From positions 47,974 to 111,973 of the IMG/VR virus record IMGVR_UViG_3300046787_000099: a DNA stretch of 64,000 bases. The stretch is one strand, 5' to 3'. Position 1 is the first letter of the stretch; each line of letters begins with the position of its first letter. Below are positions 1 to 64,000 of this stretch, in pieces. The notes under the pieces were generated by a model that was given only the letters and a program-made list of their open reading frames with translations, had not been told where the DNA came from and made no database searches. The DNA comes from a virus. The translations under genes were made by a program, and so were the position numbers.

Positions 1-1
1 A

Positions 2-3000
2 TGAAGGATTACCCAAATAAGCAGCTTGTGGATTGCTTGTATTGATTGTAAGCATTGTGTTATATAACAATGACTTATTCTCAAAGCGAGCAAGGATAGC
101 CTTGTTCTGAATACCATCAAGAGAAACTAAGTTACCAAAGTTCTGAGGGAAATCAAAGAATGCTAATGGTGTATAACTTAACCAGCTATTTACTTTGTTG
201 CTAGGATTAGTATCTTGTGCCTCTGAGTAAACAGCTCTGAATGGATAATATGTATTGCAGTTGTTCTCACTCCAATCAGCAGGAAGATGAGAGAAGAAGT
301 TCTCTGTATTCTGCTTAGAGTAAGACACATTGTAATAGTAAGTATTGTCTTGAGCAATAGGTACAAATGTTTGTTGTAACCATTGATCAGGAATACCAGA
401 GCTTACACGAGGATAGAAGTCTCCTTCTCTATTGTTAAATGATTGACGTAAGTCTAAGTTAATAGAACTCTCACAATAGAAATACGGAATACCATACGCA
501 AACATGTAGAACTTACCTGTGTACGATGCAGTGTTTGTACCCAAGCTGCTACCTCCCAACACTGTTGTTGTGGTAGTAGTTGTACCATTAAGAGGAGACT
601 CTGAAGGGCAATCAAAGTTATGAGCCTTGATTGATATAATGTTTCTTAATGTAGATATAGGTGCACCAGAATCAGGCTTATTGAAATCATACAACACTGA
701 TCTTGAAGAATGCCAGTATTGAGGATAAGCAATGTTACCTAATTGATCATACTCAATATCACTATCATCTGGAGCATTTACTCTATTATCAATAAAGAAC
801 GGAAGCTTAGTCTTGAATGCAAAACGAGAGATGAATGTATCACCACCAAATACAGTTTGGATTCCTGGTGTAGAATCAACATCTACTTGGAATCCTGTAT
901 CAATTGTAGTGTACGTATATATCTGTCCCCATTGATTAGGTAGTATATTCTTTAATGAACCATAGTAAGATACTACATTAATAGTTTCTAAGAACTCAGG
1001 AACACCACAGTTACCACTTTGTGATAAAGTGAATCTTGAGTTATCTTCAATCTGTCCATTAAGAGAAGGTGTGTCTTGAGCATAAGGAAGAGCAGTCTTT
1101 GATGCTGCTGTCTTTAAGTATACAGATGTTTCTCTTTGGAAGTTGTTTATATCATGATCATCACTAACAGACTGAACACCTGGAAGTAAGTATTGATAAA
1201 GATCAAGCTCACGTTGTTTGATACCTGCACCATTAGCAACATCAGCAGAGTAATCATACTGTGCTACAGAGTTGAATGAATATGCAAAGTTCTTTCTACT
1301 AATACCATTAATATAGATAGTTAGATAAGCTTGATACATAGTAAACATACCAGCCTGATTAAACGGACTAGTAATATTAGCAACCTTATAACTATCTAAT
1401 AATGCTTGATATTGAATCTCTTTAGTTAATAGTCTATATCTAGCATTGTTCTTCACTTCTACAAAGTGTGCACTACCTGCACCAAACATTGCATTCTCTA
1501 ACTTAAGAACAGATCCTAGTGAAGGTTGTCCAAAAGAAGTTTCAGGTGAGTTGAATATATATCTATACTTAGAAGCATCTGTAGAGAAACCATCTAAGTT
1601 TGCAGGTTGACAATAAGGATTTACATTACTAAATGCTACTGTATATCTAGTATCTCCACCAGTGAACTGAGGAGTAGTTGCAGAACAAATTATAACAGGC
1701 TCATCTGCAAGAACTGTAAGAGGAGTGTTAGTAGGATAAGTTAAAGCATCCTGATAGACAAATGTAGTAGATGACTGAGATGTTATTCTGTAGAACTTAG
1801 CATTGTATTGAGCTACAGGATTAGTAATTGTTGTAGTTCCAGTTAATATAACTGGTTGTGTTACAGAGCAAATATACTGCACACCTGCAGATAAATCTAA
1901 ACTTACTAATTCTCCTGTAGAAGAACTGTTGTATTGAATACTAGCAAATGCTGGTGTATCTAACTTCCAATAAATAGACTCACTGTTGTAAGCATTGTTT
2001 TCTTCAAGAAGGAATGGATCTCTGCTAACATCATTATAAGGATAGTTAGCATAGTAGTATGATGTATTCTCACGAGTGTATTTACCTACGTTACGTAGAA
2101 TACCTTTTGCTACAATAGATTTATTTGTAGATCTATTACCACGAACAATCTTGAATCCAGCAATCTCAGCCTTTTGATCTGCTGTCAAATCAGAAGCAGC
2201 AATCAAATCTAATACTTGTTGTGTATCAATTCTTACACCAAGAGGGAATACAGACTCAGGGTTCTGCATAACTGGTGAAATAGGTGTTGATACACTATAT
2301 GAAGGAGACTCATAAATAGGACTAACTAGAACATCAGGAAACTTGTGATGTCTAATTGGTTGACCAGCAAGATCTCCCCACACATTAGGATCACAAGGAT
2401 ATGTCTCTAATGATTCCCAATATGCAAACTCTCCATACTTATATGGTGTAGCACCATTGATACTAGCACCTGAACCATTCCCTGTTACAGATGCAGTGTT
2501 ATAAATCTTCCATGTAGGAGCAGATGTTCCTGTACCAATATAGTCAGGATTGCTATTAGGAATAGCTACTAAGTCTGAAGCAACCGATGCTCTACCAGGA
2601 ATGTGGAAACCATCTGTCTGCTTACCATTCCTCAATAAGAATACAATCTCAAATGCATACACCTCATCACGTAAATATCCACGTAAGTCTGTAGCATTTA
2701 ACTCATTTGCATAGTCTTGATTAGCAGGCATTTTGTACGTCTGCCACATCAAAGAAATATCGTTAGCAATCTTCTGATAACTTAATCGATCATCAGATGT
2801 TAAACCATCCCAAATAAGAATATCTTGTACAGATGTAATATCTTGAGCAACACTATAATAAGGTTGTTTCTCAAAGATGTCAGCAATAGTTAATCTGATT
2901 TGCTCTTGATTCTGTCCTGTATAAGTTATTTGTCTAGTTCTACCATCAATGAAGTAAGTACCAATTAGTTCTACAGATACTATAGCGTTGATGTTCTTGA

Positions 3001-3817
3001 TTACAGCAACATTGTAATACTCAAAGTATCCTGTTAAATCTAAGTTAGCAATATCTACAACAATAGACTTATTAACTGGGTAGTTAAAGTTTAATGTCTC
3101 AACGTTAGTGTTAGCAATAGGAAGAGGATTGGTAATAGAATAGTATGATGTATAACCAACACCATTAGCATTAGAATACTGAATAGCAAATTGGTATGTA
3201 CCAGATATAAGCTCACCACCATTAACTACCTCAGCTATATCTAATACAGGAATATCAAAGTTAGGTTGGATCTTTAACTTGTTACAATCAATCTCTCTTG
3301 TTGAAATAGTTTCACAAAGATTATCTCCAATAACTGTAACATAAGGAATGTTATCAATATCTAGATATCTACGAGGGTTTAATCCATCAGTCCAATAGAT
3401 TTCAGTTGTACAGTTTGATATCTTATGTACAGCCTTGTGAATAGGATTGTCAATGTTAAAGTTTAGACATGGAGAATTGATGTATGTATTATACACACAA
3501 TCATTGTTATCCATATATCCAATCTCAGAATCTCCAGTGTTAGGATTTACTAAGAAGAATATATGTTTGTTCTTCTCTTGAATAAAGTGTTCTCCAATAA
3601 GAACATAATCTTCAGGAAACTGTAAACACAGCACATTACCTGCCTCATTCTGATAGTTTACAGAATCGGAGTCAAAGTTTTCTATAGCCGCATTCAATGC
3701 ATATGTAAGCTTGCCTTTAGGTACTTGAGCAAGAGTTTGGTCCATGTTAAGACCACTCTGTGCAGCATTAAAGTTTTGCTTTACATTCCCTTGATTAGTT
3801 GTTTCTTCTCCAGCCAT
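2..3817 (-). CDS. Large tail muzzle/stabilization protein (crAss-like), partial, runs off window start
   Basis: Not in ORF track because no stop lies in the window. ATG at 3817 reads MAGEETTNQGNVKQNFNAAQSGLNMD...YWTDGLNPRRYLDID. The GLNxD and YWTDxxNP motifs and the position after the ring genes match the crAss stabilization protein. Contains an NGTTTTTTTV tract (Thr codons 563-583). Confidence 0.75.
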   Translation of the reverse strand, partial: MAGEETTNQGNVKQNFNAAQSGLNMDQTLAQVPKGKLTYALNAAIENFDSDSVNYQNEAGNVLCLQFPEDYVLIGEHFIQEKNKHIFFLVNPNTGDSEIGYMDNNDCVYNTYINSPCLNFNIDNPIHKAVHKISNCTTEIYWTDGLNPRRYLDIDNIPYVTVIGDNLCETISTREIDCNKLKIQPNFDIPVLDIAEVVNGGELISGTYQFAIQYSNANGVGYTSYYSITNPLPIANTNVETLNFNYPVNKSIVVDIANLDLTGYFEYYNVAVIKNINAIVSVELIGTYFIDGRTRQITYTGQNQEQIRLTIADIFEKQPYYSVAQDITSVQDILIWDGLTSDDRLSYQKIANDISLMWQTYKMPANQDYANELNATDLRGYLRDEVYAFEIVFLLRNGKQTDGFHIPGRASVASDLVAIPNSNPDYIGTGTSAPTWKIYNTASVTGNGSGASINGATPYKYGEFAYWESLETYPCDPNVWGDLAGQPIRHHKFPDVLVSPIYESPSYSVSTPISPVMQNPESVFPLGVRIDTQQVLDLIAASDLTADQKAEIAGFKIVRGNRSTNKSIVAKGILRNVGKYTRENTSYYYANYPYNDVSRDPFLLEENNAYNSESIYWKLDTPAFASIQYNSSSTGELVSLDLSAGVQYICSVTQPVILTGTTTITNPVAQYNAKFYRITSQSSTTFVYQDALTYPTNTPLTVLADEPVIICSATTPQFTGGDTRYTVAFSNVNPYCQPANLDGFSTDASKYRYIFNSPETSFGQPSLGSVLKLENAMFGAGSAHFVEVKNNARYRLLTKEIQYQALLDSYKVANITSPFNQAGMFTMYQAYLTIYINGISRKNFAYSFNSVAQYDYSADVANGAGIKQRELDLYQYLLPGVQSVSDDHDINNFQRETSVYLKTAASKTALPYAQDTPSLNGQIEDNSRFTLSQSGNCGVPEFLETINVVSYYGSLKNILPNQWGQIYTYTTIDTGFQVDVDSTPGIQTVFGGDTFISRFAFKTKLPFFIDNRVNAPDDSDIEYDQLGNIAYPQYWHSSRSVLYDFNKPDSGAPISTLRNIISIKAHNFDCPSESPLNGTTTTTTTVLGGSSLGTNTASYTGKFYMFAYGIPYFYCESSINLDLRQSFNNREGDFYPRVSSGIPDQWLQQTFVPIAQDNTYYYNVSYSKQNTENFFSHLPADWSENNCNTYYPFRAVYSEAQDTNPSNKVNSWLSYTPLAFFDFPQNFGNLVSLDGIQNKAILARFENKSLLYNTMLTINTSNPQAAYLGNPS

Positions 3818-4763
3818 ATCTATTTGTTCTGTTTGGCAGTTCGTACATGTTGAACCTGTTTAGGTCATTCTTGATTCTGCGTTGTTTCTCCCAAGGAGTT
3901 TGCTTCTTTATTTCAATGTCTGCCATAATGAATGCTTCCTCAGAAAGTTGCTTATAATAGCCAAGTTTCTTCTGTAGCTGTTCGAACGTCTCATCTGTTA
4001 ATTGGTTAGATAGGGTTTCAAATATCTTGTACTTAATAAATGCTTCTACATACTCTCTAATACGATAGTTATCAGGAATCAATTGATTACCAATACCATC
4101 ATACTCAACAGTATAGAATATCAAGTGAACAATACCATTTCTGAAGTTAGTGACAAACTTGTTGTCTCTGATATCAAAACTATCATAACCAGCAGCCCCA
4201 GGAGTGAACTCGCGAATCGTAGGTACTGAAGGAGCAAAATCCCATGACTCAGTATACTTTACATCACAGTTAGCCTGTGCAGATAAATTGCCTGGCTTAA
4301 GTAAATATTCTTTCTTGTATGATCTAGTAGTTTGTGTATTAGTCTTGTATACAGCTTGAATTAAATCAGGCATACAAGAAGGACATCCTGTTGTACATGT
4401 AGGGTTAGAACAAGGAACACCACCAACTGTAACAGGAGAAACTTGAATAGTTGTAGCTGAAGCAGCTTGAGAATAGAATGAGTTAGCAGATTGGTATGGC
4501 AACTGAGGAATCTCTGTAGCCATCCATGCTTCTCTTACAGCAAAGAAGTTATCTGGAAGTCTTGCTTGAAAGTCTTGGATGTGAAGAATTTGTTCACTAA
4601 TAACATAAGTAGCTCTACCTAACTTACGAAGACACTTATCCAAGTAAGTAGGGAACAATAAGTCATCTACAGCTCCTGTATCAAAGTAGCTTTTTAACTC
4701 CTCTTTAACTGTAGAGTAAACAGGCTCAGGAGAGACAAAGTTATATTTATAGTAGTACGACAT
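3795..4763 (-). CDS. Tail ring/adaptor (tail tubular-like) protein
   Basis: 322 aa; lies between the HU-like gene and the muzzle, as in crAss-like gene order; ...Y...D..G..LIPD motif. Confidence 0.55.
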   Translation of the reverse strand: MSYYYKYNFVSPEPVYSTVKEELKSYFDTGAVDDLLFPTYLDKCLRKLGRATYVISEQILHIQDFQARLPDNFFAVREAWMATEIPQLPYQSANSFYSQAASATTIQVSPVTVGGVPCSNPTCTTGCPSCMPDLIQAVYKTNTQTTRSYKKEYLLKPGNLSAQANCDVKYTESWDFAPSVPTIREFTPGAAGYDSFDIRDNKFVTNFRNGIVHLIFYTVEYDGIGNQLIPDNYRIREYVEAFIKYKIFETLSNQLTDETFEQLQKKLGYYKQLSEEAFIMADIEIKKQTPWEKQRRIKNDLNRFNMYELPNRTNRYGWRRNN

Positions 4764-4766
4764 AAG

Positions 4767-5246
4767 TTATTTTTTCCACTCACGATAGATATGTTGATAT
4801 TTCTCGTCAGTCTTTATATAGTGAGATAATAGTCTTGATGTTGTTCTGGTAGGTTTAAAGTACCAAAGGTTTGTATGCTTTAATCTAGCTGTCTCTCTAA
4901 ACCACATCCATCCAAAGAAGTATCCCTCCGTGTGGTAATTGAAATTGTAGATTCTCTTTCCCTTCTCTTTACTCTTTTGCCAATCAATAGGCAAGTTAAT
5001 TACATCTACACCATCCACCTTCTTAAACTTCTTTCTCTTCTTCTTGTTAATAGAGAACTCACCAAAGCCAAGTGGTAACTTAGCTTTCTCTCCAGTTTCA
5101 AGAATGTAGTTTTTGAATGCCTCGTTGAACGAGTAGATGATGTTCCTCCACTCATCAAATGTGAGCTTTATTAGAGGATGCTTCTTACAGAAGCTTTTGT
5201 AGTTGTCTTTGCTGGATGATCTCCAGTCTATTTTAACTCTTGGCAT
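4767..5246 (-). CDS. HU/IHF-like DNA-binding protein
   Basis: Basic 159 aa; ETGEKAKLPLGFGEFSINKK resembles the HU/IHF GFGxF signature; crAss-like phages carry an IHF-like gene in the tail module. Confidence 0.65.
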   Translation of the reverse strand: MPRVKIDWRSSSKDNYKSFCKKHPLIKLTFDEWRNIIYSFNEAFKNYILETGEKAKLPLGFGEFSINKKKRKKFKKVDGVDVINLPIDWQKSKEKGKRIYNFNYHTEGYFFGWMWFRETARLKHTNLWYFKPTRTTSRLLSHYIKTDEKYQHIYREWKK

Positions 5247-5959
5247 TATTGCTTGCTTACTTGATCATCTTTATTGTCAGATGTTTTATCATCATTGATC
5301 TTAAAGTATGTCGAGATTAGTTTCTGTGAGGTTAATTCTAACACTTGCTTCTCTAAGTATCCTGGACATCCATACTCTTTGTCTAATGGATTCTTGCAAT
5401 ACTCATTAAGATCTACACCATTTGCACAACAACATTCAGAGAACATGATCTCATTTGGAACATCTTCCTCAAAGAATGCTGCAATACGTACAGCTTGTAA
5501 CAATGGATTACTAACATATAGATATCCATTAACAATCCAGTAGTATGGCTGATTCTTGATTAAAGGAAGAGATAATAGATTTAGATATCTATTGATTGTT
5601 ACTTCCTTAAATCTAGTTCCTTGACCTCCCATAGCATTGATAGACCACACACCTTGAATAAGGTATTGATAGTTACCTTCTGCAATACGAGGAAGCTTGA
5701 ATCTAGTTCTAGATACATTACATGGATCAACATAATCACAACACTCAGAGATAGGTACTTGAATCATCTCTAAGCAAGGGATGGTTGTGAAGATGGTATC
5801 TGTAGCCCAAAGTCTACGAAGATTAGTCTCACGTTTAAGTAATAGCTGCGTGTTGTTTTTAATCTCAGACGCAACAACCCTATCAGTGATAAGGTTGTCC
5901 GTTGATAGCAATTTGTGCATTGAACGCACGTCTGAAACTAATTTTCTTAATGTTGCCAT
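5246..5959 (-). CDS. Tail ring/neck structural protein
   Basis: 237 aa; MATLRKLVSD start, YYWIVNGYLY, FFEED; structural operon context. Confidence 0.55.
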   Translation of the reverse strand: MATLRKLVSDVRSMHKLLSTDNLITDRVVASEIKNNTQLLLKRETNLRRLWATDTIFTTIPCLEMIQVPISECCDYVDPCNVSRTRFKLPRIAEGNYQYLIQGVWSINAMGGQGTRFKEVTINRYLNLLSLPLIKNQPYYWIVNGYLYVSNPLLQAVRIAAFFEEDVPNEIMFSECCCANGVDLNEYCKNPLDKEYGCPGYLEKQVLELTSQKLISTYFKINDDKTSDNKDDQVSKQ

Positions 5960-5961
5960 TG

Positions 5962-7188
5962 TTATATTCTTTCTTCAAATTCAGCAATCTTGCCAGTGTC
6001 CTTGTTATAGACTAGAGCAAGTGCTGCTCTAACACTATGAACATAGTTGTTATCTAAGTGCCATCTATCTGTACCAGACAAGCTAGGCATTTGTTGTATT
6101 CTTACACCTTTGACTTCCTTAGCCATGTAGTGGTGTTTATCTCCTGTGTGAACCTCTCTGTACTTAGCATATCCAAACATTTGACTATACTCAGGATGAG
6201 TTGCAAACAATAATGGAAGATCTTCAATCTTACAGTTACCATGATGATAACCAATGAATGTATCACCTACCATTACACCTTTCACTGTACTGTGTTCTCT
6301 TATGAAAGATACACTAGGATCATTCTTGAAGAATACATCTAGTGCATGTGCTAGGTAATAAGACTTAGTTCTGTCATGATTACCTTGTACTAATACTACC
6401 TTCACATTCTCACACACTCTACTGATTGCCTTGATAGTATCTACAAGCAAGTTAAAGCCTGCTTCATATTCATCAGCATAGTCCATAATAGTGTCTTGTG
6501 GAGTACCATTTGTTGTCTGATGCTGATAGTTATCAGTGTGAAAGAAATCGTTTGATATAGGGAACACAATCGTGTCTATATCATACAATGATGTCACATT
6601 ACCAATAAGAGATGTAGCAGTTGTGTAATATCTTGCACACCTTGTCCATACAGAGTTATCACCATCTATGTGTCTCTTAGCTAAGTGATAGTCAGATAAT
6701 GATAATTCAACATCTACCATCTTTTGCTCAATGTGATTAGATGTATGTTTTGGTTCAGGAATGTAGTTAGATTTGTAATTTTCTAGGAACTTTGCAAAGT
6801 CCTCAGGAGTGTAGTCTTTAGCTTCTTTTCTCTTAGAGAATACTGAAGAAGTAAATTTACCATTAGGTAATAACTTAGACCAGTAGTTTGTAATAACGTA
6901 TTTATCAAGGTTAATCTTGTGCAGAGCAGCAAGCTCTATATCATCCTTGGGTTCAAAATCGAGAATCAATATGCTCTCAATAGTTCCTTTCTCATTGTTA
7001 ATCTTTCGTACAGATTCACACAATAAAGGTGCTTTCAATGGATCGTTTTGTTCTCCCTCTCTTAGCTCTTTTAACAATTCATCTACTTCATTTTCAGTAA
7101 TACCAAGCCTTGAGGCATAGTATGTTTTACTTTTCTTATGCTTCATTAATGCTTGAAGCATCGAAAGTTGATCCTGGTTTCCAGTCAT
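5962..7188 (-). CDS. Calcineurin-like metallophosphoesterase with N-terminal HTH-like segment
   Basis: Motifs SDYH, NDFFHTD, GNHD, HHG and GDKHH in canonical order. Confidence 0.8.
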   Translation of the reverse strand: MTGNQDQLSMLQALMKHKKSKTYYASRLGITENEVDELLKELREGEQNDPLKAPLLCESVRKINNEKGTIESILILDFEPKDDIELAALHKINLDKYVITNYWSKLLPNGKFTSSVFSKRKEAKDYTPEDFAKFLENYKSNYIPEPKHTSNHIEQKMVDVELSLSDYHLAKRHIDGDNSVWTRCARYYTTATSLIGNVTSLYDIDTIVFPISNDFFHTDNYQHQTTNGTPQDTIMDYADEYEAGFNLLVDTIKAISRVCENVKVVLVQGNHDRTKSYYLAHALDVFFKNDPSVSFIREHSTVKGVMVGDTFIGYHHGNCKIEDLPLLFATHPEYSQMFGYAKYREVHTGDKHHYMAKEVKGVRIQQMPSLSGTDRWHLDNNYVHSVRAALALVYNKDTGKIAEFEERI

Positions 7189-7292
7189 CCTACTTGTAGT
7201 TTAGTTAAATTGTCCTAAATATAAAAATTAATTTCCGTATTTACCAAACTATTGTAACAGAATTAATTATATAGGTTAATCAAGTTAGTTAT

Positions 7293-7327
7293 AAAAAAGA
7301 AAACTCCCAGGGGTTTATTCCTGGGAG
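7293..7327 (-). terminator. Rho-independent terminator
   Basis: CTCCCAGG/CCTGGGAG stem followed on the minus strand by TTTTCTTTTTT. Confidence 0.75.
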
Positions 7328-7363
7328 AAACCCTGTAAACCAACAAACAGGATTTTTTGTATC

Positions 7364-8020
7364 TTAAACTATCGTAATCTTTACAGTTTGATAGAATCCT
7401 GGAGCAACACCAGCACTACTCATAACCATTTGGAAGCTAGAGAATGTGAAGTTTGGTGTACCAGGAGTGATAGTTTGAAGGACAGTTGTACCATCATAAG
7501 CAATTCTCTCAATCTTCTGAATAGTTTTACCAGCACCAGAAACAATTGTAGATCCTCCTAATTGATACGATAATGTATTAACTAAATCTAGATTGTATGA
7601 TGTTGTGAAACTTCCATATCCACCTTGAGAATTCAACACTACTGTCGCATCACCTGAAGGAGTTACTTGGAATGCATAGTTATAATGAATTTCTGCAACT
7701 GTAGTTGTGGTTGTAGTTGTAGGAGTTGCTGTTGTAGTAGTACTAGTTGTTGTACTTGTACTTGTACTAGTTGTAGATGTTGTAGTTGTAGTTGATGTAA
7801 TTACATTCAAATCTACATATGTCTGACATGTTCCAGGAGAGGATACACGAATAGTTGTTGTTCCATCAGGAACTACTGTACTAATATATCCTGCAACTAA
7901 AGAGGCTTTAGATACTCCCGTAGCAAATGCAGTAGTGTAACCATCTGTATTTGAATACAAGTTAAATGTAGGACCAGTGTCCGCTCCTGCTAAAGTTAAT
8001 GTTATTGATACTGTTATCAT
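7364..8020 (-). CDS. Putative virion accessory/fibre protein with central Thr/Ser-rich linker
   Basis: 218 aa; beta-rich domains flank TTSTTTTTSTTSTSTSTTTSTTTTATPTTTTTTT. Confidence 0.55.
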   Translation of the reverse strand: MITVSITLTLAGADTGPTFNLYSNTDGYTTAFATGVSKASLVAGYISTVVPDGTTTIRVSSPGTCQTYVDLNVITSTTTTTSTTSTSTSTTTSTTTTATPTTTTTTTVAEIHYNYAFQVTPSGDATVVLNSQGGYGSFTTSYNLDLVNTLSYQLGGSTIVSGAGKTIQKIERIAYDGTTVLQTITPGTPNFTFSSFQMVMSSAGVAPGFYQTVKITIV

Positions 8021-8031
8021 TTGGTTTAATA

Positions 8032-8418
8032 TTAACTAGTTGTGGTAGTAGTAGTTGTTGTTGGTGTTACAGTAGTTGTTGTTGTTGTCGTTGAACAACC
8101 ATTTACTAATGCACAGAATCTAGCTTTCAATACAGGATCATTAGAAATAGCAGTTAGTATCTGATCAGCTTGATTATCTGGATCAAGGGTATTGTCAATC
8201 TTTTGAATAACAACATTTAGTATATCAGCATAGTTTACTCCTGTGTAAGGTAAGTTAGGTCCATTATAGTAGATTAAATCTGTTTTAATTGGATATCCTA
8301 AGAACCTGTCACTCAAGCAACCTGCTGGATACAATGTATATACATTAGGACCATTACATGGCATTCCTGGTAAACAAGACATATTGTTAAAATTTAAACT
8401 GATGTGATAACTTGCCAA
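8032..8418 (-). CDS. Putative virion protein, Cys-rich N-terminus and poly-Thr C-terminal tail
   Basis: Probable true start MSCLPGMPC; ends CSTTTTTTTVTPTTTTTTTTS. Confidence 0.5.
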   Translation of the reverse strand: MASYHISLNFNNMSCLPGMPCNGPNVYTLYPAGCLSDRFLGYPIKTDLIYYNGPNLPYTGVNYADILNVVIQKIDNTLDPDNQADQILTAISNDPVLKARFCALVNGCSTTTTTTTVTPTTTTTTTTS

Positions 8419-9059
8419 GCAGATCCTGTATACACATTAAGCTTAGAAGTTGTTGTATTAAAGATGATTAGACCAGTAGCAGGAGAAACCATTGCGTCTC
8501 TTTGACCTGTAGTCATGTTCTTAGCAGCAAGTCCTGGTAAGGATGCTTGATAAGAAGCAATAAGAGTGTTTAGATCTGCAAGCTTTACATAGTTAGTATC
8601 TACATCTAATGCTAATGCTTCAAGATCTGTTTCTGTTGCACAAACTTTGTTAATGATAGCTTGAACAACAAGGTGAGTATCAGAAGAATTCGTAACACCA
8701 GATAAACAATCTACATTATAATCAGCATTCAATGTAGTGATGGCAGCAGCTACAGCAGTCACCTGAGTTTGTAAACTACATGCAGCTTTAACTAATGCAG
8801 TGAATAACTCAACAGCATTAGGAACTCTTCCCACAGGTAGATAACCTGTAACAAGAGCACAGTAGTCTCCTGAAGAAATTGTAATGTCAATACCTGTTCC
8901 GTTTAGGAATGATACAACATTTGAGATGAGTGCTTCTTCTACAAGTAATAGATTATCACCATTAGAAATTCCTAATGGTACGCTATCTAACCCTGTATAT
9001 CTAACACATTTGTCAGGTGTAATCTCAACACACCCATTATAGCAATTTGTACAAGACAT
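8394..9059 (-). CDS. Putative tail fibre/fibre-base protein (Cys-rich, coiled coil)
   Basis: MSCTNCYNGC start; C-terminal MTTGQRDAMVSPATGLIIFNTTTSKLNVYTGSAW is a typical fibre motif. Confidence 0.55.
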   Translation of the reverse strand: MSCTNCYNGCVEITPDKCVRYTGLDSVPLGISNGDNLLLVEEALISNVVSFLNGTGIDITISSGDYCALVTGYLPVGRVPNAVELFTALVKAACSLQTQVTAVAAAITTLNADYNVDCLSGVTNSSDTHLVVQAIINKVCATETDLEALALDVDTNYVKLADLNTLIASYQASLPGLAAKNMTTGQRDAMVSPATGLIIFNTTTSKLNVYTGSAWQVITSV

Positions 9060-9066
9060 TTCTTTC

Positions 9067-9333
9067 TTATTTATGAATTAAAATTTTTACTCTACTAGCA
9101 ATCATTGCAACTGTGAATGGTTTACAATATTCAGGGTTACAAGCCTTGTAAGTCAAGACTTGTTTGTAATGTAATAAATCAGCAATCACCTGTCCTGGTA
9201 TATAGTAATTTAAAGCAAATACAATATTGTTAAATTGATGGTTAGCTAAGTCTGTTAGCTTGCAATCAATATCAGCTAGTAATACAGTTATACTAGAACA
9301 ATCAATACAATTGGTCAGTCTCGGTGTTAACAT
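9067..9333 (-). CDS. Hypothetical structural-module protein
   Basis: 88 aa ORF in a tightly packed operon. Confidence 0.55.
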   Translation of the reverse strand: MLTPRLTNCIDCSSITVLLADIDCKLTDLANHQFNNIVFALNYYIPGQVIADLLHYKQVLTYKACNPEYCKPFTVAMIASRVKILIHK

Positions 9334-9339
9334 TTCTTA

Positions 9340-9453
9340 TTATTTATTTACAATTGCTTCTTGTTGAACAGCATAGTTGCATGCTGAACAATAGCCATTT
9401 ACTAATTGACATCCGCAACCAACCTTTACTTGACATCTTTTACAATTTGCCAT
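9340..9453 (-). CDS. 37-aa Cys-rich miniprotein
   Basis: Read manually: MANCKRCQVKVGCGCQLVNGYCSACNYAVQQEAIVNK; fills the operon gap exactly. Confidence 0.6.
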   Translation of the reverse strand: MANCKRCQVKVGCGCQLVNGYCSACNYAVQQEAIVNK

Positions 9454-9457
9454 AATC

Positions 9458-10024
9458 TTATCTGAAGTTATTAATGTAATTATTTCCAGAACATCCGCAG
9501 TTATTGCTGATGAAATTGTTCAACATGTTATTAGCTTGAACATAAAGTTTATTAGCTGTATCTACAGCACAGTTATTAGCAGCTGCAATAGATCCTTGAA
9601 TCATATACCAGATACTATTCAAATCCACCTTAGCTTGTGTCTTAATAGCCATATCACATTCCATCATGTCAAGCTTCATGAAAGCATTGTCAAACTTTTC
9701 TTGAATCTGCTCAATACGCATGATAGTCTTCTCTACATAGTTCTCGTATGCAGGAGCAACTGAATATCTCAAATAGTATACACCATCAGGTAGAGGTAAA
9801 TATGGATCACCCACTTCACTCAACCCTAATGTTGCTGAGTTAAATACATTGAAATCTTGTACTGTGAACGGTATAGCAACAGGATCGAAACCAGGCATTG
9901 TGATTTCAATAGTTGGAGAAGTAACTACAGGAGGTTCTGTTGGATAGGTTGATATATCAGCAATACCTAATGTAAAGGTATTGTATGTGTTAATCACTAA
10001 TATATCTAATTTTAAAGTTGGCAT
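9458..10024 (-). CDS. Structural protein (tail hub/fibre adaptor-like)
   Basis: Start moved to MPTLKLDIL; LPDGVYYLRYSV motif; ends NCGCSG. Confidence 0.55.
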   Translation of the reverse strand: MPTLKLDILVINTYNTFTLGIADISTYPTEPPVVTSPTIEITMPGFDPVAIPFTVQDFNVFNSATLGLSEVGDPYLPLPDGVYYLRYSVAPAYENYVEKTIMRIEQIQEKFDNAFMKLDMMECDMAIKTQAKVDLNSIWYMIQGSIAAANNCAVDTANKLYVQANNMLNNFISNNCGCSGNNYINNFR

Positions 10025-10042
10025 ATCGTTATAAAATAATAA

Positions 10043-10082
10043 TGCCAGAGGATTTGAGAATAATCCTCTCACCCTCTGGCAT
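10043..10082 (-). terminator. Stem-loop downstream of the auxiliary capsid gene
   Basis: ATGCCAGAGG...CCTCTGGCAT inverted repeat, then TATTATTTT on the minus strand. Confidence 0.65.
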
Positions 10083-10107
10083 AGGTTATATGATTCTTAC
10101 CTTCTGA

Positions 10108-11253
10108 TTAAGGGATCAACGTTGTTGTTGTTGAAGTAGAAGGCCAAGTAGTAGTTGTAGTACTTGTTGTAGAAGTAATTGGACCACTTTCATCAGATAC
10201 TGTTCCTAAAGCTGCTTCTAAGATATCTTGGATATCTAATGCTAAGTTTTGAGGAGTAGCGATGATTACAGTTGAATCTTCTTTGATATAGTCACCCCAC
10301 TGATAAGCAGATTTGTCATAATCATTGAACTTGATGTAATACGTATCATAAGTAGTACCATCAGTTACCCAAGATTCAAAGTTCTCATTGTACCCAACCA
10401 TACGGTATAAGTGCTTTAAGTAACCAGCTTGGTAGCTATAGAAGTTTTTCTCTAATTGCTTGATCTCATCAGATGTACCAGAAACATAAGAAGAACGTTG
10501 AGTTACCTCAGCAGTAGCAACCATGTTACAAGAATCTGCAACGATGAAGTCAGCAGTTGTAGCAGGACCAGCATACACGAAAGTACGGAACCACATACGG
10601 TCATACTCCCAAGGGAATGCAGCAACATCACAAGGTTGACCATACTTAGTTAATGGCTTACCAGTGATACGTAAGATTGCGTTTTGATTGTTACCAATAC
10701 GTTGGAATTGGTAGAAATCAGAGAAAGTGATGTTGTCAGGGTTGTTACCTGGAGCTTGCTCATTAAACTTAATGATAAATTGATCAATCAAGTTTGGAAC
10801 ATCAACATCAGCACAAGGATCTCCACCACAAGCTAAACACTCACCTTTAACAGTCACTGAACGAGTGAAACCGTTGAAGTATAATGTGTTTAAGTAAGAA
10901 GAGAACGCACGTAATGTAATAGTTACATCAGTACCAGGAGTCACTGTAAAGTCAGTAACATCAGTTACTTGGTTAGCAGCTACTGGATTTCCAGTTACTT
11001 TGTACCACTCAGTTACGTTAGAACCGTTAGAAGCAATCTTGTCAGAACGCTTAGATCCTTGTAAGTAAGTGTTTGTACGACCTTGAGCAACATAGAAGTA
11101 AGGACGAGCAGTAATGTTACTATCTGTTGCTACAGTGTAATCACTACGGAAGATACCAAACTTGCCTGCTGTCAAATTTTGTGTAGAACCAGTGCTAGGT
11201 AATGTGTTGCCTACTGGAACTACAAACAGGGTGGTTAATGAGAAATCAGCCAT
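10108..11253 (-). CDS. Auxiliary/minor capsid (decoration) protein with Thr-rich C-terminal tail
   Basis: 381 aa, highly expressed codon style, downstream of the MCP as in crAss-like phages; ends TSTTSTTTTTWPSTSTTTTLIP. Confidence 0.6.
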   Translation of the reverse strand: MADFSLTTLFVVPVGNTLPSTGSTQNLTAGKFGIFRSDYTVATDSNITARPYFYVAQGRTNTYLQGSKRSDKIASNGSNVTEWYKVTGNPVAANQVTDVTDFTVTPGTDVTITLRAFSSYLNTLYFNGFTRSVTVKGECLACGGDPCADVDVPNLIDQFIIKFNEQAPGNNPDNITFSDFYQFQRIGNNQNAILRITGKPLTKYGQPCDVAAFPWEYDRMWFRTFVYAGPATTADFIVADSCNMVATAEVTQRSSYVSGTSDEIKQLEKNFYSYQAGYLKHLYRMVGYNENFESWVTDGTTYDTYYIKFNDYDKSAYQWGDYIKEDSTVIIATPQNLALDIQDILEAALGTVSDESGPITSTTSTTTTTWPSTSTTTTLIP

Positions 11254-11278
11254 TTGTTATATTAATTAAATTGTTTAC

Positions 11279-12010
11279 TTATTCATTTGTCTTGATTCTG
11301 TATATCGAGCTCTCAACCGCTGATTGATTCTCTGTATACATTGCAAGATTTTGTACGGTCAAGTCTAGGATCTCATCTTCTAGATAAGTTTCAAGTTCAC
11401 AGTCTTGATCATACGATGGTTCTCCATCTAACATAATGTACCCAGTTTTATTAATATACTGCGGATATCTCATGTATGAGATGTAGATTTTACTTGGTGT
11501 GAAGGTTCCATCAGTGAAGATGGAGATCTCGTCTGAGGAGATGAAATTGAAGGTTTCCTGATACTCGAATGATGGTCTGTAGTGAGTGTTGTTTAAACAA
11601 AACTGCAAATCACCATGTTTAGCAAGATCACGATTAATCCAAATCTTTCTGTCCTTACACAATCCCTTACTGGCAATTACGTAACTATCTACGTAAAACA
11701 TGTACTTAGGTTCAAGTTGATGAACATAGGCACTCCATTGATTTAACTCAGCATTCTTCAAAGCTAGTGGTAACTCACCATCATTGTAATTTACCACTAG
11801 GCTTTGCAGGTCTTCATATCGTTTCTTAAAGGCATCTAAGCCAAGACCTGATATTGTATTCTGACCATCTATTTTCTGCTTTATTAACTTTATCTGAGCT
11901 TCATTGAGAGCTAAGATTTTGTCTTCTAACTGAATCTGTTGATGCTCGTTTGCTGATAGCTTATTTAGTCTTTGGTCAATCTTATATAATAAACTATCTA
12001 CGGGGATCAT
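11279..12010 (-). CDS. Head-tail connector/ring protein
   Basis: LNEAQIKLIK, YMRYP, CELETYLEDEILDLTV resemble crAss ring proteins. Confidence 0.55.
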   Translation of the reverse strand: MIPVDSLLYKIDQRLNKLSANEHQQIQLEDKILALNEAQIKLIKQKIDGQNTISGLGLDAFKKRYEDLQSLVVNYNDGELPLALKNAELNQWSAYVHQLEPKYMFYVDSYVIASKGLCKDRKIWINRDLAKHGDLQFCLNNTHYRPSFEYQETFNFISSDEISIFTDGTFTPSKIYISYMRYPQYINKTGYIMLDGEPSYDQDCELETYLEDEILDLTVQNLAMYTENQSAVESSIYRIKTNE

Positions 12011-12975
12011 ACAGCGGCTAGTTTTTTCGTTTTAAGTTTCTGCTCTAAGATCAGTAAATCATCTTGGTGATCTTCATCAATCAAGAACTTAACTAATTCT
12101 TCCTCATCTACTGCAACTTCGAATTCACCTTGATAAACTTTACCATTAGGTTTGATTCTATAAATAGAATGAGTAATTGCTTGTTTTACTAAATCTTTTA
12201 CATGAAGTAGGTTCTCTTGCATATCTGCAAATCGACCAAACACTTCGATTGTTGAAAGACCTTGATACTTACCATCCTTGAACTCAGTCTGCTTTAAGAT
12301 GTTGTCCACTAGGTTATATACTACTTGGTCTTTAGTTTCTTCTGATACAGGTAAGCCTAGTAAACGAGCAACTTTACGTTTCTTCTCAGGAGTCATTGAA
12401 TCAAACTTGCCAATAGCTTTGTTGATCAATTGTTTCTTCTTGAAGATAATTGCACTTTCAATCTCATCATCTACTACATAGAACTGTGTATCTGCTGGAT
12501 ATTCACCACGCTCCCAAGCTTGATAGCTAGAAGCAATTGTTGGATGAACTCGTAACCAAGCAAAAGCTAACTCTTGCATTGGATTAGTAAAGTCAAAGTA
12601 GTTATCACCATCTAGCAACTTAACTGCTTGTACGTGTAACATATCATCATTTCCTTGAGACAAACCATAATTCCAGAACTTAGAACGAGGACCTAAATCC
12701 ACATCACCTAACGCAGATTCTAATCTAGCACGTAAATTAGTTACACGTTCGATCTCAAGTTCTCTTTCTGTTTGATCACCAATACGCTGAATGTATGCAG
12801 CATTTGGATTTAATCCTGTACGATACTGACCATCAAGCTCCTTGTAAGGATACTTAAACACTCCTGTACCAGGAATACGTGTCAAACCTTTTTGTGCAAG
12901 ACCACCTTGCATTGTTTGCATTTGAGAGTTACTATACTCTTTCTTAATAGTAGAGATTTTTCCTATCTTACCCAT
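12007..12975 (-). CDS. Conserved protein following the MCP, function unknown
   Basis: 322 aa ORF; LRVHPTIASS motif; has the AACTACATATG leader. Confidence 0.55.
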   Translation of the reverse strand: MGKIGKISTIKKEYSNSQMQTMQGGLAQKGLTRIPGTGVFKYPYKELDGQYRTGLNPNAAYIQRIGDQTERELEIERVTNLRARLESALGDVDLGPRSKFWNYGLSQGNDDMLHVQAVKLLDGDNYFDFTNPMQELAFAWLRVHPTIASSYQAWERGEYPADTQFYVVDDEIESAIIFKKKQLINKAIGKFDSMTPEKKRKVARLLGLPVSEETKDQVVYNLVDNILKQTEFKDGKYQGLSTIEVFGRFADMQENLLHVKDLVKQAITHSIYRIKPNGKVYQGEFEVAVDEEELVKFLIDEDHQDDLLILEQKLKTKKLAAV

Positions 12976-13070
12976 ATGTAGTTTAAATTTAATTTGGTTT
13001 GCAGAGTGCTATCCATCGAAGGAATAGCGACCAGGGACACCCCAATCCAAGCACTCTGTATTCAAGAAAT

Positions 13071-13102
13071 AGCTCCCCCTGAGGAGGGAGGGTGGGGGAG
13101 CT
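13071..13102 (-). terminator. GC-rich stem-loop after the major capsid gene
   Basis: AGCTCCCC/GGGGAGCT stem followed by ATTTCTT on the minus strand. Confidence 0.6.
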
Positions 13103-13154
13103 TCTCTCTTGTAGCCTGCTGATTAGCAAGCATTTAGGCATGGAGCCTAGTATA

Positions 13155-14708
13155 TTAGAATTGAGGGATTTCTTCGATCAAGACTGTACGAGACAAGTCT
13201 TCAATGAACACATCACAACGATCCTTCATCCAGATTTCGTATCCTGGGAATTTGTTCGCAGAACTCATACCTTGAGACTTAGCAAAGCCTAAGTGGTGAC
13301 GAGTACCATCGATATAACCCCAAGTCATTGAAGGAGCACCCTTCATACGTACCTCACGGATGTTATTAATCATAGAACCATCAGACATTGGAGAAACGTC
13401 AAACACCATGAATACTGGAGTTGATTTCTTGTTCTGTCCGAATTCTAAGTTAGTTTGAGGAAGGTCTAATTCTTTTAAGTGAATTAACTCAACACGACCA
13501 GTCTCACGAGTAACCATTGCATCGAATGCAAAGTTGTAAGTGATGTGTTGTCCTTCTCCTTGCATGTAACGATTACCTGAATCAGCCATGAAAGTCAAAC
13601 CTGAATTCAATGCATCGTTTTTCAAAGCTTGTTGGAACACGTCAAAACCAGCTTCGTTAGTGTACATTTTAACACGACGATCCTTAACATCCACACGACG
13701 ATAGAATAAGTCACCAAATACTGAACGAATCAAGTTAGCAGTGAATTCTCCACGGTTGTATTGTACTAAGTTACCATTGTTACGCATACGGTGGTAAACA
13801 CCAGCAGATGTACGCTTTAATTCTTGCTTAGAACCATTAGTCTTCACAGTACCAGGCTTAGCCCAGATCATACGCTTAACTTTCAATTCTAACATAGACT
13901 TACGCATCCAGAACTCAACAAATGGCTCCCACTTAACATCATTACGAGTTAAAGGTAACTGGTTGCGACGTTGTGGAGCATATACTAAGATATCTAATGG
14001 TGAGCCATCAGCATTAACCATCATCTTATCATCAGCCCATTCAGTGATCTTGTGCTCATAACCATATGCAGAACCTAATGATTCAAACATTGTGATTTGC
14101 TCACCTAAACGAGGAAGACCTAATAAGTCTTGATCGAATTCACCAATAGCAGCATCAACTAATTCTAACTCAATACCAGTCTGTAAGAATACAGGTGATA
14201 CGAAGTCTACAATTGGGTTATCACTGATTAAAGTAACAGTGTATAAGTAACCTGCATTCCAAGGTTGTGGATCTTTAACCACATAGAAGCGAGGACCATA
14301 CTGACGAGTACCTACAGAGATGATAGCATTCTTAGAGAATTCGTTAGTATCTACAATGATTTGAAATTCTTGACCATCGATACCTGGTTTCTCTAATGCA
14401 AGAGTAGTATCAGGGATGTCAATAATTTTAGGGAATTTGTAAGGAACCTGTACTTGCCACTTCCATGCATCACTATTGTTGTCAATGTAGTAAGGTGTTG
14501 ACTTGTTGATCATGTCCAAGAAGTCATTGCTGTACAATGAGCTCTGAGTGTACAGAGAGATAATCTTCTTATCGTAGTCTGCTGGCTCAGTTGAGTGAAA
14601 GCTTTCCAAGTGGTTTGAATCAGTTAACTTACCAACTGCACGCTTGTCCATAGACGCAACGCGAGCATAAGTAAAACCAGTTAAACCTGGGATTGTTTGA
14701 ATTGCCAT
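13155..14708 (-). CDS. Major capsid protein (crAss-like)
   Basis: 517 aa; LTDSNHL near the N-terminus, MYTNEAG; follows portal and scaffold; strongly biased codons; terminator downstream. Confidence 0.85.
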   Translation of the reverse strand: MAIQTIPGLTGFTYARVASMDKRAVGKLTDSNHLESFHSTEPADYDKKIISLYTQSSLYSNDFLDMINKSTPYYIDNNSDAWKWQVQVPYKFPKIIDIPDTTLALEKPGIDGQEFQIIVDTNEFSKNAIISVGTRQYGPRFYVVKDPQPWNAGYLYTVTLISDNPIVDFVSPVFLQTGIELELVDAAIGEFDQDLLGLPRLGEQITMFESLGSAYGYEHKITEWADDKMMVNADGSPLDILVYAPQRRNQLPLTRNDVKWEPFVEFWMRKSMLELKVKRMIWAKPGTVKTNGSKQELKRTSAGVYHRMRNNGNLVQYNRGEFTANLIRSVFGDLFYRRVDVKDRRVKMYTNEAGFDVFQQALKNDALNSGLTFMADSGNRYMQGEGQHITYNFAFDAMVTRETGRVELIHLKELDLPQTNLEFGQNKKSTPVFMVFDVSPMSDGSMINNIREVRMKGAPSMTWGYIDGTRHHLGFAKSQGMSSANKFPGYEIWMKDRCDVFIEDLSRTVLIEEIPQF

Positions 14709-14744
14709 TTTTGTTTATGTTTAATTTACTAATTTATTATTGTT

Positions 14745-15992
14745 TTATGCAAACCAAGATGAAGGACTAGTACCACCTTTAGATTTTACTGAGCTCTTGG
14801 ATGCTTGTCTAGCAACTTCACCAAATAACTCATTTGACTTCTTAGAGATTCCTGACTTCTGAATGGTTGATAATGTAGGATCTTTTTCAAGGATCTTCAA
14901 TAGAAGACCAACCTTCACCTTTAACGCATGGTTCTCAGGACGCTTTAAGTCAAGAATGGTACGATCAAAATCTGTTAATGTTTCTCCAGATGGTGTCTTC
15001 CACTTCTCAGCCAAAAGAAAATCTTGTAGTTCTGTAGCTAGTTTAGGGTTAAGAGGGATGCCATCAAACTCCTTGCTTTTAATCTTCTCTTGCAATACAG
15101 AATTAACATTTTGTTGATACTGTTGCTTGATTGCAGCTTGTTGTTGTAATTGAGCAGCTCTATCCTGTTCTAATTTCTGAAGCTTTGTAGCTTCTTTCTT
15201 TATTAACACTTTATGATGTTTAGTAGCAACGTTTTCTAAATCACCATAGTTCTTCAGTCTTTCAACCTCAGAGGTTATATCTTCAGGATCAAATCCTTGA
15301 TCTTCTAAAGCTTGTTTAATCACTGCTATCTGGTTTGATTCTTGAGATAAGTCCATCTCAGAGAAGTTCTCAATAGCATTATATGTGCTGAAATAGTCTT
15401 TAGGATTAACCCCATTAACAAAGATAGATTGGAAAGCATTTTGGTAATCTTCACCAAACTGTCCAATGAAGTTGTTTACAACATCAATAGCACCTTTCTT
15501 CTTCTCTGCTTCGAAACGTTCTAAGAACTCTTCTGGTGTAGAGATGGCAATATCTTCTTCATCTTCATCCTTAGTGAATACACCAAGTTTGAACAAGTCA
15601 TTAGATAAAGCAGCAAATTGAGTTGCAGCAGGAGCTTCTTCCTCATCATCATCTGTTGCATCAGCTTTCGCAGCAGCAGCAACTGGAGCATCGTCCTCAT
15701 CCTCCTCTGTATCATCGTCATATAAGAAGTCAGTGATAGATTTCTTATCATCTTCTTTCTTATCATCTGCAGGAGCATCATTCTCAGTTGAAGCAGCTTG
15801 TGCTTTCTTCTTAGATGGTGCTGGAGCAGCAGGCTCAGGATCTGGAGTATTGATATCTTGAATATCATCAGGGTTCACTGTAGATGTGTCAGGGCCTAAT
15901 AAGTCACTTAGTAACTCTTGACTGCCCATTCCTTCCATAGTACTCTGAATACTGAAGTTCCCAAAATCTGGGGTTTCTAAATTATCAGCCAT
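14745..15992 (-). CDS. Putative capsid scaffolding protein
   Basis: Highly acidic low-complexity N-half and coiled-coil C-half, between portal and MCP. Confidence 0.65.
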   Translation of the reverse strand: MADNLETPDFGNFSIQSTMEGMGSQELLSDLLGPDTSTVNPDDIQDINTPDPEPAAPAPSKKKAQAASTENDAPADDKKEDDKKSITDFLYDDDTEEDEDDAPVAAAAKADATDDDEEEAPAATQFAALSNDLFKLGVFTKDEDEEDIAISTPEEFLERFEAEKKKGAIDVVNNFIGQFGEDYQNAFQSIFVNGVNPKDYFSTYNAIENFSEMDLSQESNQIAVIKQALEDQGFDPEDITSEVERLKNYGDLENVATKHHKVLIKKEATKLQKLEQDRAAQLQQQAAIKQQYQQNVNSVLQEKIKSKEFDGIPLNPKLATELQDFLLAEKWKTPSGETLTDFDRTILDLKRPENHALKVKVGLLLKILEKDPTLSTIQKSGISKKSNELFGEVARQASKSSVKSKGGTSPSSWFA

Positions 15993-16133
15993 ATGTAGTT
16001 AAACTTTTTGAATTGGTTTTCGATATAAAAATATGTTGTATTAAATTAATAACAAATAGATTAGAGCTTATAATGCTGATTATTGTTGATAATATAGCAT
16101 TAATGAATTTTACTCTAACCTATTTGATTAGAA

Positions 16134-18716
16134 TTACTTACTCTTTGAAGCTCTGTTCTTAGCATTCAACTTAGCAATCTCTAGATCATTGTCTTGATTT
16201 CTAAGCTCAGCATCTATCTTTCTGTTCTCTAAAGCCATCTTATCTGTATGAGCTTTATTATCTTTTTGAATCTCAGCTAATTTCAGTGCATAGTCAGATG
16301 CTGCTCTAGACTCTTCTGATTGCAGTTTGGAGATCTCCAATACATCAGGAACACCTGAAGCATCCACATCTGTCAAAGGACCAGCTTTAGCTTCTGCTGC
16401 AATAAGAGCAATCTCTTTCTTGTTGATGCGGTCAAGCTCTGCTTGGTAGTCATCATGTGCAATCTTCTCAGCCTGCATCTGTTGTGCTTGTGCCATTTGA
16501 GCTTGAGCAATTTGTCCTTGCTGTTCAATCTCTTGTTGCTTTTGTTGAGCAGCTTGATCTTGCATTTGCTCTTGACGATCTTTCAATGTCTTGAACACTT
16601 TCTTCATCTCTCTCATAGAGTTAGTTGAGTAAAGCTCAATAACATCGTGTAATGAACCACCATTCTGTAGAACAGCTTGAGATAAGCTACGAATCTCATT
16701 GAACATCTGCTTATCTTCTGGACGATTAGTCAAGAACACTTTAAGATCACGGAACTTAAGATCTGTTCCATTCACTTGTACAAATGCTGACTCACCATCA
16801 TTAGTAATGTATGATAGGGTAGATTGTGGTTTAGCACTCTCTACATATAATGATGCATCAATGATTGCTTGGTACAATTGACCTAATACATACTCGTGTG
16901 CCACGAATAATGGCTCAGTTTGTGAGTAAGACTGACTAATAGCAGCATTTGTACCTGTAGCAGATTCAGAAGCTGACACAGAGCCTAAACGTTGCTTAGA
17001 CATACCAATCAGTTCCCAACACTCTTGCTTCAACTGCATAGCTAAGTTGTAACGAGATTGAATCTCCTGTGTACGTGTAAGGTCAATATCACGGAATTGA
17101 TTGAATGAGCTTGGAGACTTTAAGTTCTCTGGGCTATCATCAATGAACATAACCCCACGGTTACGAGCTTCCATTTCCCAAATGTCAAGAGCATCTTGTG
17201 CATCTCCATCCTTAGGAATAGGTATGTGTCTGATTGAAGTTAAGTACACCTTACCAACCTCTTTCTCTAATAGCTTGTATAATTGGTTCATACAAACGTT
17301 ATAAAGAACCTGGAATGGTTTCATTAAATCCACAAGAGACTTAGCCTCTGTGTTCTTAATCTCATGTACTAAACCAATGATAGGGCAATAGTTTAATAAC
17401 TTGTAAGGTTTGATATGATAGATATCTGGTCCCACTTTGATTCCTTGATACCACTGGTTAATCCATCCCCACTCCAATGATTGCTGTGTAGGAATAGTTC
17501 CTGACTTATAGTTCTCATCTACAAGCATTGATTGCTCATTGCCTACCTCATCTAAGTAGATAAGCTTACCAATCTTCTTCTTAGAGATCCAATAAGCTCT
17601 CACCACTACATACTTGTATCCAAATGAAGACACATTTGATGTAAGTCCTAAAAAGTCCTTCAATCCATCATTGTTCTCCTTCATCTCTGATTCAATGATC
17701 ATACGTGTCTGTAATACAAGAGGATCGTATGTATCATATTGTACTGAGTCTGTACCAGGAATAGCATCAGGATTACCTAGATTAGATTCACGAACGTTAA
17801 TCAAACCATAGTCTTGTAGAGATGAACGTAAGTGATCAATCTCATCCTTTGTTAAATCAGGGATAGATTCAATAATCTCAGATAGTTCCATCACCTGTAC
17901 AATACCAGCAGCATAAGCTCCTTGTGCACGACCTGTAGGATCTGAGATATATTTACGGTCTGGTGTAGTTAAGAACCAAGTGTTCTTAGGGTTAGCCACC
18001 TCAACATTGAATCCTAGCTTAGAGTTATCCTCATAAACATGATAGAACTCACGAGCAGAGATAAGCATATCACGGAATGCATCCTCACTCTTTTCTTTAA
18101 TCACAAAGTCAGCCTTGTTAGCTGTCAATACATGGTTAGCCCATTTCTCAGCAACAGATGTATAAGAATCAAGTTCATCCTTCACTTGCTCTAGAGTCAT
18201 TTGCTGTAATTGCTCTTCATCTAATTCTTCACCAGCAATGGCAGCTTTTTCAAGGATTTGCTTCTTAGCTGTATTAATTACATACTCTTGAAGAATACCT
18301 GTCTTGTATTCTAACTCTTCAGCTTTACTATCATCATCAAATGCCTTAACACGGAATGCATCAGGTCTCTTTGAAATCTCACCAACCAACTCATTAAGAG
18401 GAGTGGTGATGATTGAGTACATCTTCACGTATGCAGGTAGAGCTAAGTCTGCTGTTAACATATCAGTGAAAGATCTCACCTCTGGCTCTTGGTAGAAATC
18501 CTCAGGACGAAGGATACCTTTTACTAAGTCATAGTTCTTAACAAATGTATCACGGTTCTTTACATACTCAGCATAAGCCTTGTTTGCAAAATAGTCCATG
18601 GTGTTTTTGATCCAACTCTCATCTTGCTTTTCCTTCTCAGTCTTGAACTGGTCAGGGAAGATGTTCAGATAAGCATACCTGATAGTCGCATCTTTTGTAT
18701 ATCTAATAATTGCCAT
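16134..18716 (-). CDS. Portal protein
   Basis: 860 aa directly after the terminase; Gln-rich coiled-coil C-terminal barrel; LVGEISKRP and GMSKQRLG motifs. Confidence 0.85.
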   Translation of the reverse strand: MAIIRYTKDATIRYAYLNIFPDQFKTEKEKQDESWIKNTMDYFANKAYAEYVKNRDTFVKNYDLVKGILRPEDFYQEPEVRSFTDMLTADLALPAYVKMYSIITTPLNELVGEISKRPDAFRVKAFDDDSKAEELEYKTGILQEYVINTAKKQILEKAAIAGEELDEEQLQQMTLEQVKDELDSYTSVAEKWANHVLTANKADFVIKEKSEDAFRDMLISAREFYHVYEDNSKLGFNVEVANPKNTWFLTTPDRKYISDPTGRAQGAYAAGIVQVMELSEIIESIPDLTKDEIDHLRSSLQDYGLINVRESNLGNPDAIPGTDSVQYDTYDPLVLQTRMIIESEMKENNDGLKDFLGLTSNVSSFGYKYVVVRAYWISKKKIGKLIYLDEVGNEQSMLVDENYKSGTIPTQQSLEWGWINQWYQGIKVGPDIYHIKPYKLLNYCPIIGLVHEIKNTEAKSLVDLMKPFQVLYNVCMNQLYKLLEKEVGKVYLTSIRHIPIPKDGDAQDALDIWEMEARNRGVMFIDDSPENLKSPSSFNQFRDIDLTRTQEIQSRYNLAMQLKQECWELIGMSKQRLGSVSASESATGTNAAISQSYSQTEPLFVAHEYVLGQLYQAIIDASLYVESAKPQSTLSYITNDGESAFVQVNGTDLKFRDLKVFLTNRPEDKQMFNEIRSLSQAVLQNGGSLHDVIELYSTNSMREMKKVFKTLKDRQEQMQDQAAQQKQQEIEQQGQIAQAQMAQAQQMQAEKIAHDDYQAELDRINKKEIALIAAEAKAGPLTDVDASGVPDVLEISKLQSEESRAASDYALKLAEIQKDNKAHTDKMALENRKIDAELRNQDNDLEIAKLNAKNRASKSK

Positions 18717-20749
18717 TATGTAAACAGTTTACGTTTATACTTGCCTCCACCAGAATTGAACAGACTGGAAGATTCTGTAAATAATTTATTGTTTTTGTTT
18801 CTTTTCTGCATTGACATCACCCTTGCATCACCTGTGCCACCAATTCTTCCCATAATAGGATCCATCTTCATAGCCATAGCTATAGCAAGTTCTGCTGCAA
18901 TGATACGGTCAAAGTTACCCTCCTCATTATACTGTATCATTTCTTCTAACAATACAGGATCAAATATCTTTACCATCCCCTTGGTCTCAGAGATTATGTT
19001 ACCATCATCATCTCTTTCTGTAACAAGAGTTTCCTCTGTATACTTCTTGAGACAGCCATGTAAGAAATCCCTAATCTTCTCTGAGGATCTATGTATACCA
19101 TAGTCACGTCTCACGGTAGTATTAGGTACAATCTCCTTCAACCAATCTGGTTGTCTCTCTAGATAGTGTGCATCATTCTTAGAGATCATGTAATCAATGA
19201 ATGATATCTCATCATTCTCACACAATGTTCTAGCATTGTAATATTTGATAAGAAGTCGTGCTTGCTCCTCCCACGTTTCTTTCTTATCAGGACGTGCACA
19301 GTACGAAGCTACGAACATATCTTGATATTTCTCGCCTGTTAACTGGTGCATCCTTTTATATATGTATACAGAACCTAGTGAACTTGAGTAGGATGACTTA
19401 CCTTGGCGGTATGGATCGACTCCTGCTACATATAGTCCATAAGGAGGTGTATCAATAGGAAACTCATATATCACTACAGGAGCATCCTTTAAATCTGAAT
19501 TCTTAAGAGGGAAGTTGGAGATGGGCAGCTTGTCTGTGAACTCATGCTTAACACCTTCTCCATCATCATATAGCACGACTGGTATTCCTGTACGTTCTTG
19601 TTGTAAGAGTCTGGACTTTTGTCGTTTTGCTCCCTCTATGTCAAATATATTGGTGTCTTCATTCAAGAAGATATCATCCACTTCTTGTGGATAGTACATC
19701 TTCTCCTTTAGATAGGCAACCCTATCACCTGCTTTCTTAAGCCTCTCTAAGTTATCGTTGGTTATTTTTGTGGCAAGCTCTTCATTGGATACTAACATCT
19801 TGATGTTATGAAGATCATCACCCTCTGGTTTGTTTAGATATGCACCAAGAGTTGAATCCTCTTTAGCCTCCATTCTAAACTTATGTGAAATGAACAAACC
19901 GTGTACACGTTGTTCATCTTTTGCATTGTTGTATTCTAAGAAATTGTAGTTACCTACATCAAACATCAAGGACTTAGCGTCCATGAATTTCTTCATATCC
20001 CCACCAGTTCCCGTAAGAATCGGTGCACAACCCCAGCCAAAGGGTGTTGTGAAGCCTGGAACAGCAGCTTGGAAGCCTCGTAGGAAAGATCCCTTACCAA
20101 TTTCATCTATAATTAGTCTTCTAGGCTTTGTACCTGCAATAGCCTCCTCATTATTACCTTCGTCAAGGTTACGTATTAATATCTGTGAGAAGGGGATACG
20201 TTGTCCACCTCTTGTCTTTACACCTAATGTAACCTGGTTCTTCCAGTTATCCTCAACTCTCTGCCACTGCCATGCTTGTGGAAGGTGGTTAAGTCCTTTA
20301 TCTATCTTGTCTGTAATCAGCTTTATATCGGCTGCATTCAGACCAGCAATAATGTTCTGTGAGTTCTCATCAAATGTAGCACCATGTGACACATAAGAAG
20401 CCTCTAGAACAGACTTAGCAAAACGTCTGATTCCTAGAATAACTAATCCCTTACGTTCTTGTTGTGCTCTGTCAATCTCTGTTGACACCACCCATTCATT
20501 ATCACGTAGAGATGGGTTAGCATACTTCTGGGCAATACGTCCATACTCATCAATAACGTCCACCTCTGTATGCCATGCATTGAGATGCCAATATAAGAAG
20601 GGATTAATGTATGTATCCCCCATCATAGCTCCATTCTTGCAGAGCTCTTCATGGAAGGCAAAGAAAGCATCATATTCCTCAGACTCTTTGTCTGGGAGAC
20701 GCTTCTGGCACATCAACCAATCCTTATAATCTATCTTAAGCAGTTCCAC
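18716..20749 (-). CDS. terL: Terminase large subunit
   Basis: Walker A-like GIRRFAKS, Walker B LIIDEIG, GTGG, nuclease motifs GVDPY and NFDR. Confidence 0.9.
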   Translation of the reverse strand: MELLKIDYKDWLMCQKRLPDKESEEYDAFFAFHEELCKNGAMMGDTYINPFLYWHLNAWHTEVDVIDEYGRIAQKYANPSLRDNEWVVSTEIDRAQQERKGLVILGIRRFAKSVLEASYVSHGATFDENSQNIIAGLNAADIKLITDKIDKGLNHLPQAWQWQRVEDNWKNQVTLGVKTRGGQRIPFSQILIRNLDEGNNEEAIAGTKPRRLIIDEIGKGSFLRGFQAAVPGFTTPFGWGCAPILTGTGGDMKKFMDAKSLMFDVGNYNFLEYNNAKDEQRVHGLFISHKFRMEAKEDSTLGAYLNKPEGDDLHNIKMLVSNEELATKITNDNLERLKKAGDRVAYLKEKMYYPQEVDDIFLNEDTNIFDIEGAKRQKSRLLQQERTGIPVVLYDDGEGVKHEFTDKLPISNFPLKNSDLKDAPVVIYEFPIDTPPYGLYVAGVDPYRQGKSSYSSSLGSVYIYKRMHQLTGEKYQDMFVASYCARPDKKETWEEQARLLIKYYNARTLCENDEISFIDYMISKNDAHYLERQPDWLKEIVPNTTVRRDYGIHRSSEKIRDFLHGCLKKYTEETLVTERDDDGNIISETKGMVKIFDPVLLEEMIQYNEEGNFDRIIAAELAIAMAMKMDPIMGRIGGTGDARVMSMQKRNKNNKLFTESSSLFNSGGGKYKRKLFT

Positions 20750-21074
20750 TACGTTCCTTTAAAAACTTATCAGCCTTGGATCCTAGAGATGTTCCACCTC
20801 TCACCTCAACTTTTGCCTCTTCTTTCTCTCTCAACTTATCTACCACCTCTAATAACGCAAGATAGTTCTTCATTGTCTCTTGAATGAACTTACCCTGAGC
20901 CTCAATAGATGCAATCACCATAGGTAACATGCCTCCTTTAGCTGTAGGTTTCCATTCAATCCTGTCCTTTAGCTCATGCATTGGGTTAGCATCAACATAT
21001 TGCTTCCATGAAGCTAATTGTTGCTCTGCCCATTCGAGCTCAGTGTTAATGTATGTAGTTTTCTTTAGTGCCAT
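20736..21074 (-). CDS. Possible terminase small subunit
   Basis: 112 aa helical protein overlapping the terL start; inferred from position only. Confidence 0.4.
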   Translation of the reverse strand: MALKKTTYINTELEWAEQQLASWKQYVDANPMHELKDRIEWKPTAKGGMLPMVIASIEAQGKFIQETMKNYLALLEVVDKLREKEEAKVEVRGGTSLGSKADKFLKERSGTA

Positions 21075-21079
21075 AATAG

Positions 21080-21137
21080 CTTAGTCGTTTTACTTAGTCG
21101 GACTTAGTCGTTCACCGACCAAGTCAACCGACCTAGT
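21080..21137. repeat. Iteron-like cluster: 3 direct CTTAGTCG plus 2 inverted CCGACC(A/T)AGT
   Basis: Direct copies 21080-21087, 21093-21100, 21103-21110; inverted variants 21115-21124, 21128-21137. Confidence 0.75.
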
Positions 21138-21414
21138 TGTCTATATCCTCTTCATCCTCCTGCAATATAGTGTGAAGATTCATACCTTCTTTCACTATCT
21201 TATCTATCTCTGTATCATCAGGATGGGGAACGTCAAGGGTGAGCTGTGATTTGTACTTATTGAGAGCATATAGCATCTCTTTGTCTGTCATACCCCAAAT
21301 GTCTTTGTAATCATCAAGGGCTGTGTCTAAATGTCTACCTAGATTGTAGCTAGGGAACGCTTCTTTGAGTTCTATTAGAACAGAAAGGATTTGTTCGTAT
21401 GCTGTCGGTTTCAT
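21133..21414 (-). CDS. Hypothetical protein
   Basis: 93 aa ORF, translationally coupled. Confidence 0.6.
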   Translation of the reverse strand: MKPTAYEQILSVLIELKEAFPSYNLGRHLDTALDDYKDIWGMTDKEMLYALNKYKSQLTLDVPHPDDTEIDKIVKEGMNLHTILQEDEEDIDN

Positions 21415-21683
21415 AGCAATTGGTTTAAATCATCATCAGACAACTTGTTGGCCGTTATCTTAATATCTAATATATCCTCCTCATCATCCTCTAATGCATC
21501 TTCTACATTTGCTAATGCCTCCTCAGACATGTACTCCTTTGTGAATGTAATTGTCATCCTATCATCTTCTGTCGGATCCTCAGGAGCTAACAAATCAATA
21601 TAGTCCACACCCTTATTATATAGGTCTGTAAGAATCTCTATCAAATCGTCCAAAGGAACCTTCTTTATAATAGGTCTGTTCAT
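21411..21683 (-). CDS. Acidic hypothetical protein
   Basis: Start moved to MNRPIIKK (4-bp overlap with upstream gene). Confidence 0.6.
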   Translation of the reverse strand: MNRPIIKKVPLDDLIEILTDLYNKGVDYIDLLAPEDPTEDDRMTITFTKEYMSEEALANVEDALEDDEEDILDIKITANKLSDDDLNQLL

Positions 21684-21958
21684 AGCTTTCTCAATTCTTC
21701 GTTTTCTTCGTCTGTGACATGTGCCTTCCAGAAACTCTTCGGACACTCACACGACATACACTTAGTCTTTGCTGACAACGGACATCCACAATCTGTGCAA
21801 TGCTCATCTATACGTATAGAAGCATGCTTGCTAGAATGATATGCACAATCTCTACAAATTTGTAGACGTTCCTGAGACACTATCTTGATTGTCTCCTTCA
21901 TCTTGGCAGGTGGAACTAACTTGTTCCTCCAGCCCTCGTAAATCTCTGAGAAATTCAT
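21680..21958 (-). CDS. Small Cys-rich zinc-binding-like protein
   Basis: RLQICRDC...CTDCGCPLSAKTKCMSCECPKSFW. Confidence 0.6.
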   Translation of the reverse strand: MNFSEIYEGWRNKLVPPAKMKETIKIVSQERLQICRDCAYHSSKHASIRIDEHCTDCGCPLSAKTKCMSCECPKSFWKAHVTDEENEELRKL

Positions 21959-22295
21959 CGCTTATGTTTGGTTTAAGTAAAGCTATGTTGTCCACCATAT
22001 CATTATATATAAGGGTGGCTTTTCTTATTTGTTCTGCTGTTGCCTCTGGATGGTTGATGATTGAGAACATGTCATGCTTCTTAATCAAATACGTCTTTAA
22101 TCTCCTGGCAGCTTTCTTCTCATTGAACATGAATTTACCAAATCCACTGATTTCGACACTCTTATTGGTGTCCATGGCTTGGTTAGCAGAAATGAACTGA
22201 TGATTAATAACAGCCTCAATAGTCTTCTCAGCAACTAACAGCTTACTAGCTATTGTCCTGATCAAAAACTCCTTATCTGTCATTGGTCTAGCCAT
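21852..22295 (-). CDS. HU/IHF-like DNA-binding protein
   Basis: DKEFLIRTIA...KSVEISGFGKF matches the HU fold signature. Confidence 0.65.
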   Translation of the reverse strand: MARPMTDKEFLIRTIASKLLVAEKTIEAVINHQFISANQAMDTNKSVEISGFGKFMFNEKKAARRLKTYLIKKHDMFSIINHPEATAEQIRKATLIYNDMVDNIALLKPNISDEFLRDLRGLEEQVSSTCQDEGDNQDSVSGTSTNL

Positions 22296-22650
22296 TGTGT
22301 TCCATCTTTAATTCTAACGTAATGTTCTGGTCGAATGGAAGAAGGATCACTGGATTCACCTTTATCTTCGTTCCATCCTTCACAAACACTCCTATACGCT
22401 TTAATTTGCTTATGATGTTATTGATTGTAGGGGATGTGGAGTTGTACTTGTTGCAGAAATCCTCTCTAATGTTAGAATAAGAAATGTTTCCTCTTATGGC
22501 TGTGAATGCTACCAACTGTATCTCTCTCTGTGTGAGTTTGAGATCATTGATTGTTGACAACATTGAATAATACTTCTCTGCCATAGCATAATCATCCTCC
22601 ACTTTACGTAAGAACTTCTGGACAATTATCTTCTTGCTACTAGTTTCCAT
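22288..22650 (-). CDS. Winged-helix DNA-binding protein (RepL/MarR-like)
   Basis: LTQREIQLV...TSPTINNIISKLKRIGVF...IKVNP. Confidence 0.55.
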   Translation of the reverse strand: METSSKKIIVQKFLRKVEDDYAMAEKYYSMLSTINDLKLTQREIQLVAFTAIRGNISYSNIREDFCNKYNSTSPTINNIISKLKRIGVFVKDGTKIKVNPVILLPFDQNITLELKMEHNG

Positions 22651-23090
22651 ATTTAGTTTGTGGCAAATATATGTATAATGTTTGGAATATCAATGTATGA
22701 GAAATATTCCAATGCTATATTATGCATTTATTTTTGTATATACAAGAGAAACAGAGAATAATAACAGATCAATAGTAAGTTCCCTAATGATATAGTTGGA
22801 AAGGTTTCTACTCTTAAACTTGAAACCTAAACCAAAACTCCTATATGTATTGAGTTGTAATAGTATCATAACTGTTGGGTTTTAGTATGGCCCCCCCTTT
22901 ATCCCCCCCAAAGATAACTAATAAATTTATTACTATCCAAATGTAGGGGTGGGGCTTGAATGAAATTTTTTTCTAAATAGGGGGGCCTGTTGTGTTAATG
23001 AGAGAGGAGACCACTTCCAACAGAGACCCCTCCCATAACTTGGCAGGTTGGGGTAGTCCCCCTGCTTTAACATTTAAACAATCAAAAACA
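22651..23090. promoter_or_regulatory. Divergent control region with Bacteroidota-type promoters
   Basis: Strand switch; minus-strand TATATTTG near 22664-22671 and TATCTTTG near 22909-22916; unusual C7/G6 runs. Confidence 0.55.
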
Positions 23091-23519
23091 ATGGCACTTA
23101 ATTGGAAAAAATTAGAAGAGGTTCAAGGCAACATCAACTCAATCGGAACTTTGCAAGAACTAGCAGGAACAGGAGCAACGCTTCGTCTTAACAAGAACAG
23201 CTTGGAGAACAAAGCAACTGATGCTCCACGTCTTGTTGTTACAGTAATTAACAAGGCAGGCATGGCTGATAGAGTATTGTGCTCTCCTGCTGTTAGTCGT
23301 GGCTTGCGTGCTAAGACTATCAAGGTTGGTCAGTTGTTAGCATTTCCTATCACTGAGCAAGTAACTCGCACTGTTGATGAAGAGACAGGAGCATTTGTTA
23401 CTATCAACGTAATCACGATGCCAGCATCAGAATCAATTGACATCAATGTTGATAACATTGTTGTTGAAGCATTCAAGACAGAAGGTGCTCTTAATCCTGA
23501 GGAGTTCTTAGTATTCTAG
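23091..23519 (+). CDS. First early protein, unknown function
   Basis: Start moved to MALNWKKL after an A-rich leader; followed by a terminator. Confidence 0.7.
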   Translation: MALNWKKLEEVQGNINSIGTLQELAGTGATLRLNKNSLENKATDAPRLVVTVINKAGMADRVLCSPAVSRGLRAKTIKVGQLLAFPITEQVTRTVDEETGAFVTINVITMPASESIDINVDNIVVEAFKTEGALNPEEFLVF

Positions 23520-23525
23520 TAATTT

Positions 23526-23554
23526 GAGGGAGCCTTCGGGCTCTCTCTTTCTTT
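23526..23554 (+). terminator. Rho-independent terminator with UUCG loop
   Basis: GAGGGAGCC-TTCG-GGCTCTCTC-TTTCTTT. Confidence 0.8.
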
Positions 23555-23578
23555 CATTCACACAAAACAACTAACAAG

Positions 23579-23728
23579 ATGAAGAAGCCCATCGCAAAAG
23601 AGTTTGATAAGTCTATAATAAAAGGAATGCTTCACATTCCAGGAGTTAATGACGAAGCATTTAATAAGTGGTTAGCAAGCAGAAAACCTGCTAATACCTC
23701 TAATAACCTTTGGTATCAACTTTCTTAA
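23579..23728 (+). CDS. 49-aa hypothetical protein
   Basis: MKKPIAKEFDKSIIKGMLHIPGVNDEAFNKWLASRKPANTSNNLWYQLS, followed by the hairpin AGCCC-TTCG-GGGCT. Confidence 0.5.
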   Translation: MKKPIAKEFDKSIIKGMLHIPGVNDEAFNKWLASRKPANTSNNLWYQLS

Positions 23729-23821
23729 TGTAGCACAAGCCCTTCGGGGCTCTACATTATATATAGGGTGGGAAAGAGTTTCATCAGGGTGGGTAGTGAA
23801 AAAGAAGGACATTAACAAAAA

Positions 23822-23881
23822 TGATGCTATTTTACCATTGCTCCTTAGGGAGAAATAAACTTTTGGGGTAAAATAGCATCA
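23822..23881. repeat. Perfect 15-bp inverted repeat
   Basis: TGATGCTATTTTACC (23822-23836) / GGTAAAATAGCATCA (23867-23881). Confidence 0.8.
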
Positions 23882-23996
23882 GAATATATGTTTAGTGAGT
23901 ATGAAAACACGCACGTGGAGACAGTGATAGGTAAAAGGTGGTGTTGGATGAGTGGTTGAAATACATAATTGAGTAGAAATATATAGCAATAACAAT

Positions 23997-24251
23997 ATGA
24001 TAAGAGTAGAGAGTATAGAAGTTCCTATATATGATATGGAAGAGTTTGATACATATATAGAAGATAGACTTAATCATTATACAGTTATGTATACAGATCA
24101 ATTAGATGATCCTGATGATTTCTGGGATGATGAAGATGTTGCACATTGGCAACACATGATTACACACTATCAGAAGGTGTTATTACATCTACGTTCTACA
24201 TATACAGATAAGAATGGTAGTATAAGAGAAGAGTTTCTTGATTTAATTTAA
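23997..24251 (+). CDS. Acidic hypothetical protein
   Basis: 84 aa ORF with A-rich leader. Confidence 0.55.
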   Translation: MIRVESIEVPIYDMEEFDTYIEDRLNHYTVMYTDQLDDPDDFWDDEDVAHWQHMITHYQKVLLHLRSTYTDKNGSIREEFLDLI

Positions 24252-24256
24252 GTCTT

Positions 24257-24294
24257 TGTCCTGAGCATGACATTACACATAGTAAACTGCTCAC
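24257..24294 (+). ncRNA. Candidate H-type pseudoknot RNA motif, copy 1
   Basis: TGTC-CTGAGCAT-GACA...AAAC-TGCTC; covarying second copy at 25026. Confidence 0.5.
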
Positions 24295-24299
24295 ATTAA

Positions 24300-24427
24300 T
24301 GCATCATTCTATCTTCCCAAGGGATAGCAATTGTAATACCATCAAGCTGTTTGATGTAACGTTCTTCAAATGTTAAAGCAATGGATTAACTAGTACATAT
24401 ATACTAGAGTTGTTACAATTGAATGCA
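24300..24427 (+). ncRNA. Candidate multi-branch structured RNA
   Basis: Non-coding stretch; CAATTGTAA/TTACAATTG helix encloses three hairpins, with a further hairpin just 5' of it. Confidence 0.4.
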
Positions 24428-24600
24428 GAGGGGATATTAACACAAGTACATCGTTGAAATACATGTTTGTACAAAGCATAGCATAAGTGCTGATGAAACA
24501 ATGCTGGTATGGGTAGACAACGATACTCACACATACATTGAGAGATGTATATTTATAAACATTTTTGTTTACATATTATTCACATACAATCAATAAAGAC

Positions 24601-24966
24601 ATGATAACTATCAAACAAGAATTACTAACACATATACATACTATCAATATGTATAAACTACAAGAAGATAAGAATGCACACATTATAGATTGGACAATGA
24701 TCTGTTGTGCTGATATCTTTATGGAGACTGATGGGGATGATATACATGTATTTCATCGCATCAACGAAGAGTCTGAAGAACAATGGAATCAGTTCTTAAA
24801 TAAGCTAGACTTTGAGCATGATGATGAATCTTCAAGATATGCACTTAAGGGTACTGTTTGGTATGCAGATGGTACATGGTCAAAATATGGCTATGACTAC
24901 GAAATGATGTATGGTTCTTGGAATTGGAGAGAGGTTCCTATGATACCTGATTATCTGCATCAATGA
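24601..24966 (+). CDS. Hypothetical protein
   Basis: Start probably MITIKQELL; GTVWYADGTWS motif common in phage small genes. Confidence 0.6.
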   Translation: MITIKQELLTHIHTINMYKLQEDKNAHIIDWTMICCADIFMETDGDDIHVFHRINEESEEQWNQFLNKLDFEHDDESSRYALKGTVWYADGTWSKYGYDYEMMYGSWNWREVPMIPDYLHQ

Positions 24967-25025
24967 TATTGTAATATGTTCCAGGCAAAACTATTCATCC
25001 TGTAAAGCAATAGTTTAATTACAAT

Positions 25026-25054
25026 TGTGCTAAGCAACACACTAAACTGCTCAC
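25026..25054 (+). ncRNA. Candidate pseudoknot RNA motif, copy 2
   Basis: TGTG-CTAAGCAA-CACA-CT-AAAC-TGCTCAC. Confidence 0.5.
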
Positions 25055-25077
25055 TTTTACAATCAATCAATAAAAAC

Positions 25078-25272
25078 ATGGCAAATAAGCTTTTAACACC
25101 AGAACAGACAGAACAACTAGGAGAATATGGTTGGGATGTAGTTCCTGAATGTGGATACATTATATTGTATCAAAATGAAATGACACATGATGCATGGGAT
25201 GCATTGTGTTATCATCTAGGAGTTGATGATGATAGAGAGTATGTTAAAGTATTATATGTAGGAGTTCAATAA
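25078..25272 (+). CDS. Hypothetical protein
   Basis: Start MANKLLTP after an A-rich leader. Confidence 0.55.
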   Translation: MANKLLTPEQTEQLGEYGWDVVPECGYIILYQNEMTHDAWDALCYHLGVDDDREYVKVLYVGVQ

Positions 25273-25294
25273 CAATTTAAACACACACAATCAA

Positions 25295-25564
25295 ATGAAA
25301 AAGTTATTATTACTGACAGCTATGGCTGTTACATTATTGAGCTGTTCTGAAAGAGATAGAGCAGTTACATTATCAAATGGTTCTGTTATTAGAGCAGAGA
25401 TAGTAGATGATGTTCCTAGAAATATTGGTACAAAGGTATGTGTCAAGAGATTTGGTACACGTAATTGGATAATCTGTGCTAATGGTGAAATGATGGATAC
25501 AGCTATTACATCTCCTATTTTAATTGTTTATTCAACAGGTTATGTTAAATCATATTTGGACTAA
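25295..25564 (+). CDS. Lipoprotein
   Basis: MKKLLLLTAMAVTLLSC is a signal peptide II with lipobox. Confidence 0.7.
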   Translation: MKKLLLLTAMAVTLLSCSERDRAVTLSNGSVIRAEIVDDVPRNIGTKVCVKRFGTRNWIICANGEMMDTAITSPILIVYSTGYVKSYLD

Positions 25565-25576
25565 TAATATAGCATT

Positions 25577-25738
25577 ATGAGAAAGATAGAGACATTAGTA
25601 TGGACATTATTGTGTGTGATGATGATAGCAAACTTTGCATGGATGGCCTTCATTGGTCATTCATGGAGTGCTGTTGTATCAGGCATATTGGCATTAGTAT
25701 TCTTTAGAATAGTAATACTATCAATTAAAGAGAATTAG
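25577..25738 (+). CDS. 53-aa two-TM membrane protein
   Basis: MRKIETLVWTLLCVMMIANFAWMAFIGHSWSAVVSGILALVFFRIVILSIKEN. Confidence 0.55.
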   Translation: MRKIETLVWTLLCVMMIANFAWMAFIGHSWSAVVSGILALVFFRIVILSIKEN

Positions 25739-25828
25739 GGTTAAATGACGCATGACTGCATAAAGGGCTAGACTTATAGACTAGCTCTTTATATTAATCT
25801 ATTTATTCACATTTTAAATAACACAATC

Positions 25829-25969
25829 ATGAAAAAGATCAAGTTATTACCAACGGAATACTATGAGTTCGTTCAGTTGGCAAAGTTTACATTCACCACA
25901 TTTGGTGTATCAAGAGGCTTTGTTATCATTGAGGCAAACATAGAGCTGTTGAGACAAATCGGTTATTAA
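25829..25969 (+). CDS. 46-aa hypothetical protein
   Basis: MKKIKLLPTEYYEFVQLAKFTFTTFGVSRGFVIIEANIELLRQIGY between two hairpins. Confidence 0.5.
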   Translation: MKKIKLLPTEYYEFVQLAKFTFTTFGVSRGFVIIEANIELLRQIGY

Positions 25970-25979
25970 TCATGAGTGC

Positions 25980-26012
25980 AAAGAGCTCTCACATCATGTG
26001 TGGGAGTTCTTT
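25980..26012 (+). terminator. Stem-loop terminator
   Basis: AAAGAGCTCTCACA/TGTGGGAGTTCTTT then ATTTATTT. Confidence 0.65.
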
Positions 26013-26038
26013 ATTTATTTAATATAAACATTAATGAA

Positions 26039-27721
26039 ATGAAAGAAAGACAATTTAAGGTGGGTGATAGGGTGCAAATAGCATCATCATCAAGATATGC
26101 TAAGCAATGTAGCGAAGTAGGAACTATCAAAGAAACACAAGATGGTGCTTTGTGTTTCATTGTAAAGTTTGATAATGACTACATTAACAGTTATGGACCA
26201 CAAGATTTAGTTCATGATCCTGATATGACTCCATTGTTTTATGTAGGTGATAAGATACAAATCACACAAGGTAGTGGACATTGGGTTGATGATATGGATC
26301 AATACGTTGGTCAAAAAGCTACCATCACAAAGGTAGAGAAAGGTTATATGATAGATCGTCTTTATCGTATTGATATAGATAAAGGTCAGTGGAAATGGAT
26401 TGCTGAAGCAGGACATTTTATTCATGCACCACAAGCAGGTATTGATCAAAAGGATGAACTATTACATAGAGCAAAACAAATGTTCCCTGTTGGTACTAAG
26501 TTTTCTCCAGCACATGTTCTTTATGATGAGAAATATCCAAAATATCTAATCATGACTGAAGACAGTAAGATTGAGTTCTCTGGCAGTTATATATTTGCTT
26601 GTATCAAAAATGGTAACGTTTGTGATATGAGTGGTGATCTAAAGTATGGTAACACTACATATAATAGAGTGTTATATGATGCAACTGAGAAGAAATGGGC
26701 TACAGTGCTAGGTAAAGCTGAAGATGATGAACCAATACCAGCTACTGCATTACTACTCATTGAAGCAAAGAAAAGATATCCTATTGGTACTAAGTACAAG
26801 AATGCTACAGATGGACGTGAAGTATTTACAGTTACTGAGCAATCATTTAGTGTGGTTAGTGAACACACTATTCATGGAGAACCAGGTGCAGGTTGTTTAA
26901 TGTATGGAGGTAAATGGGCTGAGATAGTTAAAGGAGAATCACATAAATTCAAGATAGGTGATTGGGTTATTGGTAATTCTAAAGCTAATGAACGTTATGC
27001 TGTCACTAAAGAAGGATGGAGCGGTCAAGTAACAAAGGTTAGAGATGATGGTCACATCAGTGTAAAAGGTAAATACAATGAGGATAATGATGAATATCAT
27101 GATCTTGATCCTGATCGATTTGATCTAACAACTGAAAGTGAGCTAATGAGATTAACTGGTCATGTTGAAGCACCCATTATACACAAGTATAAAGTGGGAG
27201 ATATATTACATCTAACCGAATATTGTCATGGTGTAACACCTCAGAAGGTCACTGTACAAGCTTTAAGTACACGTCACGGTAAACCAGCATATTGTTTACA
27301 GAGATGGTCAGGAGAGTTTCCTGAAGACATACTAATTCAACGAGAAGTAGTTAAACCAACTGACAAGTTCAAAAAAGGTGACTGGGTTATTGGTACATGT
27401 ACACCACATTCTCCTTATGCTATTACATGTAAAGGGTGGATTGGTAGAGTGGTTGGTTTAAATCCTGATGGTACAATGGATGTAAACACTGATGCTAGTA
27501 TTAGTATTTATCGAAATGTACAACCAGAGTATTTTGAGCATCACAAGACTGAATCAGTATTCTCTACTGACTATTTACAACAGCAGATGGATAAAGTATC
27601 AGCAAGTATTGGTTTATCTCATGAAAAGTTACGAGTGTATTCATCAGGTAGTATCGGTTCATCAATACCAGTAGTTCAACCACAAGTGAGTGTAAAGAAA
27701 GTAAGTTTTAATCGTATTTAA
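26039..27721 (+). CDS. Multidomain protein with tandem SH3/KOW-like repeats
   Basis: Five F/Y-x-x-GD-x-V/I/L units and two AKxx(F/Y)PxGTK(F/Y) units. Confidence 0.6.
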   Translation: MKERQFKVGDRVQIASSSRYAKQCSEVGTIKETQDGALCFIVKFDNDYINSYGPQDLVHDPDMTPLFYVGDKIQITQGSGHWVDDMDQYVGQKATITKVEKGYMIDRLYRIDIDKGQWKWIAEAGHFIHAPQAGIDQKDELLHRAKQMFPVGTKFSPAHVLYDEKYPKYLIMTEDSKIEFSGSYIFACIKNGNVCDMSGDLKYGNTTYNRVLYDATEKKWATVLGKAEDDEPIPATALLLIEAKKRYPIGTKYKNATDGREVFTVTEQSFSVVSEHTIHGEPGAGCLMYGGKWAEIVKGESHKFKIGDWVIGNSKANERYAVTKEGWSGQVTKVRDDGHISVKGKYNEDNDEYHDLDPDRFDLTTESELMRLTGHVEAPIIHKYKVGDILHLTEYCHGVTPQKVTVQALSTRHGKPAYCLQRWSGEFPEDILIQREVVKPTDKFKKGDWVIGTCTPHSPYAITCKGWIGRVVGLNPDGTMDVNTDASISIYRNVQPEYFEHHKTESVFSTDYLQQQMDKVSASIGLSHEKLRVYSSGSIGSSIPVVQPQVSVKKVSFNRI

Positions 27722-27753
27722 TCAATTTTTTAACAAATAACACAATAATTATT

Positions 27754-28182
27754 ATGAAAAAGAAAGGTATCGTAGCATCAATCATGGCAGCTCTTAAGTT
27801 AGGAGAAGAAGGTAAAATTGGTTCATTCTTCAACAAACTAGAAAATGAGTTCGAGCGTGAGATCAAATCTATCCAACACAACATCAAAGGTGAAGAGTTA
27901 GAACATGATCACGCAGTTGAATCATTGAAAGCTAAGATTGAGGACGCTAAGAAAGCTATTGAAGATGCATGGATGAACATCACTGCTGAGCAAGTAGCTA
28001 CTAATGCAATGCAAGAGAGCTTCAAGAGTGATTACTTAACTAACGTAACAAGAAAAGAAATGGAATTGGAACGTTTAGAAGACCAGTTGAAGAGAATCAA
28101 TGGTTCTTACGAGTCATCAATCAAAGACTTGAATGAGCAGATTGAGAAGTATGAAGCACGTTTGGCAAAGATTCGTGGATAG
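27754..28182 (+). CDS. Coiled-coil protein
   Basis: 142 aa with E/K-rich heptads. Confidence 0.65.
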   Translation: MKKKGIVASIMAALKLGEEGKIGSFFNKLENEFEREIKSIQHNIKGEELEHDHAVESLKAKIEDAKKAIEDAWMNITAEQVATNAMQESFKSDYLTNVTRKEMELERLEDQLKRINGSYESSIKDLNEQIEKYEARLAKIRG

Positions 28183-31100
28183 TGAAGACAGAACATGAAG
28201 TAGCTAACTATTTCATTGCAGCAGTTATAGCAGCCTTTGCATTATGCTGGGCTGTTATACATGCTGTGAATGGGTATGATGGTGGTAAGAAATACACTAT
28301 CAGGACAGAGTATGGCACCTATCATTCTGATAACATCAGAGTGTGTGGTAAAGGTATCGCATTTGATACTGAAGACAAGAAGATTATAATAATGGGTAAC
28401 TTTAACATCATATCAAATTTAGAACAATGAGAGTATTCGCAAGAGATTTAGGCAAGTATTGCACAGTTGTATCAACTAAGCAATTGAGAGAAGCACAGGC
28501 TGCAGACATTCCTGAGGCAAAGATCACAGTAGAGATTCACATGAATATCAATGATCAAAAGACTAAGCCATTCTACAAGACTGTAGGTAAGGCAGAAGCT
28601 AGTTACGGACAACTAAAGTTCTAACCATGAAACCACTACGTGTAGATAAATGCAAGTGCACACAAGACTATAAGGTGTATAACACTGATGTTGTTTACTT
28701 AAAAGGTAAACAATACATCTGTGAGTATCATCCTAATGGTATCTATGGTGCATACTATGTAGTATATCTAAATGATAGAGTATCATGCAATGTTAATTTA
28801 GTAGCATTCAACACAAATTTTAAAAGATTAAAACATGAGAACACAAGCACAAGAGCTGGCAAGACTAGCAAAAGGATTAATGGTAGAAATACAAAAGCAA
28901 GAGTTCCTTGATTCTAGAACAAGAATCAACGATTATGTAGATGTATATGCTAATGATGCAAAGGATTATGTACATGTACGCTTTGATAGAAATAGTAAAC
29001 CAGTTGACGTTACTATTCATTCGTATGGTAATTTCCATTCTGAAACACTTAATATTGATCTATCAGTCACTGATGAGAAATTAGATGAGATTGTTGAACG
29101 TAGTCAAACTGTTATTGATGAGTTCATTCACATCTTTGCTAATAGAAGTGAGGAGATTAGACAAGAACGTATTGCAGAATTAGAAGAACGATTAGCAATA
29201 CTTAGAGGAGACGTATAATGTATCAGTTAGCTAAACTAGTATTGATTAACTATCAGCCCAAGGAATTGGAAGAAGATATGATGTTTGCCATGGATGTACA
29301 CTTACGTACATTCGATGGTGATTATTCATACTTGCATGTACACACTCTTGACAAGATACCAAAGGATAAGGATAAGTACATTCGTGAGAATGGTTTCCCT
29401 GTTCACATGTATCTTATTGCTCAAGAGCAGACTAATCCAGATATACCAGAGAGAATCATTGCATCACACGACCAAATTGGTTTGTGGGATTATGGTGTTG
29501 ATGATGAGGTATTACACATGATGGACATCAGTCATATCAATAGCATCCTTATGAATGAAGGATATGTTATGGTAGACAGTGATGAAGATGGTGATCCTAT
29601 TCTTGAAGAAGGATATGTTGTTCTTTGTTCACACATGAGTGATGAGGATGAAGAATGGGTTCAAACTTGGGGAGAAGATGATGAATTTAAAGAACCATGG
29701 CAAGAACAGTTAGATCAGCAATAGTAAAGTATCTTAAAGAGGAAAAGATTCCCTTTAGGACAGTAAATGAAAAGAACATCCTAGTGATGAGAGCCAACTC
29801 TAGATACCACTATTGTGTAGTGGAATTCTTTGACATGCCTCAAGATTGGTATGATAGACAGCAGTATTTCAAGTTCAAACGTATCTATCCAGGGCAGAGT
29901 GGCAAGAGTATTATTATTAAACTAAATGAATATTTGTATGAGAACACGTGTAGGGAATCTAATCAAAGTGGAGAATCCACGACAATTAACTAATAAAAAC
30001 CATGAGTATCGAGGTGTTATCCTGAAGGAGAACAATGTTGCATTACCTTATGTATTTACGGACACAGAGCTAGAAGTAGCTTATGCTCGTTATAATAAGT
30101 TTATGGACACCATTCTCAAGCAGAGTTTAGTATCTAAGATCATAGACTAATGAACAGAGGTGACAAAGAGCTTGCAAAGCTTGCTGCTATTATAGTATCG
30201 GGAGTGTTACTTGTAGCAGTCATTTCATTTATTACGTTTAGCATCTATATGTATATTAAGCATCCTGATACAAAGGAAGTACAATTTAAAATAGGTAAAT
30301 AATGGCAAGTAGTAAAGGAAGAACCTATGTTGATTGCTATCACCCAACAAACGATGATTTGTGGTGCCAAATTGAGGTGTTCTGGAAGCACAACTATGAA
30401 CCACCAGTTATGTATTATCAAGATGGATCAGGTTATCCTGGTGATGACTCAATAGAGATCATAGAGACAAAGATGATTACATACTGTGGAGATCCAGTAC
30501 AGCAAATGGTAGAACCACATTGGATCGATTGGGACAAGGTGATGGAAGAATTAAACATGGAAGATTTGAATTAACATGAAAAGAAGAAAGAAAGTAGAAC
30601 ACAGGTTAGTTAGAACTAATCCTATTGAGCAGCATTATACAGACTGTTTGGACTGTGGTCATGTTCACAATGTAGAGTCATTAATGAAATACTACAAGAG
30701 ACAAGGAGCACATTCAATGCACTATCTGTGTGATGAATGCAACTGTAGGATGAGATTGACAACCACAAAACTAGGTTATCTAGTTTTTAACAAACAATCA
30801 GTAAATAGCTATGGCAAGAAACAATGGGATGATATATTTCAGGTGGCTGAGATCGAGATTCCACAAGAGGTTAAAACATGGTTGGTTAGAACGTATCAAC
30901 CACCAAGAAAACGAGCAAGTAACGAATTACCCACAATTAACAATTAACTCACAATTAAACAATAACAAGATGAAATTATTACAATTTAACGCAGAACAGT
31001 TCGAAACAGGTAACTACGATTTAGTAACAGCAGATGGTAAAGCAGTGAAGTTTGGGCATATTGACAAAACAGAACGTGCAGCTATCTTTGGCTACATTAA

Positions 31101-31726
31101 TTCATTTGCATATATCTGGGACATTAACGGTGTATGTCTTACTAACAAGACTATAAATAATAAGAATGATTTAAGATTGAAGCACAAGGCTCAAACCTTA
31201 TACATCACTATCACACTTGGTAAGAATGATAGAATCAATACGTATGCTAGTTCAGATGGTCAACCAAAGGTGAAGAGCGGATCAAAGTTATTGAAACGTT
31301 TAGAAGTTCAGTTTGATGAATTAGATTTCTAAGACAATGAAAGTAGCAACTATCAGTGTACAGTCAGTCTTTGAGCATATTGACAAAGAACTGAAAAAGG
31401 AGTATCTTCGTGATAAACAACGGTGGATGGAGAAGTGGAATGTTAGAGAGATCAAAACATACACACCAAAGACCGCATTAGAACGATGATATATGTCTAG
31501 AAGTACTAAGAAGCCAATCATTAAGGATGCGCCTCGTAATGCCAAGAAATCAGCCCTCTATTGGAGAGCTGTACGTAAGGGAATGAAGAGAGCTGTGAAC
31601 AGATTAGCACGTGGTGAGGAGGTAGAAATACCTTCTCATCATAGCTTAGTTAATGATTATGATTATAGTGACTTTACATTACATCCTTATGATGAGGAAT
31701 CACGAAAGAAGTTTAAACGTAAATAG
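28182..31726 (+). other. Run of about 14 small translationally coupled hypothetical genes
   Basis: ORFs at 28182, 28427, 28627, 28835, 29218, 29697, 29938, 30150 (unlisted, one TM), 30302, 30576 (CxxC..CxxC), 30970, 31337 (unlisted) and 31493 (basic, MSRSTKKPI). Confidence 0.6.
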
Positions 31727-31728
31727 TT

Positions 31729-33188
31729 ATGGAAGAAGAGTTCATATCATACGAGCAAGCATTAGCCTTAAAGGAATTAGGGTTTGATGAAAAGTGTTTT
31801 AAAACATACAATGAAGATAAAGAATTAATATTCTATTGTACTGGTAAATATTATTACCCTGCCCCACTTAAACAACAAGTATTTAGATGGTTTATGGAGA
31901 AGTATAAACTTGTGCATGAAATTAATGTTTATTCCACAACAGATGGGTACGCATTTAGCTTTAAAATATTGTGCAAAAAGTACACTCCATTTATAGATGC
32001 AAATGATACTTGGACTACCTACGAAGAAGCAGAGAATGCTTGTATAGATAAACTTATAGAGATAGCTAAACAACAAGACAAATGAAACTATACACAGAAG
32101 AAGAATTAAGACATGTTGTTAAAGTTGCTTTTTGGCAAGATTTTGAGAATGGTACCACCGAAGATGATATAATAGGTTTTGCTAATCCTATCGAACTACC
32201 AAGTGATGATGCAATAGAAGCTGCAGCATTAGATACATATCGTGAGTATCCTAACAATCCAAAAGAACACCCTGAATGGACGTACAATAAAGATGTTAAT
32301 GCTCCTAGAAAAAGAAGAGCATTTAACATTGGTGCTCATTGGGTATTGAATCACATTAATCAACAGAAGGACATTGATGTCCCTCTGTCAAAACAACAAG
32401 ACAAATGAAAAATGAATCAATAATTAACGTTAAGCTCTCAGATGAGGTTAGCGAGTTTTTACGTATGAATTCTACTATGGTAGAAATTGATGGATCGAGA
32501 TATTACCAACCAGCTCAATTTTGGTACACACAAGCTTTTCTGGGAAATGAAAACATATTTCGGGTACATACAAAACTACCAACTTATCAACCAGACAAAT
32601 GAGTGATATAGCACTTAGTCATTGGGTAGAGTTTGACTTTAATGACATATCTACTAGACCAACATCTTATGGTAAGCATCTAGTATGCAGGAAAGATGGT
32701 AAGATTCATTGGGAAACATGGAATGGTTCTGGATGGGCATACAATCACAATTCAATCACGCACTGGGCAGTGATTAAGTCACCTAAACAACAAGGCAATG
32801 GGATGGAAATCAACAATTGATATAACAAGGACGCAAGCCCTTGCTCTTGTCTTAGATTACGCATTACAATGTGGTAATTTGTCAGATTCAGAACTAGAGG
32901 ACTTATTAGAAACCCTTGGTTATGGAGACAATCAGACATTGCCTTATTTTGGATACAATTTTAACATAACTAGACAACAAGACAATGAGTGATATAGCAA
33001 TGTGTGCTGGAACTGAGTGTCCACGCAAGAATAACTGTCATAGACATACGGCTGAGTACAATGAATATGGTCAGTCCTATTTTGTGACACCACCTATCAA
33101 GGAGGATGGTAGCTGTGAGTATTTCTGGGACAACAAAGACTATCCAGCAGAAGGAGCATTCCATAATAAACTAGAAGACAATGGATGA
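31729..33188 (+). other. Array of six small genes joined by a conserved junction sequence
   Basis: Genes at 31729, 32082, 32405, 32599, 32798 and 32985; junction consensus AAACAACAAGACAA(A)TG. Confidence 0.75.
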
Positions 33189-33552
33189 TAAACCAATATT
33201 CAAGAGTAGAGGTCCTGGTGTACCTGGTACATTTACAGGTGAAGAAGTTGTATCCGAAGAGACAATAAAAGAATTAGCTAGAAGGATAAATGGTGGACAC
33301 ACAATGGAAAGAAAACAAACAGCAGTAGAATGGCTTGAAGAGTTGTTGCACTTTGAGTGTAAATATAGTCTTAATAATGAAGTAATAATTAATTATGATG
33401 TATTGGATAACATTATTATGAAAGCCAAACAAATGGAGAAAGAGCAGATAGTGGAAGCTTGGTATAAAAGAGGCAACTCAATAGTTCCAAGATATTATTT
33501 AAAAGAAAATATAAACGGAGAGCAATATTATAACGAAACTTATGGCAAATAA
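33181..33552 (+). CDS. KQTAVEWL/EKEQI/QYYNETY-family small protein
   Basis: Motifs shared with the next gene. Confidence 0.6.
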   Translation: MDDKPIFKSRGPGVPGTFTGEEVVSEETIKELARRINGGHTMERKQTAVEWLEELLHFECKYSLNNEVIINYDVLDNIIMKAKQMEKEQIVEAWYKRGNSIVPRYYLKENINGEQYYNETYGK

Positions 33553-33784
33553 AACAGCAATGCAAGAAATGTATGGTGATTTAATAGAAAAACATATTGT
33601 GTATACAAAAGCAGGAATGATTAACGAGGCTACTTCTTTAGTATCATCAATTGAATTAGCAGAACACTTAATAGGTAAAGAGAAAGAACAGATACAAAAA
33701 GCATTTCATGATTCTGTTGTAAGTATGGCTGTAGGTAGAATCATGACTCCAAATCAATATTACAACGAAATCTATAACAAATAA
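33542..33784 (+). CDS. Paralogue of the preceding gene
   Basis: KTAMQE...EKEQI...QYYNEIY. Confidence 0.6.
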   Translation: MANKTAMQEMYGDLIEKHIVYTKAGMINEATSLVSSIELAEHLIGKEKEQIQKAFHDSVVSMAVGRIMTPNQYYNEIYNK

Positions 33785-33796
33785 GCATGAAAGTGC

Positions 33797-33827
33797 TTGA
33801 TCATTACGATAATGTTATGTATCTTTG
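33797..33827 (+). promoter_or_regulatory. Bacteroidota sigma-A type promoter
   Basis: TTG followed by TATCTTTG (TAnnTTTG, -7 element) at 33820-33827. Confidence 0.6.
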
Positions 33828-33831
33828 CTAA

Positions 33832-34584
33832 ATGAAGAAACCAGTATCAGGTGTTTATATAATACAGAATCTTGTGAACAACAAAGTCTATGTAGGGGCA
33901 TCAAAAAACCTCTATGATAGACTTTGTATGCACAAGGTTCAGTTAAGAGCTAATAGACACCACAATGCTCATTTACAAGCAGCTTATAATTTACAAGGAG
34001 AAGACAGTTTTGTATTTGATGTACTAGAAGAATGTGATGAGGAGTTTATCTACTCACAGGAAAACTACTGGTGCATTATGTTAAACTCTCATAATCGAGA
34101 ATTAGGCTATAATTGCGATTCTACGGGTCCAAATGGTAAATGTGGAGTAAGTGATGAAACAAGAGTTAAAATGTCAGCAGGGGCAGAGAAAAGAGTTGTA
34201 CAAGTATATACTATATACGGAAAACATGTAACCGATTTATCAGACTTACATACAGCAAGTAAGTATTTTGAAACAGCCCCACCAAACATTCATAGAAAGA
34301 TGAATGTGCTCTTTAACAAACGTAACATCATTGACTCAACATTAACCAAACATCTAGTACTTGATGCTAATACAGAAGTTACAGAAGTTGTATCTTATTG
34401 GAATAACATATTTGATAAAATTAGAGCACAAACAGGTAAATACAAGGTTTATGACTGCTTTGATAATTTCATAGGTTCATGTAATTCTAGAGAACTTTGT
34501 ACAATTTTAGAGACTTCTATTCATGCTATCACAACTAGCGTAAGAAGAGGAACATATTTAAGAACACTAAAAATAACAAGATGA
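33832..34584 (+). mobile_element. Free-standing GIY-YIG homing endonuclease
   Basis: SGVYIIQNLVNNKVYVGAS, conserved R, E and N (ENYW..LGYN), NUMOD-like SDETRVKMS. Confidence 0.85.
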
Positions 34585-36530
34585 AAGTAATAGTAAGTGA
34601 CATAGAAACTATGGCTGAGTACTTCTTATGTATGTGTTATGAGCCTGATACAGACAAATGGATACCGTTTGAAGTAAGCCAGTGGACTAATACATTAGAT
34701 GCAATGATTAATTACTTTGAAAAGAAGAATGATCATTACTTTGTATTCTATAATGGTTTGAGGTTTGATAGTCAAGTGCTTGAGTTTATTATAAGAAACA
34801 ATCATTCATGGCATGAACTAGGTGGATTAGAAATCTGTGCTATAATTGCACAAAAGGCTCAAGATACTATACATGATGCTAATTATGAGGTATTTCCAGA
34901 ATATAAGGAATCTGAACTTAGCTTTAAGGTGCTTGATTTGTTCAAGATAGCGCATTTTGACAATAAAAATCGAATGGTGAGTCTAAAGAGACTAGAGTTT
35001 GAGATGGATCTAGAGAACATCGAGGAGATGCCTATACATCACACAAAAACAAACATGACCAAAGAAGAGATTGCTCTCACTATGGACTATTGTCGTAATG
35101 ATGTACACGCAACCTATGAGTTCTACAAGATTACTACAGGCAACTGTGATCATCCATTGTACAAGGGTAACAATCAGATAGAGCTAAGACAAGACATCCA
35201 AGAAGAATTTGGTATACCATGTCTTAATTACTCTGATAGTAAGATTGGTGATGAGATGATTAAGAAGTATTATTGCGAACAGAAAGGTATTAAACCAGAC
35301 ATGCTTCCTAAGAAAGGATTCTTTCGTAAGGAGATTAGAGTGAAGAACTGTATTGCAGATTATGTTGAGTTCAAGACACCACAGCTAAAACTCTTCCTAA
35401 AGAAGATGAAAGGCACAGTGCTTGGATTATCAGATGATTTCAAAGAGCACATTACATTCTATGACAATGTGTATTCATTCATGAAAGGTGGTTTACATAC
35501 AGAGAACAAACCAGAAATATTTGAAGCTGATGAGAATTATGAGATCATTGATTGGGACGTGTCTAGCTATTACCCTGCTATTATCATTAATAATAACCGC
35601 TATCCCTCTCATCTTGGTAAAGAGTTTCTTCGTGGTTACAAACAGATGTTTGACCGTAGGCTCGAACTTAAGCCCCAGGCAAAGAAGGACAAACGCATCA
35701 AGGGTATTGTTGGTGCTCTTAAGCTTGCTGTTAACTCTGTGTATGGTAAGTCTAGTGATATGCAATCTTGGATCTATGACAGGCAGCTTACTATGTTTAC
35801 AACTATTACTGGCGAGCTGTCTCTATTTATGCTTATTGAAGCTTATGAACTAGAGGGCATACATGTAATATCAGCTAACACTGATGGTGTAACAATTAAG
35901 ATTAAGAAAACAGACCTAGATAAGATGCATGCAATCAATGCATGGTGGTCAGAACTAACTCAATATGAACTCGAAAGAACAGATTACAGTAAGATTATTT
36001 TCTCAACTGTTAACGATTACCTCGCGGTTAAAACAGATGGAGAGATTAAGAAGAAAGGAGATTTTCTTACTGACTTTGAGCTTCATAAGAATAAGTCTGG
36101 TAGGGTGGTACCAATTGCCCTTGAACAGTATTTCATCAATAACACTCCTGTTGCTGATACTATTCGCAATCATAGAAACATATATGATTTTGCAATGCGG
36201 CAACGAGCTACAAAGGATTTCCACTTTGAAGGAAGATCTGATAATGGCACAACAGTCTACAACAAGCTTATTAGATACTATGTATCCATTAGTGGGGAAA
36301 AGCTTCTTAAGGTCAAGAATGAAGATTGTGACTCAAGAGCAGCAGCTATATCACAAGTGGAGGCAGGAGAATGGTTGATGACAGTGTGTAATCACCTATC
36401 ACCAAAGCATCCACTAGATAACATTAACCATTCTTATTATATTGAGAAGGCAGAACGTATTATTAACAAGATTAATTATCAGGGCAAGAAAGTACCTGTG
36501 ATTGATCCTAATCAACTAAGTTTATTCTAA
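34581..36530 (+). CDS. DNA polymerase family B
   Basis: Exo motifs DIET, YNGLRFD, YCRND; pol motifs DVSSYYP, KLAVNSVYGK, ANTDG. Confidence 0.92.
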   Translation: MKVIVSDIETMAEYFLCMCYEPDTDKWIPFEVSQWTNTLDAMINYFEKKNDHYFVFYNGLRFDSQVLEFIIRNNHSWHELGGLEICAIIAQKAQDTIHDANYEVFPEYKESELSFKVLDLFKIAHFDNKNRMVSLKRLEFEMDLENIEEMPIHHTKTNMTKEEIALTMDYCRNDVHATYEFYKITTGNCDHPLYKGNNQIELRQDIQEEFGIPCLNYSDSKIGDEMIKKYYCEQKGIKPDMLPKKGFFRKEIRVKNCIADYVEFKTPQLKLFLKKMKGTVLGLSDDFKEHITFYDNVYSFMKGGLHTENKPEIFEADENYEIIDWDVSSYYPAIIINNNRYPSHLGKEFLRGYKQMFDRRLELKPQAKKDKRIKGIVGALKLAVNSVYGKSSDMQSWIYDRQLTMFTTITGELSLFMLIEAYELEGIHVISANTDGVTIKIKKTDLDKMHAINAWWSELTQYELERTDYSKIIFSTVNDYLAVKTDGEIKKKGDFLTDFELHKNKSGRVVPIALEQYFINNTPVADTIRNHRNIYDFAMRQRATKDFHFEGRSDNGTTVYNKLIRYYVSISGEKLLKVKNEDCDSRAAAISQVEAGEWLMTVCNHLSPKHPLDNINHSYYIEKAERIINKINYQGKKVPVIDPNQLSLF

Positions 36531-36838
36531 TGGCAGGAACACAAAAGCAACGTGATCAATTGATCAAAAACCTCATTACACTACAGATGGAGTGTATTGG
36601 GAAGAGGTATGTAGATTGGATTGAAGTAGATAATCCAAGAGAGCTCTATCGTATTACAGAGGAGCAGTACAGAGAGTTTGATAAGAAAGCTATCTATCTA
36701 ATCAAGAAGACAAAGAAATGTAATAGTGGTATAGCACGTAACACTCTCAATGAGTTCAATGATAAGATTGGATTAGAGATACACGTACCCATCTTTACAG
36801 TGTGGGACAGACTAAGGAAGTTTTTTGTTGGATATTAG
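36530..36838 (+). CDS. Hypothetical protein
   Basis: 102 aa, coupled to the polymerase gene. Confidence 0.55.
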   Translation: MAGTQKQRDQLIKNLITLQMECIGKRYVDWIEVDNPRELYRITEEQYREFDKKAIYLIKKTKKCNSGIARNTLNEFNDKIGLEIHVPIFTVWDRLRKFFVGY

Positions 36839-37155
36839 TGCAATTTAGTACACTATATTATACACAATGTGCCTTGTGGTGGAAAAAAGCAAGGTATAGT
36901 ATAATATATTGCACTTTACTGTGTATAATTAAGATAGATTATTCGGTATAATTCCGAATTAGTGTTACCTATTTGCCAAAATACGTAACAAAATAGTGCC
37001 AAATTCGGAAGTAATACTACGGATAATGATAAAAATCCAAACCAATATTGGCTGGTAAATGATAATTATCCAAACCAATAGTGTGCATTACTAATATACA
37101 AAAGTATATACTACTAGTATACACTATTGACGAAACTTGTAGTTTTTGACAAGTT
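36837..37155. repeat. Non-coding array of dissimilar palindromes plus a 23-bp direct repeat
   Basis: For example ATTCGG-N7-CCGAAT, TGTTAC..GTAACA, AACTTGT-N8-ACAAGTT, and AATGATAAWWATCCAAACCAATA twice. Confidence 0.65.
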
Positions 37156-37164
37156 CTGATAATA

Positions 37165-37195
37165 AGAAAGCCTCAGAGAGATCTGGGGCTTTTCT
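37165..37195. terminator. Likely bidirectional terminator
   Basis: AGAAAGCCTCAGA-GAGA-TCTGGGGCTTTTCT. Confidence 0.7.
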
Positions 37196-37196
37196 A

Positions 37197-37331
37197 TTAC
37201 ACTTCCTTATCAAGCACTAGTGGTTTGATATGTCTTCTCTCTGAACGAACAATCGTTGACTTAGAGAACTTAGAGAGTGTAGCTCCTAATGAAGAGCAGA
37301 TTAACATTACAGCAAGGATTAAATGTAGCAT
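37197..37331 (-). CDS. 44-aa counter-oriented hydrophobic/basic peptide
   Basis: MLHLILAVMLICSSLGATLSKFSKSTIVRSERRHIKPLVLDKEV; minus-strand TATCTTTG just upstream; stop codon abuts the terminator. Confidence 0.5.
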   Translation of the reverse strand: MLHLILAVMLICSSLGATLSKFSKSTIVRSERRHIKPLVLDKEV

Positions 37332-37454
37332 AGTATTATTGGATTATTCTTACAAAGATAATACATAGAATAGTACTAAACTACTGAGAATTGCATTTTA
37401 CCAAGAACTTGATAAAAGTTCTTTATTTATTCACATTTTAACACAAACACAATT

Positions 37455-38006
37455 ATGGCAGCACAAGAATTTATCGTAAGACAAACAGCTAGAAACGAAC
37501 AAGTAGCATTTAACAGAGCAGTTAACTTTGCTATTGAAGAGTATGGTAATGATATCTATAATGGTACAATCAGTACATGTGACAGTTATCAAGATGTTAC
37601 CACTGAGTATAAACGTAGTGGTAAGAAGTTAATGGACTTTATCAACAAGAAGCTAGAAGATGCTAATAAGCGTCAGTGCTTTGCTATTGTTGAAAAAGAA
37701 CCAAAGATTAACACTAACAAGATCAAGAGCACAGTGGAGAACAATGTAATCAAGGGAACCAGCAAATGGGAACTTGTATACAATGTACATACCAACTGGG
37801 ATGATCGTCAGGTTGCTTCTTTACGTACAAAGACTGAAGCTATCAAGGTTGCACGTGAACACACTGAGAAAACCAAGGATACTACATTTGTAAGAATGGA
37901 GAAGGTATTGGTTAATCAAGATCCCAATGTAGCAGTTGTTAGATATAAGCAATCAACAACAGAGTGTGAAGGAAGTTATGTATTCTTTGGTCTAGCAGCA
38001 TGTTAA
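37455..38006 (+). CDS. Hypothetical protein
   Basis: 183 aa with strong A-rich leader. Confidence 0.65.
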   Translation: MAAQEFIVRQTARNEQVAFNRAVNFAIEEYGNDIYNGTISTCDSYQDVTTEYKRSGKKLMDFINKKLEDANKRQCFAIVEKEPKINTNKIKSTVENNVIKGTSKWELVYNVHTNWDDRQVASLRTKTEAIKVAREHTEKTKDTTFVRMEKVLVNQDPNVAVVRYKQSTTECEGSYVFFGLAAC

Positions 38007-38171
38007 ATATGATACACATGGAAGATTATGAGAGGGAACATCTCAAAGATTTAGTATATTTACAAGAGGATATTGAGCTGATGCGTATCGAAGTGCAAAC
38101 AGAGATAAACAAGAGACAACCAGCTAAAATCCAAGTGATTGACCAAGACAAGATGTTACAAAAACAACGAG

Positions 38172-38798
38172 ATGAATCTAAAATTAACACTTTACCATTT
38201 TAATACTTTACAGAAATCTGGATTCACCTTAGACATGATTTTCCTCCTCAAACTAGTGGAGGAAGGTCATGATCTTAAAGCTCTTTGTGCCAATGATCCC
38301 AAGATGGAAATCATCTATCAAGGCATTCGTAGGAAAGGACTAATATCAGAGAATGATAAGATCACACTCACAGGTAACAATGTATTGAAGTTCCTCAAAG
38401 AGGAAGCACCAAAGGATAAGATCATCAAGAAGAAACCAGCTAACGAAGAGTTTGATAGATGGTGGAAAGCTTTTCCTGGTACAGATACATTTAAACATGC
38501 AGGTAAGACATTCTCAGGTACTAGAGCTTTGCGTAGGTCAATTGATGATTGTAGAACCAAGTTCAACTCTATTCTATCAGAGGGTGAGTATACAGCAGAT
38601 GATTTGATATCAGCATTGGAGTTTGATGTATTACAGAAGAAAGAGAACTCAGTAAAGAACAATGATAACAAGCTACGTTATATGCAGAACTCTCTCACCT
38701 ATCTAACACAGAGAAGCTTTGAGCCTTTCATTGAGTTAGTTAGAGAAGGGATGGTAGTTAAGGCAGCAACAAAAACAACAGGAGGTACAGATATATGA
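38172..38798 (+). CDS. Putative replication initiator/helicase loader-like protein
   Basis: N-terminal wHTH-like region; EEFDRWWKAFP and YMQNSLTYL resemble phage replisome organisers; upstream of DnaB. Confidence 0.5.
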   Translation: MNLKLTLYHFNTLQKSGFTLDMIFLLKLVEEGHDLKALCANDPKMEIIYQGIRRKGLISENDKITLTGNNVLKFLKEEAPKDKIIKKKPANEEFDRWWKAFPGTDTFKHAGKTFSGTRALRRSIDDCRTKFNSILSEGEYTADDLISALEFDVLQKKENSVKNNDNKLRYMQNSLTYLTQRSFEPFIELVREGMVVKAATKTTGGTDI

Positions 38799-39248
38799 GA
38801 TACATGAATGCAAAAGAAGAAGCTAAAGACTTAATAGGTAAATATGCCTTTCATACTTTAAGAGATTTCTCAGATGAAAACTTTGAAGAAACTAGACAAT
38901 GTGCATTAGTAGCAGTAGATAAGATATTAGACTTTATAACTTACAATGTAGTTCCATACACGTATGATAAAGACTCAATGAAAGCTGTTATATCTAATAA
39001 ACAACATTACATAAAAGTTAAACAGGAGATAGAGAAGCTATGAAATGGTTCAAAAGATTATTCAAGAAGAAAAGAGTAATGCTCACTAGTTACCATACAG
39101 GTACAAATGGTATGAAGAAACATGATGAATTTATCAAGTGGATTAATGCCAATGATGTTGAGATAATCAACTCATACATAACATATCATAAAGATTATAA
39201 GGATAATCATCTACCAGAGTATATAAACTACGTTGTAAAATACACATT

Positions 39249-40310
39249 ATGAGTTTTCAAGATTTGAGTAAAGCAGTCCAGGATGGACTAGATGGTAGAA
39301 ACAATGGAATCCCCATGGGATTTGATAGACTGAACAGATACATTGGTATCCGTAAGTCTATGTACACATTGGTGGGTGGCTTAACTGGTTCAGGTAAGAC
39401 TTCATTCATTGATGATGCATACGTGCTTAATCCATTTGATTGGTATATCAACGGAGATACTAATGGTATCAAGTTGAAGATCATATATCGATCAATGGAG
39501 AGGAGTAGAACGTATAAACTAGCAAAGTGGGTAAGTAGAAAGATATTCCTAGACAGTGGATATCTTATACCTGTATCTAGATTGCTAGGATGGACTGAGA
39601 AGATGACCAAAGATGAGCATGATTTGTTTCTAATGCAGGAAGAGTATGTAGGCATGATGAAAGAAACTATTACAATCATTGATGGTGCTGTAAATCCAGT
39701 GGGTGTTGCAAAAGACCTAAAGACTCATGCATTAGCTAATGGTGAGATTGTAGAGATTGATGAGTTTACTAAAAAGTATATACCAAACAATGATAATGAG
39801 ATAACTATTGTAGTTATCGATCACATTGGTTTATTGAAGCTCACAAAGGATCAACCTACCAAGAAGCAAGCAATTGATAAGATGAGTGATGAACTAAGAT
39901 ATGCCAGAGATTTCTATGGCTATTCACCAGTTGTTGTGAGTCAGTTCAATCGTGACATCTCTAATCCTTCTCGTTTGAAGAATGGTGACGTAGAGCCACA
40001 GTTAGAGGATTTTGCAGACAGTTCAAGCACACAGAACGATGCTGATGTTGTATTAGCACTATTTGATCCTATGAGATATAAGGTTGAAGATCCTAGTGGT
40101 TATCAACTAGAGAAGCTCAAGGATGATTATGGTGCAAAGTATTTCAGAAGCTTAAGATTAATCAAGAATAGCTTTGGAGAAGATGATGTTAGAATTGGTC
40201 TAGGCTTCTTAGGTCAGATAGGTATGTTCAAGGAACTACCAAGACTTAAGAACATGGATGATAGCATCTATCAATCTATTGTTAACAAAACATTCTTCTT
40301 AGAACAATGA
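39249..40310 (+). CDS. DnaB-like (SF4) replicative helicase
   Basis: GGLTGSGKT, SME, VIDHIGL, SQFNR, QNDADVV, KNSFG. Confidence 0.88.
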   Translation: MSFQDLSKAVQDGLDGRNNGIPMGFDRLNRYIGIRKSMYTLVGGLTGSGKTSFIDDAYVLNPFDWYINGDTNGIKLKIIYRSMERSRTYKLAKWVSRKIFLDSGYLIPVSRLLGWTEKMTKDEHDLFLMQEEYVGMMKETITIIDGAVNPVGVAKDLKTHALANGEIVEIDEFTKKYIPNNDNEITIVVIDHIGLLKLTKDQPTKKQAIDKMSDELRYARDFYGYSPVVVSQFNRDISNPSRLKNGDVEPQLEDFADSSSTQNDADVVLALFDPMRYKVEDPSGYQLEKLKDDYGAKYFRSLRLIKNSFGEDDVRIGLGFLGQIGMFKELPRLKNMDDSIYQSIVNKTFFLEQ

Positions 40311-40542
40311 AAAAACTAAGTGAAGCTAATAAGTTCGTATCAAGATTCTTTTACTCTCTACCACACAATGGTTATCAGACAGAAGGTTTGTTATCTATTG
40401 ACAGAAGATGGCAAGATGCTAAGATTGTAGCAGACATAGCAATCGATGTGTTACAAGACAAAGCATCTATATGGTGTGATGAAGAAATAGCAACAATAGA
40501 AATCATCAGACTAGAACAATTAAGAAAACAGATAAAGGAACT

Positions 40543-41640
40543 ATGAGTTTAAGAGACCAAAGACAGAAAGAGTTTGCTGATATATGGCTAAACAATGGTC
40601 GTGATGGAATCCTGAACTTATGTCCCAGGTTTGGAAAGATCTACACTACTATCAACATCTTAGAGAAATTAAAGAAGGATATCAAAGTATTGATAGCCTA
40701 TCCAGATGCTAAGATTAAAGACAGTTGGGAGGAAGATTTTGAAACAAGAGGATATAAGAATCCTAACATAACTTACACAACACATCTGTCCTTACACAAG
40801 CACACAGAAGCTCGATATGACATGTTAATCATTGATGAGATACATTTGCTTAGTGATGCACAAATGGACGCATGTAAGGAAGTTATGAGGCATACTAAAG
40901 AAGTGCTAGGATTAACAGGTACGCTGTCCTCTTGGACAGAATCAGAGCTAGATCAAAGGTTACACTTACCGGTGATTGCACATTATCCTATTGAGCAAGC
41001 TATTGAAGAAGGAGTTATTGTAGACTACCAGATCACAGTGCTTAAAGTTCCTTTGGATAACAAGGTGATTATACCAATCAAAGGTAAAGCTAGAACTGAG
41101 AAGAAGCACTATGATGCTACTAGTTGGGTAATTGAGAAGCTTGACAAGGAAGGTAAGAACACAATGATGCTAAGACTGAAGAGAATGAGACTTATTCAGA
41201 ACAGTATAGCAAAGCTTGCTCTTACCAAGCAGTTGTTACAGAAGTATAAGGATGAACGTATCCTTGTGTTCTGTGGTACAACAGAGATGGCTGATAGCCT
41301 AGGCATACACTCACATCACAGTAAGTCACTTGATAAAGACATATTCAAGAGGTTTGCAGAGGGTGAGGGTAAACACATGGCTGTGGTGAAGATTGGAAAT
41401 ACTGGTGTAACATACAAACCATTGAACAAGGTGGTACTGAATTACTTTGATAGTAATGCAGAGAACCTAGCTCAGAAGGTGAACAGATGTATGGCTATGG
41501 AGTACAACAATCCTGATAAGAAAGCTGACATTTATATCATTTCAACGGATGAACCTGTAGAGGAAAAATGGCTCAATAAAGCACTAGAGTTCTTTGATAA
41601 AGAGAAGATTAGGGTTGTAAATGTTGCCAGAAATTCGTAA
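40543..41640 (+). CDS. SF2 DExH helicase
   Basis: LRDQRQ, PRFGK, IIDEIH, LTGT. Confidence 0.8.
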   Translation: MSLRDQRQKEFADIWLNNGRDGILNLCPRFGKIYTTINILEKLKKDIKVLIAYPDAKIKDSWEEDFETRGYKNPNITYTTHLSLHKHTEARYDMLIIDEIHLLSDAQMDACKEVMRHTKEVLGLTGTLSSWTESELDQRLHLPVIAHYPIEQAIEEGVIVDYQITVLKVPLDNKVIIPIKGKARTEKKHYDATSWVIEKLDKEGKNTMMLRLKRMRLIQNSIAKLALTKQLLQKYKDERILVFCGTTEMADSLGIHSHHSKSLDKDIFKRFAEGEGKHMAVVKIGNTGVTYKPLNKVVLNYFDSNAENLAQKVNRCMAMEYNNPDKKADIYIISTDEPVEEKWLNKALEFFDKEKIRVVNVARNS

Positions 41641-41673
41641 CTTTAAGTAAATAAATAACTAAATAATATAAAC

Positions 41674-42345
41674 ATGGCAAGCAAATTAATCGGGATTGTG
41701 GGCTCAACTGGTACAGGTAAATCTACCTCTATCAAGCACCTAGATCCAAAGGAAACCTACATCATTAACGTAGCAAAGAAAGAGTTACCATTCAAAGGAG
41801 CAGACAAATTGTACAATGCTGAGAACAAGAACTACAAGGAGATTGATGATGCAAATGAGATCACTCGTTTGTTAAAGACTATCTCTGAGAAAGCTCCTCA
41901 CATTAAGAACATTGTGATTGAGGATTCAAACTACATCATGGGCTTTAACATTGTAGCTAAAGCAACTGAGGTTGGCTTCACTAAGTTTTCTATCATGGCA
42001 AGAGACATGGTTGAATTATTCAGAGAAGCTCGTAAATTGCGTGACGATTTGAAGGTGTTCTACTTTACACACCCAGAGACTATTGAAGAATCAGGTGAGG
42101 TGGTAGGATACAAGATCAAGACAGCAGGTAAATTGATCGATAATCAAATTGTATTAGAGGGTTTATTGACTATCTGTCTCTACACTTATGTGGATGAGAA
42201 CAAAGATGGTACATCTACCTATAACTTCGTAACCAATAGGTTTAAGAAGTACCCTGCTAAGAGTCCTGATGGTATGTTTGCAGACATCAAGATTCCTAAC
42301 AACTTACAAGAAGTAGCAAACAAAATAGACGAGTATTATAACTAA
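41674..42345 (+). CDS. AAA_24/Sak4-like ATPase
   Basis: GSTGTGKST, IVIEDS, AKSPDGMF; adjacent to the SSB. Confidence 0.8.
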   Translation: MASKLIGIVGSTGTGKSTSIKHLDPKETYIINVAKKELPFKGADKLYNAENKNYKEIDDANEITRLLKTISEKAPHIKNIVIEDSNYIMGFNIVAKATEVGFTKFSIMARDMVELFREARKLRDDLKVFYFTHPETIEESGEVVGYKIKTAGKLIDNQIVLEGLLTICLYTYVDENKDGTSTYNFVTNRFKKYPAKSPDGMFADIKIPNNLQEVANKIDEYYN

Positions 42346-42374
42346 TTTTTAACAACAAATAAAACAGAGAAATC

Positions 42375-43244
42375 ATGGCAGTAGGAGGAAACGTAAGAGA
42401 AAATCAAGGTACAACAACCGAGTTCAAGAAAAAGGTAGGTTACTTTGAAGCAGAGGTGGTTGCAATCAACCCAACATTAGAAGAGTATAAAGATCTTCTT
42501 GGTATTGAATTGAAGGAGGACAGCAAAGCAACTGAGTATTTATCAGTGAGCAGTGATGGTACATCTAAGGTACGTGTAGACGTATGGTTACAAGATGTAA
42601 AGGGAGGAGATAAGTTCAAGGTGGTATTCTTCTTGGAAGATGCTAAGAAGCAAAACAAAGACAAGACTAAGAAGCAGTATATCAACAACATTGGTATCAC
42701 TTCTTGGGCAGCTGATGAAGAGAACTTACCAACATGGTTTGTTAAACGTGACTATCGTGTAGCATACACAGGTGAGGCAGAGTTAATGGAGTTCTTCCGT
42801 AACTGGTTATCAGGTATTGATTTCATGGCTGACAGTGCTGAGCTTATGTTAGAGTGGAGGAAAGCTATTGCTGGAAACTTCAAGGAGTGGAAAGATGAGA
42901 TTGGTGGTAAATACACTAGAACAGTGGGTGTACTAGCAACAGTTAAGACTGTAGAAAAAGAAGATGGACCTGTGTCTTATCAATCTATCTACAGCAAAGC
43001 ATTCTTCCCAGGCTATGCCATCAAGCAGATGCGTCAAGTTGATTTCAATAACCAAGATGTTATTCGTCAATTGAAGTTCAAGCCTAGCAAAGAACTTAAG
43101 CCTTACGAACGTTTTGTTCTTAATGTAGTAGGTGAGTATGGATGTAAGGAGTATTATACATTCAAAGACTTACATGAATATGATCCAGCTACTAACCTAG
43201 TTGAATCAGATGCTTTCATCTCAGATGATGGAGGAGACTTTTAG
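42375..43244 (+). CDS. Putative single-stranded DNA-binding protein
   Basis: VVAINP motif, acidic C-terminus DDGGDF; between ATPase and primase as in crAss-like phages. Confidence 0.6.
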   Translation: MAVGGNVRENQGTTTEFKKKVGYFEAEVVAINPTLEEYKDLLGIELKEDSKATEYLSVSSDGTSKVRVDVWLQDVKGGDKFKVVFFLEDAKKQNKDKTKKQYINNIGITSWAADEENLPTWFVKRDYRVAYTGEAELMEFFRNWLSGIDFMADSAELMLEWRKAIAGNFKEWKDEIGGKYTRTVGVLATVKTVEKEDGPVSYQSIYSKAFFPGYAIKQMRQVDFNNQDVIRQLKFKPSKELKPYERFVLNVVGEYGCKEYYTFKDLHEYDPATNLVESDAFISDDGGDF

Positions 43245-43271
43245 TATTTCGTATTTCATTTTAATATCAGC

Positions 43272-43306
43272 AGAGCCCATCCTATCTTAGTTTGGGCTCT
43301 CTTTTT
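43272..43306 (+). terminator. Rho-independent terminator
   Basis: AGAGCCCA/TGGGCTCT then CTTTTT. Confidence 0.7.
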
Positions 43307-43323
43307 CTTAAACCAACAACAAT

Positions 43324-44337
43324 ATGCCAATTAACGGAAGAATGAAGCTTATGCCTATCAATGCAGACAGCATATTGCAAAAGGTTAGTGAGTATGACAT
43401 ATTCAGGTATTACATGCCAAACAGTGATTGGAAGCCCAACCTTGTTACTTTCTCTCCATTTAGGAATGAGAAGACACCATCATTTATGATTGGTAACAAA
43501 CATGGTAGACTAACATTCATTGATTTTGGTGATACTAGTAAGAGAGGATCATGTTTTGACTTTGTTAGAATGATGTTCAACATCCCAGATTATCAGGATG
43601 CACTGAAGATGATTGACAGAGATTTTGGACTAGGACTCACTAGAGAAACTAATACCCAAGACTATAAGAAGATTGTCACTGAGTATAAACAACCAGTGAG
43701 AATGTCTAAAACTTACTCTAAAATCCAAGTTATTACTAAAAAGTTTACCAAGGAAGAATTAGCTTATTGGGCTCAGTATCAGATAGATATAGAGGACCTA
43801 AAGGCTAACAATGTCTACAGTTTGTCTAAAGTATATCTAAATAAGGAATTATTTCCTTCAAGTTTAGACGAACTTAGATTTGGTTATCTCTATGGTGATA
43901 AGTGGAAGATCTATCGACCTTATGCTAAGGATAAGCGTAGCAAATGGGTACCAAACAATGTACCTATAACAGCAATGGATGGTAAAGAAAACATCAAAGA
44001 GTGTGATGTAGCATTTATCAACAAGTCAAAGAAGGATTACATGGTGATGAAGAAACTATTCCCGTGCAGTTGTGCTGTACAGAATGAGGGCTTAGGTTGT
44101 TTCTCTCCTGAGAATGTTGAATATATCAAGAGCAACTCTGCTAGTCAGATTCTCAGTTTCGATAGTGACATCACAGGTGTAGAGAACTCACAACAAATCA
44201 CACAGTTATTCGGATTTGATTACTGTAATGTTCCCAGGAAGTATTTATCTGAGGGCATTAAAGATTGGGCAGACCTTGCTAGAGTGCATGGTTTGAAAGC
44301 AATTGAAGAGTATTTATTAGAAAAACAATTAATATAA
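43324..44337 (+). CDS. DNA primase (DnaG-like, Cys-less zinc-finger remnant plus TOPRIM)
   Basis: SPFRNEKTPSF, FIDFG, KSKKD, FDSD, KDWAD. Confidence 0.8.
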   Translation: MPINGRMKLMPINADSILQKVSEYDIFRYYMPNSDWKPNLVTFSPFRNEKTPSFMIGNKHGRLTFIDFGDTSKRGSCFDFVRMMFNIPDYQDALKMIDRDFGLGLTRETNTQDYKKIVTEYKQPVRMSKTYSKIQVITKKFTKEELAYWAQYQIDIEDLKANNVYSLSKVYLNKELFPSSLDELRFGYLYGDKWKIYRPYAKDKRSKWVPNNVPITAMDGKENIKECDVAFINKSKKDYMVMKKLFPCSCAVQNEGLGCFSPENVEYIKSNSASQILSFDSDITGVENSQQITQLFGFDYCNVPRKYLSEGIKDWADLARVHGLKAIEEYLLEKQLI

Positions 44338-44349
44338 ACAATCAAAATT

Positions 44350-44712
44350 ATGGGACGTTATTATTCAGGAGACATCGAAGGCAAGTTCTGGTTCGGTGTG
44401 CAAAGCTCATTAGTAGCAAGTGAAAGATTTGGATGCACTGAAAGTGATCCAAGCTATGTAGATTATTATGTAGAAGAGGATCGATTACCTAAAATCAACG
44501 AGGAACTAAAGAACATTGAAGACAAGATGGGAGACCAATTTGGCAAGTATCAAGAGTTCTTTGGTAGAGTAATGGGTTACAATGATCAAATGATGATAGA
44601 TGCAGGACTAGATATCAAGTTTCTAGAGGACTATGCAGATCATGGATTTGGTGTAAAATTAAGAGATTGTATCATCGAGCAAGGTTATTGCTCATTCACA
44701 GCAGAATTATGA
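44350..44712 (+). CDS. Hypothetical protein
   Basis: MGRYYSGDIEGKFWFGVQSS N-terminus. Confidence 0.65.
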   Translation: MGRYYSGDIEGKFWFGVQSSLVASERFGCTESDPSYVDYYVEEDRLPKINEELKNIEDKMGDQFGKYQEFFGRVMGYNDQMMIDAGLDIKFLEDYADHGFGVKLRDCIIEQGYCSFTAEL

Positions 44713-45138
44713 TAGTTAAGAAACCAGAAGATTTAGAAAGGTATTGGAACCGCAAAGCACAATTTGTGCTACAAGGTAAAACAATTGAAAAGGTGTTTTA
44801 CATGAGTGAAACAGAAGCTGATGAATGGGGATGGGGTAGCAGACCAATTGTTATGGTATTAAGTGATGGTACAGAACTTATTGTATCAGCAGATGATGAA
44901 GGTAACGATGGTGGATCATTGTTCTATGCAAACAAAGAAGAATTAGATGGAGTTTTACCAACACTATAATGGATCCAGAATTAAGAGCAGCAGTATTAGA
45001 GGATCTTGTGTATCAGATACAACAAGAGACTGAGTGGTTATCAACCACAGAAGGAGATGAGATTGAATGCATAGGTATTGAGAACTTAGAAGGTATTATT
45101 AGAAACGTTTTTGGAATTACATTAAACATATCACAATC

Positions 45139-45999
45139 ATGAAAAGACCAGAGTATAACACAACAAGAGAAGGATTATTACGTGCTGATATCCCAGCACA
45201 AACACGTACTTACAAGCCTGTATCTCACGAGCAGATGATGGATGTCACACTAGAGGGTATACACAGATCAGGATTCAAATTGGATCAAGAGATGTATCTA
45301 TCATCTAATGACCACCAGATTGCAACAGGTAGATATACTATCAGCAACGTAGCAGATAGTGAGATGCAGTTACAGATTGGTTGGCAGAATAGCTACAACA
45401 AGCAAGTGAGCTTGAAGTTTGCTATTGGTGTACACATTATGATTTGCTCTAATGGTTGCGTGTCAGGTGACATGGGTACATTCAAACGTAAGCACACAGG
45501 TGATGTACAAGAGTATACACCACAATCTATCATGGAGTATATCAAGACAGCAGGTGATAGCTTCAGACAGATTCAATCTGAACGTGAGGCTATGAAGAAC
45601 ATCGAGCTATCTAAGAGACAGAAAGGTGAATTGATCGGACGTATGATTGTAGAAGAAGGATTTATCAGCTCTAGTGAGTTGAATATCATTCGTAAGGAAA
45701 TACAAAAGCCTACACACGATTACAATGCACAAGACTCTCTATGGGAATTGTATCAGTATACAACATTTGCAATGAAAGAAACACATCCAGCTAATTGGAT
45801 GACTGATCACATATCAGCACACTCTTTCTTTGTAGGTGTGAATGGTGAGTTAGTAACAAACTCAGGAGTAGTTGTTCCAGATGATTTGTTCTTTCAACAA
45901 GACTTTAGCTCACAGTTACGTCACAATGGTGATCAAATGACAGCACATTCGAATCTAACAGGAATTAGAACGTTCAACAATTACGATTTAGTATTATGA
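45139..45999 (+). CDS. DUF932-like protein
   Basis: YKPVSH, NSYN, ICSNG, RKHT, SLWELYQ. Confidence 0.7.
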   Translation: MKRPEYNTTREGLLRADIPAQTRTYKPVSHEQMMDVTLEGIHRSGFKLDQEMYLSSNDHQIATGRYTISNVADSEMQLQIGWQNSYNKQVSLKFAIGVHIMICSNGCVSGDMGTFKRKHTGDVQEYTPQSIMEYIKTAGDSFRQIQSEREAMKNIELSKRQKGELIGRMIVEEGFISSSELNIIRKEIQKPTHDYNAQDSLWELYQYTTFAMKETHPANWMTDHISAHSFFVGVNGELVTNSGVVVPDDLFFQQDFSSQLRHNGDQMTAHSNLTGIRTFNNYDLVL

Positions 46000-46715
46000 T
46001 TTGGGAAAAGTTTGCAGATTTCTTTCACGAGAGTTGGCATGAGAAGATGAAACCTTTCATTGAAAGTGAAGAGTGTGACAAGATATATGCATTCTTAAAG
46101 TCAGAGAGTAAGAGGGGCAAGAGAATTGCTCCTCTCTCTCACAATGTCTTTAGATGCTTTAAAGAAACACCACTCAATGAAGTGAAGGTTATTATTGTAG
46201 GTATGTGTCCTTATCACACATTCACCTATGAAGGAGCTCCTGTAGCTGATGGACTTGTAATGGGCTGTTCTGTAACAGGAAAGCTACAACCAACACTAGA
46301 GCAGTTCTATGGAGGTATAGAGAAAGAGTTGTACAATGGACTATGTATAGCTTGTGAGAAACCAGCAGACGTAAGTTATCTGGCTCACCAAGGTGTATTG
46401 ATGTTCAACGCAGCCCTTACTACAGAGATGAACAAAGCAGGCTCTCATTTAGAACTATGGGAACCATTTGTGAAGTATCTGTTTGAAGAAGTGTTTGCTT
46501 ATTCAGGCATCCCTTTGATATTCTTAGGTAAAGAAGCTTACAAGACACGTAAGTATCTAACAGGATTTGATTGGTCTTTCCCAGTCAGCCATCCAGCATC
46601 AGCTTCTTACAAGAATACAGAATGGGATACAGAAGGAGTGTTCACACAGGTTAATACAATTATCAAACAAAACAATGGATTTGAGATCAATTGGTTAAAC
46701 AAGACAGAGATATGA
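45996..46715 (+). CDS. Uracil-DNA glycosylase family 1-like, variant active site
   Basis: VFRCF..TPLNEVKVIIVGMCPYH, QGVLMFNAALT, SHPA. Confidence 0.8.
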   Translation: MIWEKFADFFHESWHEKMKPFIESEECDKIYAFLKSESKRGKRIAPLSHNVFRCFKETPLNEVKVIIVGMCPYHTFTYEGAPVADGLVMGCSVTGKLQPTLEQFYGGIEKELYNGLCIACEKPADVSYLAHQGVLMFNAALTTEMNKAGSHLELWEPFVKYLFEEVFAYSGIPLIFLGKEAYKTRKYLTGFDWSFPVSHPASASYKNTEWDTEGVFTQVNTIIKQNNGFEINWLNKTEI

Positions 46716-47883
46716 ACGTAACAGTAAATATTCTAGAATTAGCTAGTGAACTAGCACAAGCAGACTTAGAATTGCACATGAAGTTTGGTGCAATGTATAA
46801 AGATGATGGATCAGTAATGACTTACACAGATGAGGCACAAGATGAGTTTAATGAATTGTATGATAAATACTATTCAATTATAGAATCATGCCAAATCACA
46901 GACAACTAATATTATGACACATTTTTTGCATAAGAATACAGCTCTAAGACAAGAGTGTATTCAATCTATTGAAGATTCATTAAAGACAATGGAAAACCAG
47001 CAGTGCTGCTTAATTGATCCAGCACTTGATCCTGAAGAAGATGATATCTATTGGGATTTACCACTAGTAGTACACTTTGGTAAATGGGAGTATGGTGTAG
47101 AGTATGCTATTACTAATGTTAGACTAGAGAACGAAAGCGTGTGGTTTAATGGTCACACTCCTGAAACTGGTGATGAGTACAGTTTTGCTCCAAGTGAGTT
47201 AGACATGTGGGCATTGTCTCAAGTAGCAGATACATTAATAGAACTTAAAAACAAGTAAGATGAAAGAATTTGATTATTACATGGAAGAAAAAGCAAGTGT
47301 TTGGTATAGAACATTCTTTACCATCAAAGCTGAAACAGAAGAAGAAGCAAGAGAGAAAGCAAAGAAGTTTGTATTACGTGGAGATCATCATGATTACTCA
47401 TGGCATGAAATGGACGATACAGTAGAGCTATTACCTGTACATCAGAACTGTGATCAACCAACAGCAGAGTTACGTGAACAAACTACTGGAGATATAATTT
47501 GGGACAATGGAGGCAGCCACAATGAATAAATACCACATCAAATCCTTTCATGATATAGCTGAAGACTCTTACCAATATGGTATGGGTAAGATGGTAAACT
47601 ATTATGAAATGGAAAGTATCATTGAAGCAGATGAAGCACTTGATGCTCTTGAGCAATATGGTAAGAAAATATTGTTCTATGATTACGATGGATATGAAAT
47701 CAATACAGACAATGATGTCCTATCTTATGATGTTCTAGTAAATGAGCACTATGAAGAAGCAACAGCTGATGAAATCACATGTTGGAAAGATGGTAGGTTA
47801 AAGTTGTATAATGATCATATTACATTCCAGATTAGCTTAATGCAACCAATTACAAACCTAAAATAAAGTTGTATATTTACAAC

Positions 47884-48303
47884 ATGGCAACACGCATACA
47901 AAAGAAAATACCCGTAAAGAAGTCTAGAGTAGCAAAGACTCGTAACAATGGAACAATGAGTGAAGCAGCCTTCTGGTCATTTATCAGAAGTGCTCTTCGT
48001 CAGAAGTCTAGATGGTGGAAGCCAATAGCTGAATGCAAGGCTAGAGCAAAGCGTCCTTACAAGGGACCTTTGAAGAGGCAGAAGTTTGAATACCAATGTA
48101 ATCAATGTAAGGAATGGTATCCTGAGAAGAAGATTAATGTTGACCACATCAATCCAGCAGGAAGCTTGAACAATGGATCAGATCTAGCAGGTTTCATTGA
48201 GAGATTGTTTTGTGAAATAGACAACCTACAAACACTTTGTATCAACTGTCATGACAGAAAGACTAAAGCAGAAAAAGATGTCGGAAAAACAAGTAGAAGT
48301 TAG
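47884..48303 (+). CDS. HNH endonuclease
   Basis: CNQC...NVDHI...NLQTLCINCHDRKT. Confidence 0.8.
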   Translation: MATRIQKKIPVKKSRVAKTRNNGTMSEAAFWSFIRSALRQKSRWWKPIAECKARAKRPYKGPLKRQKFEYQCNQCKEWYPEKKINVDHINPAGSLNNGSDLAGFIERLFCEIDNLQTLCINCHDRKTKAEKDVGKTSRS

Positions 48304-48536
48304 TATTGAGAGAAAGCCTTCCATTGTGGAGGTTTGGTATGAGGGTGCTGTGACATACGATGGAGAAGAACATAAGTTCTGGCTCATCGATCCACAAACA
48401 CCAGATCCAGCAGGAAACGTGTATGAGATTGAGGTGAGATGGTTCTTTAAGAGAGTTCCTATGGAGATTAGAAGAATGAATGATCAAATCATTCAGCAGT
48501 ATTTAGAGATGCGTAGTGAATCAAAAGCAAAAAACG

Positions 48537-49622
48537 ATGATTAAAGGAGAAGTTAAAACAGAAGCACAGTATAGAGCTATCGTAATGGATAGCTCTTCTA
48601 GTCTAAAGGAGTTTTCCTTAGACAGAAAGAAGTATCACCGAAAGTATATACTGGGTGAGAAGATTGAAGACTCAGAGAACCAAGCAGCATTGATGGGTAG
48701 ATTAGTAGAAACAATACTAATGGAACCATATTTGTTTGATGATAAGTTCTTCATGTCCGTATGCCAAGGACCACCAACAGGATTGATGTTGGAGTTTGTT
48801 GAAGCATTGTATAGACATACAAAGGAAGCAACAGATGAGTTTGGTGAGGTGAGTAGAAGCTTTGAGGAGATATCCAGAGATGCTTATACAGACTCAGGAT
48901 TCAAGATTAAATATGAGGCTGTGATGACCAAGTTTATGGGATCAGAAGCTGAAGTGTTCTATCAAGAGATTCGTGAGGTGAGAGCCAAAGGACTTAGTGT
49001 TGTTACAACTAAAGATGTTACACACGCTGAGCGTATTGTAGAAGAGTTAAGAAACAACTCTGTAACTGCACACATTGTTAATACAACTAACAGTGCACGT
49101 TATCAGGTGTTCAACCAGTTCCAGATTGAGGGTTATGATGTATTAAATCATCAGTTCAAGAGTATGATGGATAAGATCATCGTAGATCATGAAACAAAGA
49201 TTATTACAATCTATGACTTAAAATGTACATGGAATGTTGAAAATTTCTACGAAGAGTATTATCTTAAGAGAAGAAGTTATATTCAAGCATTATTATACTA
49301 TGCAGCTATCTACAAGAATACAGATGTTCTAGGATTTGATGCAAGCGATTACCACGTAGAGCCACCTAAGTTCATTGTGTGTGACTCTACCAACTATTAC
49401 AATCCTTTACTATATACATTGGATTGGGAAGACTTGAAAGATGCACGTAATGGTTTTACACACAAGGGTAGAGAGTATCCAGGTGTAGATAAAATCATTC
49501 AAGATCTTAAGTGGGCAATTGAGAATGATGTATGGAATATATCCAGAACAAATTCTATTAACAACGGAGTAGTATCCATTAAAACATGTAAAGTAGATGA
49601 GCGTAAAGAAGACAATCACTAG
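48537..49622 (+). CDS. PD-(D/E)XK exonuclease (RecE/Cas4-like)
   Basis: SSSSLK, KSMMDKI, YDLKCT, YIQALLY. Confidence 0.75.
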   Translation: MIKGEVKTEAQYRAIVMDSSSSLKEFSLDRKKYHRKYILGEKIEDSENQAALMGRLVETILMEPYLFDDKFFMSVCQGPPTGLMLEFVEALYRHTKEATDEFGEVSRSFEEISRDAYTDSGFKIKYEAVMTKFMGSEAEVFYQEIREVRAKGLSVVTTKDVTHAERIVEELRNNSVTAHIVNTTNSARYQVFNQFQIEGYDVLNHQFKSMMDKIIVDHETKIITIYDLKCTWNVENFYEEYYLKRRSYIQALLYYAAIYKNTDVLGFDASDYHVEPPKFIVCDSTNYYNPLLYTLDWEDLKDARNGFTHKGREYPGVDKIIQDLKWAIENDVWNISRTNSINNGVVSIKTCKVDERKEDNH

Positions 49623-50154
49623 TATATTCATGGTTCCTACACTCAAGATCAATAGAGAGAAGCTTATTGAGAATGGATATATCAATGGTTATATGTCTGA
49701 TTCAAGGAGAGATGTGCAGCATAGAAATGCTGTATATCTTCTCTTTAAACCAGAGAACCTAGATAAGTTCAGAGAGTTTCTTGATAATGAGTATGAGAGA
49801 ACTACATACATACTAGATGATTATGATTATGAGGATGGATATGTTGTAGTGGTATATCAACTTAATCCTATGTGGAAGGAAGACTTTATGCTAGTCAGAG
49901 AGGGAATGTATTCTCGCACCTCTGAAGAGTTCCAGAAAGACTTTGCCAAAGTGATTAAGATTGTAAAGAATGGACTACACAGAGATGAGATAAGTCTTCA
50001 GTATAGAATATTCAAGAAGACAGAAGATCTCAAACAGTATTGGGAAGACAGACTAGATATTGTCTTTACAGATGATATGGAAGTGTGGGATGGATTTGAT
50101 TCCACTAGAGAAACATTAGATTTAGACACAGTTAAACAAGAACAATTAGCATGA
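49597..50154 (+). CDS. Hypothetical protein
   Basis: 185 aa ORF overlapping the nuclease gene. Confidence 0.6.
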   Translation: MSVKKTITSIFMVPTLKINREKLIENGYINGYMSDSRRDVQHRNAVYLLFKPENLDKFREFLDNEYERTTYILDDYDYEDGYVVVVYQLNPMWKEDFMLVREGMYSRTSEEFQKDFAKVIKIVKNGLHRDEISLQYRIFKKTEDLKQYWEDRLDIVFTDDMEVWDGFDSTRETLDLDTVKQEQLA

Positions 50155-50535
50155 ATGCACTAGAATTATTACAGGAGAACCCTGATGCAGCAAAGATCAT
50201 CAAAGACTATTATGTTGATCTTATGCTCAATTCATTAGATGAAAGTTTACTACCAGAAAACTTTAAGGATTTCCTTAGAGAGCAGGGAATAGATGATGAG
50301 AAGGTAGCACAAATGATGGAAGTTAATCCTCGCAACGTATACGATGTACTAGATGATAATGGTTTTATCATCAGCATGAATTGGGATATGGCTTTCAACA
50401 AGTTCTCCTATCACATCAATGATGGTCAGTACAATAAACATTATGACACTCGTAAAGAGGCAGAGAATGCAGCAGTAGCTGTTGCTATTCGTAGATTACA
50501 AGACAAGATCAATCCACAACCAAGTGCAGAATTAC

Positions 50536-50790
50536 ATGAAGACTGATAAGATTGTAGTAGAAGTAGTTGATAAGTTTCAACAACGTAGCCAGGTAGGTAT
50601 TCGTAAATACAATACCACACTAGAAGAGAATAATCATGACAATTTCTTTGTTCATTTACAGGAAGAACTGATGGATGCCACCCTGTATTTGCAGAAGTTA
50701 TTGAGTCTAAACATAGAACTAACCAAGTTAGTTAATGAGACTCCTAACAATGCAGAACTAGGTGAGAAAATAAGAAAGTTAGTTAGATAG
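50536..50790 (+). CDS. Small all-alpha NTP pyrophosphohydrolase-like protein
   Basis: RSQVGIRKYNTTL...HLQEELMDATLY (EExxD). Confidence 0.5.
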   Translation: MKTDKIVVEVVDKFQQRSQVGIRKYNTTLEENNHDNFFVHLQEELMDATLYLQKLLSLNIELTKLVNETPNNAELGEKIRKLVR

Positions 50791-50872
50791 AATTTTCTAA
50801 ATCATTTGTTTATAAGGGTATGCCTTGGTAATTTGCAAACCCTTTCTTTTAAAATTTAAACAACAAAAACAT

Positions 50873-52723
50873 ATGGATTTAGGATTAGAAGCGTTAAGTA
50901 AAATTACTGTATTCAGTAAGTATGCAAAGTTTATTCCTAGTAAGAATAGACGTGAAACATGGGATGAGATTGTCAATCGTTATGAAGACATGATGATCAA
51001 GAAGTACCCATTCTTAAGTCAGGCTATCGTAGAGACAGCCAAGATGATTAGAGACAAGAAGATCCTTCCATCTATGAGAGCATTACAGTTTGCTGGTCCA
51101 GCAGCTGAGGTGAACAATGCTCGTATCTACAACTGTTGCTATCTACCTATTGACAGCTTACATAGTTTCTCTGAGTCTATGTTCTTGTTGTTAGGTGGTA
51201 CAGGTGTAGGTTACTCAGTACAACGTCACCATGTATCACAATTACCAGCTATCACTAAACCAGGCAAAGCTCGTAACTATCTGATTGAGGATTCTATCAT
51301 GGGATGGGCTGATGCAATCAAGGTGTTAATGAAAGCTTACCTAGAAGGTGGGTTCATGCCTAAGTTTGACTTCCGTGCTATTCGTGAGAAAGGTGCAACA
51401 TTGGTAACAGCAGGTGGTAAAGCACCAGGTCCTGAGCCATTGAAGCTATGCCTGACACACGTTCAAGCTCTCTTAGATAGAAAGCATGAGGGAGAAACAT
51501 TATCTCCTCTAGAATGCCATGATATCTTATGTCACATTGCTAACTCTGTACTTGCTGGTGGTATTCGTAGATCAGCTATGATCTCTCTATTTGATCACGA
51601 TGATGAAGAGATGATTACATCTAAGTATGGTAACTGGTGGGAGACTAATGAGCAACGTGGTAGAGCTAACAACTCAGCTGTATTACAACGTGGTGACATC
51701 AGTGAAGAAACATTCATGAACTTATGGAAGCGTGTAGAAGCGTCTGGATCAGGAGAGCCTGGTATCTACTGGACTAACAACAAAGATTGGGGAACTAATC
51801 CATGTTGTGAGATTGCTCTACGTCCTTATCAGTTCTGTAACTTATGTGAGGTGAATGTATCTGATGTAACAGACCAAGAAGACCTGAATGCTCGTGTGGC
51901 AGCAGCTGCTTTCTTTGGTACATTACAAGCAGGATTTACTGACTTCCATTACTTACGTCCTATCTGGGCTAAGACAACACAGAAAGATGCTCTATTAGGT
52001 ATTGGTATGACAGGTATTGGTTCAGGAGAAATCTTGAAATACGATCTTGAGATTGCTGCTGAAGTAGCTAAGACTGTGAACAGATTAATCACTGAGAAGA
52101 CTGGTACAAACGAGGCAGCTCGTATCACTTGTATCAAACCATCAGGAACTACATCACTAGTGTTAGGAACAGCATCTGGTATTCATGCTTGGCATAATGA
52201 CTATTACTTACGTACAATGCGTTTCAACAAGAATGAAGACATTGCTATGTACTTAATGGAGAATCATCCTGAGCTATGTGAAGATGATGTGTTACGTCCT
52301 ACAGACACTGTATGTGTACGTATTCCAGTAAAAGCACCAGAAGGATCTATCTTCCGTACTGAGACAGCACATGATACATTAGAACGTGTAAAGCATTTCT
52401 CTACAGAGTGGATTAAGAATGGTCATGTTGATGGAGACAACACTCACAATGTAAGTGCTACAATATCTATCAAGGATGATGAGTGGCCTTCAGTAGGTCA
52501 GTGGATGTGGGATAACCGTGAGTTCTATAATGGACTATCAGTATTAAACTACTGGGGTGGTTCATACCAACAAGCTCCTTTTGAAGACATCACTGAAGAA
52601 GATTACAATTCACGAATTGTAAAACTTAAAGAGTTAGACTTAACTAAAGTAACAGAGAAAGATGACAATGTTGAATTCGGACAAGTTGCAGCCTGTGCAG
52701 GAGGAGCCTGTAGCATTGATTAA
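50873..52723 (+). CDS. nrdJ: Class II (adenosylcobalamin-dependent) ribonucleotide reductase, monomeric type
   Basis: LPSMR, YNCCY, GIRRSA, TNPCCEI, CIKPSGT, C-terminal CAGGAC; no NrdB nearby. Confidence 0.88.
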   Translation: MDLGLEALSKITVFSKYAKFIPSKNRRETWDEIVNRYEDMMIKKYPFLSQAIVETAKMIRDKKILPSMRALQFAGPAAEVNNARIYNCCYLPIDSLHSFSESMFLLLGGTGVGYSVQRHHVSQLPAITKPGKARNYLIEDSIMGWADAIKVLMKAYLEGGFMPKFDFRAIREKGATLVTAGGKAPGPEPLKLCLTHVQALLDRKHEGETLSPLECHDILCHIANSVLAGGIRRSAMISLFDHDDEEMITSKYGNWWETNEQRGRANNSAVLQRGDISEETFMNLWKRVEASGSGEPGIYWTNNKDWGTNPCCEIALRPYQFCNLCEVNVSDVTDQEDLNARVAAAAFFGTLQAGFTDFHYLRPIWAKTTQKDALLGIGMTGIGSGEILKYDLEIAAEVAKTVNRLITEKTGTNEAARITCIKPSGTTSLVLGTASGIHAWHNDYYLRTMRFNKNEDIAMYLMENHPELCEDDVLRPTDTVCVRIPVKAPEGSIFRTETAHDTLERVKHFSTEWIKNGHVDGDNTHNVSATISIKDDEWPSVGQWMWDNREFYNGLSVLNYWGGSYQQAPFEDITEEDYNSRIVKLKELDLTKVTEKDDNVEFGQVAACAGGACSID

Positions 52724-52832
52724 ACCATTATCCAGTGAGTATCTCTCTAGTAGAGGTACTTGCTGTGGAAATCATTGCAAAAATTGCCCTTACTATCCAA
52801 GATTTGTAGCAGGGACAAGAACAAAGAATTAG
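52662..52832 (+). CDS. Small Cys-rich protein (DUF5522-like)
   Basis: ...YLSSRGTCCGNHCKNCPYYP...; overlaps the RNR 3' end; start uncertain. Confidence 0.55.
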   Translation: MTMLNSDKLQPVQEEPVALIKPLSSEYLSSRGTCCGNHCKNCPYYPRFVAGTRTKN

Positions 52833-52857
52833 TGTTTATTATTTTGATTGTGTAGTC

Positions 52858-52897
52858 AAATAGCCTAGGTGTTTTACGTCTAGGCTATTTCTTTTTT
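52858..52897 (+). terminator. Rho-independent terminator
   Basis: AAATAGCCTAG/CTAGGCTATTT then CTTTTTT. Confidence 0.8.
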
Positions 52898-52941
52898 CAG
52901 TTAATTTTCGTAAATTTAAGAAACAAAAAAACATAAATAGA

Positions 52942-54027
52942 ATGGCTAAGAAGCAAGTAGAAACAGACGGAAAGTCTAAGTTTGAAGCAGCGTTAGATGC
53001 TCTAAACAAGAAGTATGGTGCAGGTACTGTCCTAACATTAGGCAGTAAAACTGATGGAGATTATGATGTTATCTCTACAGGATCAATTGGATTCGATCAC
53101 ATCACATTAGGTACAGGTGGCTTTGTAAAAGGTAAGCTGTATGAGCTAATGGGCTGGGAGGGTAGCGGCAAATCAACAGTGTGTGGTCATGCTGTAGCTA
53201 ACTGTCAGAAGACTGGTGGTACAGTGTTGTATATCGATGGTGAGCATGCTGTAGATAAGAAGTATTTCGAAGCATTAGGTGTTGATACATCTAAGATGTT
53301 GATTGCTCAGCCTACATGTGGTGAGGAGGGTTTCCAGATTGCTATGGATATGATTGAGACAGGAGATATTGATCTTGTTATCATTGACTCAGATTCATCA
53401 TTGATTCCTAAGAAGATGTTAGATGGTGATGTAGGTGATAGCACTATCGGTAGAAAAGCTCTATTGAATAGTAATGCATATCCTAAGTTAAAAGGTGCAC
53501 TATCAGAACACAACGTATGTGTGATTGTTGTATCTCAGTATCGTGAGAAGATTGGTATGATGTTTGGTAATCCCACTACAACTCAGGGTGGTCATGCATT
53601 GAAGTTCTACTCAGATGTTCGTGTAGAGGTGAGTAAATCAGCAGCAAAAGACGGTGATGTTCAGTATGGTAATGTTACCAAGGTGAAAGCTATCAAGAAC
53701 AAGATGTCTCCTCCTTACAGACTACATGCATTTGAGATTGTGTATGGTGTAGGTATTGATAAGATGCTAGAGATTATGGAAATGGCTAGTGACTTTGAAA
53801 TCTTACGTAAGTATGGTAAGACTATCACATACAAGGAGACTAAGTATCCTGTAGATGAGTTCAGAACTTTACTAGAAGACAATGAAGAGTTCTTCAATCA
53901 ATTACGTCAAGATATCATTGACAAGATTAATCAAACAGAATTAGCTGTTGAAGAACCTACAGCTGAAGAGCCAGTAGCAGAAGCAAAGTTAAACTTAAAC
54001 TTATTCGAAGATGAAAGTATTATTTAA
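52942..54027 (+). CDS. recA: RecA recombinase
   Basis: ISTGS, GWEGSGKST, IDGEHA, SQYREKIG, GGHALKFYS, KNKMSPP. Confidence 0.92.
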   Translation: MAKKQVETDGKSKFEAALDALNKKYGAGTVLTLGSKTDGDYDVISTGSIGFDHITLGTGGFVKGKLYELMGWEGSGKSTVCGHAVANCQKTGGTVLYIDGEHAVDKKYFEALGVDTSKMLIAQPTCGEEGFQIAMDMIETGDIDLVIIDSDSSLIPKKMLDGDVGDSTIGRKALLNSNAYPKLKGALSEHNVCVIVVSQYREKIGMMFGNPTTTQGGHALKFYSDVRVEVSKSAAKDGDVQYGNVTKVKAIKNKMSPPYRLHAFEIVYGVGIDKMLEIMEMASDFEILRKYGKTITYKETKYPVDEFRTLLEDNEEFFNQLRQDIIDKINQTELAVEEPTAEEPVAEAKLNLNLFEDESII

Positions 54028-54439
54028 GAAGTTGCATCCTGAGGCCGTTAAGCCTAAGTTTGGTAAGCCAGGAGATGCAGGTGCAGATCTTGTAGCTACA
54101 TCAGTTGATTTCTCTAGAGATAGTAACAGTCAAATAGTATATGGCACAGGACTTGCAGTAGAGATACCAGAAGGAATGGTGGGACTTGTATTCCCACGTT
54201 CCTCTATACGTAACTATGATCTTGTACTAAGTAATGGTGTAGGTGTAATCGATAGTGGATATAGAGGTGAGATCATGGCTACTTTTAATCTAAAGAATCC
54301 ATGGGCAGATATCTATAAAGTAGGTGATCGTATTGCTCAGTTAGTAATTGTACCTGTGCCACTAATCACTTATGCTGAGACACAGGAGTTATCAGAAACT
54401 ACTAGAGGAACAGGAGGACATGGCTCAACTGGAGTCTGA
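54011..54439 (+). CDS. dut: Trimeric dUTPase
   Basis: AGADL, PRSS, GVIDSGYRGE, GDRIAQL, RGTGGHGSTG. Confidence 0.95.
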   Translation: MKVLFKKLHPEAVKPKFGKPGDAGADLVATSVDFSRDSNSQIVYGTGLAVEIPEGMVGLVFPRSSIRNYDLVLSNGVGVIDSGYRGEIMATFNLKNPWADIYKVGDRIAQLVIVPVPLITYAETQELSETTRGTGGHGSTGV

Positions 54440-54505
54440 TTATTTTCCAGTAACTTTCTTGCAATTGTTAAATAATATACATATCTTTATTAAAAAATAT
54501 TAGAT

Positions 54506-55141
54506 ATGAATGTTAAAATTGGATCTCAGGTAGGTAACTGGAAAGTTACCTCTGAGAAATATAAGAAAGATAATATTTACTGGAATGATTGTGAGTGTGT
54601 GTGCGGTAAAATTAGTTCTATAAGAACTTGGCATCTTAACAACAGTAAAACTAAAGGTTGCGGATGTACCAATATAAAAGGTAGATTTCCATCAAAGTGT
54701 GTTGGAGATTTGTCAAGTTCTTATGTTAGTACAATAAAGTATAAACGTACTAGTAAAGGAATGATTTTCTCTGAAGAAGTTACTATGGAATATCTATGGG
54801 AATTGTTTCAGAAACAAAATGGTAAGTGTGCTATATCTGCAATACCTATATTTCTAAATCCTAGATGGTCAGAACAGAATAAAGGAGGTAAGACAGACAT
54901 AATACAAACAGCATCACTTGATAGAATCAATAGCTACAAAGGTTATGAGATAGGCAATGTGCAGTGGGTACATAAAGACATTAACATGATGAAAGGATCA
55001 ATCAATCAGAATGATTTCATTATGTTTTGTAAAAAAGTAGCTGAACATAATATCAATAATGATTATGATGTAGATTTTGAAGGACCTTTGAAGTATTATA
55101 AAATCAACAGAAAAGATGAGTCTAGGAGCACGGGAGTGTAG
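54506..55141 (+). mobile_element. Free-standing HNH-type homing endonuclease
   Basis: CECVCG..GCGC N-terminal module, QNGKCAIS, SLDRINSYKGYEIGNVQWV..INMMK; has its own promoter-like TATCTTTA. Confidence 0.75.
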
Positions 55142-55511
55142 CATAGATGGCTGTAAGAACAGAGTTTGGTCTAAGGGGGTGTGTAGAAATCACATCCCCA
55201 AAGAATCAATGAGTAGAGGGACAGCAAAAGCTCCTCGTACAGAACCAAACCCCATGCATGTTTTCTTTAAGCAGATATGGAAAGAACGTAAACACTATTC
55301 TGAACTTAGTGGAATCTATCTAGGATCAGAAGCAATGTCAACATTCTTTCACCACATACTCCCTAAAGAGAAATATCCAGAGCAGGCATATGATAAATCT
55401 AATATTATTTTGCTAACTTTGGATGAGCATACTAATGTAGAGAATGATATCTATAAGTATGAGAAGATTAATCAGTTAAGAATACAACTATTAAACAACA
55501 TAAACCAATGA
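55116..55511 (+). CDS. Zinc-finger plus HNH-like protein
   Basis: CSIDGC...GVCRNH; FHHILPK...NIILLTLDEH. Confidence 0.55.
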   Translation: MSLGARECSIDGCKNRVWSKGVCRNHIPKESMSRGTAKAPRTEPNPMHVFFKQIWKERKHYSELSGIYLGSEAMSTFFHHILPKEKYPEQAYDKSNIILLTLDEHTNVENDIYKYEKINQLRIQLLNNINQ

Positions 55512-55858
55512 CAGTAGAACAAATTGCACAAGTATGTCATGAAATCAATAAAGCTTATTGTGAAGCTTTAGGTGACAATACTCAAGTTGCTTGGGAAGAG
55601 GCTCCTGAGTGGCAAAAAACATCAGCAATCAATGGTGTAAAATTTCACATTGACAATCCTGATGCTGGACCAGAAGCATCTCATAATGCTTGGTTTGATG
55701 AAAAAATTCTTGATGGATGGGATTATGGTAAAGTAAAAGATGTAGAGAACAAGTATCATCCATGTCTTGTTCATTTTAGTAGATTACCTAAAGAACAACA
55801 AGCAAAAGATTATTTATTTAGACAAGTAGTACATTCATTATTAAACCAAACAAACTAA
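55508..55858 (+). CDS. RyR-domain protein
   Basis: SHNAWFDEKILDGWDYGKVKD..KYHPCLV.F..LPKEQQAKD. Confidence 0.75.
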   Translation: MTVEQIAQVCHEINKAYCEALGDNTQVAWEEAPEWQKTSAINGVKFHIDNPDAGPEASHNAWFDEKILDGWDYGKVKDVENKYHPCLVHFSRLPKEQQAKDYLFRQVVHSLLNQTN

Positions 55859-56138
55859 TGACAAACCAATTCTTTTACACTCGTAAAGATGGAGATACTG
55901 TATACACAGACTCTTTCAACATCAACAAGGTAATTCGTACAGTACAAACTGGTGAAGATGAGCTATTAGTATTACTAGATGACATCCACGAACGTGTTGT
56001 GGAAACTCCAAACATCAATCCTAAGACTAACAAGATGGTAGGCATCTCACGTAAGCGTGATGTATACCAATCAGAGATTCACTTACATGGTGAAGATATT
56101 GCACGATTCAAAAGCACAACCAACATATCATTAATCTA

Positions 56139-56426
56139 ATGGCAGATTTCAAATTATTACGTGGCAATAGAATATTGCTAGACCTTCCTAAGAAGGAAGA
56201 AGGTAAACTCATTGTAGATGAGAACACAAAGGAAGCTCTTGAGAAAGAGATGATGCAGAAGCTAAACAAACTTACAGTGTACTCTGTAGGTGATTTAGTT
56301 ACAGACATCAAAGCAGGTGATGTTATCTTAGTAGATCCATCAGCTTTACAGAAAGCACCAGTGATTCCTATTGGTGGAGACAACAAGTTATTAGTATCAC
56401 CATTTGACGTGATTTTGGTTTGGTAA
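56139..56426 (+). CDS. GroES/Cpn10-like co-chaperonin
   Basis: LRGNRILL...VYSVGDLVTDIKAGDVILV, 95 aa. Confidence 0.6.
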   Translation: MADFKLLRGNRILLDLPKKEEGKLIVDENTKEALEKEMMQKLNKLTVYSVGDLVTDIKAGDVILVDPSALQKAPVIPIGGDNKLLVSPFDVILVW

Positions 56427-57176
56427 ATGGAATACATCACATGCCATATAGGAGGTAGACTTGGTAACAACTTGTTTATGATTGCTAATGCTTATGCAAG
56501 AGCACTAGATGAGAATAAACGTTTTGTTGTTTACAAAGACTATCTCACATATGGCAGTGATGACTATCCTGCTAACATCTTTAGAAAGATTGATCTAGTA
56601 GAAGAACTAGACAGGTCACAGCAGGCATATGTAGGATACTTTCAGAGTGAGTCATACTTTGATAAGTATAGTGAGAACATCAAGTCTCTATTCAGTTATC
56701 CTCTTGAGTTTGAACAAAGAATACGTACAGAGCTACCATTCATATTTGATGGTGGTGTAACAGTAGTCAATGTTCGTAGAGGTGACTATCTACATTCCCC
56801 CAACTATCATCCCGTAGTAACTCCAGAATATCTTTACAAAGCAAACGAGTGGATTCCCAACACCACACATTATCTAATTGCTAGTGATGATATTCCTTGG
56901 TGTAAGGAGAACTTACAGTTCCCTAACGCAACGTATCTAGAAGGATACAACAGCTATGAGCAGTTATGGATATTATCCATGTGCCAGAACTTTATCATAT
57001 CCAACTCATCATTCTCTTGGTGGGCTGCATATCTCTCAAGACATCCTAACAAAATTGTTGTAGCACCTGAAACATGGTTTGGTCCAGAGTATCCACATGA
57101 TTGGGATTCTATGTATTGTAAAGATTGGATCATTGTACCAACCTATTTTGAACAAGGCTTAATTAAACCAAAATGA
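56427..57176 (+). CDS. GT11 alpha-1,2-fucosyltransferase-like glycosyltransferase
   Basis: GGRLGNNLF, GYFQSESYF, VRRGDY, SDDIPWC, IISNSSFSWW. Confidence 0.9.
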   Translation: MEYITCHIGGRLGNNLFMIANAYARALDENKRFVVYKDYLTYGSDDYPANIFRKIDLVEELDRSQQAYVGYFQSESYFDKYSENIKSLFSYPLEFEQRIRTELPFIFDGGVTVVNVRRGDYLHSPNYHPVVTPEYLYKANEWIPNTTHYLIASDDIPWCKENLQFPNATYLEGYNSYEQLWILSMCQNFIISNSSFSWWAAYLSRHPNKIVVAPETWFGPEYPHDWDSMYCKDWIIVPTYFEQGLIKPK

Positions 57177-57868
57177 TATCAGTATTAACTATTACCTACA
57201 AGAGGCATCACCTTCTTGAGGAGGCTATCGAATCTTTCTTAAGACAAGATTGCAAAGACTGTGAGATGGTTGTTGTGAATGACAACCCAGAAGTAGATTA
57301 TATCTATGAACACGAGAGAGTGAAGATCATTAACTGCAAAGAAAGATTCCCATCCATAGCATCTAAGCTAGAGTGGGGATACAAGCAGTGCAAGCATGAC
57401 TACATCTATCGTCTGGATGATGATGATTTGTTAGCTTCATGGGCTCTTGAGAATGTCAAAGCAGATATATTAGCTAATCCAGGATATGAGATCTACAGAA
57501 GCAGAGGAATGTATTTCTTTGTTAACAATGAGTTTCAGAAAGAGGATAGCAATATCAACAATGGTAATGTGTATACTAAAGCTTACCTAGACAGGATCAA
57601 GTTTCCTGATAAGAGTGGAGATGAAGATATGTACATCACGTTCAGAAATGATGCTAGTATCTATGAATCTAAGTTAAAGCACACCATGTTGTACAGATGG
57701 GGCATGAACACCCTACATATATCAGGCATGGGTATCCAACCTAATGAGGTAGTGTTAGCAAAGGCTGATGAAATGTTAGATAACACTAGAGGAGAGATGA
57801 AACTCAATCCTCACTTTGATAATGACTACTATAAACAGTTAGTCAAACCTTATGCATGGCATAGATAG
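57173..57868 (+). CDS. GT2 glycosyltransferase
   Basis: ISVLTITYKR..LLEEAIESFLRQ..VVVND..RLDDDD. Confidence 0.85.
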   Translation: MISVLTITYKRHHLLEEAIESFLRQDCKDCEMVVVNDNPEVDYIYEHERVKIINCKERFPSIASKLEWGYKQCKHDYIYRLDDDDLLASWALENVKADILANPGYEIYRSRGMYFFVNNEFQKEDSNINNGNVYTKAYLDRIKFPDKSGDEDMYITFRNDASIYESKLKHTMLYRWGMNTLHISGMGIQPNEVVLAKADEMLDNTRGEMKLNPHFDNDYYKQLVKPYAWHR

Positions 57869-57900
57869 AAAAGAAAAAGGCTCCCAAAAGGAGCCTTCTT
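57869..57900. terminator. Bidirectional terminator at the convergence point
   Basis: A-tract, AAGGCTCC-CAAAA-GGAGCCTT, then CTT. Confidence 0.75.
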
Positions 57901-57944
57901 ACTTAGTATGAATCACAAAAAATCACAAAATGAAAAACAAGTTG

Positions 57945-58103
57945 TTACTTAGATAGTCTCTTCTGTTTCATAGGAGCCATAGGAGACTTCAATCTCTTTG
58001 GTGTATCAGCTTCCCTCATATAATTACCATTGATTGGTTTAGGAGCTGGTACCTTTGGTGCCTTACGTGGTGCACCTGACTTTTTTGCTTTACCAGCAGT
58101 CAT
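57945..58103 (-). CDS. 52-aa Lys/Pro-rich basic protein
   Basis: MTAGKAKKSGAPRKAPKVPAPKPINGNYMREADTPKRLKSPMAPMKQKRLSK (read manually). Confidence 0.65.
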   Translation of the reverse strand: MTAGKAKKSGAPRKAPKVPAPKPINGNYMREADTPKRLKSPMAPMKQKRLSK

Positions 58104-58104
58104 G

Positions 58105-58461
58105 TTACTTGCAGCCATACTTACATTTCTTTACAGACTTACCCATCTTAGCTTTACCTTTAGTAGCACCTGCGATTTTATCAGCATATGTAGCTTTATC
58201 ATAAGGAGGAGCAAGTTTAGCAAATGATGTACCATCTTGAGCTTTCTTTACTGCACCACCCATTTTCTTCTTAGGTTTAGGCATTGCACCAGAAGGACCT
58301 GAACCAGGACCATCGCCAAATTTAAGGTTTGTTTTCTTCTCTAACTCAAGATCAGCACCTTTAAGTTTGTTATAAGCACCAATTTCACCACCCATTGGTT
58401 TACCTTTTGCTACGAGCTTAGCTTTACCGCCCATTTGCATCTTTTTCTTAATCATTGCCAT
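58105..58461 (-). CDS. Lys/Gly/Met-rich basic protein
   Basis: 118 aa with KKMQMGG, KKKMGG, KAQDG, KAKMG. Confidence 0.7.
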   Translation of the reverse strand: MAMIKKKMQMGGKAKLVAKGKPMGGEIGAYNKLKGADLELEKKTNLKFGDGPGSGPSGAMPKPKKKMGGAVKKAQDGTSFAKLAPPYDKATYADKIAGATKGKAKMGKSVKKCKYGCK

Positions 58462-58463
58462 TG

Positions 58464-58652
58464 TTATTTCTTTTTAGACATTTTAGTTGCACCTAATTGC
58501 TTGTCTTTCTTCAAGACAGCTTTACCCTTAGCACCTGCTAATGTTTTCTCTTGAACCTTAGTCCAAGCACCTTTAGGATCTATAGGTCCTACACGCTTAT
58601 TGGAAGCTTTAAGTCCTGTAAGACTACCTCCTGACTTCTTTGCTGTTGCCAT
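58464..58652 (-). CDS. Lys-rich basic protein
   Basis: 62 aa, MATAKKSGG...MSKKK. Confidence 0.7.
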   Translation of the reverse strand: MATAKKSGGSLTGLKASNKRVGPIDPKGAWTKVQEKTLAGAKGKAVLKKDKQLGATKMSKKK

Positions 58653-58656
58653 TATA

Positions 58657-58809
58657 TTATTTCTTTTTAGTTTGAGCTTTAATCTTCTTTTCCTGCTTTA
58701 ACATTTGAGCAGTTGGTTTCTTACCAGATCCCTTGTTAGCACGGATGTTATCCCACAATCCGCGTTGCGATGTAGAACCATCAGCACGTTTAATCATTTG
58801 CTTTGCCAT
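58657..58809 (-). CDS. 50-aa basic protein
   Basis: MAKQMIKRADGSTSQRGLWDNIRANKGSGKKPTAQMLKQEKKIKAQTKKK (read manually). Confidence 0.65.
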   Translation of the reverse strand: MAKQMIKRADGSTSQRGLWDNIRANKGSGKKPTAQMLKQEKKIKAQTKKK

Positions 58810-58821
58810 AATATTATTAGT

Positions 58822-59094
58822 TTAACAATTCCACTTTCTTAATGCTAATGTCTTACGTGTTGGTTCACCATTAGGTTTCTTTGCAGGTCCTTTAACTCCT
58901 GACATTCTAGCACAAAAAGACTTACGTCTGTTAGCAGCTTTACTTCCTTTCTTCAACTTAGAAGGAGGAGTAGTAACAGCCATCTTTAACTTACTACCAG
59001 GATTCTCACGTCTATAGGACGCTACACCTTTTCTATTCAGTCCACCTTTAGGATCTTTTCCCTCGGACCTTTGCCATGCTGCGCTTTTTGCCAT
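58822..59094 (-). CDS. Basic protein (DUF6321-like)
   Basis: AWQRSEGKDPKGGLN...RRKSFCARM...LRKWNC. Confidence 0.7.
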   Translation of the reverse strand: MAKSAAWQRSEGKDPKGGLNRKGVASYRRENPGSKLKMAVTTPPSKLKKGSKAANRRKSFCARMSGVKGPAKKPNGEPTRKTLALRKWNC

Positions 59095-59455
59095 AATCAG
59101 GATTGTCTTTGTGCCACTTCTTTACAGATGCAACACCTTGTTTAACAGTTTTTGCTCTAGACTTGGCAGTGAGATTAATCTTATCCCACTTACCAGCAGG
59201 AATACCAGCTGTATGATCTACAACTATATCCCCTTTATCACCTATCCCTCTATCAGTAGTTTTCTTAAATACCTTGTGTGTTTGACCACCCACTTTAACA
59301 ATCTTGCCACCAGTCTTTAATGATGTACCATCCTTCTTAATCAGATGTCCATTAGGAACAGGAGTGACATTTCCCCCTTGTTTCAGAACACCTTTACCCA
59401 CATAGGCAGTAGCCTTCTGTGGATTGTATGGACCAGGTTTCTTGATAGATGCCAT
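59048..59455 (-). CDS. Basic protein
   Basis: 135 aa; LKQGG, LKTGG, WDKINLT. Confidence 0.65.
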   Translation of the reverse strand: MASIKKPGPYNPQKATAYVGKGVLKQGGNVTPVPNGHLIKKDGTSLKTGGKIVKVGGQTHKVFKKTTDRGIGDKGDIVVDHTAGIPAGKWDKINLTAKSRAKTVKQGVASVKKWHKDNPDYGKKRSMAKVRGKRS

Positions 59456-59457
59456 GA

Positions 59458-59613
59458 TTACTTACCCTTACGCTTTGCAGCCATTGCTTTAAACGTCTTA
59501 GCTAAAGCCTTACGTTTAGGTGTACATGTAGCTTTGGTCATAGGAGTGCAATATCCTTTGTGTTTAGGATTAACTGCCTTCTGGATCCAGTTCTTGTCTT
59601 TAGCCTTTGCCAT
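59458..59613 (-). CDS. 51-aa basic protein
   Basis: MAKAKDKNWIQKAVNPKHKGYCTPMTKATCTPKRKALAKTFKAMAAKRKGK (read manually). Confidence 0.65.
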   Translation of the reverse strand: MAKAKDKNWIQKAVNPKHKGYCTPMTKATCTPKRKALAKTFKAMAAKRKGK

Positions 59614-59800
59614 ATCTTCTGAATGTTGTATTGGGTTTTACTATAATATCTCTGTGTGTATATTGCCAGAGCTCCCCAGTGGCATTAATAATAACTGTAT
59701 ACATTGTATCAGTCTCATGACCGTACTCAGTAACTAACCATATAATCCCATCACCCTTTGGTGTGGTGACATCTAGTCTATTATGTGGTTCATATATCAT
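59600..59800 (-). CDS. Small SH3-like hypothetical protein
   Basis: Start moved to ATG 59800 to avoid the tRNA; VTTPKGDG...YGHE. Confidence 0.55.
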   Translation of the reverse strand: MIYEPHNRLDVTTPKGDGIIWLVTEYGHETDTMYTVIINATGELWQYTHRDIIVKPNTTFRRYGKG

Positions 59801-59804
59801 ATTG

Positions 59805-59875
59805 CACACCCTAAAGGATTCGAACCTCTACTAACGGTTTTGGAGACCGTTGTGCTACCGTTACACTAAAGATGC
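59805..59875 (-). tRNA. tRNA-Trp (CCA)
   Basis: GCATCTT-TA-GTGT AACGGTA GCAC-A-ACGGT CTCCAAA ACCGT-TAGT-AGAGG TTCGAAT CCTTT-AGGGTGT-G; 3' CCA not encoded. Confidence 0.9.
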
Positions 59876-60043
59876 AGAACCATAATACTGAGACTATGGT
59901 GGGGCAAAAGACCTACTCTGGGACGCTGTTCTAATGGGTAGCGTAGTAGGTACTGTTAATGTCTTCTTTAAGGGGATTGTTGTACACCAAGAGCCCCAAC
60001 CTAAGCGTGCAGATCTTACGAGATGCAGGAGAAGTAATATTTA

Positions 60044-60277
60044 TTATTCCATTTCTTTTACATCTCCTGCTTCTACACCACGAGCAAGGATTCCTTCAAC
60101 AGTTTCAGAAGCTTTCTGTGCAAGAATGATTCTAGCAGCTTCTTCTGTCCCAATGATTGCACGTAGGGCATTAAGGATTAATCCAAACTCTGAGCCACTA
60201 ATGGCAAACTGATCTTCTGCAGACCATGTATACTTCTTGTTAGGATCAAATGTAAGTTTTTCTTGTAATTCTGACAT
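60044..60277 (-). CDS. Hypothetical protein
   Basis: 77 aa ORF. Confidence 0.6.
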   Translation of the reverse strand: MSELQEKLTFDPNKKYTWSAEDQFAISGSEFGLILNALRAIIGTEEAARIILAQKASETVEGILARGVEAGDVKEME

Positions 60278-60304
60278 GATAAAATTGTTTTGGTTTATGT
60301 AAAG

Positions 60305-60589
60305 TTAATCTAATGTTATTTCAAATGCAATCACAGCATTTGTTTTTATACTCTTGGACATGTTCAGCTTTATCTGGAACATGTTGTGAAACTTGAATAG
60401 TTCTTCTATCAATGAGTTAGTGTACTTAGGAAGAGATGGTGCTATTCTAAAGCTGTATGCTCTAGGATGTTTCACTACCTCCATTGCACAGAGTTCATCT
60501 ATTGAATCGATAATGCCTTCTAGATGAGCAAAATACACCTCATCATTGTGCTTCATTATCTTTGGAAAGAATTTCTTCTTTATCTGCAT
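60305..60589 (-). CDS. Hypothetical protein
   Basis: 94 aa ORF. Confidence 0.6.
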   Translation of the reverse strand: MQIKKKFFPKIMKHNDEVYFAHLEGIIDSIDELCAMEVVKHPRAYSFRIAPSLPKYTNSLIEELFKFHNMFQIKLNMSKSIKTNAVIAFEITLD

Positions 60590-61008
60590 TACGACAGAGT
60601 TAACAGGTATTTAGTTGTAGCTGCTTTTCCAGACAATGCTTGAGCAACATTCTCAATATCAGGCATGTTGTTAGAAGCACCATAGTTCTGTAACTGCTTA
60701 GAGAATGATAATAACTCAGCTACAACTTGATCAGATACACCTGGAGCATAGTCTTTCAACTGTCCTGGATTACCAATCTTAGCACGAGTGCCTGAGTAAC
60801 CCATAATCTTTTCCATGATTTCATCCTTGAAATCAATTACAGCTTCATATAATTTACCAAGACTTTTATGCTCTGCATAAGAACGTGTAGCCCAATGTAG
60901 ATTGTGTAGCTGCAGTTCAAAGTATGTTAGCTTTGTAGCAATAGCATCAGGAGAAAGATCCCCTGATGCACTGCTTAACATTTCTTGTGGAAATAATGAT
61001 TTAGCCAT
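60589..61008 (-). CDS. Ferritin/Dps-like four-helix protein (DUF5856-like)
   Basis: LHNLHWATRSYAEHKSLGKLYE...DEIMEKIMG. Confidence 0.7.
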   Translation of the reverse strand: MAKSLFPQEMLSSASGDLSPDAIATKLTYFELQLHNLHWATRSYAEHKSLGKLYEAVIDFKDEIMEKIMGYSGTRAKIGNPGQLKDYAPGVSDQVVAELLSFSKQLQNYGASNNMPDIENVAQALSGKAATTKYLLTLS

Positions 61009-61508
61009 TACGCTGATGTTGTTGTAGTAGTCGTTGTAGGACTAGCTGTTGTCGTAGTTGTTGTGGTAGGTGCAGCTGTTGTAGTTGTCGTAGTTGTAGG
61101 AGCTACATATGCTGTCACTGTAAATGTTGGAGCTGAGTTAGGGCAAATAGCCTGAACTTGAGATCCTGTCATTACAAGTGTAAGGTTTGTACCACCTGTT
61201 GTAGAGAACGCACCTAATAAAGGATATGTTGTATTCAACTTGCTAACTAAGTCTGCTACTGATGAAGAGTTTTGTCCTGAAATTAATGTTTCAGTTAATG
61301 TTCCTCCGCAGAATAACTTAACTTGGAAGTTAGTAATAGTAGTAGATACTGTAGTAGTAAGTGTAGCACCATTGCAACACTCGTACCCTTGAATTTCTTG
61401 CCAGTTACCAACTTTAGGTTTTTGTTTTCTCAGAATAAGGCTGCCTGCAACAACCCTTCCGCTACCATCGTAGCGAACAAATGCTTTAAGATTTCTCTGA
61501 ATTGCCAT
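61008..61508 (-). CDS. Putative virion protein with mucin-like poly-Thr tail
   Basis: LKAFVRYDGSGRVVAGSLILR N-terminus; tail APTTTTTTTAAPTTTTTTTASPTTTTTTTSA. Confidence 0.6.
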   Translation of the reverse strand: MAIQRNLKAFVRYDGSGRVVAGSLILRKQKPKVGNWQEIQGYECCNGATLTTTVSTTITNFQVKLFCGGTLTETLISGQNSSSVADLVSKLNTTYPLLGAFSTTGGTNLTLVMTGSQVQAICPNSAPTFTVTAYVAPTTTTTTTAAPTTTTTTTASPTTTTTTTSA

Positions 61509-61513
61509 TTTGT

Positions 61514-62530
61514 TTAATAATTAAGGTTATATTTTTCTTTTAACTTTAAAAGCTCTTTAACGTAATAGTGAGTGCATTTCTGTTGAGCAGCCTCACTATT
61601 CAAGACTACTTGCATGTGTGGATCATTGAATGGATCTTTACCTGTGTGATATATCCCCTTATAGAATGCAGGATAATCACCCATGTTTGTATCTACAATA
61701 CCAGCATTATGAAGGATTCCTAATCTGGCAATCTTTTCAATAGGATCTGAAGACCAAGCAAACTCCAACTCAGGAATATTCTTCGTTTCAGCACCTCTAT
61801 ACCAAAGAGCCCATAGAACCGCCCACATGTCTGCACACCAACTCTGGAAACCACTACTCTCATCTTTGAAATATAAACGGTTTATACTCAATAAGTATGA
61901 TCGAATAGACAAACAGTCTCTGAGAACTTTCTCCCAGAACGCACCATCAATGTTTTTCAACAGATACTGTGCACCACCTGAGTGGTCATTGTTTGCTTCA
62001 GCAATTTCTCTATTTATTCCGCACATCTCTGTAGCTTGTGCAAGAACATCAATCTTTTCATATCCGTGCAACCTATCAGGAAGCACATCTTTTATCTTAC
62101 TATCGAAGTATGAGGCATTGATATAGCTGTTAGTGTCTGATAGATAGTTTACATCATCATCTAAGAACTGATCAACATTGAATCTCTCTGTGAAGATTAC
62201 ATCAGAGTCACAGTAGAACACTGCATTCTGTTTCATCTCTGGATGTTCGTAGAAGTATTTCATCAGAACGTAAGGACGAAGAACAGGAATGTATGTTCCT
62301 AACTTTGCACTTATACCATCTACATCCTTGTAGAAGACAAACTCTGCCTCTGGATATAGATCAATGACCTGTTGCCATTTTTCATTCTTCTCTCTATAGT
62401 TTGGAATGAATATTAGGACAATAGCTTTGTCTGAATGTCCTATCTTCTTTAAGCTCTCTATCCATAAGTGTACCTGCCATGTATAGTAGGTATCATCTGG
62501 CTGAGCACAGATAAATTTGAGATCCCTCAT
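61514..62530 (-). CDS. GT-A glycosyltransferase resembling plant protein O-glycosyltransferases (GT95 HPAT / GT96 SERGT)
   Basis: YYTWQVHLWIESL, YIPVLRPY, YCDSD (DxD), GGAQY, WCADMWA, ILHN. Confidence 0.6.
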   Translation of the reverse strand: MRDLKFICAQPDDTYYTWQVHLWIESLKKIGHSDKAIVLIFIPNYREKNEKWQQVIDLYPEAEFVFYKDVDGISAKLGTYIPVLRPYVLMKYFYEHPEMKQNAVFYCDSDVIFTERFNVDQFLDDDVNYLSDTNSYINASYFDSKIKDVLPDRLHGYEKIDVLAQATEMCGINREIAEANNDHSGGAQYLLKNIDGAFWEKVLRDCLSIRSYLLSINRLYFKDESSGFQSWCADMWAVLWALWYRGAETKNIPELEFAWSSDPIEKIARLGILHNAGIVDTNMGDYPAFYKGIYHTGKDPFNDPHMQVVLNSEAAQQKCTHYYVKELLKLKEKYNLNY

Positions 62531-62559
62531 ATGTAGTTAATTGTTGGTTTGTTTAATTC

Positions 62560-62964
62560 TTAGTCTGAGAATACATTAAGTCCAAATGTTCCACTAGGAC
62601 AAAGTATGCTCTTAACTACTAGCGGTGCACTTAATTGTAATGTTGTGCTATCAAAAGCAGCAAATGTTCCATACACATTTGTTGATGAATTAGAATTAAA
62701 TAGAGTAACTAATTCATTTATATCATTTACAGTATCACCTGTATACACATAGTTACCAACAGCGCTATCATCACAAGTAAAGTTCATACTAGTATTACTT
62801 ATAGGAAATGATAATGATTGACTGTATATAACTACTGTTGGTTCAGATGGAGTGGGTAGTGTAACATTACCTGCCACTTGGGTTAACTTTTCTAATTGTT
62901 TAGAAATATTCCAAAGCAAGTATGCTTTCTGACTCCATCCTATTTGTTTACTTGGTATTGCCAT
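62560..62964 (-). CDS. Putative virion protein sharing a domain with 61008-61508
   Basis: MAIPSKQIGWSQ..LLWNISKQLEKL N-terminus; C..LV..(L/F)N..G.F..L..CP domain. Confidence 0.55.
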   Translation of the reverse strand: MAIPSKQIGWSQKAYLLWNISKQLEKLTQVAGNVTLPTPSEPTVVIYSQSLSFPISNTSMNFTCDDSAVGNYVYTGDTVNDINELVTLFNSNSSTNVYGTFAAFDSTTLQLSAPLVVKSILCPSGTFGLNVFSD

Positions 62965-62976
62965 TGTCTTATTATC

Positions 62977-63999
62977 TTAAACGTTACCCATTTGTAATGA
63001 ACCTTGTACTCCACTGAATGGATTAGTTGCTGAATATGTTGCTCCAGTATTTGTAGCATTATGTGCATTACCACTGTTATCAGTTAATTGTGCATTTAAT
63101 GTTGTTCCTTGGAAGATCAATAGTCTAGTAGCAGCTAAATCAGTAAGAGGAGATGTTGGAACTGTAAATCCAGCTGGATCATAAACATAAGACTCTGTCC
63201 ATCTGAAGTTACTAATCAATCCGTTAAATCCTGAACCAGGCTCATTACCATATCCAATTGTTACTGGTAAGTTTTGGCTAGAGATAGCTCCATCATATGT
63301 AGTAGTTGCTACTTGAACACCATCAATTAAAATATAAAGAGAACTTCCAACTCCTGTTACACATATGTGATACCATTCTCCTAATGTAGGAACAAACTCA
63401 CCACTTAGTAAATTTGAATTATCTCCCCAGAAGTATATCGAACCTCCTTCAAGTGAAATAGCATTAGCAGCTGGATAAACACCAAGACTATATGGACGTG
63501 GGAAGTTACTATTATCGTTCATGTTCACAAACATCTCAATAGTAAAGTCTCCTACAATATCAAAGTCTGAACTAGCAGCAATACCTACATAACCTGGAGG
63601 AGCTTGGTTTACGTTAACTGTCCACCCTTTACCTTGTAAGTTTGTCTTAGCTGTAGCACCATAATCTGTAGGAATAGCATTTGTACCACCAGATAAATCT
63701 ACATAACCATTTTCTACACCACTACCATCTAACCATTGTAATGTGTTATTTACAGCTTCTTCTGTAAGAGCAGCATCACTGATACTAACATCATTAAGAT
63801 ATGCTTCTGGTAATGTAACTGATGTAATGCCAGTGTTGCCACCAAGATCAAAACCTGTAAGATTATTGAATGATGATGCTGATATATCTATATCTCCTGA
63901 TATACCACACTGATCCATATCAAAAAATGTCAGACTAGTAAGTGATGAAAGATCAGGGATACCAGCTGAGAAATTACTATCATCAAGACGTAATTGCTC
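62977..63999 (-). CDS. LRR plus LamG/ConA-like lectin-domain protein, partial (start beyond window)
   Basis: Frame open to the window edge (EQLRLDDSNFSAGIPDLSSLTSLTFFDM, LRR-like); GDFTIEMFV, WYHICV, FNGLISNFR (LamG). Confidence 0.7.
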   Translation of the reverse strand, partial: EQLRLDDSNFSAGIPDLSSLTSLTFFDMDQCGISGDIDISASSFNNLTGFDLGGNTGITSVTLPEAYLNDVSISDAALTEEAVNNTLQWLDGSGVENGYVDLSGGTNAIPTDYGATAKTNLQGKGWTVNVNQAPPGYVGIAASSDFDIVGDFTIEMFVNMNDNSNFPRPYSLGVYPAANAISLEGGSIYFWGDNSNLLSGEFVPTLGEWYHICVTGVGSSLYILIDGVQVATTTYDGAISSQNLPVTIGYGNEPGSGFNGLISNFRWTESYVYDPAGFTVPTSPLTDLAATRLLIFQGTTLNAQLTDNSGNAHNATNTGATYSATNPFSGVQGSLQMGNV

Positions 64000-64000
64000 A

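Follow-up and report, generated by a model that had tools for sequence, protein, structure and literature searches.

A candidate phage GT-A glycosyltransferase coupled to poly-threonine tags on particle and fiber-like proteins

In the 64,000 nucleotides of DNA from an uncultured phage analyzed here (the window), a gene for a candidate GT-A glycosyltransferase adjoins a gene for a protein with a poly-threonine tail, and the enzyme and such Thr tags are tightly coupled functionally. Transferase and Thr runs come and go together among phages, and therefore these phages probably sugar-coat their particles. The reading we favor, and regard as likely, is that the transferase O-glycosylates poly-Thr tags on particle and fiber proteins in the cytoplasm, with enzyme and tag as a portable two-part module. 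The acceptor would be the hydroxyl of threonine in poly-Thr tracts (xP-T7 modules), which the phage would attach to the C-termini of particle and fiber-like proteins as tails or insert between their domains as stalks. A Thr-tagged protein of any kind would become a substrate, so that the assembled particle would carry a mucin-like glycan brush. Of the earlier interpretation of this DNA, the GT-A enzyme tied to poly-Thr stands, and its likeness to GT95 stands in part.

Results

The transferase gene and its neighbors are as follows:

61514..62530, minus strand: candidate GT-A glycosyltransferase, HPAT/GT8-like, 338 aa, phrog_4417, predicted soluble
62528..62550, minus strand: leader of the transferase gene, ending AACTACATATG, start codon included
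61008..61508, minus strand: candidate acceptor, 166 aa, downstream of the transferase gene
62560..62964, minus strand: B-type head protein, 134 aa, whose C-terminal domain is homologous to the one in the 166-aa protein
62977..64000, minus strand: 3′ part of the gene for an adhesin-like LRR and LamG (ConA-like lectin) protein, 408 aa

The 338-aa protein is, on its AlphaFold (AF2) model, a GT-A glycosyltransferase with a DxD motif. The first-pass annotation had called it a DxD glycosyltransferase from the motifs Y.WQ...ESL (YYTWQVHLWIESL, residues 15–27), YCDSD (residues 106–110) and WCADMWA (residues 231–237), all of which are present in the translation, and the GT-A fold together with an invariant DxD bears this out. 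Across 71 aligned family members both aspartates of the D108-S-D110 motif are invariant, and so are Y80, Q229, H274 and K291. The model has a pLDDT of 97.5 and forms one confident globular domain of 338 residues with its first beta strand at residues 4–11; since it is confident throughout, with a strand from residue 4, a signal peptide or membrane anchor is predicted to be absent. Solved chains reaching Z ≥ 8 against the model numbered 94, with GT-A enzymes on top. The top neighbors, all GT-A/GT8-like (Z 12.8–14.0 over 217–245 residues), were glycogenin, LgtC, the UGGT catalytic domain, Skp1 AgtA, WbbM and GlyE, a glycosyltransferase of the serine-rich repeat protein (SRRP) pathway (Z 12.8), and the nearest solved folds fall in GT8, GT24 and GT77. 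We take the enzyme to be metal-dependent, as the DxD indicates, cytoplasmic, and probably retaining.

Judged from the model, the GT8-like fold leaves the acceptor undecided, LgtC (lipo-oligosaccharide) and WbbM (O-antigen) being equally close. A best structural match to a DNA- or LPS-modifying transferase had been named earlier as evidence against protein glycosylation, and the matches instead mix protein-, lipo-oligosaccharide- and O-antigen-modifying GT8-like enzymes. An alternative explanation could be that the transferase acts on a glycan of the host envelope (teichoic acid, capsule or LPS) for superinfection exclusion or release and that the Thr tracts are unrelated linkers, as might be expected from the frequency of such activity among phage GT-A enzymes and from the presence of LgtC and WbbM among the closest folds. 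We consider this quite improbable, given that the gene lies inside the structural block adjoining capsid or tail genes, that this position is kept in lytic and temperate phages and with Gram-positive and Gram-negative hosts, and that the modeled protein is soluble with no membrane segment; nor would it account for the coupled way in which two separate genes gain and lose their Thr tails, described below.

The phrog_4417 profile, labeled ‘unknown function’, covers residues 4–330 of the protein (E 8e-55; profile positions 1–291 of 293). The family holds at least 767 sequence clusters, currently ‘hypothetical’, and fusions of its members include GT2, Gly_transf_sug, methyltransferase and radical-SAM/SPASM domains; literature searches on poly-Thr or HPAT-like phage glycosylation returned no paper on the family and no report of a glycan for its members. 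The 338-aa protein had no Pfam match at E ≤ 0.1, Glyco_transf_8 (PF01501) was found neither in it nor in 71 relatives at E ≤ 1, and searches of solved-structure sequences with the single sequence and with a profile gave chance matches only.

The description ‘GT95/96-like’ holds partially, as regards GT95: it gains from sub-threshold PF23452 relatives, the GT8-like fold and HPAT language-model neighbors, and it loses from the lack of a Pfam match for the protein itself. PF23452 (HPAT) was the top Pfam family both among the relatives and among the language-model neighbors, and it was matched by 3 of the 71 relatives, all below the gathering score of 23.9 bits, the best of them (P0261) at 21.9 bits (E 1.3e-4, profile positions 9–230 of 307). 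A second homologue search found no HPAT among precomputed Pfam labels. Direct searches with PF23452 and PF23741 found none in this genome, in five phage records or in control genomes, and because the control genomes were also empty these negatives are uninformative. HPATs have been described as GT8-related (PMC4908140), which matches the GT8-like fold of the phage protein. Judged by these profile scores, the HPAT/GT95 relation is distant, real but below threshold.

The first-pass annotation had placed the transferase gene directly upstream of a gene ending in three xPTTTTTTT repeats, and the gap is indeed 5 nt and the three xP-T7 repeats are seen in the 166-aa product, which ends ...YVAPTTTTTTTAAPTTTTTTTASPTTTTTTTSA. 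That protein starts with a conserved ‘head’ of 46 aa (A type), followed by a domain of ~85 aa that has two Cys and by the tail (61011–61106), which is predicted to be disordered; its model was moderate (pLDDT 65), and searches of Pfam and phrog matched it to no known virion protein family. The claim that the transferase is flanked by proteins sharing one domain was likewise supported: a C-terminal domain of ~85 residues with two Cys is recovered by hhalign profile-profile comparison (72% probability, E 3e-5, 78 columns), although not by BLASTP alone, where the match was not significant (E 2.6). The B-type head of the 134-aa protein has a paralogue at genome positions 396–713, and the protein is here without a Thr tail, while a small upstream ORF ends in T7–T9 in most relatives. 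The 5′ end of the LRR and LamG gene lies across a 127-bp terminal repeat at the genome start. An identical copy of the AACTACATATG leader of the transferase gene stands at the start of each of two genes in the capsid module (12975 and 15992), giving 3 exact sites against 0.06 expected.

Runs of T7 occur in 6 proteins of this genome, including the 166-aa neighbor and one recognized virion structural protein, against a chance expectation of ~0.0002 over the 31.6k residues scanned, and the Thr codons within the runs are mixed (ACT 50, ACA 48, ACC 17, ACG 7). The runs are extremely over-represented and are under protein-level selection. Proteins with such tracts elsewhere in the window are:

2..3817, minus strand: 3′ part of the gene for a virion structural protein, 1811 aa (phrog_37948, E 3e-116)
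7364..8020, minus strand: structural-block protein, 218 aa, with ATP-T7 after a central Thr/Ser-rich linker
8032..8418, minus strand: 128-aa protein ending ...CSTTTTTTTVTPTTTTTTTTS
10108..11253, minus strand: 381-aa protein ending ...TSTTSTTTTTWPSTSTTTTLIP

In the 1811-aa protein ten xP-T7 linkers join small C-terminal Cys domains, and the gene for the 381-aa protein is positioned between virion structural family matches, three genes downstream of the major capsid protein gene. The major capsid protein itself has no Thr tail, the tags in this genome being on other structural-block and fiber-like proteins. Sequence searches of PDB chains, including crAss001 virion chains, with the 381-aa, 1811-aa and capsid proteins returned nothing. 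Thr/Pro tracts also serve as plain flexible linkers.

Seven other glycosyltransferase genes are present in the genome, and Pfam confirmed the two previously assigned within 56427–57868:

56427..57176, plus strand: GT11 gene (alpha-1,2-fucosyltransferase family; E 3e-28)
57173..57868, plus strand: GT2 gene (E 3e-14)

The phage had been called crAss-like, and this was borne out at a distance, its terminase being 25–30% identical over ~88% of its length to those of gut crAss-like phages, an Azobacteroides phage and Cellulophaga phages.

Co-occurrence of the transferase gene with Thr tracts, suggested earlier as a check, was found in the phage group, in a second clade and in unrelated phages. A set of 70 related, non-identical loci from IMG/VR contained 305 Thr runs (T ≥ 6), of which 282 were within 1 kb of the transferase gene. 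Their density was 1.4 and 2.8 per kb adjoining the gene and did not exceed 0.18 per kb elsewhere, and homopolymer runs of other residues came to at most 8 in the same loci. This synteny is inherited within the phage group, and the 70 loci are therefore not independent. A second clade, at ~30–35% identity, had Thr runs in 19 of 24 loci, with three of the 24 showing none, and its runs by residue were T 53, A 2 and 0 for every other residue.

Independent evidence comes from about nine lineages and three contrasts among unrelated Firmicutes phages. All ten transferase-positive phages examined, with hosts in Firmicutes and Bacteroidota, had Thr tracts either on a capsid or tail protein or next to one, none of six close transferase-negative relatives had them, and whole-record scans of the compared phages confined T6 runs to the transferase-positive records. 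In phiFL1A, PLE3, R3.3, 1706 and bIL285 (PLE3 being a prophage of L. casei BL23, 1706 and bIL285 lactococcal phages) the transferase homologue adjoins major capsid or tail proteins with T6–T10 C-termini, and in Planchet, PT94, ENFP1 and MA9V-3 Thr tracts are likewise next door, the ENFP1 tract consisting of PTTV repeats instead of long Thr runs. The first contrast sets PLE3 and iLp84, with the transferase, against CL2 and iLp1308, which lack it: only in the former pair is there a T7 end on both the capsid and the tail-tube protein, even though conserved genes lie between the two. Up to residue 337, where the tail begins, the PLE3 and CL2 capsid proteins are 98% identical. The second sets R3.3 against transferase-negative Bassarid of the same genus, and the third phiFL1A against the transferase-negative Streptococcus phages 315.6 and Javan47.

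These contrasts bear on whether the transferase gene is simply hitch-hiking, that is, whether the Thr tracts are flexible stalks of a hypervariable fiber cassette with which it shares a recombination hotspot. Thr tracts in this phage group do often lie between a conserved head at the N-terminus and distal domains that vary, and the head and domain cassette around the transferase gene appears clearly shuffled, for example in one relative (L073) whose downstream-type N-terminus is joined to an upstream-type domain. Rather than linkers, however, the siphophage tags are short C-terminal tails on major capsid and tail-tube proteins, and the tagged genes are several apart (5 genes in PLE3, 4 in R3.3), yet both tails track the transferase gene, making hitch-hiking very unlikely. 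By analogy with RiPPs or glycocins, the conserved N-terminal part might act as a ‘leader’ that targets a Thr core for glycosylation; this reading was set aside, as the siphophage tags are placed directly on capsid and tail-tube proteins with no head.

Neither a GT2 nor a GT4 family gene was found in PLE3, phiFL1A or 1706, and the homologue of the 338-aa protein is therefore the sole recognizable glycosyltransferase there. This is relevant to the possibility that the enzyme extends a glycan first attached to the Thr tags by a host enzyme or another phage transferase. GT8-like enzymes such as GlyE extend the glycans of serine-rich repeat proteins after a separate primer has acted, and the close structural similarity to GlyE and the seven other transferase genes in this genome are consistent with such a role. 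We nevertheless think it unlikely, as no other phage transferase is recognizable in those three phages, tags are gained and lost with this gene alone, and the HPAT-like relatives are priming enzymes (PMC4908140).

Discussion

Patterns detected are consistent with O-glycosylation of Thr tags by an enzyme that travels with them. The 338-aa transferase itself would transfer the first sugar to threonine, the other seven glycosyltransferases of the genome, GT2 and GT11 (fucosylation) among them, may extend the glycan, and the modified proteins would be part of the virion of this phage. A broader proposal, which we hold with about even confidence, is that one HPAT-like enzyme and a T7 tag form a system for coating any particle protein, and that this system is widespread among Firmicutes and Bacteroidota phages, environmental crAss-like ones included; if one such enzyme reads bare poly-Thr, then the T7 tag alone would let a phage glycan-coat any protein. 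Recoding may, in some phages, place the tag on only a fraction of capsid subunits. Among viruses of prokaryotes the system may correspond to the extensin-type peptide O-glycosyltransferases of plants, or it may even be related to their ancestor.

To our knowledge, mycobacteriophages are the only phages shown to glycosylate their own particles, and there the modification blunts recognition by antibodies. If the proposal is true, there is a second, unrelated and far more widespread particle-glycosylation system, which would change our view of phage surfaces, assign a function to a family now called ‘hypothetical’, and be relevant to dairy, enterococcal, staphylococcal, aquatic or crAss-like phages. 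It bears on immunogenicity in phage therapy, mucus adherence, particle stability and host recognition, and a short Thr tag with one soluble enzyme would offer a handle for glyco-engineering.

Comparison with known systems

Several glycosyltransferases resemble the phage enzyme in part. Glycogenin, the UGGT catalytic domain (GT24) and pneumococcal GlyE, of the serine-rich repeat protein pathway, superpose on the model with rmsd 3.8–4.0 over 220–243 residues and share a DxD and, later in the chain, a conserved His, but identity is 8–13%, TM-scores are ~0.45, and the phage protein has no match to Glyco_transf_8. The PBCV-1 enzyme A64R is also a viral cytoplasmic GT-A (Z 11.1) and modifies the major capsid protein of its own virus; it acts on atypical N-linked sites. 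It differs in coming from a eukaryotic chlorovirus, in belonging to another family and in having no tag-like acceptor tract.

Mycobacteriophages use glycosyltransferases of their own to modify capsid and tail-tube proteins at the C-terminus (Freeman et al. 2023, Cell Host Microbe, as related in PMC12619734 and PMC12363180). As far as those accounts go, in Che8, Corndog and Myrna the phage enzymes are cytoplasmic, the glycans sit on C-terminal capsid and tail-tube extensions, and the surface is shielded (PMC12619734, PMC12363180). PLE3, R3.3, phiFL1A and 1706 are similar in combining a phage transferase with C-terminal capsid or tail-tube tails, a likeness seen at the level of sequence. In contrast to that system, the phages with the present enzyme infect Firmicutes and Bacteroidota, and a stereotyped poly-Thr tag is the predicted acceptor. 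The enzyme family appears to differ from that of Che8 gp110 and Corndog gp38, judged by tblastn, in which 0 of the 77 positive phage records (E ≤ 1e-5) were of Mycobacterium phages.

The plant and algal hydroxyproline O-arabinosyltransferases HPAT1-3 (CAZy GT95, PF23452) and the peptidyl-Ser alpha-galactosyltransferase SGT1 (GT96) prime side-chain hydroxyls in Pro-rich repetitive proteins. HPAT transfers L-arabinofuranose from UDP-Araf onto hydroxyproline and is anchored in the Golgi (type II), whereas the phage enzyme is, on its model, soluble and without an anchor; the plant acceptor is Hyp or Ser, and the presumed phage acceptor is Thr.

Enzyme family and fold

The 338-aa product of the predicted glycosyltransferase (GT) gene (61514-62530, minus strand) contains all of the motifs that the first-pass annotation had read in it. 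A Pfam search of the protein gave no match, and PHROGs places it in phrog_4417, of "unknown function". An exhaustive profile-free search recovered a family of at least 767 clusters at 50% identity, some members of which carry fused GT2, Gly_transf_sug, methyltransferase or radical-SAM/SPASM domains, and D108, D110, Y80, Q229, H274 and K291 were invariant in an alignment of 71 sequences. The AlphaFold model built from that alignment (pLDDT 97.5) has a predicted GT-A fold, on which Foldseek and VIA-align agree. Its closest solved structures are GT8-like and mostly retaining (glycogenin, LgtC, the UGGT catalytic domain, Skp1 AgtA, WbbM, GlyE and LARGE1; Z 12.8-14.0, rmsd about 3.8-4.5 over 217-245 residues), and because these neighbors are tied, the fold cannot separate a protein from a lipid-linked glycan acceptor. 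Good matches among predicted viral structures were uncharacterised phage proteins only (TM 0.80; Lactobacillus phage LP65 Orf49, 0.71). The protein lacks an N-terminal hydrophobic segment and thus should act in the cytoplasm.

The proposal that the enzyme is GT95/96-like stood in part. Remote kinship to plant hydroxyproline arabinosyltransferase (HPAT, GT95) was indicated through relatives: HPAT was the commonest Pfam match among 71 of them (3 members), the best, in relative P0261, reaching 21.9 bits (cut-off 23.9) over profile positions 9-230 of 307. Of the 30 nearest named clusters in ESM Atlas, 22 also carried the HPAT label, one of them a bacterial cluster (cosine 0.96) with HPAT in 58% of members. 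HPATs are described as GT8-related (PMC4908140), in keeping with the GT8-like fold. The HPAT profile PF23452 itself matched neither the enzyme nor anything else in this genome, and the enzyme is best called HPAT-like, a remote, sub-threshold relative and not a GT95 member.

Threonine runs and flanking proteins

Runs of seven threonines (T7) occur in six proteins genome-wide, five of them within the window.

Proteins with T7 runs (window coordinates unless stated)
2-3817: window part of an 1811-aa protein; "virion structural protein" family match, E 3e-116; ten xP-T7 modules as interdomain linkers
7364-8020: T7-run protein
8032-8418: T7-run protein
10108-11253: T7-run protein
61008-61508: 166-aa T7-run protein beside the GT gene
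Genome 15695-16054, minus, outside the window: frame of about 120 aa (stop to stop) ending ...PTTTTSTTTEEPSTTTTTTTVAPE

Threonine codons are mixed within runs and chance would give about 0.0002 T7 runs, so the runs are selected at the protein level. As had been claimed, the GT gene lies directly upstream of a gene ending in threonine repeats: 61008-61508 starts 5 nt downstream and its C-terminus is three xP-T7 repeats, a tail predicted to be disordered. The upstream protein (62560-62964) has no Thr tail in this genome. A domain shared by the two neighbors, also suggested earlier, could not be recovered by BLASTP (not significant) but emerged from profile-profile comparison (72% probability, E 3e-5, 78 columns) as a C-terminal region of about 85 aa with two Cys, and from the related locus L073, where a downstream-type head is fused to an upstream-type domain.

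Across 80 loci, GT-flanking genes begin with either of two conserved heads of about 35-46 aa (present at the N-terminus of 142 and 136 ORFs), MxNxRDLKAFVRYDGSGRVVAGSLILRKNKPKVGNWQEIQAYECCN or MAIPSKQIGWSQKAxLLWxISKQLExLTxV, found at window 61008-61508 and 62560-62964, at genome 396-713 and in fetched loci L004-L083. The head is followed by a Thr tail alone (micro-proteins of 45-80 aa), a Thr stalk with a variable distal domain, or a domain with a Thr tail. Stalks and distal domains are interchangeable behind both families of head, and the heads look like anchors of swappable fibre or decoration proteins.

Directly downstream of 61008-61508, overlapping its stop by one base, is a Dps-like DUF5856 protein (60589-61008, minus; phrog_858, annotated "starvation-inducible transcriptional regulator"). 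Six small, very Lys/Gly/Ala-rich basic proteins of 50-135 aa lie in a row at 58105-59613 (minus), adjoining a tRNA-Trp gene (59804-59875, minus), and may be DNA-binding or internal proteins.

Association in related loci and unrelated phages

The expected co-occurrence of GT gene and poly-Thr proteins was found in related genomes. We fetched 80 related IMG/VR loci, 70 of them non-identical, in which 282/305 coding-strand runs of T≥6 lay within 1 kb of the GT gene, at 1.39 per kb upstream, 2.83 downstream and ≤0.18 further out. A run lay within 600 nt upstream in 49/62 testable loci and downstream in 53/68, and homopolymer runs of any other residue numbered at most 8. This synteny is inherited and so amounts to roughly one observation. 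A second clade, whose members have 30-35% identity to their own query, repeated the pattern in 19/24 loci, with 53 runs of T, 2 of A and none of others.

In GenBank, 77 phage records contain the GT family, with Lactobacillus, Enterococcus, Staphylococcus and Lactococcus as the main hosts, and in every record examined the gene was in the structural block beside Thr-tailed proteins. In phiFL1A a T5-T7 run closes both capsid-like gp45 and major tail protein gp50, and the next gene is the GT. PLE3 capsid and tail proteins end ...VPTTTTTTTSK and ...ETTTTTTTSK, with a 125-aa PT7-repeat protein just before the GT, and in 1706 the capsid/protease ends T9-HHD and the major structural protein T10-HHD. 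R3.3, bIL285, Planchet, PT94, ENFP1 (PTTV repeats) and Chryseobacterium phage MA9V-3 share the arrangement. None of PLE3, phiFL1A and 1706 has GT2 or GT4 family genes, and PLE3 has no annotated GT; the HPAT-like enzyme is therefore the only candidate phage transferase in these small genomes.

Close relatives lacking the gene provided three comparisons. Capsids of PLE3/iLp84 (GT present) and CL2/iLp1308 (GT absent) are 98% identical to residue 337 and then read ...VLVPTTTTTTTSK versus ...VLIPKP, and the T7 tail is the sole difference between their tail proteins, although conserved genes separate the two loci. Further contrasts were R3.3 versus Bassarid, of one genus, and phiFL1A versus Streptococcus phages 315.6 and Javan47, with presence or absence of the GT confirmed by profile searches of whole records. 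Whole-record scans for six consecutive Thr codons found 18 and 5 sites in two records with the GT and 0 in three without. Altogether, Thr tracts accompanied the GT gene in 10/10 phages and occurred in 0/6 relatives lacking it.

Two capsid genes had unusual ends. That of Planchet (OX422066.1; locus L094:5740-5880) ends ...GCA GCC CCA AAA GCG TAG, in which C_CCA_AAA is a canonical -1 slippery heptamer, and the -1 frame runs on ...PKSVEPTTTTSTTKVTTTTTSTSTTTTTTVMPTTTTTTVAEG; programmed frameshifting would thereby put a 45-residue Thr-rich tail, 39 residues of it past the normal stop and just upstream of the GT gene, on a fraction of capsid subunits. In bIL285 (AF323668.1; locus L096:5940-5990) the frame past the capsid TAA reads NDKTTTTTTRHD*, matching the ...KTTTTTTTTTRHD tail of tail protein Orf50, which may reflect readthrough of the stop codon, a recent nonsense mutation or sequencing error.

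Phage, host and other glycosyltransferases

The virus record is complete (111,973 bp, 127-bp terminal repeat, the window being bases 47974-111973), and its portal, terminase and capsid proteins match phage families. Across most of its length the terminase is 25-30% identical to that of gut crAss-like phages, Azobacteroides phage ProJPt-Bp1 and Cellulophaga phages; for the capsid protein the match is to Flavobacterium FpV phages. From these matches the label crAss-like, given at first pass, is justified as a distant relationship, and the host probably belongs to the Bacteroidota. The genome encodes eight GTs when the HPAT-like enzyme is counted with the seven listed below.

Other GT genes and an adjacent ORF
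Window 56427-57868: GT11 and GT2 genes
Genome 8706-15002, plus, outside the window: five-GT cluster (GT9, 870-aa GT4-like, GT2, GT4, GT9)
Genome 15192-15677, minus: 161-aa ORF after the cluster, itself followed by the T7-run frame at 15695-16054

Elsewhere outside the window, three genes upstream of an LRR/LamG adhesin-like gene (genome 823-5243) encode proteins whose N-termini resemble signal peptides, and one of these proteins has a cohesin domain; an endolysin-like gene has PG_binding_1 and GH19 domains (genome 5947-6831).

Proposed mechanism and precedent

We propose that a soluble DxD GT-A enzyme would use a nucleotide sugar to O-glycosylate threonines in disordered xP-Tn tags of proteins that share its late expression period, which would coat heads, tails or fibres with a glycan brush. 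An exact 11-mer leader, AACTACATATG, ending in the start codon, is found at the GT and at two capsid-module gene starts and is probably a shared late translation or promoter-proximal signal.

Sites of the 11-mer (minus strand; 3 found, 0.06 expected)
12973-12983: capsid-module gene start
15990-16000: capsid-module gene start
62528-62538: GT gene start

No paper on this GT family, or treating poly-Thr tags as sites of phage glycosylation, was found in an incomplete literature collection. A precedent comes from mycobacteriophages, for which two reports describe glycosylated C-termini of capsid and tail-tube subunits and reduced antibody binding (PMC12619734, PMC12363180). The mycobacteriophage enzyme family appears unrelated, since Mycobacterium phages account for 0 of the 77 GenBank records matching the HPAT-like family. 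Putative self-glycosylation of virions in new host groups, by an apparently different enzyme family acting on a stereotyped acceptor tag, is well supported computationally.
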